64,000 nucleotides of DNA from Octopus bimaculoides (lineage: Eukaryota): the NCBI RefSeq assembly GCF_001194135.2, contig NC_068988.1:28495035-28559034 (forward strand), given 5' to 3'. Below are positions 1 through 64,000 of the stretch, piece after piece (the stretch's first letter is position 1; the number at the start of each line of letters is the position of its first letter). Position numbers and translations under genes: made by a program. The notes under the pieces are model-generated. The model was not told the origin of the DNA. It did not search any database and was given only the letters and a program-made list of their open reading frames with translations.

Positions 1-598
1 TAAAAAGAAGACCCAATAAGCCGAGCAAAATCGCAGTTGTGGCAGATACTGGTGTCAAGCAAACTGGCACCTATGCTGGTAGCACATAGACGCACCCTGG
101 TGTCACACAAATGGCACCTGTGCCGGTGGTACATAAAAGCACCCATTACACTCTCAATGTGGTTGGCGTTAGGAAGGGTGTCCAGCCATAGAAAGCTTTG
201 CCAAACCAGACTGGAGTCTAGCGCAGCCTTCCAGTATGCCAGCCCAGTCAAACCGTCCAACCCATGCCAGCATGGGCAACAGATGTTAAATAATGATGAT
301 GATGATGATGATGATGATTTACTCATAGCCTACTTGTATATTTTATCATACCTTATACATGTACAAACACCCTTGCATATCCTCGTAGTTCCATGCCTGA
401 AATGCTTATGTAAGCAAATTCTTGCTTTACATCATTATGAAGTACAGTTTTAGCAATAATTATTCTTTTAATTTCTTCATGTCTTTACTAGACCCATATC
501 TATTGTAGCTATTTCTATAACTCTATTGAATTAAATAGTTGACTATTACAATGGTATGAAACCAGTTTTGCAACGTCTTTCCGGTTGTTTCTTTACAG

Positions 599-846
599 AC
601 TAACTCATGCGGTGGAGCCCTCAAGAAAGCGAGTTCTAAAGAAGAGGAAGAAGCTAAAACAAGACTGGAATGCTTTGAAGCAGAGTATGACAGAATCTAT
701 TAAATTACCTTCAACCCTACCTGCGTATTCTGCTCGTGATGTTTTTGACCAGGCAAATCTACAATCAAAGAAAATCTCCATCAAGTTACCTGACACAGTT
801 GCTGTTGAAGAACCATCTGGAGACTTAACAATAAATATGGATACAG
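599..846 (+). CDS. RNPC3: RNPC3 (U11/U12-65K) internal coding exon
   Basis: ctttacag acceptor, gtagac donor; encodes LTHAVEPSRKRVLKKRKKLKQ...; basic linker between the RRMs; end phase 1 matches the next exon. Confidence 0.8.
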
Positions 847-1873
847 GTAGACATAATGTTGCTTGACCTTCTTTTACAAGGCTTCATTGTCACCAAAGAC
901 AAAGTAAATTACAAGACTGCTTTCTGTCCATTGATCTTCATTCCTTTTTTGCCTGGTTCAGTAATGATTCCATCAGCTCACTGTCTTGCAGGGTTGCTGT
1001 GATTCGTCTCTGCAACCAATAAACTTTCTCTCTTTTATCATACTTTAACTTCTCAACACCTAACATAAAACTGCTTCTCTCTCTCTATTACATTCTCATT
1101 CAGTTAAAGGGACTCATTAGCCCTGGTGTCATGGTAAAAAAAACACTCAGTCAGCTCTGTAAAATGGCTGGAATTAGGAACAATGTTGAATTTTAGAAAC
1201 AATGTCAAAGAAGACAACTGGAACATGATGCAATCCTTCAGCTTGTCTGATCCTGCCAATCCATCCAGCCCATGCCAAAATGAAAGGTGTGCATTAAACG
1301 GTGATGATGACACAGAGGAGCTAAACCAGCTTGCATATGGCAACTTCCATCATCATTTAATGTCCACTTTTAATTGCTGGCATGGGTCAGACGGAATTTG
1401 TTGAGGCTCATTTTCTATGGCCAAATGCCCTTCCCTGTTACCAACTTCCACTGGTTTCCAAGTAAGGTAGTATTTATCCGTGGCCAGAAATGTTTTCCAT
1501 GGACAACATCACTTGTTTGATAGAGAGGCTAATTAACAACCATCACATGATGCCGAGACAAGGATATACTCATGCACTCACACACACAGCAGGCTTCTTT
1601 CGGTTTCCATCTACCGAACCCATTCACAAGACTTTCATCAGCCTGGGGCTATAGTAGAAGACACTTGCCCAAGGTGCCACACAGTGCGAGTGAATCCCAA
1701 GGCCAAATGGTTAGAAAGCTTAAAGATGTAATATTCTTAGAGTCTGTGATTTTGATGATCCAACTTTATCATTAATTAATTCTATTACTATGTCTTTCCT
1801 GTATTTCCATGTTTTTGATGTTTTTATTTACATTTTGCTACATTATATAAAATTTCTATTTCTTTTGTATCAG

Positions 1874-1950
1874 AGACACTTAAAACAAATGAACCTGCAG
1901 ACCTGGAACAAAATTCTTCAGGTTTTGGTAAGATTGCGCCTTTAGAAAAG
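1874..1950 (+). CDS. RNPC3: RNPC3 coding exon
   Basis: tttgtatcag / gtaaat; ETLKTNEPADLEQNSSGFGKIAPLEK containing the conserved GFGKI motif; phase 1 to 0. Confidence 0.85.
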
Positions 1951-3668
1951 GTAAATATTCTTCTTCATATTTTTTATTCTTATTTTTTTTCTCTTTTGCC
2001 TATTTGTTTTCTTTATCTGCCATTTGTTATCTGTGTTTCTGCATATCACCAATTTCTTTGTAGTCCATAATCATCGTCATTATCTACTGACCGTTTTGTA
2101 TGCTGGCATGACTTGGACGGTTTTACAGGGGCTGGCAAGCTGGAGGGCTGCACCTGGCTCCATTTGTGTGCTTTAGCATGGCTTTTGTGGCCAGATGCCC
2201 TTCCTAATACCAACCACTTTACAGAGTGTACTGGGTATTTTGTATGTGGTGCCAGCATGGGCCCTTTTTATGAGCTACTTTCCTCATCAATAGTTTTTCC
2301 CTGTTATATTTGGACCGAAATTATTTTATAGATTTGCATATGTTGGACCAATGACAATTGCTATAATAAAGAAACAAGGGATGCAAATGGAGACAGTGGA
2401 GTTAACCCCTTTCCTCAAAGGCATTGCAATGCCCACAGCAGTGTTTCACCGCCTGTTTCTACAGACTTTTGATTGGTTTAATACTTTCGCATTATCGACA
2501 TTATGAAATGATTTGATACATTTAGAAATAATTACATGAGTAGAGATGTAAATTCTGGCTCTTTTGAACCTTTTGAAAATATATTATTATTTAGGTGCAG
2601 GTATAGATGTGTGGTTCAGAAGTTTGCTTCCTAACCACATGGTTTTGGGTTCAGTTCCACCTGATGGCATCTTGAGCAAGTGTCTTTTACTAGAGCTCCA
2701 GGCCAACCAAAACCCTTATAGACAGAAACTGAAATGAGCCTATGACCGAGACCTTTGGTGATATGCTGTGCTTCATCAAGGCGAATGAAATTGTAGTTAT
2801 GGCCGTTGCTAGTGTCATGTAAATTAGTGCTACTCAAAATGGTGGTCTGTGGACCGGTGCCGGTTTGTGAGCCATCAGCTGCCAGTACGTGGCAAGCTTC
2901 CAGAAAAGAAAGAAACGATAGCAGAATTTTAATAATTTTGCCTTATGCACTGCAGTAAGCAACTCATCAGCTTATGTGATATTGTTTACAAAATGGATAT
3001 AAGATAAAAAAAATTGTCAACTTTTATTATATTCATTACATGTTATGGAGATGTACTTGCATAGTACGTGACTTGATCTGAGATCATGTGCTGAAACAAA
3101 AACTATTGCAGCATGGAAGGTGTTTATATATTGTTTCTGGTGTAAATTGATATTACTAAGAAATATTACCAGTCAACTGGCACATTGGTAAAAAAAAGAA
3201 CTGCCAATATGCCACATCAGATAGTTTGAGAAGCACTGATGTAAATGGCACATAAAATGCACCCATTACACTCTTGGAGTGGTTGGTAACAGCAAAGGCA
3301 TCCAGCCATAGAAAATCTGCATCAGTAAATCCTTATTTCTTTACTGCCCACAAGGGGCTACACACAGAGGGGACAAACAAAGACAGACAAACGGATTAAG
3401 TCGATTATATCGACCCCAGTGCGTAACTGGTACTTATTTAATTGACCCCGAAAGGATGAAAGGCAAAGTTGACCTTGGCAGAATTTGAACTCAGAATGTA
3501 ACGGCAGACGAAATACTGCTAAACATTTTGCCCGATGTGCTAACAATTCTGCCAGCTCGCAGTAAATTCTGTCTGACCCATGATGATGATGATTATCTAT
3601 ATAAATATATAGAAACATTTTAGCTTTTTTTTCCTTTTACCTTAGATACCTGTATTTTTTATTTTCAG

Positions 3669-3765
3669 CCGAATTTACCTGTAGAAGAGGTAGAAGATGA
3701 TAAATTCAAAAACATTCAGTTTGTATCAACTGAGAAACTCCGACAAGGAAGGATATCATCGAAAG
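3669..3765 (+). CDS. RNPC3: RNPC3 coding exon
   Basis: attttcag / gtaagg; PNLPVEEVEDDKFKNIQFVSTEKLRQGRISSK, similar to vertebrate FISRRELEKGRIS; phase 0 to 1. Confidence 0.88.
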
Positions 3766-3809
3766 GTAAGGGTTTTTGGTGTCTCATAACAGATTTAGTC
3801 ATTTTTTTT

Positions 3810-4790
3810 TTATCATCATCATCATCATCATCGTTTAACGTCCGCTTTCCATGCTAGCATGGGTTGGACGATTTGACTGAGGACTGGTGAAACCGGATGG
3901 CAACACCAGGCTCCAGTCTGATTTGGCAGAGTTTCTACAGCTGGATGCCCTTCCTAACGCCAACCACTCAGAGAGTGTAGTGGGTGCTTTTACGTGTCAC
4001 CCGCACGAAAACGGCCACGCTCGAAATGGTGTCTTTTATGTGCCNNNNNNNNNNNNNNNNNNNNNNNNNNNNNNNNNNNNNNNNNNNNNNNNNNNNNNNN
4101 NNNNNNNNNNNNNNNNNNNNNNNNNNNNNNNNNNNNNNNNNNNNNNNNNNNNNNNNNNNNNNNNNNNNNNNNNNNNNNNNNNNNNNNNNNNNNNNNNNNN
4201 NNNNNNNNNNNNNNNNNNNNNNNNNNNNNNNNNNNNNNNNNNNNNNNNNNNNNNNNNNNNNNNNNNNNNNNNNNNNNNNNNNNNNNNNNNNNNNNNNNNN
4301 NNNNNNNNNNNNNNNNNNNNNNNNNNNNNNNNNNNNNNNNNNNNNNNNNNNNNNNNNNNNNNNNNNNNNNNNNNNNNNNNNNNNNNNNNNNNNNNNNNNN
4401 NNNNNNNNNNNNNNNNNNNNNNNNNNNNNNNNNNNNNNNNNNNNNNNNNNNNNNNNNNACCACCTCAGCCCAGGTCTTCCTGGGCCTACCTCTTCCACGG
4501 GTTCCCTCAACTGTTAGGGTGTGGCACTTTTTCACGCAGCTATCCTCCTCCATTCTCACCACATGTCCATACCAGCGCAATCGTCTCTCTTGCACGCCAC
4601 AACTGATGCTTCTAATGTTCAGCTTTTCTCTCAAGATACTTACACTCTGACGGGTATTCACATTGACATTACACATCCAACGGAGCATACTGGCTTCATT
4701 CCTTGCGAGCTTACGTATGTCCTCAGCAGTTACAGCCCATGTTTCACTGCCATGTAGCATGGTTGTTCGTACGCATGCGTCATACAGTCT
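3810..4790 (-). mobile_element. 5'-truncated RTE-like LINE (ORF2 C-terminus plus 3' UTR and (GAT)n tail), interrupted by an assembly gap
   Basis: - strand LHGSETW...RRLRWYGHV...RGRGRPRKTWAEV at 4790-4459; 3' UTR and tail at 4044-3810, in the correct order across the N-run; clade assigned by motif only. Confidence 0.8.
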
Positions 4791-5636
4791 ATATAGTCAA
4801 TTCATTGAATTCATTCCATAAAAGACAGCCAAACAGTTTTGTCTTTGATAACTTGTAACTCAAAACATGAAATCTAGTGCCAACCACTTTGAGAGTGTAG
4901 TGGGTGCTCTTGTCTTGATATTGTGTGACTGTTGTAAATAAGTGTCACTGTCATTCATTTCCAATTTTCTGCAAACATATGTTTGGCCATAAACGAAATA
5001 TTACTTTGTTTGGACACAGGTGAGGATTGGTGGCAGGAAGGGGGATCCAACTGTAGAAAATCTGCCTCAATAAACTCCATCTGATCCATGCATTCATGGA
5101 AAAGTGGATACTAAAACAAAGATGAGAAGAGCGGGACCCAAAGCTGTTTGCCAACTTGAAACTGTGGAAGACCATAAAGAGAAACAGTTATCAATAAAAT
5201 AGGCTTTTTTTGATATCACAGATCAATGGTTGTCGGTAATGAAATAAATATACACATGCTCTCAACCAAACATAGTGACACCCACAGACTAAAATAGGGA
5301 ATATTTTTTGTATGACTTAAAGGATTGGTCGCTGTTTAGTTACATATTTTGGGGTTGATTATAGATTTACTTATGGAATTTATTTACTGACACTGTTGTA
5401 CATAGAGTCAGTGTATTTGAAAGTTGTGGTTTCTTTGGTATGTTTGTTCCCAAACAACACTTATTTTAGTGCTGTGGACACCACCAGATTGAATGATACT
5501 GCCCAGATGTCAAAACCATAATGATATCTGTGGGGCAGCTGATGATGGGGGTATGTTGGATTGTTGGTATGGCTGTTTGCATTTGTGGAATAGTATTATA
5601 ACACACCATTTTGATATTTAATTATTTTAATTATAG

Positions 5637-5731
5637 AAATGAAAGAACTGTCAGTCTTCAAAAACTATCAACCTGGTGAACCATCAAGTCGACTTTATAT
5701 AAAAAATCTTTCCAGACATGTCACTGAGGAT
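5637..5731 (+). CDS. RNPC3: RNPC3 coding exon (start of RRM2)
   Basis: taattatag / gtaagt; EMKELSVFKNYQPGEPSSRLYIKNLSRHVTED, matching EMETLSVFRSYEPGEPNCRIYVKNL of RNPC3. Confidence 0.95.
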
Positions 5732-6401
5732 GTAAGTTTACTATTTCTATATTTTCTTTTATTTCTATATTTCTATATTTTATCTCTATATTTTCTTTTA
5801 TTTTATTTCTATATTTTCTTTTATTTTGTTTTTCCCTTTGCCAGTATTAATATAAGTAAAAGTTTGTGTATTGAGTATTACATTTCTTTTTTTTTTTTTT
5901 TTTTTTGATAGAAATATATTTAGGTGCAAGCATGACTGTGTGGTTAAGAAGCATGCTTTGCAACCACGTGTTTTTAGGTTCAGTCCCACTGCACAGCATC
6001 TTGAACAAATGTGCTCTTCTGTAACCCTGGGCTGACCAATGTCTTGTGAGTGAATATGCTTGATAGAAACTGAAAGAAGCCTGGCATATGCATGTGTGTA
6101 CCCTTGTCTAGACATCACCTGATGGTTGTAAATGAGCAGAACATGATCATCATACAAGCAAGGTTGTTTGTGTCCTGTCTTCTGTGAATAAGATGTCTAG
6201 CTATGGAAAAATAACACTTTGTTTAGAGACAGGTAAGGGTTGGTGACAGGAAGAGCATCCAGCTGTAAAAAAAAAACTCTGCTTCAATAAACTTTGTTTG
6301 ACCAATACAAGCATGGAAAAGTGGACATTGAATGATGATGATGATGGTGATGATGACGATGATGAATAAAATAACAAAACCATTTCTTTTCTCTCTTTCA
6401 G

Positions 6402-6460
6402 GACTTGTGGAAGATATTTGGTTTCTACATCAATTCCAAAAATGAAGATGAAAGGAACAT
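6402..6460 (+). CDS. RNPC3: RNPC3 coding exon (RRM2)
   Basis: ctctttcag / gtaagt; DLWKIFGFYINSKNEDERNM; phase 0 to 2. Confidence 0.92.
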
Positions 6461-7369
6461 GTAAGTATTACTGAAATAATTGTCTAAAACTGAATCCTTA
6501 ATTCTTAACATGTTCTCTCGCTCTAGTTTATTCTACTGAAATTAACAATGAGACCAAATAGGTCAAGTATTAAACATAATCGTAAGAGTGTGGTTTCAAT
6601 TCTTGGACCAGGCAGTCCATTGTAATTTTGAGTAGAACACTTCATTTCATGTTGCTCCAGTCCACTCGGCTGTAAATGAGAAATCTTGCAATAGCCAGGA
6701 GGTTAACCCTGTGATGGACTGGTGTCCTGTTCGGTGGGGAGGGTTGTAATCTCACTCGCTTATACAGCATCAAAAGAGAGGGGGGGGGGGAGATATGGTT
6801 TTAGTTTCAGCTTCTCTGCATGGCTCCTTGGGCAAGTGTCTTCTAGTATAGCCCTAGGCATTGTGATAGATTTGGTCGATAGAAACTGATATATATATGT
6901 TTATGTGTGTGTGTCTGTGTCTGTCTCCCACCACTGCTTGACAACTAGTGTTGGTGTGTTTACATCCCTCTAACTTAGCAGTTTAGCAAAAGAGACCAAC
7001 AGAACAAGTACCAGGCTTTAAAGAAAAAAATAAGCACTGGAGTTGATTCATTCAACTAAAAGTTTGAGGCGGTACCCCAGTATGGCCACGGTCTAATGAT
7101 TGAAACAAGTAAAACAAGAAGATAAAAAGATGTTGGTTGTTGAAATGAGAGAGGTGGAATGTAACCAGAAAGTCTTGGAGAGCAGAACCTATTATGGAGA
7201 CAATAAAAGAGGCGAGAACTGAGATGTTATGTTTGAAAGAATTTAGTGAATGGTAAAAAAGAATCAAATGATTAGGATGGAATTTATCTTTGTGGATTGT
7301 CTGCTATGTACTCACTGAAACCTTAGATATTTCATTTGATCGCAAACTTTACATCTCAATTGATTTCAG

Positions 7370-7502
7370 GTTTTACATCAGACTCATGCAAGAAGGACGG
7401 ATTCGAGGGCAGGCCTTTATTACTCTTCCAAATGAAAAAGTAGCCAAAGTAGCCTTGGAAGACACTAATGGCTTTGTTCTCTACAACAGACCTATGGTAG
7501 TA
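7370..7502 (+). CDS. RNPC3: RNPC3 coding exon (RRM2, RNP1)
   Basis: gatttcag acceptor; FYIRLMQEGRIRGQAFITLPNEKVAKVALEDTNGFVLYNRPMVV; ends at the U12-type donor GTATCCTTT. Confidence 0.95.
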
Positions 7503-8774
7503 GTATCCTTTTCATGATGATGATGATGATAATAATAATGACAATAATAATAATAATAATAGACACATTAGAAATGATAAAAAAATATTCAGACAAATAC
7601 ATAACAAAAACACCAGGACATAGCACTACTAGGCATTGCACCCATCCTACGTAAAACACTTTCAATACAGTAAAAATAAGAGCACAACAAACCACAGCAC
7701 ATACCCAAGGCATACAGAGCTGTGCTCGGTAGTGAAGTGAAAGCATATGATAAAAATAAGGTTACTGAATAATACTAATAATAACAACTCTTATCATGGG
7801 TGGTCATGATGGGTATTATGGGCTTCATATATTTGTACCCCAGTGTCACTTTGATAGCATTTGCTGCTCTCTCAATAATAATTTTTAATGTCCACCTTTT
7901 CCATACTTTCATGGGTCTGACAGAATTTGTTGAAGCAGATTTTTCTGCAGCTGGATGCTCTTCCTGTTGCTAACCTATACTTGTCCCCAAACAAAATCTT
8001 TAGAGAAAATCTGCTTCAATAAATTCTGCAAGCATGAAAAAGTGGACGTTAAAAGGATGGAAATGAAGTATGATTGATAAAACAAGGTAAGTAGTAGTTT
8101 TTTTTCTGTGATTTTTTTTTTTTTTCTAAATTTTTTACTTCTAACAATTTTTTTAATATTCTCAGCTATGTCAGTAATTTTTTGTTTGATCTACAATATA
8201 CTCTTAAATTAAGAAATACTGGTCTATTCTCATATCTACTGCATTTGATGGTATAAAAACACACATGGGGATATTAGACACATTCTAATTTCAGCATATT
8301 TAGAGAGAAACAATTCTTAGTGCATTTAAACTAGCCATATCTGGCCTAAATAAACTACCTGTTTTACATTCAAGCTATCAAAATCTGACCTCTCACACCC
8401 ACCCCGCAATGTCATTCTAAAAATATACAATTACTTCATCAAAATCTCAAAGCTTCAAAATAATGCATGATTCATTAAAAAAATAATGAGAATAAATACG
8501 TATTACATTTAGATAGAGTAATCTGTATGCTAAAGAATTAAAGCATGTAATATAGGCCCAAATTAGCATATTGGACACTGGGTAATTTGTTTGAAACTTT
8601 AAAAAAAAAATAAGTATGTGTTATATGCCATAAAAAATGGTAAGCGTCATTTGATAATGAAGAGAGAAGGCATTGTCTGAGTTTGGTGTATTTTGGAAAG
8701 CAAAGCAAATTGACGTGATTTTTGATGCATTTAATTTCTTTTTCAATGTAAAATAATCCTTAACTTATTTCCAG
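7503..8774 (+). other. RNPC3: U12-type (minor spliceosome) GT-AG intron in RNPC3
   Basis: 5' site GTATCCTTT at 7503, branch site TCCTTAAC at 8757-8764, AG at 8773-8774; splicing restores the conserved PMVV|QFARSA. Confidence 0.93.
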
Positions 8775-8819
8775 CAATTTGCCAGGTCTGCAAAACAGAA
8801 AGAAGGGGAGAAAAAATAG
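8775..8819 (+). CDS. RNPC3: RNPC3 last coding exon
   Basis: QFARSAKQKEGEKK* matches the vertebrate C-terminus QFARSARPKQ...; TAG at 8817-8819. Confidence 0.93.
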   Translation, partial: QFARSAKQKEGEKK

Positions 8820-8856
8820 AAACTGTATTTTTATTACTTGAAAATAATTAATTGTA

Positions 8857-8862
8857 AATAAA
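8857..8862 (+). promoter_or_regulatory. candidate RNPC3 polyadenylation signal
   Basis: first AATAAA after the stop codon, 37 nt downstream; AT-rich context makes chance occurrence possible. Confidence 0.5.
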
Positions 8863-9163
8863 ACATCAAATATTTTCTACTAATGTATTTAGTGCTGTTT
8901 TTCTTAAATACAATTCCATATTTCAGAAATTTACTGTATATTCAAGCATATGAGTTGAATTTTTCAGACTAAAATTTAGCAAAAAAACCGTAAGCCAAGG
9001 ACCAAAACTTCTATGTGAAATGCAGCAGGATTTGGAAAGATTGTGACAATGTTTGAATGTTTATGTTACATACTACGTTGACTTAGATGCCCAAAAAGAT
9101 GGTAAGTAGAAAGAAAGAAAATGAATCAATTTAATTATACTTAGAATATTATCTAATGATATA

Positions 9164-10002
9164 CAGAGTGCGATGAATATATTGTCGTCTATGTTACGCA
9201 AAAATGAAAATAACACTGACATCTTATTTTAACAGATATGTTTACCAAAATTACATAAAAATATCTTGAAATACTAAAGAGTAAATTTATTCAATAAAAT
9301 CGCCATTGGCTTCAACCACAGCCTCCAGATGACTTTGGAATCTCCTGCAACTCTTCTGGATGGTCTCTTTAATTAAGTTGGTGAATGTTGCCATAATCCT
9401 TGCCTTCAGTTCATCTTTGGTGTTACTTAGAGTTTTGTTGGTCTCTTGTTCAACTGCACCCCACACAGTTAGGTGTGATGTGGTCAAAAAAATTGTCTGA
9501 CAGCCATGACTGGGTTCTTCTGCCTGTGCGGCATGGTGCAAGAGTCCTGTTACCAGACACAGGTGCTTCCAGTAGCCACCCTCTTGACCCAGGGCAGCAC
9601 TACCTCCTGCAGACACTTGATGTAGGCCTCTGTGTTGAGTCTGAGGCTGTGTGGGAAGATGAACGGAAGGATAACGCTGCTATCACTAGTAATTACTGCA
9701 GACACCATGATGTTGACTGGATGTTCGACTTTTATCACTCTCGGTACGTTTTGGGGACACAGCAAGCCAACAGTTGTTCTGTGGGTTCAGCATCTGTTTG
9801 TATTGGAACTTCTGTCGCGAATACCAAGCAGTATAACATGTTGTTTCCAAATTTTTGGCTGAATGAATTGTGTCATGGTGCTCTTTTTCTCACAGATGGT
9901 GCCCAACTGATCCTACTATACTGTGTAGCTGACAAAATCAAAAACAAACAATGTGCAAAATTAAAAATTATAAAATGGTGACAATTTACCCATCGCACCC
10001 TG
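9164..10002 (-). mobile_element. internally deleted Tc1/mariner-superfamily transposon with decayed transposase
   Basis: imperfect TIRs CAGAGTGCGATGAATATATTGTC / CAGGGTGCGATGGGTAAATTGTC, TA on both sides; - strand remnants HPVNIMVSAVITSD...YIKCLQEVVLPW, VW*QDS and VWGAVEQETNK...CRRFQSHLEAVVEANGDFIE. Confidence 0.85.
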
Positions 10003-10014
10003 TATATCTTTTTT

Positions 10015-10211
10015 TTTTCTTTTATATGTTTGTCATTTGACTGCGACCATGCTGGAGCACTACCTTTAGTCAAACAAATTGACCTCAGAACTTATTCTTT
10101 GTAAGCCTTGTACTTATTCAATCAGTCTCTTTTGCCAAATCGCTAAGTTACAGGGATGTAAACACACCAGCATCAGTTGTCAAGCGATGGTGGGGGGGGG
10201 GACAAACACAG

Positions 10212-10243
<32 letters not shown>

Positions 10244-10408
10244 GACGGGGCTTCTTTCAGTTTCCATCTCCCAAATCCACTCACAAGGCTTTGGTCGGCC
10301 CGAGGCTATAGTAGAAGACACTTGCCCAAGGTGCCACACAGTGGGACTGAACCCGGAACCATGTGGTTGGTAAGCAAGCTACTTGCCACACAGCCACTCC
10401 TGCGCCTA
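10015..10408 (-). mobile_element. tRNA-headed SINE, family A (representative full copy)
   Basis: head GCAGGAGTGGCTGTGTGG...GGTTCAGTCCC (A/B-box-like), internal (TA)n(TG)n, tail ...GACTGAAACAAG. Other copies at about 5922-6100(+), 6790-7115(+), 21973-22390(+), 24853-25170(-), 29995-30385(+), 30596-30972(+), 33340-33800(-), 33826-34215(+), 39450-39850(-), 39960-40395(+), 46530-46850(-), 60780-61160(-). Confidence 0.85.
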
Positions 10409-10451
10409 TAATTATAAAACAAGAACACATAACATTTTTTTTTCATTTCAT

Positions 10452-10457
10452 TTTATT
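10452..10457 (-). promoter_or_regulatory. candidate ALS2 polyadenylation signal
   Basis: AATAAA on the - strand about 1 kb past the ALS2 stop; other AT-rich candidates exist. Confidence 0.3.
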
Positions 10458-11453
10458 GAGCAATGGATGGATGATGTAGAGAAAAGGATTTTATGCATTG
10501 TGAAAGAAGAATCGAAGTGAGTAGTTTTAAACGATCTTAAATAAATAAGTTTTTAGAGAATGAAATTAACACAAAATGAGAAATTATAGTTGATATCTAC
10601 ATGGGTGTTCCTTAGTTGATGAAGGAAGTATTTATTTCAGAGAAACATTTATGGAATTAGAATTACAAAAATATGCAAACAGAATACAGCATATACATAT
10701 ATATATACATATATATATATATTTATCAATTTAATGTGGCAGCAAGTTAGCTTGGAGCAGAGTTAAGGTGGGGGGTTTTCATATAATGTCTGTTAGTCAG
10801 ACTAAAAATCATATAATTTATATAAATTAATTACTTTTAGTCATTAGGAACAGCTATTAATTAACTGAATTTATAATACCAATATGGCTGGTTTAAATAA
10901 CTCCTCAAATCGTATGGATTGTTAGAATTTTCTTTGATTTTCTTTTCACAAATGTTACAGACCAGGAAGACTACCATTATAAGTGGACAAAGGTTTGATA
11001 ATAGCTGAGGTATATACTTTAGAAGACACAAGAACAAAAACAAAAAAAATCCCACAAGAGTAATGTCTTCTATGAAGTTAAATTCTGTCAAAATAGTAAT
11101 AATTTTTTGTAAAACTTTTTTGGGGGAGGGTCTGAATATTTCAGAAATAATTGCCAACTGTTGATTAACAACAATATACACGAATGACTGGAAGAGAATT
11201 TATGTTAGTGTGAAAGAAGAACGGTCTTTCTCCACAAGATAGCAAGGTAGCAACGTCAGCAAAAGCTGAAAGATTTAGCTATCAATTTTTACAAACAAAA
11301 TTAAAATAGGCTGCTTTAGGTTCAATATGTGTGTATGTGCAAGTGTATATATGTGTGTGTGTGTGTGTATTAGATGTCAACAACCTCTTTTCAGTTTAGT
11401 CAGTTTAAACACTGTATTAATTCAGATTTAGTATTCATCAGAATTGCTGCTTT

Positions 11454-11495
11454 TCAGCCTGGCATCTTTTCATGCTGTATTTGAAAATAACATGC
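11454..11495 (-). CDS. ALS2: alsin last coding exon
   Basis: tttttcag acceptor; ACYFQIQHEKMPG* versus human ACYYQIQREKLN*. Confidence 0.93.
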   Translation of the reverse strand, partial: ACYFQIQHEKMPG

Positions 11496-11579
11496 CTGAA
11501 AAAGCAATGTGAAAAAATAGTATCAGTATATTTAGGATAAAAACAAACAGAAATCTGAAAAGGGCTTTACAATTCAATA

Positions 11580-12020
11580 TCATCATCATCGTTTAACATC
11601 CGCTTTCCATGCTAGCATGGGTTGGACGATTTGACTGAGGACTGGTGAACCGGATGGCTGCACCAGGCTCCAATCTGATTTGGCAGAGTTTCTACAGCTG
11701 GATGCCCTTCCTAACACCAACCACTCCGAGAGTGTAGTGGGTGCTTTTACGTGCCACCGGCACAAGGGCTAGTCTGGCAACGGCCATGCTCAAAATGGTG
11801 TTTTTTATGTGCCACCTGCACAGGAGCCAGTCCACTGGCAACGACCTTGCTTGAATGTTTTCCAACGTGCCACCACCAGTAAGGCAATGCTGGTAACGAT
11901 CACACTCAAATAGTGCTATTTACGTGCCACTGGCACGGAAACTAGACAGCTGCTCTGGCAATGATCACGCTCGGATGGTGCTCCACTGGCGCAGGTGCCA
12001 GTCACCGAATATGGTTCAAT
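11580..12020 (-). mobile_element. LINE 3'-UTR/tail fragment (most abundant repeat in the window; representative copy)
   Basis: AGGAAGGGCATCCAGCTGTAGAAAC...CATGGAAAGCGGATGTTAAAC(GAT)n. Other copies at about 1-320(+), 20940-21295(-), 29570-29935(+), 35870-36145(+), 38490-38870(+), 41155-41520(-), 61255-61470(-). Confidence 0.85.
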
Positions 12021-12477
12021 TACGATTTCGATATGCTATCATTTGTAGCTTTCTCTACTTCAAGTTAAAAATGAATTATTACATCTCTTGAAATTTCCAA
12101 ATTCTTATGACATAAATAACCTGCAATTCTCACTGGTAAAAACAAAACATATAAAATGAATAAATAAATTCGAATGAATGCTTTGGTTCAATGGTAGAAC
12201 ATCTGTCTTTTTCACAGATGTGGGTTCAAGTCCCATGGATAACCTGCGACTCTTTCTATGCTATGTGTTTTTTAACCCAATATTTACATGCTATTTATTT
12301 ATAGCTTTATCTGCTTCAAGTTCTACAGTTAGAAAGTAGTTGCTTCATTTTTTCATTATTGTAGATATTTGTATTTCTGTAATTAGTTAAAACAAACATA
12401 GTTTACTAATAAAACCTTCAGTGAACTAATGAATATACAGCTTACTAACAAAGCTACACATTGGAAAGGTGTGTTAC

Positions 12478-12660
12478 CTTGAGTGTTGTAAACATGATAC
12501 CCAATTCTCCATATTCCAAGTGTTGTTCCATCAAGTCATCAATCAAATGTATCTCGGCCCCTAAATGTCGAATCTTGGATCTCACAACCACATATTGAAA
12601 TATAGGAAATAGATCATCCATGCACCATATGTAGTCTTCATCAAGGGTAACTTGGACTGC
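12478..12660 (-). CDS. ALS2: alsin exon (VPS9 domain)
   Basis: [33 protein letters not shown]...[11 protein letters not shown]; AG/GT boundaries; phase 0 to 0. Confidence 0.96.
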
Positions 12661-13447
12661 CTGCAAATTTAGAAGAGAAACACATCATAGGAATGGTACC
12701 AGAGAATAGAATAAATAGATGTGAAATAAATAAGGCACAATTGAGGTTTATTTCCTGTTCTAAAAGAATGTTATTCAATAATTGATTGTCTGTTCTTCTT
12801 TGTATTTCATGCCTCTTAGACATAAGGCTTCCACACTCTCCATGCAGCCCTGTCAGTCGTCATTATCATCATTTAACATCCATTTTCCATGCTGGTTTGA
12901 CAGGAGATGGCCAGCCAGAGTGTTACCTAAGCTTCAGTCATCTGTTTTGGCATGGTTTTTATGACTGGATGCTCTTCCTAACACCAACCACTCTACAGAG
13001 TGTACTGGGTGCTTTATGCATAGCATCAGCACATATAAAGTGGCTGTGGTTAACACCTGGCTCCATGTTCTCCATCCACCAGCCTGTCTCTCTCTTTCTC
13101 AACAGTTCTTTCCCAGGAGTTCTTGGGTTTTCCATGCCTCCTCCTTCCTTCAAGGAAACAGATGAGGGTTGGCAACAGGAAGGGCACCTGGTCTTAAAAA
13201 ATTTACCTCAACAAATTCCACTTGACCCATGCTTGCATGGAAAAATGGATGTTAACTGATGATGACAATGAGTTTTTGTAGATGGATGATGGTTACTTAC
13301 CAGCAATATCAAAAAATCATGTCCAAAACAAAACATCCAAATAAAACCAAATGTCCAAACCACAAACAATTTAATCATTGTCTTAAACCCAAGCACATAG
13401 TCTTTTTTTTTTCTATTTATCCAATAAGAGAAAACTGAATGAAAATA

Positions 13448-13683
13448 CAGTAATCCCTCAACTATCGTGGGTGTTCGTTTCAAAACCCCCCTGCGATAGG
13501 TGAAAATCCACAAAGTAGAAACAGTACTGTACTGTATATTTTTATTATTATTTTCATAATTTGTATATATTCATTTTATTATAAATGCAAAACAACACCA
13601 CAGAGGAATCGATGTAAGCTTAAATAATAAACCGCGATAGGTGAACCACAATAGGTGAACCGCGATATGGCGAGGGATTACTG
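13448..13683. mobile_element. pogo/Tigger-type MITE
   Basis: TIRs CAGTAATCCCTC...; TA on both sides; second copy at 52413-52781. Confidence 0.8.
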
Positions 13684-14154
13684 TAATGTAGATAGACAAA
13701 CAGATGTAAGAAATATATAAATGTGTCTTTCAGACTGGACAAAGTTTAGTGCTTAATTAAATGTGATTTTGAGTTTGGAGTTTTTCCCTAATGGTTATGT
13801 AAGAAATTTAGAGTGAATATAAAAATTCATTTCACTATAGTCCAACCCATGCTAGCATGGAAAGTGGACGTTAAACGATGATGATGATTGTATTTACTTG
13901 TGTACAATTCATACCATTTTATATTTGATATTAACTGGAAAAACTGGGTTGTAACTTATACATGGGGCAAAGCTGATATGAAGTTTGAATACGAAAGGAA
14001 AAAAATTTGTACATGGGCACAAGCATAGCTGTGTGGTAAGACACTTGTTTCCCAATCACATGGTTCCAGGTTCAGTCCCACTGTATGGCACCTTGCATAG
14101 CTTCGGGCCAACCAAAGCCTTGCAAGTGGATTTGGTAGACAGAAACTGAAAGAA

Positions 14155-14388
14155 GGCGGTGAGCTGGCAGAAACGTTAGCACGCCGGGCGAAATGCTTAG
14201 CGGTATTTTGTCTGCCGTTACGTTCTGAGTTCAAATTCTGCTGAGGTCGACTTTGCCTTTCATCCTTTCAGGGTTGATAAATTAAGTACCAGTTACGCAC
14301 TGGGGGTCGATGTAATCGACTTAATCCCTTTGCCTGTCCTTGTTTGTCCCCTTTATGTTCAGCCCCTTGTGGGCAATAAAGAAATAAG
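14155..14388 (+). mobile_element. SINE family B (representative copy)
   Basis: GAGCTGGCAGAAACGTTAGC head, core GTCGACTTTGCCTTTCATCCTTT...AAGTACCAGT. Other copies at about 3340-3572(-), 19030-19205(-), 23235-23965(- x3), 26760-26975(-), 31810-32065(+), 34735-34940(-), 45680-46070(- x2). Confidence 0.85.
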
Positions 14389-17029
14389 CATGCCCAGCAT
14401 GCTAACAATTCTGCCAGTTCACCAACTTGATGATGATGATGGTGGTGGGCGGGGGTGGGTGATGATGATGATAAAACTCCTTAACCACACAGCTGTACCT
14501 ATGTCTAAATTAACACACAAATGCACAATAATCTTCCATTCATAGTCTTAAGTAAAAGCAGTCTAAAATACTACATCCCTAATGCCAAATAAAATTTCTG
14601 TCACGGTCTCTTATAAGCATGCACTCACTAACATCCAATGTTACCAATTATCACAATATGCATTATCATTATCAACATTGTTTTAACATCCACTTTTCCA
14701 TGCTTGCACTAATTGGATGGAATTTACCTAACAACAACAACAACAATCAAATATTCTAGTAAACCTTCCTTAATTCTACGACAGTTCTAACATCAAGTAA
14801 AAATAGCACATAGGAGGGAGGTGGTTCTATGTACTAGTCAACCTGCTAGAAATAGCAGTGAAATCTCTCTGGATATACTATACATTAAACAACCTACATC
14901 GTGGATGGATTCAGTCAGAGGGCCAGCCTAGGGCTAAATAACAACAACATAATAGGAATGCATCAAATATTTCTTCAAACAAAGATTTAAAAAGAAGCAC
15001 CTTAATGTCTGTAGTAGTTTTAGTTTTAAATCCAGGTGAAATGAAAAAATTTTTAAGTAAGACACATCAAACTGAACAAGTTAATTGAGTGACCAAAGCT
15101 AAAAGTGGGTAAATGGAAGCAGCACTAAAGAGTTAAAAGAAAGAATTTAAAGCATTTAGGAAGAATGTCAATAATGTAGTGCCAGCATGGAAAATAATTC
15201 CTGGAGACTCATGATATAGGAAGCAGCGATAACATACAGGATTTCGATACAGGGGTAAGGAGATTTATTAAGAAGTGACCAAAAGAGATTTTATTATTAA
15301 CTGTTAGGTAATCCAAGCTAAACAAACGGATTTTGTGCAATCATCTATTGTACATGTTCAGAGTAAAAGCAGCAGAACTAGGATTTGAACTCTGGTTACT
15401 TTTGCATCATAATTGGATGCAACTGTAGATATTCCTGTTAGTATAAATACTGACTTTGTTAAATTGATTCAAAAGATTCATTGATAGAATAAATAGACAT
15501 GATTAAATACTGCAAAATATAAAAGTACTTTTCTCTTATGGACAGCCATTTTCTTATTTACTAAAAGATTAGTAAATAAACTATTATGCCTTTAGCATTC
15601 AGATTACTCTGTCAAATGTAATGCTTATTTATTCACACTGTTTTGAATTAATCAGGTATTATTTTGTAGCTTTGAGATTTTAGATGTTAAATGTTGATGA
15701 TGATGATAGTATAATTTTAGAATGACATTGTAAGGTTGATGTGAAACTAACAAGTTTGGACATAAAACAAGTGGAATATTTGCATCATACTTGGTCGATT
15801 TCAATGCTAAAAGGTTACCCAATCACCCAATTCCTTGCCTTTTCCTTTTCCACGAGGCAGTGGTAGCTATTCCAAAAGCCACCAAGCAACTATTACACCT
15901 GTCTCACAAATGCAAGAGTTCATTTACTACTCCTTTAATGAATAATAAAAAAAATTGGTTGTCGATAATAGTGTAGTACCACATAAAATGCTTTTCAGTA
16001 ATTAGTATTATCTCTTTGAGTTCAAATCCTTTGAGAGTCAACTTTCACTTTCATTCTTCCAGAGATGGAACAAGTTCCAGTCAGGTACTGGATTAATTCA
16101 TTTGACCATACTCTCCACATCTTCCAAATGTGAGGCAGTCTGCCAAGGTTACAAAACAAATTTTTATCAACCTTTTTATGTCTGCTTCTTCCATGCTAAT
16201 ATGGTTTAGATCAAACTTGTTGGCGTAGTATTCAATGGCTGAATACCCTTCCTGTTTGTCAATTCTTCCTTGTTTCCAAGTAAGGTACTTATTCTTAAAG
16301 TCTTTCACAAGATAAACTGCTCAGCAGCCAGACATGTTTTTATGCTATATGCAAACAATGACAAAGTGTAGTAAGTCCCACATTTGACAGTTTTGCAAAA
16401 CTTTTGTGACTGAAAATATCGTACATGCATGGAGTTATGATTTTATGCACTCAACAAAGTATTATTGCTAAGCTGAAACTGTTGCTAATGTAAAAATAAA
16501 TGGAATGGTGAAATTATTTCTTCCTTTTCTGAAAAAGCAACACTTTGGACTTACGACACTTTCGCATAATTGCAATGAGTTGAACCTGCTTACTTAATGT
16601 CATTAATTCATTTAATAACTGACTCACAAAAAAAAACCTCACTTTAACTCTTTAGCATTTAAACTGGCCACATCCAGCTCAAATATGCTACCATGTTTTA
16701 TGTTCAAACCAGCCAGATCCAGCCTCTCACACCTATCCTACAATGTCATTCTAAAAATAAACAATCACATCATCGGAATCTTAAAGCTACAAGATATTAC
16801 AACCATCATCATCATCAGCAGCATCGTTTAACGTCTGCCTCCCATGCTGGCATGGACTGGATGGTTTGACAGGAGTCAGCCTGGTAGAGACTACACAAGG
16901 CTACTGCGTCTGTTTTGGCATAGTTTTTACGTCTGGATGCCCTTCCTAACACCAACAATGTGAATAAATACACATTACATTTAGCAGAGTAATCTGAACA
17001 CCAAAGGGGTAGAGTATGTTATCTCGCCA

Positions 17030-17445
17030 ACAGCAAACCTATGTAGGAGAAACTTGGAAAATGACTGCCAAGATCACTCAGTGATTCAATGTATTCCATC
17101 ATTGATACTGACGCAGAATACTCAGAATCACAAACTCTGAAGTCCTGAGAAGAACCAATCTGTGCAGTTTGCAGGTCCAGGAGACTGAGGCGAAAAGAAG
17201 AGTGAGACTTGCAGGTCATGTTTTCTGATTGTCAGAAAATAATGGATCTCCAAGTCAGCTTATACAATGAATGCCACAAGAGGGAGACTCAAGGAGATAT
17301 GGTGCACCACCTTCAAAGAAAATCTGAAGCAACTTGGCATCGTCTTGGAAGATGCAGGAGACTATGCTCCAAACTGAGATGATTGGAGACATGTCTTGCT
17401 GCTTGGTGTGCTAGCCAACTGCATGGGACTAACTGTTAGACAAAG
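17030..17445 (+). mobile_element. degenerate LINE ORF2 C-terminus (second, older RTE-like family)
   Basis: ETWKMTAKI...RRILRITNSEVLRRTNL...RRVRLAGHV and GRLKEIWCTTFKENLKQLGI...DWRH, with stops and frameshifts. Confidence 0.65.
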
Positions 17446-17858
17446 ACTAAATATCGAACCACACATGGTATAAACCATCAAAGATGCAAATGGAATTACG
17501 AAAGATTTTCACAATGTTTCTGAGCAAATAATTGATAAATATATAACAGGGCTTTATGACAGAAAATCTCTTGACAAGTTACAAGGGCTCAAAGAATTGG
17601 TTCTTAGCTCCAAACTTGGTAGTGTTAGTAATGTTATGTGGTTGCAAGCTAAATGCTCTCTTTGGATAGGATAGTAGTGTACAACATGTAACGTTCCCAG
17701 ATCCTGTACATACTTTCTGAAAATTTTAAGAACTAAGGTATGCAGAATACAGTGTTCTGCCCAGAGACGGTGTAAGACTTGCAACAGAAGAGATCAAAAG
17801 TTTAGAAATAATACATTTCTAAATCTCTCAGAGAGATTTATGCAGTAGTGATACGATG

Positions 17859-18006
17859 AAGTAGTTGTATGCTGTCAACTTAATGCGACAGTCCCCTGAA
17901 GGAAATAATACTACTGTTGGTCAGACCAGCAGTAATATTATTCTAACTAACAGTAGTATTATTCCCTTCAGGGGACTGTCACATTAAGTTGAAAGCATAA
18001 CTACTT
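17859..18006. repeat. long near-perfect inverted repeat (about 62-bp arms, 24-nt spacer)
   Basis: arms 17859-17921 and 17946-18006 differ by 4 substitutions and one 2-nt indel. Confidence 0.9.
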
Positions 18007-18508
18007 TAGATCAAAAGTTATTTTAACTTATAAACTGCCAGGGATATTTTAGAATAGTTTAGCTAAAAATAAAGGCTGCTCTCAGTCGATAATGAGATAG
18101 TAAAGAATGATTACACCTTATACTTAGACTCAGTTCACCTTATAACCACGAGCGATAGTTTCTAAAGATAATGGCAATTGCTAATTACTAACAAAATAAT
18201 AATTAGGACCAATATACCAAATAGAACCAGTGTTCAAAACAGTTTCAGTGTTGCTGAATCAAGCAGTGGTACTTACCAAAACAGGATATACCTGCCGTCA
18301 AGAACAAGAGAAGGTAGACAGTTTAACATTAAAACAGTTATGGTAAAAAGACAAAATGATAGGATGGGGAGAGACAACAACATGGCGTGATTTTGATATT
18401 CGAGCCAGAAGGAACCTGCAAATGGTGTTATGCTGAGCAACAGCCTCAGCAGAAAAGAATAATATTAGAGGACAACAGATTAAATCGTTTAGTAAAATTG
18501 GTTTAGGA

Positions 18509-18679
18509 CAGGTACAGGTGACTTTTTAGGAGAAGCAGGCTGCATGAGATGTGGCTCGTCACCAGGCGAGCCGCACCACTAAAATATAAAAAAAAGCAAG
18601 GTAATTTTTTGTTAGATGTGATATTCAGAAAGTCCCAAAGGCTGCATGTGGCCTGCAGGCCGCAGTTTACCCATAACTG
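18509..18679. mobile_element. hAT-type MITE
   Basis: exact 8-bp TSD GTTTAGGA (18501-18508, 18680-18687); imperfect CAG-initiated TIRs. Confidence 0.75.
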
Positions 18680-18716
18680 GTTTAGGATAATCTGAAGAAG
18701 ATTAGTTCCAACTTAC

Positions 18717-18780
18717 CTTTGTAATTTCCAAGAAAGTTCTTTGTATCACGGCCAGCTTTTCACATGGACTGAATGCAGTG
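18717..18780 (-). CDS. ALS2: alsin exon (VPS9 domain)
   Basis: TAFSPCEKLAVIQRTFLEITK; cttacag / gtaagt. Confidence 0.93.
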
Positions 18781-19337
18781 CTGTAAGATATAGAATATAT
18801 TGTTGTAATGATTAACAGAAGCAAAAAGATGCCTGTTTTTTGAGGCTTTTCATTTGATTACCTCTATACGTACATATGTACACACACACACACATACACG
18901 CGTGCACACACATGCACTGGGATTCAGACAATCATAATGGTGAAATGTGTGTAGGAACCATAGTATAAACTCATGTTTATCCTCACACATACATAGACTT
19001 CAAATTTTGGCACAGGGCTAGCAATTACAGGAGAAAGGGTAAGTCGATTACATCAACCCCCAGTACTCAACTGGTACTTATTTTATCGACCTTGAAAGGG
19101 TAAAAGGCAAAGTCAACCTCAACAGATTTGAACTTAGAACATAAAGATGAACAAAATACTGCTAAGTATTTTACCTGGCATGTTAACGATTCTGCCAGTT
19201 CATTGCCTCTATATATACACACATATATATCGTTGGGAGAATAAATGTCATTTGTATGTGGAGTGGGGGGCAGAAGAAATAAGGAAAATAAAAGAAAAGA
19301 AAGAAAAAAAGATTTTGAATGAAAGCAAAGCACCTAC

Positions 19338-19399
19338 CTTATTTGCTGCAGCATATCAACAGCAACAGCATAACACTGATCTCGGATCTCAGACAGTTT
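19338..19399 (-). CDS. ALS2: alsin exon
   Basis: KLSEIRDQCYAVAVDMLQQI aligns with KDACFASAVECLQQI; a second in-frame acceptor lies 99 nt upstream. Confidence 0.88.
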
Positions 19400-20165
19400 C
19401 TGCAATGGATAAGCCACACAAATAATAATCCACAGACAACAAAGCTGACCAAATACAAACTGAGGAATATTTAGGTTATCACTGAAATCATCTGAGACCT
19501 GAAAAAAGCAGACTGAAGGCAAGGCCTTGTGGTTAAACAGTTCACTTCACAGTCATATGGTTCTGAGTTTGACCCTACTGTGTGACACACCTTAGACAAG
19601 TTAGTTCCTTCCACCACAGTCACAAGTCAAACCAAGCCGTGTGACTGAAATTAAAGAGATGGAGACTATGTATAGGTCTGTGGAACTGTGCCTCCTCTTG
19701 AGTGGTACAGTGTGCAACAGAAATACCTCTTTTATTTTACATGGTTATTTGTCTGGTATTAATGAAGTTCAACTGGTGGTAACAATGTCTTCATGGAGTT
19801 AATGCTTCACCAGTTCTTTTTGCTTTGCTTTTGTTTTATTGTTTTGCTTGTAACATCTCAACCTTTTTACTATCTTTCATTCACCAGATTCCAAACAAAC
19901 CATTTTATATTACACCTAATTCTTTTTCTTTAGATCTGCAACTCTTTTGATCTCGTCCTTGCCATGCTCACATTTTCACCAACATTTCCCCAACATTTCC
20001 CCTACATGTACAGAGATTCAGAGTGACCATCAACCTCTCCCCCTAACTGCAGAGGTCATGGGCACTGCATCCTTCCACCACCTTTGGAGAAAAGAAGAGA
20101 GGTCATCCAAAAAGTTTGATGTGCAAAAAGAAAGAAATATGAAAGAAATCATGTTATGATCTTAC

Positions 20166-20211
20166 CTGTCTGTTACCTTGAAAGATTTTATCTTCAATTA
20201 ACCAAAACTTT
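20166..20211 (-). CDS. ALS2: alsin exon
   Basis: KFWLIEDKIFQGNRQ; ttcttccag / gtaag; phase 2 to 0. Confidence 0.85.
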
Positions 20212-21452
20212 CTGGAAGAAAATGTAAAATGAAAAGGATTACAATTCCCTTTATGGAGTAAAAAGTAAGAAATAGGAAAAAACAAATTAAATTAAATATC
20301 ATAAGTAATTTTAACATCTATTTAATTAATGTATTGTAAGTACCAGTTGCATTGCACACTGGGGGTCAATATAATTAACTAACCCCTCCCCGAAAATTGC
20401 TGGCCTGGTGTCAAAATTTGAAACCAATATTATCAGGGTGGTGAACTGGCAGGCTTATTACAGCCTTGGAAAATGCTTTATAGTATTTACTTCAACTTTT
20501 CACATTCTGAGTTCAAATCCTGCTAGGGTCAGCTTAGCCTTTCATCTCTTTAGGGTCAAGTTCTGGGGTCAATGGTATTGGTTAACCACCTTTTCTCAAA
20601 ATTTCTGCCTTGAAACTAAACAGCAACATCGTAACATCTTTGCTATCATAACACTCCACACCAACATCATAACTGTTTCAACAATACATGTAAATTTCTA
20701 TCTGTGAGACTTGAGACTAACAGATTTGATCTTGTTTCAGAAGTGACACAAGCATGCAACACTGACAAGCTGCAACAATGAGGAAATACATATCTGTAGC
20801 TCTTGTAATCACTTAAAGGGTGATTTTAACTTTGCCTAGCTCTGAAGCATAGTGTTTTTTGTTTTTTTTTATACAGTATGTCTATAAAGGGACAAAAAAC
20901 TGCAGCTTCTTGCTTTTCAATAACACACACATTAAACATCATCATCATCATCATCGTTTAATGTCCGCTTTCCATGCTAGCATGGGTTGGACGATTTGAC
21001 TGGGGACTGGCGAACCAGATGGCTACACCAGGTTCCAATCTGATTTGGCAGAGTTTCTACAGCTGGATGCCCTTCCTAATGCCAACCACTCCGTGAGTGT
21101 TCTGGGTGCTTTTTACGTGCCACCAGCACGAAGGCCAGTCCAGCGGTACTGGCAACAGCCACGCTCAAAATGGTGTTTTTTACGTGCCACCTGCACAGGA
21201 GTCAGTCCAATGTTTTGTTCACATGCCACCAGCACGAGTGCCAGTAAGGCGAAGCTGGAAACAATCGCGCTCAAATGGTGCTTTTTATGTGCCATGTTAT
21301 ATAAATGAAGATTTCACTCTAGAGTTGCTTCTATTGCATAATTCAAATTTTATTCAATTACTTTAATTGTTCACAGGAAATTGAGAAAACATTGAAAAAA
21401 ATAAAAACTGGGACATTGTCTAAAATGTCTGTATTGATGTGTATTTACTTAC

Positions 21453-21629
21453 TGGTCAATGCCGAGATAAGCCATTAGTGCCATATCTCCTTGGCGATTC
21501 AATTTCCAAACCCGCTCCCAATATTTTTCATCTTCCTTGTCATTGTAGAGAGCATACAGATCAAAAAGTGGTGGGTATATTTTGGGAAGCAACAGAGGAT
21601 GTAGAAGACGAGCTGGCGTAACAACTTCA
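21453..21629 (-). CDS. ALS2: alsin exon
   Basis: LLLPKIYPPLFDLYALYNDKEDEKYWERVWKLNRQGDMALMAYLGI, a strong match to the alsin C-terminal region. Confidence 0.95.
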
Positions 21630-22144
21630 CTGAAATCAATATCAAAGTTCAATAAATGAGATTGAAGTAAGGAGCAAGAAATTAGATAATACATTGAATA
21701 ATATTTGGAGTTTATTTTATGAAGATTGGTTCCTTCAAGTGAGTCTCTGCAAGTAATTAGACATAGACTGAAGTCTCATACAATTACCAGGTCCCTTGAT
21801 GTGCATCTAAATAAAGTTAGCAATCTGGTGGAGGATAGAATATATTCCATTATATTTTCTTTTATATTTTTTTACTAGTTGAAACGCAGACTGATTTTTT
21901 GAGACATTTTGTGGGGGGAAAAAACATGCCTTATATGCCTTCAAATATGGTACTTACACTATAATTCAAACAGGCACAGGAGCGGTTGTGTGGTAAATAG
22001 CTTGCTTACCAACCACATGGTTCCGGGTTCAGTCCCACTGCATGGCACCTTAGGCAAATGTCTTCTATTATAGTCTCGGGCCGACCAAAGCCATGTGAGT
22101 GGATTTGGTAGATGGAAACTGAAAGAAGCCTGTCGTATACATGC

Positions 22145-22178
<34 letters not shown>

Positions 22179-22509
22179 ATATGTTTGTGTGTCTGTGTTT
22201 GTCCCCCCAACATTGCTTGACAACCGATGGTGGCGTGTTTACATCCCCCGTAACTTAGCAGTTCAGCAAAAGAGACTGATAGAATAAGTACTAGGCTTAC
22301 AAAGAATAAGTTTTAGGGTCCATTTGCTCGACTAAAGGCAGTGCTCCAGCATGGCCACAGTCAAATGACTGAAACAAGTAAAAGAGTAATAAGGTTGTTG
22401 TGGTAACTGAATCACTGAGAAGCTCAACGAGAGACCCATTCAATATATAAAGATTTGATGGCAATTTTTAACAGTTTTGCAGAAGTAAATAAGTTGTGAA
22501 ATAACTAAC

Positions 22510-22641
22510 CTCTCATCTGGATTGTCACCAACCATAAAGTCTTGTTCACTTATTAGTTCACTATCCTCAGCAGGTGGGACTCTGTTGCAGCTGTAGATTC
22601 TTACTGGTTTTGAAGAGGAGGGCAGATCAGGAAATAAAATC
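22510..22641 (-). CDS. ALS2: alsin exon
   Basis: RILFPDLPSSSKPVRIY...; ttctgtag / gttagt; phase 2 to 2. Confidence 0.85.
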
Positions 22642-22960
22642 CTACAGAATACAATTGATAGGTAGAGAGATAGAAATTAGACAAAAAAGAAAGAGAATAA
22701 TTGGCATGGAGGAAGGGAAAAATCAAAGAGGGATGAAAATTAAAGGAAAGAACTGCAGAGTGAAATACCGTATGACTTACCAAGTGAAATCATAGACATG
22801 GCTGATGCTGGTGTCACATCAATGGCACCTGTGCCGGTGCCACATAAAAAGCACTTATTACACTCTTGGAGTGATGATCAGCGTCAACAGACATCCATCC
22901 ATAAAACCAATACACACACACACGTACTGAGCAGTAGTACTAATATCAGACACTGCTTAC

Positions 22961-23118
22961 CTGATAACCCTGTAGACTTTTTTAACGTAAGATTTGATTT
23001 CTTGAACAGCATGCAGCAACAGTCTGGGATGGGCTCCGATACCAATGTAGGCAGCCCTGAATACTTCCACCAACCCATCTATGAGCTTTCCAATGGGGTG
23101 GAATTTGGTGTCAAAAGC
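22961..23118 (-). CDS. ALS2: alsin exon
   Basis: AFDTKFHPIGKLIDGLVEVFRAAYIGIGAHPRLLLHAVQEIKSY; similar to ACDTPLHPLGRLVE. Confidence 0.94.
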
Positions 23119-23480
23119 CTAAATGAAGAAGAGAAGAGTCAAATTGAACACACCTTTTTTTTGTACAGAATATCAGAATAATTACCTATCTACAGACAAA
23201 TGATTAACACATTTAGGAAATTATAGCATTGCTTACAATACTACTACTACTACTACTACTACAAATAATCCTTTCTACTATAGTCACAAGGCCTGAAATT
23301 TGGAGGAGGGGGATAGTTGATTACATCAACCCCAGTACTCAACTGGTACTTAATTTATTGACCCTGAAAGGATGAAAGGCAAAAGTTGACCTGAGCAGAA
23401 TTGAATTCAGAATGTAGCAACGAGTGAAATACTGCTAAGCTTTTCGCCCGGCATGCTAACGATTCTACCAGCTCACCACC

Positions 23481-23525
<45 letters not shown>

Positions 23526-24196
23526 TCTACTAAAGGCACAAGGCATGAAATTCTGGGGGAGGGGACTAGTTGATTGCATCAACCCCAGTGTTTCACCGGT
23601 ACTTAATTTATCAAATCTGAAAGGATGAAAAACAAAGTCGACTTTGGCAGGATTTGAACTCAGAACGTTAAGACAGACGAAGTGCTGCTAAGCATTTTGC
23701 CTGGCATGCTAACACTTCTGCCAGCCCACCACCTTAATAATAACAACAACAACAATTTGCTCTCATACAATACCAGGCAGTGACTCTCATGACTTCTGAT
23801 TTGGGGGTGGGGTGGTGGGTATTTGACTGGTACTTATTTTATTGAAGCCAAAAGGATGAAAGGCAAAGATGACCTTGGTGGAATTTGGACTCAGAATGTA
23901 AATGCCTGGGAAAAATGCCACTTAGCATTTTGTTTGGCATGCCAACAGTTCTGCTAGCTTTCTACCCTACTACTGCTGCTGCTACTTCTACTAACAATAA
24001 CAACAACAACAGTAAATACTGCTGCTTCTACTACTACTACTGTTTCTAGTATAGGTACAAGGTAAGGTGATGAGCTGGCAAAACCGTTAGCACATTAGAC
24101 AAAATGCACCAATAAACACACTGAATTTTTTTTTTTATATATATATCTACCAATGAATAACCAAACTGGAATTATTCAATAAAATATTTTACATAC

Positions 24197-24320
24197 CTTT
24201 GAGAGATAACTTGCAATTTTATGATAATATTCCACAGTCATTTTCCCTTCGGAATATGGAGGAATTTTCTCAAGTTCATCAAGAGTGCAAGACATTAGTC
24301 TAATTTTAGAAAGGGAGCAG
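24197..24320 (-). CDS. ALS2: alsin exon
   Basis: CTLDELEKIPPYSEGKMTVEYYHKIASYLSK; gttcttcag / gtatgt. Confidence 0.88.
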
Positions 24321-25880
24321 CTGAAGAACAGAAACCAAACAATATTCAGATTAATTAATCTTTTAGTATTCAGATTATTCCATCAAATGTAATGCTTATT
24401 AATTCACATCATTTTCAATTAATCATGTGTGATCTTGTAGTGTCAAGATTTCAATGATGTGATTCTTTATTATTCGAATGACATTGTAGGTTAGATGTGA
24501 AAGGTCAGATCTAGCTGGTTTGAACATAAAGCAGGAAGAATATTTGGGCCTGATATGGCCGGTCTAAATGCTGAATAATTAAACAATGTAGAATAGTTTC
24601 TTGTTTAGAAATGTTGAAAAAATGAAGGAGTTGATATAAGGTTTAGAAAAAAAAAACAATGCAAAAATATAGAGAAACATATATATAGAGACCCCCCCCC
24701 CNNNNNNNNNNNNNNNNNNNNNNNNNNNNNNNNNNNNNNNNNNNNNNNNNNNNNNNNCCCACATTATACCTCTTTAATTGTGTGGACACTACTCTTTAGC
24801 ACAATGCCCAGGTGGGTTAAATCATGAAAAACTGCATAAGGTATCTCATTACTCTCTTTTACTCGTTTCAGTCATTTGACTGCGGCCAAGCTGGAGCACC
24901 GCCTTTAGTCGAGCAAATCAACCCCAGGACTTATTCTTTGTAAGCCTAGTACTTATTCTATCGGTCTCTTTTGCCGAACCGCTAAGTTACGGGGACGTAA
25001 ACACACCAGCATCACTTGTCAAGCGATGTTGGGGGGACAAACACAGACACACAAACACACATATACGACGGGCCTCTTTCAGTTTCTGTCTACCAAATCC
25101 ACTCACAAGCCTTTGGTCGGCCTGAGGCTACAGTAGAAGACACTTGCCCAAGGTGCCACACACTTGGACTGAACCCGGGTTACAGATTTAAATGCATCAA
25201 ATGACATTATTTTGCATCTAGAAATAAATCTTTCAAAAACGATGACATCCATTTACTTTTCAGATGTCTGTGTATATACGTATTAGTAGGAAATTCTAAA
25301 TATATATCTATCTTTGTTTATCACAGGTATTTGATTAAAAAAAAAACAAAACAACCATATTAAATGAATCAGAGATAAATGAATTATAGAACATATGGTA
25401 AAATAGGTTTTGTTCCTGATCCCAAGTTCTCCCTCTGACTTACCCAAATAACACCTCCAAACAGCTTTTAAACATGCATAATGATATTGTTTCATGTTTG
25501 GAAAAATATTTAGAGTAAAATTCAATAACATATGACCAGTAAATGATTAAAAAGTAACTGAAAAACATCATAAGAAGCAGAATTTTTGACTAATCACCGA
25601 TCTGTGTTATCACAGATCAATTAGTGATAAGCATAAAATAGTTCACAATAGAGTGTATCATGTTATTCTGGATCAGTGATGAATGGATCAGTGATAAATA
25701 AGGATAAATGTATAACTCTTCTATTTCCATAGGTTTACATTATAACTGATTAATGCCTTATAACTGATCAATACAAAATTCCACTAAAACAATGTACAAT
25801 TTCACAGGGATTAAAATCTTATATATATTTGGATTTGGAGTAAATAAGACTAAAATAAGGTTGAAAATAGGATTACTCAC

Positions 25881-26054
25881 TTGTAGTCTTGGTCACTCAA
25901 TGATTTCTTCCCACTGGAGATCATAACAGCTACAGCCTGCCAAGCTTTAGCTGGGTCTGGTTTGCCTTCTCCAGTGTAACCAAGCATAGCCTTGCAATGA
26001 CTAAAGATATCTTCCCATTTACGGTCTGCTGGCACAGATAATGTACCGTAAGTT
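25881..26054 (-). CDS. ALS2: alsin exon
   Basis: LSVPADRKWEDIFSHC...KAWQAVAVMIS versus human LAVPADEKWKAVF...KAWDNIAVAL. Confidence 0.93.
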
Positions 26055-26550
26055 CTATAATAAAGAAGAATGGAAATAAGAAAGTTTTGAATCCCTTAAT
26101 AACCAGCTCAAAAAAGCTTAGCTTCATTGTCATCATCATTTAACATCTGTTTTCCATCCTAGCATGGGTTGGATGGTTTGACAAGCATCTGTTGAGCTGC
26201 AGAGCTGTGTCAGACGCCATGCTAGCTTTGGTATGGTTTCTATGACTGGATGCCCTTCCAAATGCAAACCACTTTACAGTACATTCTAGGTGCTTTTTTG
26301 TGACATTGGTACTAATGAGGTCAGCAAGTAACTTGCAAGACAAAAGCGAAAAGGAAAAGGCCCCTTCAAATGGGTGGGTATATATTTGAAAGAGAGAGAG
26401 AGAATGAATTTTATGTCAGGTGTTGAAGGCTAAAAGTATGACAGAGGGACACCACAAACTTCAATGAGGTAAGTAGCATGCGTACTGATTGTGTGAACGT
26501 GAGTAAATTGTTGATGTGAGTGACACTCACTGTAGCAATATCTCACTTAC

Positions 26551-26699
26551 TTTGAGTGGATCCCATAGGTAAGGTCTGCTTTCTTGACTGTCTCAGGAGG
26601 AAGATTTTTATGGAATGTAGCATTTACTTTGATGCCAACATTCCAAGAACCTGTGAAATGTCCTTCAAGACTATCCCCATTTGGTAGTCGTAATGTCCC
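26551..26699 (-). CDS. ALS2: alsin exon (MORN)
   Basis: GTLRLPNGDSLEGHFTGSWNVGIKVNATF. Confidence 0.93.
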
Positions 26700-26712
26700 C
26701 TGAAAAAACGGA

Positions 26713-26760
<48 letters not shown>

Positions 26761-26971
26761 CCTTTCTACTAGAGGCACAAGGCCTGAAATTTGTGGGGAG
26801 GGGAATAGTTGATTACAGTGACCCCAATGTTTTATTGGTCCTTAATTTATTGACCCAAAAGGATGAAAGACAAAGTCGACCGCAGCAAAATTTGAACTTA
26901 GAACGTAGTGGCAGACGAAATACCACTAAGCATTTTGCCTGGCGTACTAACGATTCTGCCAGCTTGCTGCC

Positions 26972-27015
<44 letters not shown>

Positions 27016-27088
27016 CTGGAAGATCAGTGAATTGAGAAACCTAGATAGAAAAACCAGAAAACTACTAACAGCGTAAATAATAATAATG

Positions 27089-27123
<35 letters not shown>

Positions 27124-27397
27124 GGAGGTGAAATAGAACCAGTGTGTGCACGCTTATTATTAGTATAATGACCCTTCTGAGATACAACAACAAAATTTTA
27201 AGTTGTTCTTATTTCAAGTTGTTGGCTATTTACAAATAAATAGATACATAGATACAGCAACCCTATTAATATATACTGAACACCCTATATTTTGGTTCAC
27301 AATACAGACACACAAATAGTTAATTCATTTCCTATAGAGAAACGTGATAAATTTTCATCATAGGCTGATATAAAACATTTCAAAACGGTATACTTAC

Positions 27398-27475
27398 TTT
27401 ACCATTTAGTTGAGTGATTCCAGAGAATTCACCTTCGTAGCAGCTGTCATCATCAGTTAACATCAGTCCAAAACC
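27398..27475 (-). CDS. ALS2: alsin exon (MORN)
   Basis: GFGLMLTDDDSCYEGEFSGITQLNGK. Confidence 0.93.
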
Positions 27476-28053
27476 CTATAAATAGATAAGTCAGGAATTA
27501 ATGGAACATGTAACAACAATTCTGAAAATAAAATGTCGCTAAATTTTATATTTCTTTTTCTCATTTTTACTTTTGCACTAATTCTTCATTTGGGTAAAAT
27601 AACTCTGAAAATTTGGGTACTTACACACATCCTCATCAATATCATTTAGTGTCTGTTTCCCATGCAGGTATGGTTGGACGGTGTGACCAGAGCTGCACCA
27701 GGCTCCAATTGTCTGTTTTGGCAAGGTTTCTATGGCTGGATGCCTTTGCTAATACCAACCCCTTTACAGAGAGGACTGGGTGATTTTTACATGGTACTGG
27801 CATGGGTGCTTTTTACGTGGTGCCAGTACAGCAAATTAATAGCATTTTGCCATCTATAAATTCTAAACAGTAGAGGTACAGGAGTGGCTGTGTGGTGAAG
27901 CTTTTGCTTCCCAACCATGTAATCTTGAGTTCAATCCCGCTGCATGGCACTTTGGACAAAGTGTCTTCTATGAAAGCCCTGGGCCTTGAGATGAAAGACT
28001 AATTGAAAAATTACCAGAGACCAAAGAGAAACTGCAAAAAAGGTGGTTCTTAC

Positions 28054-28163
28054 ACTGAGTTTTCCTTGGACAAAATTCCCCTCAAAATACATGCCGTCCA
28101 GAGTGACCACAATGCCACCACCATGTTTTTGGTCATCTTGCCACATTCCCATATATTTCTCAC
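28054..28163 (-). CDS. ALS2: alsin exon (MORN)
   Basis: GEKYMGMWQDDQKHGGGIVVTLDGMYFEGNFVQGKLS. Confidence 0.96.
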
Positions 28164-28497
28164 CTTCAAATAGATAAAAAAAAACATCATCATCATCAAC
28201 AACACTGTTCATCATCATCATTTAACCCTTTCGTTTTATCATCATCATCATTTAGTGTCCATTTTCCATGCTGGCATGGATTGAACAGTTTGACGGGAGG
28301 TAGAATGGCTGTATTTAAGTGTTTGTTTACATTTGACCTTCAGTGAAAATTGTGAGCAACAAGCAGTGATGTTGTTGCCATTCCTCCTGTCAACACTTCA
28401 TCTGCTGTCTTTCTGACTTCAAAGAAGTTTGAAATTGATCTCTTAATTAAAAAAAACACACAATCATTAGCATCCAGAAAGGTATCCAGCCGTAAAA

Positions 28498-29204
28498 CAG
28501 GGGTCCTCAACCCTCTTTTTACTTATGGACCCCTTTGATTCCTGTTTTACTCTAATGGGCCTTCATTATCCAGTCAGTGTTTAAAAATGTCTCATTCATC
28601 ATCATCATTTAACATCCGTTGTCCATGCTGACATGGGTTGGATGGTTTGACCAGGGTTGGTCAGATGGAAGGCTGCGCCAGGCTCCAGTCCGATTTGGCA
28701 TGGTTTTCTACAGCTGGATGCCCTTCCTAACGCCAACCACTCCAAAAGTGTAATGAGTGCTTCTCCATGCCACCGCCACAGGTGCCATTTGCATGACACC
28801 AGTATCTGCCATGACTGTGGTTTTGCTCGGCTTGATGGGACTTCTCAAGCATGACATAATGCCAAAGGTCTTGGTCATTGCCTCTGTGAGGCCCAACACT
28901 CGAAAGGAACTCAGCCACTTTGCCTCTGTGAAGCCCAATGCTCAAAAGGAGCTCATTCACATCGCCTCCATGAGACCCAATGCTCAAAAGGTGCTTTTTA
29001 CTTGCCAGTTACATGACACCAGCATCAGCCACAACTATGATTTCACTTGGCTTGACGGAATTAAATAAGAAAGAATTGTATGAAAAAATTGTTAAAATGT
29101 TTTGTATATTGCAGAAGTATAACCAGTTTATTGTAGATAAATGTTAACAACAAAATTTTATATGGACCTTCAAGGGCCATACGGACCCTGGTTGAGAACT
29201 ACTG
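28498..29204. mobile_element. hAT-like MITE with nested LINE 3' fragment
   Basis: ends CAGGGGTCCTCAACC and GGTTGAGAACTACTG; LINE piece at about 28600-29060 inside; no clean TSD. Confidence 0.55.
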
Positions 29205-29288
29205 ATCTAACCCATGCTAGCATAGAAAAACAGAGGTGAAAATGAATGAAAAATATAAATAAATTATGTGAGAGTTAGTCATCCTTAC

Positions 29289-29455
29289 CTCGAAGTACAT
29301 CATCTAATACTCCATATCCATTACGTTTGTCGGCCATCCATTCTCCTATGTAAACACTGGCAACACTGGACATGTGCTTACCCTGGCGCAAAACTCCATG
29401 CCCAAACTTTTGTCCATCTTTGAAATAACCCTGGTAGCGGTCTCCATTTGGATAC
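29289..29455 (-). CDS. ALS2: alsin exon (MORN)
   Basis: YPNGDRYQGYFKDGQKFGHGVLRQG...YIGEWMADKRNGYGVLDDVLR. Confidence 0.96.
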
Positions 29456-30426
29456 CTGGAATCATGCAAAATAAAATAGTCAATGAAGTAGAAACTTATT
29501 TATAGATGCTAAAAAATATATATATATATATATATACATTGGACACAGAAACTCAGCTTGCGAAGACCTGTTGAAGCAAGTGAAAGAGAAATCGTGATGG
29601 CACATGTGCCGGTGGCACGTGTAAGGACATTCGAGCGAGATAGTTGCCAGTGCCGCTGGACTGGTTCCCGTGCAGGTGGCACATTAAAGACATCATTTTG
29701 AGCGTGGCCATTGCCAGTACTGCTTGACTGGCCTTTGTGCCGGTGGTACGTAAAAGCACCCACTACACTCTCGGAATGGTAGGCGTTAGGAAGGGCATCC
29801 AGCTGTAGAAACTCTGCCAAATCAGATTGGAGCCTGGTGTAGCCATCTGGTTCACCAGTCCACAGTCAAATCGTCCAACCCATCCTAGCATGGAAAGCAG
29901 ATGTTAAACGATGATGATGATGATGATGATGATGATCAGCAGATTGCAGCTTGCCAAAAGGAGGAGGAAGTGTTTGTCTAATAATTTAATGTCCTTCTAT
30001 GTTGGTGCAGGCATGACTGTGTACTGAAGAAGCTTGCTTTGCTACCATGTTGTTTAGGGTTCAGTCCCACTGTGTGACATCTTAGGCAAGTGACTTCTAC
30101 TGTAACCCTGGGGCCAACAAATGCTTTGTGAATGAACTTGGTAGAAGGGAAACTATGAAAGATTGTCATATAAATATGCATGTGTTTGTCTCCTCTGACC
30201 AACACCCACTTGACAATCAGGTTGGTCTGTTTACTGTAACTTAGCGACTAAGCAAAAGAAACCAACAGAATAAGTACAAAACTTAAAAACAAAAAAAATA
30301 AATTCTGGGTTGATTTGGTTGACTAAACATCTTCAAGGTGGTTCTCTAGCATGGCCACAGTCTAATTATTGAAACAAGTAAAAAACTAGAAGATAAAGGA
30401 TAAATTAAATAATTAAAATTACTTAC

Positions 30427-30519
30427 ATAACTGAGCCCAGCCCATTCATTTTGCCTTCTTTCCAGCAACCTTCATAGATTTCTTCAGAGTCTGATTTGGG
30501 TACAATATATTTTCCATTT
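30427..30519 (-). CDS. ALS2: alsin exon (MORN)
   Basis: NGKYIVPKSDSEEIYEGCWKEGKMNGLG. Confidence 0.93.
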
Positions 30520-31338
30520 CTGAAACACAACACATATATTGATAAATAAATTTGAGAACCAAAAATAAATAAATAAATAAAAATAAAATAACATACGCAG
30601 GAGTGGCTGTGTGGTAAGTAGCTTGCTTACCAACCACATGGTTCCGGGTTCAGCCCCACTGCGTGGCACCTTGAGCAAGTATCTTCTACTATAGCCTCAG
30701 GCCGACCAAAGCCTTGTGAGTGGATTTGGTAGACGGAAACTGAAATAAGCCTGTCATATATATGTCGTATATATATATAAATGTATATATATATGTGTGT
30801 GTTTGTGTGTCTGTGTTTGTCTCCCCAACATTGCTTGATAACCAATGCTGGTGTGTTTACGTCCCCATAACTTAGCGGTTCGGCAAAAGAGACCGATAGA
30901 ATAAGTACTAGGCTCGACTAAAGGTGGTGCTCCAGCATGGCCGCAGTCAAATGACTGAAACAAGTAAAAGAGTGATCTGGGTTGAGCAGCTTGAGGTTTC
31001 AAGGTGTACATGTGTGTGTGTATGCATGCATACATATATTTGTATATGTTTGTATGTAATGTATGTATGCACACGTGTGTTTCACAAAATGCATTTGTTC
31101 AGGTTTTTGTTCAAAAACTTGAACGAGTGTTTTTTCTTATTTTTGATGAAACTCAAAGTATCTACAAAATTAATCATTTTCTCTTTTCTCAACACCAAAC
31201 ACACTTGACTATTTTTTATCTCAGCTCTTAAAGAGTTCAACAAATTTTCTGTTTTATTATTACCTGGACACTACTCTAGGAACAAACAAAATTTTCTACA
31301 GAACACATATACCTTGGTACATTTTTACAATTACTTAC

Positions 31339-31404
31339 CCATGCTGTAAGCCATTCTTAAATTTTCCAATATAACGTCTTCCATCAGGCCATTTCATCTC
31401 ACCA
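31339..31404 (-). CDS. ALS2: alsin exon (MORN)
   Basis: GEMKWPDGRRYIGKFKNGLQHG. Confidence 0.94.
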
Positions 31405-32289
31405 CTGGAAGAGGGGAAAAACAAAACAGAAAATGATGACGGTTTGATCTGGGACACAAAAGCTGGAAAATTGAATGCAGACAAAATAAAATCTAACCCT
31501 TTTACTTAAACATACAGCCAGACAAATCATTGTTATCATCATCATCATTACTGTTATTATTATTATTAAGTACTAGTGGTAAAAAAATACACTCAGTATG
31601 TGTTGTAAAGTGGCTGGTGTTATGAAGGGCATCCAGCCATAGAAATCATGCTAGAGCAGACATTGGAGCACAATATGGTCCTTAGACCTACTGGATCCTG
31701 CCAAACCACCTAATCCATGCCAGCACAAAACATGGACATTAAATTATTATTATAATAATAATTATTATTATTATTATTATTATTATTATCATTATTATTA
31801 TTATTATTAAGGCGACGAGCTGGCAGAATTGTTAGCCTGCCAGGCAAAATGCTTAGCGGTATTTCATCTGTCTTTATGATCCGAGTTCAAATTCCACTGA
31901 GTGGTGACTTTGCCTTTCATCCTTTTGGAGTCGATAAAATAAGTACCAGTTATGTACTGAGCCAAAAAGATGAAAGTCAATGAAGACCCTAGTGGAATTT
32001 GAAACCAGAACGTAAAGATGAATGAAATGCCACTAAGCAATTTGCCCAGCATGCCAACAACTCTGGCAGTTCATCAACATCATTATCATCATCATTTAAT
32101 GTCTGTTGTCCATGCTGGCATGAGTTGGACGGTTTGACCAGGGTTGGTAAGATGGAAAGCTGCGCCAGACTCCAGTCTAGTTTTGCATGGTTTTCTACAG
32201 CTGGATGCCCTTCCTAATGCCAACCAAGAGTGTAATGGGTGCTTTTATGTGCCACCGGCACAGGTGCCATTTGCATGTCACTGGGGTGG

Positions 32290-33000
32290 GTGAGGAAGAG
32301 TATGAGGAGGAGTGATGAGATGAAGGAGGGAGGAGAGGAAANNNNNNNNNNNNNNNNNNNNNNNNNNNNNNNNNNNNNNNNNNNNNNNNNNNNNNNNNNN
32401 NNNNNNNNNNNNNNNNNNNNNNNNNNNNNNNNNNNNNNNNNNNNNNNNNNNNNNNNNNNNNNNNNNNNNNNNNNNNNNNNNNNNNNNNNNNNNNNNNNNN
32501 NNNNNNNNNNNNNNNNNNNNNNNNNNNNNNNNNNNNNNNNNNNNNNNNNNNNNNNNNNNNNNNNNNNNNNNNNNNNNNNNNNNNNNNNNNNNNNNNNNNN
32601 NNNNNNNNNNNNNNNNNNNNNNNNNNNNNNNNNNNNTGAGGAGGGGAAAAGAGGAAGATGAGGAGGGGAAGAGAAAGAGGAAGATGAGGAGGGGAAAAGA
32701 GGAAGATGAGGAGGGGAAGAGAAAAAGGAAGATGAGGAGGGGAAGAGAAAGAGGAAGATGAGGAGGGGAAGAGAAAGAGGAAGATGAGGAGGGGAAGAGA
32801 AAGAAGATGAAGATGAGGAGGGGAAGAGAAAGAAGATGAAGATGAGGAGTGGAAGAGAAAGAAGAGGAAGCTGAGGAGGGGAGGAGAAAGAAGACGAAGT
32901 GAGGAGGGGAAGAGAGAGAAGACGAAGATGAAGAGGGGAAGAGAAAGAAGAGGAAGGTGAGGAGGAGAAGAGAAAGAAGAGGAAGGGGTGGGGACAGGAG
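32290..33000 (+). repeat. polypurine (GAGGAA/GAAGAT-type) tandem low-complexity tract, partly in a gap
   Basis: repeating AGAGGAAGATGAGGAGGGGAAGAGAA-like units; N-run 32342-32636. Confidence 0.9.
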
Positions 33001-33035
33001 AACGTAGTAATGCCATAGAAAAATCGAACCCTTAC

Positions 33036-33241
33036 AAGCCGTGTAATTTTCCTTTCATCCAAGCTCCATTGTAGACTGCATCTTTAAAGGTGGAATGCTT
33101 GGTGAACTTGTGCTGTGCCTGTCGTACTAAAGGTGGGTTGAAGCGGTTCATTTCCACCTGGCTACAGCCACTGGTCGATGTTGATTTCCTTGGTCGATAG
33201 CAGTTGTTAATGGAACTGTTCAGCTTTATCAGCCACTCAGT
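33036..33241 (-). CDS. ALS2: alsin exon (end of PH, first MORN)
   Basis: TEWLIKLNSSI...PPLVRQAQHKFTKHSTFKDAVYNGAWMKGKLHG. Confidence 0.93.
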
Positions 33242-33548
33242 CTACAAGAAATGCATAGAATCATCACCATCATTATCATCATCATCATCATCAACAACAA
33301 CAACATTGATATTTAAATTGTCATTATCTTTTATGCCTTACTTGCTTCAGTCTTTGGACTGCAGTCATGCTGGAGCACCACCTCGAAGAAGAAACTTTTA
33401 GTCAAATGAATTTAGCCCAGTACTTATTTATGTTTAAGCCTGATATAAATTGTATCGGTCACCTTTGCCAAACCACCAAGTTGCAGGTGGATGTAAACAC
33501 ACCGACACCAGCTGTCAAGCAGTGGTGGGGTACAAACACAAAAACACA

Positions 33549-33593
<45 letters not shown>

Positions 33594-33955
33594 NNNNNNN
33601 NNNNNNNNNNNNNNNNNNNNNNNNNNNNNNNNNNNNNNNNNNNNNNNNNNNNNNNNNNNNNNNNNNNNNNNNNNNNNNNNNNNNNNNNNNNNNTAAGCCT
33701 AGTACTTATTCTATCAGCATCTTTTGCCGAACCGCTAAGTTACAGGGATGCAAACATACCAACATCAGTTGTCAAGTGATGGTGGTGGGGACAAACACAG
33801 ATATACAAACATATACATACATACAGCCACAAGGTTCCAGATTCAGTCCCACTGTGTGGCGCCTGGGACATGTGTCTGCTACTATAGATTCAGGCTGACC
33901 AAAACCTTGTGAGTGGATTTGGTAGATGGAAACTAAAAGAAGCCTGTTGTTTGCA

Positions 33956-34003
<48 letters not shown>

Positions 34004-34277
34004 TTGCCCCCACCACCACCACCACCACTGCTTAACAACCAGTGTTGATGTGTTTACGTTCCCATAACTTAGCAGTTTGGCAAAAGATACTGATAGAACA
34101 AGTACCAGGCTTAAAAAAAAAAGGAAAAAATTACTGGGGTTGACTTGTTCAACTAAAATTCAAGGCAGTGCCCCAGCATGGCCACAGTCTAATGACTGAA
34201 ACAAGCAAAAGATAAAGGATAAAAGAAAAAAACATGAATAAAAGTGATTACTTTAAAGAAGTTCTTAGCCTCTAAAC

Positions 34278-34520
34278 CAGGAATGAGCAACTATTCATCA
34301 ACTTGGGGCCGCATCGTACCATTTCCAAGTGAGAGAGGGCCAAATGATAAAACACATATGCATGAAATATTACTTGCCCACTTTACACTGAATTTTTTGC
34401 AATTCTTCTTAATTTTATTTGTCTTAGTATGAAATTAGTAACCTAGAAACTCATTGAGGGTCACACTGCAACATGTCGAGGGTTGCATGTGGCCCGCAGG
34501 TCGCAGGTTGACCATGCATG
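34278..34520. mobile_element. hAT-type MITE
   Basis: 8-bp TSD CTCTAAAC / CTCTAAAA; right end gcatgtggcccgcagg shared with the 18509 element. Confidence 0.7.
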
Positions 34521-34563
34521 CTCTAAAATATGCCAAAATCCAACAAATCTGTTGTTCACTTAC

Positions 34564-34630
34564 TTTGCTAGCAGATGAGGTGACAGTCAGAACGAAGGTT
34601 TCTTCAGGAGTAATGATTTGAAGAGAATCT
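34564..34630 (-). CDS. ALS2: alsin exon (PH)
   Basis: DSLQIITPEETFVLTVTSSASK. Confidence 0.92.
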
Positions 34631-35193
34631 CTGAAGAGAAAAGAAAATGAATTTAGTTAAAGAAATAAAATGTAGAAGATAAGAAGAATACACCAGAATC
34701 TGAAGAAACTACTGCAAGTCTATAGTGCTTCCACATTTTGGCACAAGGCCAGCAATTTATGGGGGGAGGGGCTAGTCGATTACATTGACTCCAGTGCTCA
34801 ACTGGTCCTTATTTTATTGACCCTGAAAGAATAAAAAGTAAAGCTGACTTTGGCAGGATTTGAACTCAAAATGAAAGACATGAAATGCTGCTAAGCATAT
34901 TTCCCAGCATGCTAATGATTCTGCCAGCTTACTGCCTTGCTGCTAGTTTATATTGATAACTATGCATGATGTGAGAAACCATTGTTGCTGCTGTCATCAT
35001 CATCATCATCATCATACCCTTTATGTAGTTCTTATGTTCAGTGTGATACAGAATGTGACAAAACTTACCTATTTTAAATTACGCGTACAACTTATTTTTG
35101 CCAGCTGAGTGGACTGGAGTAACTTGAAATAAAGGATCTTGCTCAAGGTCAGAATGCATTGCCAGGAATCAAACTCATGACTTTATATATGAC

Positions 35194-35231
<38 letters not shown>

Positions 35232-35321
35232 GCAAGCTTCTTTCAGTTTCCGTCTACCAAATATACTCATACAACTTTTAAACTAAGATGTATGTATGTA
35301 TATACACCCACAGATACTTAC

Positions 35322-35392
35322 TGTGTTTGTTCCGATTCCGAAGAGGTGTCTACCCATACAGTTTCAAGAGGAAATTCATTAATTGCAGATCC
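35322..35392 (-). CDS. ALS2: alsin exon (PH)
   Basis: GSAINEFPLETVWVDTSSESEQT versus human HVFPLATLWAEP. Confidence 0.9.
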
Positions 35393-36431
35393 CTGCAGAA
35401 AAAAAAAACAGAAAAGAAAAAAAAAGACAAAAATTTACATTGAAATCATGTGATCATGTGACCGACTAGACTTTCAGATGTTGTTACACATCGCTGGTCA
35501 CAATGCACTTTGCATTGTTTTAGCCCTCAAACGACACCACCCCACCGGCTAGGTAAGCAGGCCAACATTCCCCACCAATCAAAAGGGGGACTGGGACAAT
35601 GTGAAATGAAGTGTTTTGTTCAAGAACACAATGTATTGCCTGATCAGGGAATTGAACCCCTGATCTACCAATCATGAGTGCAACACCCTAACCACAAGGC
35701 CATGCACCTTCACACACTGATATAGATCAAACAAATAAAGTCAGTTTTATTCCCAAACTACCACTTATGACTATTGACTATTTTTACCAATAATACTAAA
35801 GACCTTTTACATTATTCTTTATTTTTCTTGAGCCTCAGGGCTTACTATGTTGGTTACCCAATTTTCAGTGCCACTGGACTGGCTCTTGTGCGGGTGGCAT
35901 GTAAAATACACCATTTTGAGCGTGGCCGTTGCCAGTACCGTCTGACTGGCCTTCGTGCCGGTGGCACATAAACGCACCCACTACACTCTCAGAGTGGTTG
36001 GCGTTAGGAAGGGCATCCAGCTGTATACACTCTGTCAAATCAGATTGGAGCCTGGTGTAGCCATCTGGTTTCACCAGTCCTCAGTCAAATCGTCCAACCC
36101 ATGCTAGCATGCAAAGCGGACATTAAATGATGATGATGATGATGATGAAATGACTGGAATCACAACATTTCTCCTAGACAGGACACAAATCCAAAGCAGA
36201 GTTCAAGCTCAGTAATTTTGAGGGGAGGGGACAAGAAAATTACATCAACCCTAGTACCTGACTGTTACTTTATTTTACCGATACCAAAGGATGAAAACTT
36301 CATAACTGCAACTATGTGATTGCAAAGCAATGCAAACTTCTTGGCCACAGAGTCAAATCTGTGCTCATGTATGATTAGATCATCTTTTTTATCTAAAAGC
36401 TCAAAAGATAAAAATTTAGCTGAATACTCAC

Positions 36432-36560
36432 ATGGATATGTACAAAGATGTCATTGAAAAGGTGGAAGTTATGGACGAAGAACCGTCCTGCACTGGCCTG
36501 GGTCAGAGGATTCTGCTTGGTGTCATACAGGAGTCGTCTTTCAGGGGTACGAAGAGCGTC
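36432..36560 (-). CDS. ALS2: alsin exon (PH)
   Basis: DALRTPERRLLYDT...AGRFFVHNFHLFNDIFVHIH. Confidence 0.95.
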
Positions 36561-37311
36561 CTGCAAATATTATCAAAGGATAAGGATTATAAATATCATT
36601 GATTTCTTTCATTGGGATATGATTAGGACACATGTATAATTGATTATACTGATCCAAGAACCTCATATTTATATATATATATATATATATTTAATATTTT
36701 TGGATTAACGGGTATATGTTGATTAATGTGTGGAAGTGTTGAGTTTGGGCTCCTTGGTGTCATCCACTGTTGGGGTGTGTTTCTGTTGGATCTACTTCAT
36801 GAATTCTGCAGTGTCAGTTGAGATAATAATAATAATTGCATAAGTAACAAGAAGATGGATTAATGCATCTTCCCGTTACTTAAGCAATTATTATAATTAT
36901 AATTATTATATATAAAGAGTGTGTTGGAGAACACTAAAGCAAGTGGGGTGTTAATATTCATGGAGTAGTGCTCAAATAAATGAGAACTTAATTCTTAACT
37001 CCTATATCTGGGGCAGGTGGTTTTGGTGTAGCAAGTTCACCATAAGAATGATCTTTGTTGAGTGTGTATGGAAGTAAAAAGGCAGATAAACAAAGCTAGG
37101 CTTAATGAGTGAATTTACATGGAATACAAATAAACAAAAAGAATGATGCAACAGTCTTATCTTGACAGCTGTTTCAGGTGAACCATGACTTATGTCAGTT
37201 ATCTAAATAACTGTAATATGAGTGTATGAATTTCTTTGTATGTTAGCGTATATTGGACAAAATTAAGTTAAGTGAAAGCGTAAGAGAGACAGAGACAAAT
37301 GGTAAACTGAC

Positions 37312-37443
37312 CACTAATTTCTGTGAGCTGCTCTCCCAGAACAGCCGAGTTTTGTCTGCAATATTGTGCTCCTCTGTAGAAGACATTTTCAACGTATCCC
37401 ACTTGATAGATATAGAATTCAGTAGAGACCTCATCTCGGAATC
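37312..37443 (-). CDS. ALS2: alsin exon (end of DH)
   Basis: DSEMRSLL...ADKTRLFWESSSQKLV; donor gtcagt; phase 0 to 0. Confidence 0.87.
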
Positions 37444-38919
37444 CTAAAAGAGAGAAGAAAAACCTAAGGAAACAATTCTAACATAAGAAGAATAACAATG
37501 AAATATGATGCATTGAAAAACATTTATTAGATATGATATTACAATAACAAACAATCGCATACAAGATTTTTCTGTAAGTTAGCTGCCCATTCTTGAAGAA
37601 TGACTCATCTTGATATCTTTGTGGCAATCTTCATCACCATCATTTCCATGCTGGCATGGATTGAATGATATGACAGGAGCTGGCAAACAGTCAACTGTTA
37701 TGGCAAAGGTTTCTATGGTGAGATACCTTTCCTAATACCAACCACTTTACAGAGTGGAGAGGGGGCTTTTTACAGGACACTGGTATGGGAGCTATTGAAT
37801 GTGGAACTGGCACAGGTGCTTTTTCAAGTGGTACCGGCACAGCTTCTTCTCCAAAGTGGCACCTGCATGGGTGCCTTTTTTTAATGCAATGTCAGCACAG
37901 ATGCTTTATTTTATGTGGTACAAGCATGGGTGCTTTATTACGTGGTGCCAACACAGGTGCTCTTTACAATCCCATATTAGATTTTTCTTTGAGTTAGATG
38001 CCCATTCTTGAAGAAACACTCCTCTTGATATCTTTGTGGTCATCATAATTATACTTGTTATTGGTTTTGGGTTCAGTCCCACTATGTGGAACTTATGGCT
38101 CAGAAGGAATTTGTGGAGACAGATTTTCTATGGCCAGATGCCCTTCCTCTCACCAACCCTCACCTGTTTCCAAGCAAGGTAATATTTCCCTTTGGTCAGG
38201 CATGCTTTTCATGGGAGACTAGAAAAGAATAATGTCACTTATATGATAGTGATGTTTGTTTACAACCGAGACATCAAGACAAGAATATGCACAAACACAG
38301 GCACACATATATACACATACACACATACATACAAAAATTACACATAAGGCCGATGACAGTACCGCCTGATTGGCACTCATGCCAGTGGAATGTTAAAAGC
38401 ACATCCAAATATGGGGTGTAACCAGCCCCTCATTCATTGGGTAATGAACTTTGCTTGTGAAGACCTACTGAAGAAAGTGTAAACAAATCAAAATTGCTGA
38501 CATGGCCGATGACAGTAATGCCTGATTGGCACTCATGCCAGTAGAACATTAAAAGTACATCCGAGCGTGTTTGTTGCCAGGGCCACGGATTGGCTCCCGT
38601 GCCGGTGGCATATGAAAAACAACATTTGAGTGTGGTCATTGCCAGTGCCGCCAGACTGGCTCCCATGCAGGTAGCATGTAAAAACACCTTTTGAGCGTGG
38701 TCATTGCCAGAACCACCTGACTAACCCTCATGATGGTAGCACGTAAAAAGCACCGACTACACTCTCGGCGGGATTGGCATTAGGAAGGGCATCCAGCTGT
38801 AGAAACTTTGCCAGATCAGATTGAGCCTGGTGCAGCCACTGGCTCACCAGTCCCCAGTCAAATTTCCAGGGAGTCTGAACCAAACCGTTTTGGGGCCCTT
38901 CTTTTGTTTGTCTACTCAC

Positions 38920-38950
<31 letters not shown>

Positions 38951-39219
38951 ACAAGCTTCTTTCAATTTCTGTTTACGAAATCCACTAACAAGGCTTTGGT
39001 CAGCCCAGTGCTATAGTAGGACACACACCAAAAGTGCCATGCATTGGGACTGAACCCAGAACCATGTGGTTGAGAAGCAAGCCTCTTACCACCCAACCAC
39101 ACCTCACCTATGATGTTGATGATGATGATAATGATAGAGTATAGCAAACCACAAACATTTCTATTCCTATCACATTTACCAAGAATATTCAAGAGAAGAT
39201 AATATATAATAAAACTCAC

Positions 39220-39385
39220 TGATGGGTATCCCAGAGATAATTTATTTATCATATGGCCATATTCATTAGGCCTGTGTAAAGGATATTGCAGTATACGTTG
39301 AAGGGTGGAAGCATAATTCATTTTCTCCGAAGTCGACTCATCAAGGATCTCAGTAAAAACGTTTTGAATTTTCTCAAAGTAAGAA
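39220..39385 (-). CDS. ALS2: alsin exon (DH)
   Basis: STLQRILQYPLHRPNEYGHMINKLSLGYPS; cttcag / gtgagt. Confidence 0.9.
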
Positions 39386-40159
39386 CTGAAGGAAAAAAAA
39401 AAGGAAAGAAAATATGACAATTCAATGAAGAAGAAAAGAGTCTTTATTTTTTATCTTTAATTTGTTTCAGCCATTGGACTGCAGCCATGCTGGGCACCAC
39501 CTTGAAGAGTTTTGACCAATCAGATTGACCCCAGAACTTATTCTTTTAAAAGGGCTGGTCTTTATTTTATTGATCTTTTTTGCCAAACTGTTAAGTTATG
39601 GGCATATAAACAAATCAACACCATGATGGTGGTGGTGGGGAACAAACACAAACACCCCCCCCCACACACACATGGACATACATATACCCTTATACAAACA
39701 ACAGACTTCCACACAGTTTCTGTCTACCAAATTCATTCAGAAAGCATTGGTTGGTCTGAGGCTATTGTCAAAGATACTCGTTGAAGTGCTACACAGTGGG
39801 ACTGAACCCAGAACCATGTGGTTGCCAACCGAGCTTCTTATCACACAGCCATGCCTGCACTTATAGAGAGTAAATAATCAACTAAATAATTATTACAAAA
39901 TTATTAAAAAATATGTCAAATCTCTTTGTCGAAATGTAACCACAATCTAAAACATGTATGTGACGAACAGCTGTGTGGTAAGAAGCTTGCTTACCAACAC
40001 ATAGTTTCGGGCTCAGTCCCACTGCATGGCACCTGGGGCAAATGTCTTCTACTATAGCCTCGGGCCAACCAAAGCCTTGTGAATGGATTTTGGTAGACAG
40101 AAACTGAAAGAAGCCATTCGTATANNNNNNNNNNNNNNNNNNNNNNNNNNNNNNNNNNN

Positions 40160-40196
<37 letters not shown>

Positions 40197-40453
40197 GGAT
40201 GTATGTATGAGTGTTTGTGTGTCTGTGTTTGTACCCCCACCATCGCTTGACGACCGATGTTGGTGCGTTTATGTTCGGCAAAAGACACCGATAGAATAAG
40301 CACTAGGCTTACAAACAATAAGCCCTGGGATTGATTTGTTTGACCAAAGGCGGTGCTCCAGCATTGCCACAGTCAAATGACTGAAACAAATAAAAGAATA
40401 TTGAAACAATATTCAACAAGAAAAACTTGATATTAATAGAGCTATAGACTTAC

Positions 40454-40626
40454 TTGCCAATTTTGGTGCAATGTTCAAAGCCATTAATTGCCAACATGTC
40501 ACCAAATCGAAGAGAGTAGTTCTTGAAGTACTCAATAAGTTCTTTAGATTTTTGGAACATACGACTATGAGTAATGTCTTCATTACCTCGAATCAGCCGA
40601 GTCAACTGCACACAGTTTTCACCAAT
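40454..40626 (-). CDS. ALS2: alsin exon (DH)
   Basis: IGENCVQL...LIEYFKNYSLRFGDMLAINGFEHCTKIG; cattcttag / gtaagt. Confidence 0.88.
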
Positions 40627-41979
40627 CTAAGAATGTAAAGGTTAATTAACAATTTAAATTAAATTTAAATAAAATAGCAACTTTATATTTATGAAACACC
40701 ACACAACTTACAGCTAATGACAATAATTCAACAAATTATTATTTTCAATTATATGTTTTCAATTATAAAAAAAAAATTGTTACATTTTTGTTTTATCTTT
40801 TAGTCAGAAAGGAATGCAACGCCCATGACCTTTTAAAGGGCCTCTGTGACTTTGTTTACTTACTGACTGCACCAAGTGTAAATGGCAGTGTACATATAAT
40901 TTAATGATTAGTGGCAGAAGAAGTATCAATACCAAAAGGTAATCTTTATATCCGACTTAACATGGACGCCCTGTCAGAACACTGAATACAGTGTTATTAG
41001 GCTTCAGAGATTCTCATATATAGGTGTTTGATGCATAAAAACACATGTGTGACAGCCAAGGTTTTGGAAGTTGTTAGATGAGGTACTCTGGTTAAAATGG
41101 TGAACAAACAGCAATGAGTGTAGTTTACGATGCATATGATACATTCTATGCACCATCATCATCATCATCGTTTAACGTCTGCTTTCCATGCTAGCACGGG
41201 TTGGACGATTTGACTGAGGACTGGCGAACCAGATGGCTGCACCAGGCTCCAATCTAATCTGGCAGAGCTTCTACAGCTGGATGCCCTTCCTAACACCAAC
41301 CACTCCGAGAACCAGTCAGGTGGTACTGGCAACAGCCATGCTCAAGTGGTATTTTTTACGTGTCACCTGCACAGGAGCCAGTCCAGCGGCACTGGCAATG
41401 ACCTCGCTCGAATGGTGCTTTTTATGTGCCACCTGCACAGAAGCCAGTCAGCTGCTCTGGCAGTGGTCACGCTCGGATAGTGCTCTTAGCGCTCCACTGG
41501 CACAGGTGCCAGTCATCGAATTTGCGAATTTGATTTGATGTAAACCTGGTGTACATGTATTATGGTAAACAGTGGAGACCAATGCAGCCCACAGGTTTGT
41601 TAGACTCTGTTGAGCTGTCCAACCCATTCCAGTATAGAACATGGATGTTAAATGATGATGATGAGTATCCAAAAAAACTAACCAGAAAAATCACTGTAGT
41701 GAGAAAAAAATGTTATTCATTTCAGTCAGTAAGCGAGGTCATTTAGAAAATGTTTCAGCTTTCTAAACTCTGTCATTGCTCTATACTTTTTTTTGTGGAC
41801 AGTGTAGAATACATTTTATGTAAGTTAACGAATCCAAAATGAGTCACTTTCTAACTCCTGTGGAGCAAAAACTGTTCAATATTCTTTAGGTGAAATTTTT
41901 TGTCATTTGCGTACCTTCTGATCGACTGATTCTTTTAGAATAAATGGTAAAGAAATATATTCACACTCAATGAACTCAC

Positions 41980-42062
41980 TTTGTTGGTGAGGTCAAGGAA
42001 AGCATCGATATGGGCAGTAAAAACAGATTTATAGTAACTGGATTCCATGGCACACAAGAACA
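41980..42062 (-). CDS. ALS2: alsin exon (DH)
   Basis: FLCAMESSYYKSVFTAHIDAFLDLTNK; tttttcag / gtgagt; phases compatible on both sides. Confidence 0.85.
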
Positions 42063-42228
42063 CTGAAAAATAAATAAAATACAGAACAGAGAATAAGAAT
42101 AAAAACAGAATGGTTGAGGGGAAAAGCAAGCTATTTCTGGCATTTAGATATACAATGAAATAACGATTTGTTTCAGAAACAAATCAGATATATGGTATGA
42201 GAGAAAACATTTAAGTTATGGTACTTAC

Positions 42229-42400
42229 TTGATGTTTTCAATGGAGAAAGAAATTTTGTTGCAATTTTGTTTAGTTTAGAATAGAAGTTTCTTTCAGAAA
42301 GAGCAAGTTCAAAAGCTGTAGCTGTTTGACCTGATGAGCTCTTACCAACTAAACAACCACAAGAGATTCCACCAGCTTGTAAAGAGCGGATCCAACCAGT
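42229..42400 (-). CDS. ALS2: alsin exon (start of DH)
   Basis: TAFELALSERNFYSKLNKIATKFLSPL versus human SLHELATTERRFYSKL. Confidence 0.93.
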
Positions 42401-42596
42401 CTAAAGGTTAAAAAAGAATACATAGATAAATAAACAAATTTAAATGTGAGATTCACATAATTTAAATGCATTAAAATAATATTCTTAATATTAATGCAAC
42501 ATAAAATAGTTGTTTAGCTCAGAGATGGTGAAATTATATCAGGTGAGTGATGACAGCTTTATAAATTCTTGACAGTTATAGAATTCTGTTTCTTAC

Positions 42597-42660
42597 CTTT
42601 CTCAGAGTGTTTAGAACCACTGGCTTGCTGGTTTTTGTTACAGAACTATAGTGATTCTCA
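42597..42660 (-). CDS. ALS2: alsin exon
   Basis: ENHYSSVTKTSKPVVLNTLRK; ttttcag / gtaaga; phase 2 to 0. Confidence 0.82.
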
Positions 42661-42799
42661 CTGAAAAGACGACAAATGTTATATTAATGAGACCCTGATT
42701 TCTTCAAACATTTATTTAAAAAATCAAAGAAATATCATTATGAATTCTGCCCTTTTGGCTTTCAAAACACTTGTTCCTTTTATAAGTAAATATCATTAT

Positions 42800-43640
42800 C
42801 ATCATCATCATCATCATCATTTAACGGCCATTGTCCATGCTGGCATAGGTTGGACAGTTTGACCGGACTGGCACGCTGGAAGACTGCATCAGATTCCAGT
42901 CTGATTTGGCATGGTTTTCTATGACTGGATGCCCTTCCTAATGCCAACCACTCCAAGAGTGTAATGGGTGCTTTTATGTGCCACTGGCATGGGTGCCATC
43001 TGTGTGACACCGGGGTGCTTTTATGTGTTAATTTGTATGACACCAATATCTTCCAAAACTGTGATTTTGCTCAGCTTGATGGGTCTTCTCAGGCATGGCA
43101 TAATGTCTCAACCATTGCCTTTGTGAAACCCAACACTCGAAAGGAACTCAGCCACTTTGCCTCCATGAGACCCAACACTTGAAAGGAACTCAACCTCTTT
43201 GTCTCTGTGAGGCTCAACAATCGAAAGGAACTCAGTCACTTTGCTTCCCTGAGGCCCAACGCTCAAAAGGTATCGCTTACATGCCACCAGCACGGGTGCA
43301 CTTGGCTTGATGGGTCCTCTCAAGTACAGCACATCACCAAAAGTCTTGCTCACTTTGTGAGGCTCAAAGTTCGAAGATCAAGCTTCACCACCTTGTCCCA
43401 TGTCTTCCTGGGTCTACCTCTTCCACAGGTTCGCTCCACAGTTAGAGATCAGCACTTCTTTACACGGCTGTCCTCGTCCATATGCATCACATGACCACAC
43501 CGGCACAGTTGTCTCCCTTGCACACCACACCTGATGCTTCTTGTGCCTAACTTTTCTCTCAAGATGCTTACACTCTGTCAAACATGCACACTGACATTGC
43601 ACATCCAGCAAAGCATACTGGCTTCATTTCTTTCAAGAAA
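42800..43640 (-). mobile_element. RTE-like LINE 3' end with duplicated ORF2 terminus and 42-bp tandem repeats
   Basis: ORF2 C-terminal sequence 43640-43310, four about 42-bp units 43115-43270, then 3' UTR and (GAT)n tail at about 42800. Confidence 0.75.
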
Positions 43641-44046
43641 GAATCTATGAAGTTATTTAGTATTTTTGAATTTTTTTTTTTTTTACTAATCTCTTTTAGT
43701 ACAATATTACAGAAGACAGAAATGGTAGAAAAAGCCTTTCAGTTATTCAACAGTGGCCATGCTGGAGCACTACCTTACTACCTTGAAGGGTTTTTAGTCA
43801 AATTGCCCCTAGTATTTAGTTTTTAAAGTTTGGTATGTATTTTATCATTCTTTTTTGCTTATCAGTTCTTGTCTAACTGTCCAATCCATGCCAGCATGGC
43901 AAACAGATGTTAAATGATATTGACGATGGTGATCATGAGCCAAATTCTTGCATTGCTTACAAATGGCACTACCACAAAGCCCTTTGAAGCCATAAATGTG
44001 ATGGGTAAAATACTTAAGATTTAATAAATTATCTATTTAAATTTAC

Positions 44047-44159
44047 CTGGGCTGTTTTCCAGAATAGTAGACGTCAGGATGAAAACCTCCGGAATCGGTT
44101 AGGAATAAAGAATGGTTGTCTCCAGCAGCAATGTCCCATACCAAGCAGTTGGCAACAAA
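44047..44159 (-). CDS. ALS2: alsin exon (RCC1-like)
   Basis: VWDIAAGDNHSLFLTDSGGFHPDVYYSGKQP. Confidence 0.94.
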
Positions 44160-44629
44160 CTGAATAAGTAAAATGTAAAACTTAGTATTATTCAATACAA
44201 GATCAGTACAATTTGTTTAAACTGGTGCTCCATTGATTACGACAAGCGTTCCAGTTGATATGATCAACCAAACAGCCTGCTCGTGAAATTAACATGCACG
44301 TGGCTGAGTATTCCACAGACACATGCGCCCGCCCTTATTGTAGTTCTTAAGGAGATTCAGTGACACAGAATGTGACAGGGCTGACCCTTTGAATTACAGG
44401 TACTACTCATTTTTGCTTGTTCAGCGGACTGGAGCAATGTGAAATAAAATGTCTTGCCCAAGGACACAACATGCCACACGGTATTTGAACTCACGACCTT
44501 ATGAGTTTGAGCCAAATACCTTAACCACTAAGCCGTGCACTTTCACACAGATTGTTTAACAAAGAAAATCACTGAGAACAGGACAAAAGTAAAGTAAAAT
44601 ATAAAAAAAAAAGAGACTGGGGCTGACAG

Positions 44630-44927
<298 letters not shown>

Positions 44928-45135
44928 GTTTGCCTCCAGCGCCAAAACATATTGTTGCTAAAACAGGCTGGATGTCCAGTCAGCCATATAAAAACTTCAG
45001 CATTCAAGTAGTCACGTCCAATCATCTCAAACCAACCTATATTTAAATAGCTGGCCAGTTATCCTTTTATTGCTGTAATGAAGCTAAAGTCAAGTAAATT
45101 GTTATCACACACACATAAAAAAAAGAGCAACTTAC

Positions 45136-45210
45136 TTTAACTGGAGATGGAACACTTGGAGTTTCAGTGTGTCCTAACTGTCCATAAGCATTGAAACCCC
45201 ATGAGAAAAC
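45136..45210 (-). CDS. ALS2: alsin exon (RCC1-like)
   Basis: VFSWGFNAYGQLGHTETPSVPSPVK. Confidence 0.95.
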
Positions 45211-45299
45211 CTACAAAGAAAAAGACATTATTTTACAACCTAAGTTTCAAGCTAATGGAAGATAGTAATCATGTAAAGTAAATATAACAAATAATCCAG

Positions 45300-45473
45300 A
45301 ATCCTTGTCTGGTACCGGATCAATCCCAAAGTCTAATTAGTTTGTACCAGTCACAAGGTCAAACATACCTGAAAGTTTCATCTGAATCCATCCAGTGGTT
45401 CTTGAGATATCTTGTCCATAGACAAACAAACATGACTGAAAACAGTACCTCCGCCTTCACTAAGGCGGAGGTA
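45300..45473 (+). mobile_element. Helentron/HINE-like non-autonomous element end
   Basis: GACAAACAAAC tract followed by a perfect 12-bp hairpin TACCTCCGCCTT-cact-AAGGCGGAGGTA (45446-45473); family call from remembered pattern. Confidence 0.45.
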
Positions 45474-45489
45474 ATAATAATAATTATAG

Positions 45490-45660
45490 AGGAAACAGGC
45501 ATAAAACCCAGTTTAATACAGCTCCAGAAAACAGTGTTACTAGGGACAGTTAAGATACTTAGGAGGGTTCTTGGTATCTAAGGTTACTTGTTGTAGTCTG
45601 ATGTTAGGAATTTTTCTTTCCCAAAAGTCTAATCTGTTGTGAGTATATGAATAATAATAA
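45490..45660 (+). mobile_element. 5'-truncated R4/Dong-like non-LTR retrotransposon 3' end
   Basis: QLQKTVLLGTVKILRRVLGI* resembles the C-terminus of REL-type R4/Dong elements; (TAA)n on both sides. Confidence 0.55.
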
Positions 45661-46075
45661 AAATCATAACTTTAAATTTTGGCACAAGGCCAGCAATTTT
45701 AGGGGAGGGGTTATGTTGATTACATTAATCCTAGTGTTCAACTGGTGCTTATTTTATCGACCCAGAAAGAATGAAGGGCAAAGCCGACCTTGGCAGAATT
45801 TGAACTGAGAACGTAAAGAAGGACAAAATGCCGCTAAAAGTATTTTGCCTGGCATGCTTAATGATTCTGCCAGCTCAGCACCTTTACAGTAATAATAATG
45901 AATGATAATAATAATCTTTTTTACTATAGGCATAAGGGCCTGAAATATAGGAGAGGGTGACTAGTCAATACATCAACCCCAATTTCATTAACCCCGAAAG
46001 GACAAAAGCCAAAGTCGACCTTGGTGAAATTTGAACTCAGAACATAAAGACAGACGGAATGCCAGATAATAAATA

Positions 46076-46117
<42 letters not shown>

Positions 46118-46166
46118 GTGGTGATGGTGATGATGATGACGATGATGATAAATAAAAGCATATTAC

Positions 46167-46263
46167 CTGTGAATAGGCTGTGAGTGCCAAGCAGTGGTTA
46201 GAACCAGCAACAACTTTGGTGCAATTCTTAGAATTCAATGTCTTGACACAGCGTGGTATGTCA
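46167..46263 (-). CDS. ALS2: alsin exon (RCC1-like)
   Basis: DIPRCVKTLNSKNCTKVVAGSNHCLALTAYSQ. Confidence 0.94.
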
Positions 46264-48104
46264 CTAAGGAATCAAAATATATGAACGATATAATTTATTT
46301 CTTTTTTCTTTTTTTGTAGGAAACATTTAAAAAAAAAACTTTCTCAAAATACATATTTTGTTACAAGCTAATGAGGGGGTTTCTACATGACTGCTTAAAC
46401 TGCTAGAAATAGCAGCCAAAATCCAGAAACCTCTAAGTGTACTAAGTGCTTTTTATGAGGCACCATCACCAGTGCTTTTTGTGTGGCACTATCGCCAGTG
46501 CATTTTATGTGGCACTAGCAGCAGTGCTTTTAGATCACAAGACATATTTGAGTCATTAGACAGTGTCCATGCTGGGGCACTTATTTTGTCAGTCTCTTTT
46601 ACTAGACTGCTAAGTTATGGGAATGTAAACAAACCAATACTAGTTGTCAAGTGGAGGAACAGAAACAAACACATACATGTGCCATGCTTCCACATAGTTT
46701 TCATATACTAAATTCACTCAGAAATCATTGGTCAATCAGCAGCTATAGTAGAAGGCACTTGCCTAAGGTGCAGTGCAGTGGGACTGAACCTGAAACCATA
46801 TGGTTGCAATTCAAGCTTCATAACTGCACAGCCATAGCTGCACACCTATGACTGCAATAAAAAGAAAATTCGTTGGGCTTTTTTTTGCTTTTTTTTTAAT
46901 AATTAAAGAGATGGGTAAGTGACCATCACATTTTTATATTCTCCTCTATCGGGTGGAGGGGGGTTGAGGAGGGGGGACACTGCAAATGACTGAGAAACAA
47001 ATGAAATTAATGTTTTGCATTGTTGTAGGACGTGTTGGTTAAAAAGAAAATATGGGTGGAAAAATGGAATTATTTTAATGACAATTGTGAAAAGAAAAAA
47101 AGAAAAGAAATATACACCCAGCTTTTTTTTATATGTATTTATAGACAACTATTTTACACGATAAGCCTTTTTAATAACACTTAATAAAAAAAAACAGTGA
47201 ATATTTCATATTTTTCACTAAAAAAGCTGTCCTTAGAGAAGAATCCCAGTCACTAAGCAAAGACACAATTAAAAGAGGAAGTTATAAAACTTGTTGTTGC
47301 TGTTGTTGTCACTTTTGTTTAGTTCCAGGTCAACCCTGATCAATCAAGATCAAAAATGTCCCAGCTGTGACTATCCCATCGTCTTTTCAGATAGCATTTT
47401 CTATAACTATATTGTGTTTCTAGACATTGTGTTTACGACAACTATATCACCTGATGTGTTTTGTTTCAGTTTCTTTTTTTGCAACAGTAGGATATAATTT
47501 AAGGCAGATCTAGCTGCGATTTCTTGCAGGTCAGGCAAATATGCAGAGGCTGTCTCATTGACTTACAAAGATTTTTTTTTTTGTTTGTATAAAGGCTCTT
47601 CTTTACTGGTTCCATCTACATGGTTGATTCAGTTGGTTCCAGTTTTGATGACAGTAAGATGAAAATAAAATTTATGATATTTCTATGTTAATTTCAAACT
47701 ATTTAAGATGACGAATTTAGTCTGCATTTCAGCTTGTTCTCAAACTTGAGCAAATTTTAATTAAACTATAATTTGGAGCCCAAGCCCCTACCAGGTCACT
47801 TGACATGCTATAAATAGCAACCAAATCCCCTTCAAATCACACTCAACTGGCTTTAAAATGGAAACAGACATTAGATAATGTAGTCCTATGTAAATTGCCA
47901 TACATGAAGGTATTATAAGACATACTTTTTCCTCTTCAAAATGTCTTGAAAAAAAATCAGCCCAACTCCTATATGCAAAGATGGGCCTATATTACATACT
48001 AAAATAAACTAAACACTTTTTTTTGTCCTGAATATACACTACTGAAATTGGGGTGCATCCAATATACCCATGCATCTTTTATACCATCAAATACAGTAAA
48101 GATG

Positions 48105-48400
48105 GTAAAGGCCCCCTTCAGTCATGAATGACCATGGGATGTACCTAGAAAGTTCCCCTCTGAGGCACAAGTCTGGGCGAGATAGTTTATGGAAGACCAG
48201 CAGTCATCCATGCACAGCAGCCACCCCTCTCCATGTCACCGATGTTATCCAAAGGAAAGGCAAAGGGGTCGATACAGCAACTCATTCCTACAGCTGAGTG
48301 AATTGGAGTAACGAGAAATGAAGTGTCTTCCTCAAGAACACAACACACAGCCCAGCCTACCTCATGATTGTGAGCCTGATACTCTAACCACTGAGCCATA
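48105..48400 (-). mobile_element. further tRNA-headed SINE-like element
   Basis: - strand head GGCTCAGTGGTTAGAGTATCAGGCTCACAATC; internal CTTGAGGAAGACACTTCATTTC segment shared with other dispersed copies (about 6600-6680, 35100-35180, 44410-44540, 62340-62430). Confidence 0.55.
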
Positions 48401-48899
48401 CTCATCATCATCATCCAGTGTTTTGTTCCCATTAACGGGGGTGGCCAGATCTACCTCAATGCCATAGCAACTGAGGTAGGCAGGTGCAGCCCACCCCAAC
48501 CTTTGGGCTGGCTGGTGCCCATTCTCCTTTACTATCATGAGGCTTTTTTGGAGCTGGATTTTCTACGGGGAGCATGCCCTTGCTTACTCCCAACCTCAGT
48601 TTCTAGACATGAGTAGTCCCGAGACGAAGACCTCTACCAGGATTTTTAAGAAATGTGGTGGAAAACTAGCTCAGGAAGGCAGGGACGCTACTCCCTGAGA
48701 CCCCTTTCAGAGCCCCTACTACTAACTATTTACAATGAGCAATAAGAAAATTTGTCAAAAGTAAACTAAGTATGAAGTAGGCAGTCTATCACAGGAAACA
48801 GAATCTACCCTTGTGTCTTAATTGCCATCGGATACTTTAATTGCCAAGGGTACTTTTTGAGTTGGCTGATTATGTGACACTGGTGTAGGTTACAGCTAT

Positions 48900-49230
48900 G
48901 ATCTCACTTTATTTGCCGGGTCTTCTCAGTCACAGCATACCTCCAGAGGTCTCTGTCTTTCATCATTTCCTCTGTGAGGCCCAACGTTCGAAAGTCATGC
49001 TTCACCACCTCATCCCATGTCTTCCTGGGTCTCCCTCTACCCCGGATTCCTTCCACTGTTTGGGAGTGGCACTTCTTCACACATCTCTCCTCATCCATCC
49101 ACAGTACATGACCATACCAACGTAAACGTCTCTCTTGCACGCCACATCCAATGCTTCTTATGTCCAACATTTCTCTCAGGGCGCTTACACTCTGTCATGT
49201 GTGCACACTGACATTACACATCCAGCAGAT
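48900..49230 (-). mobile_element. RTE-like LINE ORF2 C-terminal fragment
   Basis: QERRLRWYGHVLWMDEERCVKKC...RGRGRPRKTWDEVVKHDFRTLGLTEEMMKDRDLWRYAVTEKTRQIK*. Confidence 0.85.
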
Positions 49231-49856
49231 CATGCTATCTTTAACCTCACTGGCACTGGTGCCACGTGAAATGCACCCAGTGGTTGGAATTAGAAAGGGC
49301 ATTCAACCAGACAGCAGAGTTTGGCACAGTCCTCTGCTTGTAAGCTCCAGTCAAAACTGTCCAACCCAGATGTTAAACGATGATGATGATACTGATATAT
49401 AATAACAAAAATAACCTAAAAAATAACAAAGCATTATAAAATTATTGTGCATTTTGTTAATAAATGTAAGCGGGGAAAATTTTGCAGCTTATTCTCATGT
49501 ATTATATGTACCTAAATTTAAATCTTGATTTTGGAGAAGAAAGTGCATATTATGCAGGTAATATTGAAAGAGGCTTATTGTAATAAAATCAGAAGGTGAG
49601 GTTCAATGTCATTAGACGAAGATGTTCAGGAACTATCTCAATGTAACAGCAGAAAATCTTCGAGTTCCCTTGTTTACTAGTAAACTCAGTCAACCATTGC
49701 AGTTTAGCAGAGCTTTGCATTGCCAGCCATGGATCTTGAATTGCTTCCCTAAATTAACAAGAAAGCGCAAGCAAGCATGCATGCATGCACACACATACAT
49801 ACATACACAGAGAGACCCTCTCATACACACACACAGACACTCATGAATTTACTTAC

Positions 49857-49965
49857 CGTTCTATACTGTCTCCAAGCCCAAGTTGGCCTTTGCTGTTTTT
49901 ACCCCAACACCAGACCTCTGTTTCGAAATAAGGCAGTGGTTCAATACTGGAACATTGACTGACAC
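49857..49965 (-). CDS. ALS2: alsin exon (RCC1-like)
   Basis: ETEVWCWGKNSKGQLGLGDSIER versus human TEVWTWGKGKEGQLGHGD. Confidence 0.95.
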
Positions 49966-50063
49966 CTGGAATAGATAAATTGAAAAAAAAAAAAAGAAGT
50001 AGAATCAATTTTCTGATAATAAACTCTGTTTAAAAATATGTTGGCAGATGGAATGAATATAAT

Positions 50064-50782
50064 NNNNNNNNNNNNNNNNNNNNNNNNNNNNNNNNNNNNN
50101 NNNNNNNNNNNNNNNNNNNNNNNNNNNNNNNNNNNNNNNNNNNNNNNNNNNNNNNNNNNNNNNNNNNNNNNNNNNNNNNNNNNNNNNNNNNNNNNNNNNN
50201 NNNNNNNNNNNNNNNNNNNNNNNNNNNNNNNNNNNNNNNNNNNNNNNNNNNNNNNNNNNNNNNNNNNNNNNNNNNNNNNNNNNNNNNNNNNNNNNNNNNN
50301 NNNNNNNNNNNNNNNNNNNNNNNNNNNNNNNNNNNNNNNNNNNNNNNNNNNNNNNNNNNNNNNNNNNNNNNNNNNNNNNNNNNNNNNNNNNNNNNNNNNN
50401 NNNNNNNNNNNNNNNNNNNNNNNNNNNNNNNNNNNNNNNNNNNNNNNNNNNNNNNNNNNNNNNNNNNNNNNNNNNNNNNNNNNNNNNNNNNNNNNNNNNN
50501 NNNNNNNNNNNNNNNNNNNNNNNNNNNNNNNNNNNNNNNNNNNNNNNNNNNNNNNNNNNNNNNNNNNNNNNNNNNNNNNNNNNNNNNNNNNNNNNNNNNN
50601 NNNNNNNNNNNNNNNNNNNNNNNNNNNNNNNNNNNNNNNNNNNNNNNNNNNNNNNNNNNNNNNNNNNNNNNNNNNNNNNNNNNNNNNNNNNNNNNNNNNN
50701 NNNNNNNNNNNNNNNNNNNNNNNNNNNNNNNNNNNNNNNNNNNNNNNNNNNNNNNNNNNNNNNNNNNNNNNNNNNNNNNNNN
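50064..50782. other. assembly gap (largest of seven)
   Basis: N-runs at 4045-4458, 24702-24757, 32342-32636, 33594-33693, 40125-40159, 50064-50782 and 63068-63077; all fall in introns or flanks, and ALS2/RNPC3 exon phases join across them. Confidence 0.99.
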
Positions 50783-50833
<51 letters not shown>

Positions 50834-52412
50834 TTACGTCCCCGTAACTTAGAATAAGTACTAGGCTTACAAAGAATAAGTCCTGGGGTCGATTTTGCTT
50901 GACTAAAGGCGGTGCTCCAGCATGGCCACAGTGCCACAGAATTAGATCTAAGCCTTTCACTTAGTTAGACATGAACTCAGAATGTAACAGATTGTTACTA
51001 AAATACTAGAAGCTATTTTGCATGTGAGATATGACATAATGTTGTTGTGAACTGCTTTGATGATAACTTCCTCAAGACTACTTCTTGTCTCAAGTTGTTT
51101 ATCTGCTCAAAACTGCTTCTATTAAAGCATTTCATATTTAAATTAAAATCTCAAGTGAAAACTTAATTGTTACACAAATGATAATGTGAGAACTTAACTC
51201 GTTAAAATTTCCATTGTGGCTTTATGTAAAAACATTTATTAGTTTTTTTTTTATTAATTTGTTCTTTTTTATTTTTTTTTTGCAAACAAACAAACAAAAC
51301 TAACACAATTTCAAACTTAAAACTGGAGTGGTTGTTGCAGTGAGTGTCGCTGGACATTCTCTCCAGCAGCAAAGCCTTTGCAATCATGTCTACGAGGTAT
51401 GGCTAAACAGTTCTCTCCACCTCCGCCTTGCTCCATCTTCTGCTGCTTAATCCCCCACCACCACCTCTTTTTTTCTTTTTCTTTGTTTCCTTCATGAGGT
51501 AGTTCTGGAGGGCGGGTGGGGGTCTTGATAATTTGATCTTTTATACTTTTAATGTCTTTTTTCTTTCTTTTCTTCCTGTAAAAATATGTTAATAAACCAT
51601 TTTGATTCTTAAGAAAAAAAAAAAAGAAAAAGAAAAATTCTTGATTTTCCTGTAATTCAAGTTACTGAAGCAGGGCATTTTGGCACAGCTGTTTTGGCAC
51701 TGCTTATTTAGTGATGCCGATTCAACACTGACCTCACTGACATCGGATTTTTTAATGTATCCCTCATTCTGCCTTCCTTCACTATCTCCCTCTATTTAAA
51801 TCCATCTATATGTATGTGTAATCTCTCTATTCTTTTATTCTTTTTCTTGTTTCAGCCAGAAATCATCCGGTAATTACCATTTGAATGGAAATTTTGTTTT
51901 CACTATAAAACACATATTGCTAGGTTTGTGCGACCCCCTTGAGACCCAACTACACTCTAGCTGAAAAATATAGAATACCTCATAAGTAATATAAAAGTCC
52001 TAAATTCAGTGACGGCGTAAATGAAGATGTTATGCATTAATTCAATGTGTTAAACCTACCTTTATTAATGTATATCAAATCATAGATATATACAAGATTT
52101 ACACAGATATAAGAGTTAGAACCTGTGATCCACCTGTGGACCTTTTTCTTGGGAAATTTTTGCTCGATGCACTAAAAGGTTTCCCCATCCCTTTTTTAAA
52201 ATGTATCTGCTTTAAGTAAGATAAAAAGATATAATAGGGGAGAGAGAGAGAGAGAGAAATGATTTAAAAAATGGTAGAATTGTGGAAATGAAAAGCTTAA
52301 GGATACTTAGAAGGAGAAAAAGAGTTGAAAAGAAGTAAAGAAGAAATACTAGTTAGAAAAATAACAATGTGAGAAAGAGAGAGACATTGTGAAGTAAAGA
52401 TAAACAGAACTA

Positions 52413-52781
52413 CAGTAATTCCTCGACTATCGCAGGTATTCCAAAACCTCCCACAATAGGTGAAAATCAGCAAAGTAGAAACAGTACTGTATATTTTTCT
52501 TAATATCATTTTTATAATTTCCGCTGAGGTCGACTTTACCTTTCGTCCTTTTGGGGTTGATTAAATAAGTACCAGTTATGCACTGGGGTCGGTGTAATTG
52601 ACTTAATCCTTTTGTCTGTCCTTGTTTGTCCCCTCTATGTTTAGTCACTTGTGGGAAATAAAGAAATAAATATTATCTTTGTAATTTGTATATAATTTAT
52701 TTTATTATAAATGCAAAACAACACCACGGAGGAATTGATGTAAGCTTAAATAATGAACCGCGATATGGTAAGGGATTACTG
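52413..52781. mobile_element. pogo/Tigger-type MITE carrying a nested SINE fragment
   Basis: same TIRs and internal sequence as 13448-13683, plus a SINE insert at about 52520-52670. Confidence 0.8.
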
Positions 52782-52887
52782 TATAAAGGAGAAAGAAAGA
52801 GAATAGAGATTTGACTAAATCATAAGTGAAAAAAAACCAGGAAAAATTCTAATAAGAAACAAAAGTGACAGTAAAGCTCTGACTTAC

Positions 52888-54666
52888 TTTTCTCATCTTT
52901 TTTATGCGTCTGTCGGTCTTTTTCGAGCCTCTTGGATCGTCTCCAAAGGGCTCTGAGGGAAGAATGTGAGTCGGACCTCTCACTCAAAAGAATATCATCT
53001 GTACTGCCAGATCTTCTTCTCCACAAATCCTCGCTTGCTGAAGTATCGTATGTAAAGACAGAGTCACGACGGGATAAGTTTGGCGAGTCAGTGTCTGACT
53101 GTAAATTGGAATCAATGCTGCTAGACTTTGAAAGACCATCTAATTCTATACTCTGACCAGAGACAAAGCCAAAGGAATCTGCCATGCTGCCAACTGATGA
53201 TCGGAACGTGCTGATTGCCCGATGAGTTAAATCAGTGACCTGTTGAACGACGGCCACAGAAGTTTCTGGAACTGAAATAAGTAAGTTTTCCAACCGACTT
53301 TTAATAGGATGTTGACAACCCAAATCTGTATCTGAATCTTCTCGGTTGCAGAGTTGTTTGGCAAGGAACTCCCGAGCTTCATCTTCATCCAAAATATGAG
53401 ATTTTTGAACTATATTTTCCATACTAACAGTTGTTGAAGGTTGGGAACTGTGACTATTATTGCAATCTGTGTCCTCAGGCAAATCCCCTTTAGGGTCAAC
53501 AGAATTTTTCACAGGAGTCTCTGTGTTGTTTGAAGAATCAACAGTTTTCTGAACTGAATTATTTTCCTTAGAATGTTCTTGAAATTCTTCAGAATTAGCA
53601 GAGTTTGGGATTGTATTTCCATTTGCTTCGTTTTCCATGTTATTGTCTAGAGTTGCTTGAATCGTATCATCTGTTAGTCGAGGTTTTAATTTATTATCAC
53701 ATTCTGCTGCAGAATTTGTTGGACAAGAACTATCAGCAGTCTTTGTCTCACAAGCACTTTTCTCTTCAGATTGTGAAGTTTGGATGACTTCATCTTTTGT
53801 AGTTAAGTTCACAATTTGCCCATTTTGGGACTGATTTTCTCCAGTTTTCAAATCTGTAGTATGTTTTTCTTCAGATTCTTGTGAAGAAACAAAAGGTTTA
53901 TTAATATTGTTACAAGACTGACTTTTGCCACTTGTAATTCCATTGCTAGAATTTATTTCAGAAGGTTCAGTTGATTCTGATGTCGGTTGAGAGGATTCAT
54001 AGGCAGAACTGCTGTCTGTTTCTTTTGCTAGACATGGGGCAGAGTTTGATAATGACTCGTTCTTTAAAGGTTCAGATCTAGTTATTGGTGCTTTGTTGTC
54101 AGGTTTCTTACAGCAAGTGTGTTCATCACTTATAATACACAAATCATTAGTTTCAATGTAGCTATAGATCTCTTGGTTACACTTGGCACATGTTGGAGGA
54201 TAATACTTGTGGAATCTCATATCAGAACTCATCTTTTTAGGTGTACCAATGGCTCCTTGTTTTTCAACCAAAGCTATACTATGTGACAGACCACACGAGA
54301 CATCAAGTACATTGTATTCCAAAAGGTCTTCCACCCTTTCTGGAACAGGAGCAGTTGTTTGTTCTCCTAACCCAAGTCCCATTCCACTACCCCAGACCCA
54401 TAACTCACCCCTGCAGGAAATAGCCAATGTGTGGGTCTCCCCACAGGCTACCTGACGTATCAGGATCTTTTCTTCAGGCATTGGAATTCCATGTTTACAT
54501 TTATCTTCTGTCAAACGAAATGTGACTTGCTCGGGGTTAGAAATTATCTCAGAACGTCCCAAACCGCACTGGTCTTTTGTGGAATCACCCCAAGTAAAAA
54601 CATCTCCAGAGGAAGACACAGCAGCACTGTACCATTTTCCACATGTCACTTCTGTTATCTCCTTTC
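52888..54666 (-). CDS. ALS2: alsin large exon (RCC1 repeats plus long low-complexity linker), 1779 nt
   Basis: RCC1 motifs VFTWGDSTKDQCGLG, VACGETHTLA, LWVWGSGMGLGL, VSCGLSHSIAL; the CAKCNQEI...IISDEHTC segment is also found in alsin; tttcag / gtaagt; phase 1 to 1. Confidence 0.95.
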
Positions 54667-55106
54667 CTGAAACAGAAAATACAATAAATTACATTACACA
54701 ACGATATCCAGTCTGATTAAATGTGTTTTTAAAGACATTTAACACAGAAGTTTTTACAAGAGGTTATGGTAAATTTATTTATTATTTGCATATTATTTGA
54801 TATGCTTTCCTAAACAACATAGTGTGTTTGTATGTGTTCATGTGTATGTGTGCAAGTGCAAACCTACATAATCCTTTTTTTTTTAAAGCGAAATATTTCA
54901 CTGCTGTCCTCCTGAAAGGAAATTCCTTTTGGCAACATGGTTGTCCCCTTTTTAGGAAAAGAGAACAAAAAAAATAAACAAAAAAAAAACAAGTACACAT
55001 GCACACCTGAAACTATTCACTCACAGCCAACATCATTCCATAAGAGACAGCTTTTCTTTCCCTCCCAGAAAATATTCTAAGTGTTCACCACTTTTTTATT
55101 CTGGTT

Positions 55107-55187
55107 CAGTGGTTCCTAACCTTTTCAGTGGTTTCCAACCGTTTTATTCAAATGTGTTTTCCCATGGACTCCTTTTAATATGCCTAT

Positions 55188-55225
<38 letters not shown>

Positions 55226-55293
55226 TTGAAATTTTGAATTTAGTTCACAAAAACCCAGTACAGCCTTTGTGGACCACAGGTTGGGAACCACTG
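55107..55293. mobile_element. hAT (Charlie/Buster-like) MITE
   Basis: TIRs CAGTGGTTCCTAACC / CAGTGGTTCCCAACC; TSD TTCTGGTT / TTCTAGTT. Confidence 0.8.
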
Positions 55294-55622
55294 TTCTAGT
55301 TCGTGTGAACCAGGGCTGTATATTTACCTCCAACACAAAAGAGTCCATGTGCTTCTGGTCAGCATGTGTGAGAAATCGTCAGTATTGTCAAGTTCAATAA
55401 ATGGAGTGAAACCATTGGTAACATTATGCCATAATGAGGAATGTATTGCTCAACCATATACACAGACAGCTCGAAAGTAAATAGATGTCCTTCATTATGC
55501 AGTGCAGACAGGTAAGTGATAAGAAACTCTCAAGACAGCTAAAAAGCAGACGGTCTTTAGAAAAGCAACTCCCTCAAGCAAGTGTTTTGGTCCTTAAATT
55601 CTCACTCTAAGGGGTTTGACCA

Positions 55623-55705
<83 letters not shown>

Positions 55706-56166
55706 ATGCAGCGCAGACAGATAAAAACTACACAAGGCATGTCTATTAATTACTAGATTAATTGCTTAAATGCCTTAAATGACATTGTTTTATTTCTAGA
55801 AATAGATCTTTCAAAAATGGTGGTGTCTGTCTACTTTTGAGATGTCTGTGCAGGTTTCTGACAGGTTTCTGACAGGTTTCCACACAGTTTCCATCTGTTT
55901 CACTCAGAATATGCTGGTCAACCTAAAGATGTGGTAAAAGACACACATCTACAGCACTTGCGCATCAAACATGAAACCACTTGGCTGATGTTTACAAAAG
56001 AAAATTCTTGACCACAGAGTCACGCCATGTATTCATGTAACAGCACGAAGACTGCCAATAAAGGCATGAATGACACACATCCGATTCCTTCTTCCGAGCA
56101 AATTTGTAGCTTATTGTACCTGGATATGAAATCAATACATAAACACCTGTAAAAATAATTACTCAC

Positions 56167-56411
56167 CATTGAATATTTCCAATACTTGTGGGGTAGTGAT
56201 TGAGGTTTTTGTCAACCCATTGAGTCCCAGTTGACAACGGCTATTACTGCCCAAAGCAAACACCTCAGCTTTTTGGCTGATGAAAAGACTGTGGTCAAAA
56301 CCAAGGGAGACTCTCTTGATGACCTTGTTGGAAAATATGTCGAATGTTTGCAGTCGTATATCTCCATAGTATCCTTCCCAAAGGCAAACAATTCCATCTT
56401 TTTCTTCCTCA
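56167..56411 (-). CDS. ALS2: alsin most 5' coding exon found (RCC1-like)
   Basis: EEEKDGIVCLW...KRVSLGFDHSLFISQKAEVFALGSNSRCQLG; ttttacag / gtgagt; begins in phase 2, so a short upstream ATG exon is required. Confidence 0.9.
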
Positions 56412-56499
56412 CTGTAAAAAGAAAAAAGAAAAAGATAATGATAGACTATAAATATGAATGCATACATGTAAATACATACAAACACACACAAACATATAA

Positions 56500-56722
56500 A
56501 CGAGTGGGTGGGTGCTGAAAAGTTCTTGGTTTTAAGGGTATCGTGAAAGGCCTGGTTGGAGGCCCAACCGTCTGAGTTCTTTTACAGGGCTTAGGAAAAC
56601 TGAAGTACCCTTGCAATAGATGCGTGAATCTGAGAGGGGAATACGATGAGTAAAATCATAATTAACTGATCCTCCTGTATTTTCTTTTACCCAAAGCCAG
56701 GAACTTTCAGCCCCCCCCCCCA
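56500..56722. mobile_element. mariner-like MITE
   Basis: inverted ends GCTGAAAAGTTCTTGGTTTT and AAAGCCAGGAACTTTCAGC; about 90 bp upstream of an ALS2 acceptor. Confidence 0.55.
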
Positions 56723-59396
56723 TATAAATATACATGTAAGGGTTTTTGAAACTCTCTCAATTATAATTGTGACTTGTTCATAACTATAAATATTCTTCTT
56801 TCATGCATTTTATGATAACATATTTGGCCATCAATATATTCATAAATAATTATTGTTTATGATATATCCTCCATAATGTATTATTGCATTGCTTTTTAAT
56901 TATATATGTGAATTTTTGCTACCCAGGTAACTATTTATTTATTTTTTTCCTTATTTGTACACTCTTTTACTTGTTTCAGTCATTTGACTGCGGCCATGCG
57001 GGAGCACCGCCTTTTAGTCGAGCAAATCAACCTCAGGACTTATTCTTTGGAAGCCTAGTATTTATTCTATCGGTCTCTTTTGCCGAACCGCTAAGTTACG
57101 GGGACGTAAACACACCACCATCGGTTGTCAAGCGAGATGGAAGAGATAGTGAATTCATTGAAGATTGCTTAAAAGTATACTTGACCTGGTTGTCTAATTG
57201 TAATGCAATGTCATTACATCAGCAGTTAAGCCAAGTGAAGCAGATGAAATGGAATAAAACGATCGCTGTTAATTTAAAATAAAAAACAAGATAATAAAGA
57301 AAGAGATAGTGAGAACTGAAAATATATATCAAGTAATATGACAGACATTACATCAAATATTCATATTATTAGATCTTTTCCCATGAGCATGAACACAGTT
57401 ACTGGTTTGACCTAAAATACACAATTTTACTGTAATCAATGTATCTGTTTTCTATTTTCGAGGACACAACTGATAGTAGTAAGTATGTATGTATGTATGT
57501 ACATGTGTACGCATGTATGTACGCATGTATGTATGTATGTATGTATGTATGTTATTATTCAGTTTTATTTCAAGATTTCTTGCCAATAAAGAGCAGGTTT
57601 CTAACCTAGATCTAAGGCTCCTTCATAGGAATTTCAACAACATCAACAGGGTATTTGTACATGTTTGTGTGTATGTGTGCAGTATTTGATGTCAGTGCAT
57701 GTGCAGATTTGAATGTTTTATGTATGTATTCTCTTATTCTCCTGATTCTCCTATCAGCTTCACTGTACAAGAGTCCAACAGCCAATATTATAGCCACCAA
57801 CATTTGGAAATGCCGATAGCAGAAAGTTGGTGTCAATGTTTGTCACAAACTTAATGAATGTCTCACTTGGAGACAGGTGACGGTTGGTAACAGGAAGGGC
57901 TAGAAAATCTGCCTCAACAAATTCCATCTGACCCATGCAAGCATCGAAAAGTGGACATTAAAATGATGATTATAGTGATGGCATGTGTGTGTGTGTGTGT
58001 GTATCTAAAAGAGAGAGCAGCAGATTTGAACCCGAGTGCTACCAAGCATTTGCAATTAGATAAAAAAAAAAGTCCTGAAAAAATACAGTATCAGGTATAT
58101 TTACCACATTAACTGGCAACAGAAACTGCAGTTGAGAGACTGGCTGAGTCTGTGGCAGACGTCAGGGTAACTGTCATTCATAGTACAAACATACTCCTTG
58201 GGGCTATGCACTGAATATATATTATTGGTGCTAACTCTATAAAGTTGACGACATTGTTTTAATGTGAGGGCTCCATTACTCTGAGGTTTATGTCTATGAG
58301 GAGTGACTTTGTGAGGAATACAAATTAACAGGCACATACAAACACTTACATACAACACACATATACACACACACACACGCACACACAATGTGCTTGTATA
58401 TACATACATACAGTCATACATACAGATAGAACGTTATGATGAATTGAGAGATCTTAAATTCAATGGAGCAATACAATACAATAGAATGAAACAGATTCAA
58501 AATTGAATTTTGATGATGTTTTGTCATAAATAAAATAAAGAGAATATTTTGTGATATTTACATTTTCAATGTTTATAGAAATGAATCAGAAAAAATAAAA
58601 ATCAACAACAAACGGTTTAGGGTAAATTTATACAAATTAATAAACTGTGAAGTTAGTCAAAGGAAAGAATTTTTATTTAAAAAAAGAAAAGCACACAATA
58701 TTTCAAATCATGTGCTTGGTGTTTTTAATGGGAGCTTTGTGAGATTTTGTCTCCGTTCTTGATGACCAAATCCATGGAATGTTGTCAAAGAGACTTTTGT
58801 TGTGTGCATGTGTTTCTCTCATTCTATTTCTCTCTCTCTCGTAACTGAAGATTCAAGTTCTAAAATTACTTAAGTCACAGGAAACTCAATGTAACTTAAG
58901 CAACTTCAGCAGTAAGGTCATCACTTACTGTAAAAGTCAAGTTTTTTAGGCTAAAATTTGTAACCAAAAGAGGTAGGTTAACCTATGCACCAAGACGACT
59001 TTGGAGGACCAAAAATTCCATGAGAAATGCAGCAGGATTTGGAAAGATAGCGACGATGTTTGAATGTTTACACTACATGTTTACATTATATACTATGTTG
59101 ATTTGCCAGCTGGAAAATACAGTAGTCTCAGTTTGTCATGTGTCACTGGCAACAGGAAGGGCATCCAGTCATAGAAAATCTGCCTAAATAAAATTCTGGC
59201 CAACACATGCAAACATGGAAAAGTGAACATTGAAACAAAGATAGTGATCGGTATGATAAGCTGGAGAGAGAGTGGAATCCGAAGCTAGTAAGTTAGTCCC
59301 TAACTGACTGTTTAAATTAAATTAAGCCTGATGCTATAGCTGTGGCCCAACTAAAGCCTTGTGAGTGGATTTCATAGATGGAAACTGAAAGAAGCT

Positions 59397-59442
<46 letters not shown>

Positions 59443-59469
59443 ATGCGGAAACTAGGGATAGATGAATGG

Positions 59470-59910
59470 TTAGTGAGAGCTGTATAAGCCATGTACAGGG
59501 ATGCTGTCAGTAAGGTGAAGGTTGGCAATGAGTAAAGTGAAGAATTCCAGGTAGGGGTAGGGGTCCATCAAGGATCAGTCCTCAGCCCCCTCTTATACTT
59601 CATAGTCCTCCAGGCAATAACAGAGGAATTCAAGACGGGATGCCCCTGGGAGCTTCTCTATGCTGATAACCTTGCTCTAATAGCTGAGTCACTATCAGAA
59701 CTAGAGGAGAAGTTTCAGGTGTGGAAGCAAGGTCTAAAACACCCACTACACTCTCGGAGTGGTTGGTGTTAAGAAGGGCATCCAGCTGTAGAAACTCTAC
59801 CAAATCAGATTGGAGCCAGGTGTAGCCATCTGCCTTGCCAGCCCTCAGTCAAACCATCCAACCCATGCCAGCATGGAAAGCAGACGTTAGACGACAATAA
59901 TGATGATTAT
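59470..59910 (+). mobile_element. LINE reverse transcriptase fragment joined to the LINE 3' tail
   Basis: GVHQGSVLSPLL and WELLYADNL RT motifs with a stop codon; from about 59737 it continues directly into the common tail ending gatgat. Confidence 0.8.
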
Positions 59911-59998
59911 GATATATAAGATTCAACTGAATTAGGTACTTAGGTTGAGGCACCAAGTCAGTCTCCGGTATTGTCCACACAGCTTGAAATAAGGTGAA

Positions 59999-60275
59999 TA
60001 AAAAGCAAATAAGTAACAAAGATGTCAAGGTATTTGTGTATTACGGCCATTTCAGGCGGCTCCATTTAATCAATCAATGCAAGCATTACATCAATTTGAA
60101 ATTCCTCACCTTCCTCAGAATCATAAGACTATATAGGTTTTCAACATACAGGATTTTCCATTATAATTTTTTAACAAATTTTTCATCAGTGTATTTCAAA
60201 TTGATGTAATGGAGCCATTTGAAATGGCCGTAATGCACTGATACCTTGACATCCTTGTTACTTATTTGCTTTTTA
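59999..60275. mobile_element. foldback/MITE with about 70-90 bp terminal inverted repeats
   Basis: 59999-60068 is the near reverse complement of about 60207-60275. Confidence 0.75.
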
Positions 60276-61204
60276 CACACACACATGCATTCTGTAAACA
60301 AATTTATAAGCACCAAGTGCATTGGTATTCTACAGAAATTAAAGGAAATTTCAAATGCAAGATGGCTGTGAAGACCAGACCAGAGCTAATTAATTTGGAT
60401 TCTGAGTTTTATTTGCTATTGATCATTGGTTTGATTTATTGGTCTCTACTGTGCTGCATTACTTTGCAAACCTTGCTGTCTGATAAACTGGTTTACATTT
60501 TGAAGGCTGGTTATTCCAGTATACTCAACTGCCCACTTTACTAACCCCCACCCTGCCAACCATCTCACACACTGCCTTCCTTTCTGGGAATCCATCAAAT
60601 ATGTTTTTTGCTAACTACACCTACGTATTTGCTACTCTGTGTGAAAAGAGACAAAGCTATGGAGATACAGGGCTGGAGATAAAACATTAAACATGCTTTA
60701 ATTGAAGCTGACATTACTTGGGAATTACAAGAATCTGTTTCATGTATTTTTTAAAATCTTTTCTTTTATATCTTACTCAGTTCAGTCATTAGACCACAGC
60801 CATACTGGGGCAATGCCTTGAAGAATTTTTAGTTAGATGAATCAACCCCTGTACGTTTTTTTTTTTCTTTTTGAAGTCTGGTATTTATTCCAACGGTTTC
60901 TTTTACCAAAACTGCTAAGTTATGGGGACGTAAACACACCAACACCAGCTAGCAAGTGGTAATGGGAGACAAACACACACACATACATATATGATAGGCT
61001 TCTTTCAGTTTCTGTCAACCAAATCCACTGACAAGACTTTGATTGGCCCCGACACTATAATAGAAGACACTTACTCAAAGTGCCACAATGTGGGACTGAA
61101 CCCAGAACCATGTGGTTGGGAGCCAAACTCCTTACCACACAGCCACAGCTGTGCCTATATTGTCCAGTTAATAGAAAAATTCAAATGTATAATGAAAGAT
61201 TTAG

Positions 61205-61640
61205 CCCTTTAGCATTTGGATTACTCTATCAAATGTAACACTTGTTTATTCACATCATCATCACCATCGTTTAACGTCTGCTTTCCATGCTGGCATGGGT
61301 TGGACGGTTTGACTGAGGACTGGTGAGCCAGAGGCTGCACAAGGCTCAATCTGATCTGGCAAAGTTTCAACAGCTGGATGCCCTTCCTAACGCCAACCAC
61401 TCTGAGAATGTAGTAGGTGATTTTACGTGCCACCGGCACGAGGGCCATTCAAGCAGTTCTGGCAACCAGCACATTTTAAATTAATCATGCATTATCTTGA
61501 AACATTACGATTTCAAGGATATGACAGCTTATTTTTAGAATGACATTGTAGGTTAGATGTAAGAGGCTGGATCTGGTTGGATAGGACATAAAACAAAAAG
61601 AATATTTGATCCTGACATGGCCTGTTTCAGTGCTAAAGGG
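61205..61640. mobile_element. piggyBac-like MITE with nested LINE tail
   Basis: TTAG-CCCTTTAGCATT ... AGTGCTAAAGGG-TTAA; related copies at about 8320-8550, 15590-15820, 16645-17010 and 24355-24575. Confidence 0.55.
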
Positions 61641-62435
61641 TTAATCTTACTCCAGCAACTGTACTGTGATTACAAACTAGGCAATACTTGCCACAGGAAA
61701 TGCCTTGCTGAAAATTAGGTACCATTCCACTTTATAATTACATTGTTCGTGTTATTTTATATAGCATCATCATCCATTTTGCATCCACTTTTCCATACTT
61801 GCTCGGGTCAGATGGAATTTGTTAAGGCAGATTTTCTACAACTAGATGCCCTTCCTGTCTTCAACCCTCATCTGTTTTAAAGCAAGGTAATAGTTCCAAT
61901 GGCCAGACATGTTTATTACAGAAACAAACAACCTTGCCTGTGTGGTGGCAATGCTCATTTACAATCACATGATGCCAAAACACACCCAACATACACACAC
62001 ACACACACACGTACAATGGTTTCTTTCAGCTTTTGTCTACCAAATCCACTCACAAGGCTTTGATCCACCCAGGACTTTGGTAGAAAACACTCAAGGTGCT
62101 ATGCAGTAGGACTGAACCTGAAATCACATGGTTGGGAAGCAAGCCTCTTCGCCACACAGCTATTACTTGCAATTATGACAAGGTAGCATATACCATATTT
62201 TCACTAATTGTTCTTAAGTGTCTATGTAATTACAGATATGGTCACCGTTTTGCTTCTCTCAACCTTGACCAGGTAGAACATCCAGGATGCAAAAACTGAT
62301 GGGAGTGCACCAGCATTCCAGTGGTACTCATTCTAGTTGAGTAGAGTGGTGTAACATGAAAACGAAGTGCCTTGCTCAAGGACACAATGTGCTGCCCAGT
62401 CCAGGAATTGAATCCACAACCTCATGATTGCCAGC

Positions 62436-62519
62436 TGGACAGAGAGGCAAACAGACAGACAGACAGAGAGGCAAACAGACAGACAGACAGAGAGGCAAAC
62501 AGACAGACAGACAGAGAGG

Positions 62520-62550
<31 letters not shown>
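62436..62550 (+). repeat. 24-bp minisatellite built on (GACA)n
   Basis: GACAGAGAGGCAAACAGACAGACA repeated about 4 times, then pure GACA. Confidence 0.85.
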
Positions 62551-62551
<1 letters not shown>

Positions 62552-64000
62552 ACTTTTCTATTAGGTTCTAATTTAGTAGCATTTTGTGATTCAAGAACTT
62601 GCTAGTTTAAATATCTGACATATTAAAACAGTCCTGCAAATGTAAATTGTTAAAGGAAATCTTTTAAAATCCACTTTTAGTGAACTCACAGCATTTACTC
62701 CTTTATAAGCTGCACTATTTTTATACTTGATCAAAACTGCAAAAACAGGGTTGTGACTTATACATGGGAGAAAGCTAAAACTTTCATGGTATGCATGACA
62801 ATCTTTGTACCAAGATTTAGCACTAAATTAGGGGTATGACTTATATAAATATATTTTTATCATCTTCGTTTCATGACAGAATCTTACTTTTAACTTTTAT
62901 AACATTAACAAGAAATTTGTCATTTACTTGTCAACTAGAAAAAAACATACAAGTGCATGTCTGGTCTGCACCTGCTTCCACTGCACTGGATTGTTGCATT
63001 ACTTTTTGTATATCATTATAAAGGTCCAACAGGTTTTCTTTTGACTCTTTGAACTTTTCACACAACCNNNNNNNNNNACTTTCTCTCTCAGCTATCTCAG
63101 CAAAACCCACATACCAACTTCAGTTACTTTATACATTCTCATGTTTTGACAGAAAAGTAACAGCAATAATAAAAATATACAAGAGACACAAACCTTGCAG
63201 AGAAAGAATTGATATTTGATTGGGAAAGCTGTACTGGAATACATGGATACATGAAGTCCCCTAGTAGGCAGTTAATACAAGGGAGATAATAATTTCTTCA
63301 TAATATTTGGTGGGATTAGAAGTTGGGACTTGAAATTAAGAAATAATGAAAGAAACGCACAGAATAGTTTCCAGCTGTCTTCTATAGTATTATGACAAAT
63401 ATTTCTATCACAAAGGCTACAACTTCTTCTCAAAGCCAGAAACAACAGCTAGCAAATATGAATACATTAACACACTCCAATTACTAGTCCATGGTCAGGT
63501 TATGCCCCTTCTCCCAAGTTGCCAACCCAATGCCACCGATTCTTCTGAGTTTGACATTTTTATACAGTTGAGAAACCATGTCTTCTTACCCCAAGTCAGT
63601 GCACCTCTCTTCTTCCTCAAACTGGTTCAATCAATCCTAAATCTCCCACATCTGAATCTATCAAGAATTCCCTTCCCACTGCTCAAATTCTTTCTCAAAC
63701 CATTAAACTCAGTGACTCTGAACTGGGGTTCATGTAAGATTTTGTGGTTGAAATTTATCTGCAACAAATTGGTTATACTTCTTCGATATTCAAAATATTT
63801 AAACAATTTTTTTTATACAATTCCCAATAATATTCAAATATATAGGATTTTTTAAACATCGAATGGCTATGGAGGGGGTGGGGTCCAGTAGAGTAAAATA
63901 GCAATTGAAGGATTGATCAGACTATCAGATGTTGTTATACATCGCTGGTCACAATGCACTTTGTATTATCTTAGCTTTGAAATGAAGGCCCCCCCCCCCC

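What the first reader, a model, noticed from the sequence alone, without database searches (positions are those of the whole stretch)
7503..8774. A minor-spliceosome protein gene whose own RNA-binding domain is completed only by minor splicing
Seen: the last RNPC3 intron has a full U12 signature (GTATCCTTT donor; TCCTTAAC branch site ending 8 nt before the AG), while every other intron traced in the window looks U2-type. Retention reads GTA TCC TTT TCA TGA (VSFS*), removing the conserved QFARSA segment that ends RRM2. Established: U11/U12-65K bridges U11 and U12 and binds the U12 snRNA 3' stem-loop through this RRM. Inference: 65K output depends on minor-spliceosome activity, a feed-forward loop present in what appears to be a cephalopod. 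A U12 intron near the end of RNPC3 is, as I recall, also known in vertebrates, so the intron may be ancient rather than new.
Basis: partly seen in the sequence, partly recalled or inferred. Interest (0 to 1): 0.7.

Follow-up and report, generated by a model that had tools for sequence, protein, structure and literature searches.

The report
Conserved U12-type intron in RNPC3
The last coding intron of this animal's RNPC3 gene, which encodes the 65K protein of the minor spliceosome, carries textbook minor-spliceosome splice signals, but it is the same intron already catalogued in human and mouse RNPC3, so it is real and ancient rather than new.

Summary
The exon ends CCT ATG GTA GTA at 7502. The intron starts GTATCCTTT at 7503. 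TCCTTAAC lies at 8757-8764, 8 nt before the AG at 8773-8774. The next exon (8775-8819) reads QFARSAKQKEGEKK*. Retention reads VSFS*.

In a scan with a U12 matrix built from 75 human minor introns, the donor is the best match among 127,976 positions in the window. The branch site ranks in the top six, and its branch A lies 11 nt from the intron end. The five upstream RNPC3 introns are ordinary GTAAGT-like U2 introns.

The same phase-0 intron, between VV and QF, has U12 signals in a related invertebrate contig, a fish and a bird. The Minor Intron Database tables list it for human and mouse RNPC3 (GTT|GTATCCTTT). It is absent from a limpet, a barnacle and several unnamed contigs.

So this is the orthologue of a known minor intron that predates the protostome-deuterostome split. 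The idea that 65K output depends on minor splicing follows logically, and human R502X data support the functional cost of retention. No regulatory loop was tested here. The vertebrate USSE element, which gives negative feedback, is not detectable in this window. Novelty is low. The taxon could not be named.

The parts
599..846 (+). RNPC3 exon, the first one traceable in the window. It encodes the linker region ...LTHAVEPSRKRVLKKRKK...INMDT. The donor is cag|GTAGAC (U2-type). The 5' part of the gene, including RRM1, lies upstream of the window.
   Evidence: ORF and splice-site tracing. The U12 5'ss PWM gives -7.1 bits.
1874..1950 (+). RNPC3 exon (ETLKTNEPADLEQNSSGFGKIAPLEK). The donor is aag|GTAAAT (U2-type).
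3669..3765 (+). RNPC3 exon (PNLPVEE...KLRQGRISSK), the start of the N-terminal extension of the C-terminal RRM. The donor is aag|GTAAGG (U2-type). The intron that follows contains a 414-N assembly gap (4045-4458).
5637..5731 (+). RNPC3 exon (EMKELSVFKNYQPGEPSSRLYIKNLSRHVTED), RRM2 beta1/RNP2. The donor is gat|GTAAGT (U2-type). The intron position is shared with bird RNPC3.
6402..6460 (+). RNPC3 exon (DLWKIFGFYINSKNEDERNM). The donor is cat|GTAAGT (U2-type). The intron position is shared with bird and barnacle RNPC3.
7370..7502 (+). Penultimate coding exon of RNPC3 (FYIRLMQEGRIRGQAFITLPNEKVAKVALEDTNGFVLYNRPMVV). It holds the RNP1 motif and most of RRM2 and ends in phase 0.
   Evidence: Aligned to human 65K C-RRM (3EGN).
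7503..7511 (+). U12-type 5' splice site GTATCCTTT.
   Evidence: Exact consensus. PWM score 16.0 bits, the best of 127,976 positions in the window. Identical 9-mer in fish and in human and mouse. 8 of 9 bases match in the bird. In the related contig L001 the donor reads GTATCCTTTA, so the first 9 bases are identical.
7503..8774 (+). U12-type GT-AG intron, 1,272 nt, phase 0, lying between V and Q of PMVV|QFARSA. The interior is microsatellite (GAT/AAT)n plus repeat-derived sequence.
   Evidence: No Rfam family lies inside it.
7515..7517 (+). In-frame TGA reached if the intron is retained. The product would end ...PMVV-VSFS*.
8757..8764 (+). U12-type branch-point sequence TCCTTAAC.
   Evidence: The 12-mer TAATCCTTAACT scores 11.8 bits, close to the median of known human minor introns, and ranks 6 or better in the window. 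The branch A is 11 nt from the last intron base.
8773..8774 (+). 3' splice site AG.
   Evidence: It restores the frame into the conserved QFARSA.
8775..8819 (+). Last coding exon segment, QFARSAKQKEGEKK plus TAG (8817-8819). [quoted passage not shown]
   Evidence: Norppa et al. 2018.
8857..8862 (+). Candidate poly(A) signal AATAAA, 38 nt after the stop codon. A second one lies at 9293. If the first is used, the U12 intron is the terminal intron.
   Evidence: Pattern match only. No RNA evidence.

Best explanation
The stretch 7503-8774 is a genuine U12-type (minor-spliceosome, GT-AG subtype) intron in the 3' part of the RNPC3 gene, which encodes U11/U12-65K. It is the orthologue of the minor intron already catalogued in human and mouse RNPC3. 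It has kept the same position and phase since before protostomes and deuterostomes diverged, and several invertebrate lineages have lost it.

Proposed mechanism (established for U12 introns in general, inferred here): U11 snRNP pairs with GTATCCTTT. U12 snRNP pairs with TCCTTAAC and bulges the branch adenosine 11 nt upstream of the AG. The two snRNPs bind as a di-snRNP that is held together by the 65K protein itself. Excision joins PMVV to QFARSA..., which completes beta4 and the C-terminal tail of RRM2.

If the intron stays in, the frame stops after four codons (VSFS*). The product would lack the tail residues that human 65K needs to bind the U12 and U6atac 3' stem-loops. Unspliced U12-intron transcripts are also typically retained and degraded in the nucleus.

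Productive 65K mRNA therefore requires minor-spliceosome activity. This is a built-in positive dependence, inferred rather than shown.
For: Shown here:
- Exact splice-signal coordinates and reading frames.
- The donor ranks 1 and the branch site ranks 6 or better among 127,976 window positions, scored with a PWM from 75 human minor introns. The branch-to-3'ss distance is 11 nt.
- The five upstream introns are GTAAGT-like, with U12 scores of -7 to -13 bits.
- Gene identity: the C-RRM matches human 65K structures 3EGN and 5OBN at E=2e-43, ahead of the paralogue RBM41.
- Orthologous introns occur at the same VV|QF, phase-0 position. The related invertebrate contig L001 has GTGGTT|GTATCCTTTA with TTTTCCTTTATT 12 nt from the AG. 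Its intron is 2.2 kb, and its flanking intron sequence does not visibly resemble the window's by eye. The fish Nerophis has GTT|GTATCCTTTT with TTGCCTTTAACT. The bird Oceanites has GTT|GTATCTTTTT with TAGTCCTTAACA 11 nt from the AG.
- The four last intron positions are identical between the bird and the window, and only the last is U12-type in both.
- P0013, a 161-aa protein 71% identical to the window's, spans the positions of the window's last four introns without interruption and reads ...RPMVVQFARSAKQKEESNK. It must come from spliced mRNA of a relative.

From papers:
- Olthof et al. 2019, Table S2, lists mouse and human RNPC3 as minor-intron genes with 5'ss GTTGTATCCTTT.
- Baumgartner et al. 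[quoted passage not shown]
- Norppa et al. 2018: R502X, which truncates inside QFARSA, causes complete loss of U12 and U6atac binding, and residues 502-506 are critical.
Against: - There are no RNA reads from this organism, so use of the 7502/8775 junction and of the minor spliceosome is inferred from sequence and orthology.
- The spliced relative (P0013) is from an unnamed source, and its own gene structure is unknown.
- In L001 the branch site is weaker (TCCTTTAT).
- The immediate stop after retention (VSFS*) is not conserved. L001 reads on for 39 codons and the fish for 15, so the short peptide itself is not a selected feature.
- The positive-dependence idea has no experimental support here. 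I found no paper in the searchable library that states or tests it.
- In vertebrates the documented control of 65K is a negative loop through the USSE.
Confidence: 0.9

Rival explanations
1. The intron is removed by the major (U2-dependent) spliceosome, and the U12-like motifs are a relic. Removal would use either the same GT or one of the upstream GTA triplets at 7497 or 7500. This resembles the U12-to-U2 conversion seen in lineages that are losing minor introns.
For: The intron is of the GT-AG subtype, which is the class that can convert. Three GT dinucleotides lie within 7 nt of each other. The 8 nt before the AG are pyrimidine-rich (TTATTTCC). Other invertebrates have lost this intron outright.
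Against: As a U1 site, gta|GTATCC has neither -1G nor +5G. The upstream alternatives (atg|GTAGTA and gta|GTAGTA) would delete one or both valines of the PMVVQFARSA motif, which is conserved across the orthologues compared. Both U12 motifs are at or near consensus and correctly spaced. The 5'ss is conserved in a relative whose remaining intron sequence, by eye, shows no obvious similarity. The genome encodes an intact-looking 65K, which argues for a working minor spliceosome.
Confidence: 0.04
2. GTATCCTTT acts mainly as a U11-binding regulatory element, like the vertebrate USSE. It would recruit U11/U12 to control a neighbouring U2-type splice or 3'-end choice, rather than serving as the productive donor.
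For: RNPC3 in vertebrates does use U12-type 5'ss copies in this way (Verbeeren 2017; Akinyi and Frilander 2021). I recovered that tandem element in the fish locus (GTATCCTTATtcgagcATATCCTTTG at L004 40863).
Against: A USSE is a tandem pair in non-coding sequence. Here there is a single copy, placed exactly at the coding exon boundary and paired with a consensus branch site and an AG that restore the frame. No tandem pair of U12 5'ss-like motifs exists near the RNPC3 3' end or elsewhere in the window. In the fish, the donor copy and the USSE coexist as separate elements.
Confidence: 0.03
3. The locus is a non-functional or mis-assembled copy of RNPC3, so the splice signals have no current role.
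For: The scaffold is a draft with seven N-runs, one of them inside RNPC3 intron 3. The 5' half of the gene is outside the window.
Against: All seven traced exons keep an open frame, have canonical splice sites and carry conserved RRM residues. The same gene, with the same neighbour, is intact in a related contig.
Confidence: 0.03

Closest known systems
The minor (U12-type) intron of human RNPC3 (chr1:103551074-103551720, 647 nt) and mouse Rnpc3 (chr3:113608412-113609037, 626 nt), listed in the Minor Intron Database tables of Olthof et al. 2019
   Same: It lies in the same gene, with the same upstream codon context (valine codon|GTATCCTTT). The 5'ss 9-mer is identical, it is the same GT-AG subtype, and a branch motif CCTTAA sits near the 3' end. 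Positional identity (VV|QF, phase 0) was verified here in fish and bird genomic DNA.
   Different: The window's branch site is a better consensus match (TCCTTAAC, against human ACCTTAAT and mouse GCCTTAAT). The intron is about twice as long. In vertebrates the exon after it is the penultimate exon and is followed by a 3'UTR intron that carries the USSE. Here no USSE is detectable, and a poly(A) signal lies 38 nt after the stop codon.
[quoted passage not shown] 2010, 2017)
   Same: Both tie the expression of a minor-spliceosome protein to U11/U12 recognition of a U12-type 5'ss sequence in its own pre-mRNA.
   Different: The USSE is a tandem pair of 5'ss-like motifs that are not used as donors. 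It activates an upstream U2-type 3'ss and gives non-productive mRNA, so more U11 means less 65K. Here a single motif is the productive donor, so more minor-spliceosome activity should mean more 65K. No tandem element is present in the window. The fish positive control was found.
SRSF10 minor intron: minor-spliceosome level sets the output of a splicing factor (Meinke et al. 2020)
   Same: Productive mRNA requires use of a minor splice site, so protein output follows minor-spliceosome abundance.
   Different: SRSF10 has competing major and minor 5' splice sites plus an autoregulatory exon, and this has been shown experimentally. For RNPC3 here, no conserved competing site is evident and nothing has been tested.

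Membership tests
U12-type (minor) intron, GT-AG subtype | 5' splice site matching /RTATCCTT from intron position +1 | tested here: met
   GTATCCTTT at 7503-7511. PWM 16.0 bits, above the median of 75 known human minor introns (14.0), and rank 1 of 127,976 window positions.
U12-type (minor) intron, GT-AG subtype | Branch-point sequence matching TCCTTRAC | tested here: met
   TCCTTAAC at 8757-8764. The 12-mer scores 11.8 bits against a training median of 11.8, and ranks 6 or better in the window.
U12-type (minor) intron, GT-AG subtype | Short, constrained distance from the branch adenosine to the 3' splice site (about 10-15 nt) | tested here: met
   The branch A is 11 nt from the last intron base. 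The distance is 11-13 nt in the orthologous introns of L001, fish and bird.
U12-type (minor) intron, GT-AG subtype | Excision depends on U11, U12, U4atac and U6atac snRNPs | not testable with these tools
   This needs RNA-seq or RT-PCR after minor-spliceosome inhibition. No snRNA genes lie in the window (Rfam scan).
U12-type (minor) intron, GT-AG subtype | Positional orthology with an accepted minor intron | tested here: met
   The same VV|QF phase-0 position carries U12 signals in fish and bird. It also matches the human and mouse MIDB entries for RNPC3.
RNPC3 / U11/U12-65K orthologue | C-terminal RRM with its N-terminal extension, closer to 65K than to the paralogue RBM41 | tested here: met
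   3EGN and 5OBN ('RNA-binding protein 40') at E=2.4e-43, 151 bits, over residues 125-249 of the traced protein. RBM41 scores 85 bits.
RNPC3 / U11/U12-65K orthologue | N-terminal RRM and the U11-59K-binding region | not testable with these tools
   The 5' half of the gene lies upstream of the window. The first traceable exon starts at 599.
[quoted passage not shown] | Tandem repeat of two U12-type 5'ss-like motifs in non-coding sequence downstream of the coding region | tested here: not met
   [quoted passage not shown] The same scan finds the fish USSE. An element beyond the window, or a more degenerate one, is not excluded.

The most novel reading that the evidence does not exclude
This lineage shows no USSE-type negative feedback element. 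The U12 intron might therefore be the only link between minor-spliceosome activity and 65K supply, giving a pure positive autoregulatory loop. Such a loop could make minor-spliceosome capacity switch-like between tissues or developmental stages. A leaked intron-retaining mRNA would encode a 65K that lacks the snRNA-binding tail. That protein could still bind U11-59K and so act as a dominant inhibitor of di-snRNP formation.
Probability: 0.1. Interest if true: 0.45.

Novelty: already known. Interest (0 to 1): 0.2.

Why it matters
The finding shows that one of the seven proteins specific to the minor spliceosome has needed the minor spliceosome to make its own mRNA since before protostomes and deuterostomes split. 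The intron sits at the same codon boundary inside the RNA-binding domain in both groups. This is a good example of deep conservation of a minor intron, and of a self-referential dependence that may help explain why minor splicing is hard to lose piecemeal. The intron itself is already in the human and mouse catalogues, and large cross-species surveys of minor introns exist. The added value is therefore limited to three points. It documents the intron in this invertebrate lineage. It shows the loss of the intron in a limpet and a barnacle. It notes that the vertebrate USSE is not evident in this window.

Tried and rejected
1. Chance occurrence. Counting each 8-mer alone gives chance-level numbers, so motif counts cannot support the finding. 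I used a PWM rank plus position relative to the reading frame instead.

2. USSE search. I scanned the window and L001 for tandem U12 5'ss-like pairs. None is convincing. The fish positive control was found.

3. Naming the organism. All three protein searches returned only unnamed close relatives (P0005 and P0097 on one ENA contig; P0013 from metaclust; P0095 and P0096 from Logan). No named cephalopod protein appeared, so 'cephalopod' stays unverified.

4. Wider taxon sampling. Four look-ups (P0001, P0044, P0042, P0037) gave contigs from unnamed ENA assemblies or JGI metagenome samples with an uninterrupted ORF across VV|QF. They show absence of the intron but cannot be placed taxonomically.

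5. Other strong U12 5'ss matches in the window. GTATCCTTC at 56369 (+) is antisense to an RCC1-repeat exon of the minus-strand gene and was dismissed. ATATCCTTT at 39286 (-) lies in an open frame of that gene, but no branch site with an AC or AG follows within 12 kb. There is no PDB match to place the exon end. ALS2 is not in the MIDB tables. This one is unresolved and probably exonic by chance.

6. Literature. Niemela et al. 2015 (PMC4829294), on USSE conservation, is not held. Verbeeren 2010 was not available. A search for an explicit positive-feedback proposal for RNPC3 found nothing relevant.

7. The GC dip at 50-52 kb and the GC skew at 32-34 kb turned out to be N-runs and purine-rich repeats next to gaps. 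They are not features.

Full report
**Observation**

The exon ends ...AGA CCT ATG GTA GTA at 7502 (RPMVV). The next bases are GTATCCTTT (7503-7511). TCCTTAAC lies at 8757-8764. Eight bases (TTATTTCC) separate it from the AG at 8773-8774. From 8775 the frame reads QFARSAKQKEGEKK and then TAG. Reading through the donor gives VSFS and then TGA at 7515-7517.

**Gene model**

I traced seven exons on the + strand: 599-846, 1874-1950, 3669-3765, 5637-5731, 6402-6460, 7370-7502 and 8775-8819. The 250-residue product matches the crystal and NMR structures of the C-terminal RRM of human U11/U12-65K (3EGN and 5OBN, 'RNA-binding protein 40') at E=2e-43. That is clearly above the paralogue RBM41 at 4e-23. 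The 5' half of the gene lies upstream of the window.

The five upstream introns have donors GTAGAC, GTAAAT, GTAAGG, GTAAGT and GTAAGT, with ordinary pyrimidine-rich acceptors.

**Is it more than chance?**

Counted alone, the two 8-mers occur at chance frequency in the window. I therefore built position-weight matrices from 75 human minor introns, using the 5'ss and branch 12-mers in Table S2 of Olthof et al. 2019 and leaving RNPC3 out.

- The donor 12-mer GTAGTATCCTTT scores 16.0 bits, against a training median of 14.0. It is the single best match among 127,976 positions on both strands.
- The branch 12-mer TAATCCTTAACT scores 11.8 bits, equal to the training median, and ranks in the top six.
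- The branch adenosine is 11 nt from the intron end.
- The other five RNPC3 donors score -7 to -13 bits. None of those introns has a branch match at a suitable distance.

Both top-ranked motifs flank exactly the point where a conserved reading frame breaks and resumes. This is not coincidence.

**Related sequences**

A search with the C-terminal peptide returned P0005. This is an ORF called on a 215-kb ENA contig and reads ...HRPMVV-VSFTLCS..., which is a read-through of the same donor.

In that locus (L001) the exon ends ATG GTG GTT|GTATCCTTTA. After 2,164 nt the acceptor ...TTTTCCTTTATTTTTTACCAG|CAATTTGCTCGCTCTGCA resumes QFARSAKQKDENKK*. The 5'ss is kept, while by eye the sequence flanking it inside the two introns shows no obvious similarity; I did not align the introns. 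The same contig also carries the window's minus-strand neighbour gene (P0097), so the two loci are syntenic.

P0013 is a 161-aa protein, 71% identical to the window's. It runs uninterrupted across the positions of the window's last four introns and reads ...RPMVVQFARSAKQKEESNK. It can only come from spliced mRNA of a relative.

**Vertebrates**

In the pipefish Nerophis ophidion the exon ends CTG GTG GTT|GTATCCTTTTCAC. The acceptor is ...TTGCCTTTAACTACAAACCACAG|CAATTTGCT.

In the storm-petrel Oceanites oceanicus the donor is GTT|GTATCTTTTT. The branch site is TAGTCCTTAACA, 11 nt from the AG. The bird shares all four of the last intron positions with the window, and in both only the last one is U12-type.

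Table S2 of Olthof et al. 2019 lists mouse Rnpc3 and human RNPC3 as minor-intron genes. Both have the 5'ss GTTGTATCCTTT, with branch sequences AAAGCCTTAATG (mouse) and GAAACCTTAATT (human). The intron coordinates are chr1:103551074-103551720 in human. Baumgartner et al. [quoted passage not shown]

The intron is therefore already known in vertebrates. The window holds its orthologue.

**Losses**

No intron interrupts VV|QF in the following:

- the limpet Lottia gigantea, where the last 168 codons are one ORF;
- the barnacle Pollicipes pollicipes, which keeps the preceding intron position;
- five contigs from unnamed ENA assemblies or JGI metagenome samples.

The intron is present in vertebrates and in this protostome lineage at the same codon boundary, with the same class of signals. 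The simplest account is an intron older than the protostome-deuterostome split, with repeated losses.

**How it most likely works**

The following is established for U12 introns in general and inferred here. The U11/U12 di-snRNP recognises the 5'ss and branch site together, and 65K is the protein bridge of that di-snRNP (Verbeeren 2017 introduction). Splicing joins V to Q and completes beta4 and the C-terminal tail of RRM2.

Human data show why that tail matters. R502X truncates the protein inside QFARSA, leaves the fold intact and abolishes binding to the U12 and U6atac stem-loops. Residues 502-506 are critical (Norppa et al. 2018). A retained intron would end the protein four residues earlier than that, at the equivalent of V498.

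Productive 65K mRNA should therefore depend on minor-spliceosome activity. This is a positive autoregulatory dependence rather than a feed-forward loop. It is a logical corollary and was not demonstrated here. I found no paper in the searchable library that proposes or tests it. The immediate VSFS* stop is not conserved in L001 or in the fish, so the short read-through peptide itself is unlikely to be selected.

**Relation to the known control of this gene**

In vertebrates, 65K is controlled negatively by the USSE. This is a tandem pair of U12 5'ss-like motifs in a 3'UTR intron. It binds U11 and diverts splicing to a nuclear-retained isoform. I recovered this element in the fish locus, 4.4 kb after the stop codon (GTATCCTTATtcgagcATATCCTTTG).

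[quoted passage not shown] An AATAAA lies 38 nt after the stop codon. This lineage may therefore have the donor-type dependence without the USSE brake. An element outside the window, or a degenerate one, is not excluded.

**Rivals**

- Major-spliceosome removal is unlikely. The site is a very poor U1 target. The nearby GTA donors would delete conserved valines. Both U12 motifs are consensus and correctly spaced.
- A USSE-like regulatory role for the motif is unlikely. It is a single copy at the coding boundary with a matching branch site and acceptor.
- A dead gene copy is unlikely. All traced exons are open and conserved, and the syntenic relative is intact.

**Limits**

There is no RNA evidence from this organism. 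The taxon could not be named, because all close relatives in the databases are anonymous. It is not shown whether this is the terminal intron.

**Verdict**

It is the orthologue of a catalogued minor intron, so novelty and interest are low.

Noticed in passing
window ~12,450-56,600, minus strand: A large gene on the opposite strand, convergent with RNPC3, has an alsin (ALS2)-like domain order. RCC1 repeats lie at 56,581-56,162 and in a 622-codon exon at 54,688-52,823. MORN repeats lie at 29,499-29,278 and 28,221-27,934. A VPS9 domain lies at 12,684-12,457 (Pfam). The best homologue of the big exon (P0097, 80% identity) lies on the same ENA contig as the RNPC3 relative P0005, so the gene pair is syntenic.
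   Followed up: partly
window 39,286 (minus strand; motif 39,286-39,278): gca|ATATCCTTT scores 15.6 bits with the U12 5'ss matrix, second best in the window. It lies in an open frame of the alsin-like gene (...EKMNYASTLQRIL, possibly the start of the DH domain). No branch site with an AC or AG was found within 12 kb downstream. There was no PDB match to fix the exon end, and ALS2 is not in the human or mouse minor-intron tables. It is either an exonic coincidence or an AT-AC intron whose acceptor I could not find.
   Followed up: partly
window 56,369 (+): ata|GTATCCTTC scores 14.5 bits as a U12 5'ss. It lies antisense to an RCC1-repeat exon of the minus-strand gene, so it is probably a chance match.
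   Followed up: partly
window 4045-4458, 24702-24757, 32342-32636, 33594-33693, 40125-40159, 50064-50782, 63068-63077: There are seven runs of N (assembly gaps), so the window is a draft scaffold. One gap is inside RNPC3 intron 3. The gaps, together with purine-rich GAGGAGG repeats at 32-34 kb, explain the GC dip at 50-52 kb and the GC-skew spike at 32-34 kb in the composition profile.
   Followed up: yes
window, many sites, for example 3881-4040 (+), 21000-21305 (+), 29512-29865 (-), 35868-36080 (-), 41214-41477 (+), 59633-59848 (-); and 10070-10408, 21962-22312, 24880-25122, 30487-30917, 33775-34159, 39506-39863, 56863-57279: At least two families of short interspersed repeats recur throughout the window, including inside RNPC3 introns. 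They are recognisable by recurring pseudo-translations (…KPDG.TRLQSDLAEFLQLDALPNANHSESVVGAF…, and …SFSFHLPNPLTRLWSA.GYSRRHLPKVPHSGTEPGTMWLVSKLL…), often next to (GAT)n or (TA/CA)n microsatellites. They were not classified.
   Followed up: no
window 12,177-12,242 (+): A weak Rfam tRNA match (31.7 bits, gathering threshold 29) that ARAGORN does not call. It is probably a tRNA-derived repeat head rather than a tRNA gene.
   Followed up: partly
window 59,536-59,769 (+) and 48,907-49,194 (-): These ORF fragments look by eye like remnants of a retrotransposon polyprotein (…GVHQGSVLSPLLYFIVLQAITEEF…YADNLALIAES…, and …LRWYGHVLWMDEERCVKKC…GRPRKTWDEVV…). Pfam gave only a weak AT-hook hit for the second, and the first was not scanned.
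   Followed up: no
L004 (Nerophis ophidion) 40,863-40,888: This is the vertebrate RNPC3 USSE: a tandem GTATCCTTAT and ATATCCTTTG, 16 nt apart start to start, lying 4.4 kb downstream of the stop codon. A U2-type donor (CAG|GTATGT) follows directly after the stop codon. It served as a positive control for the USSE scan.
   Followed up: yes
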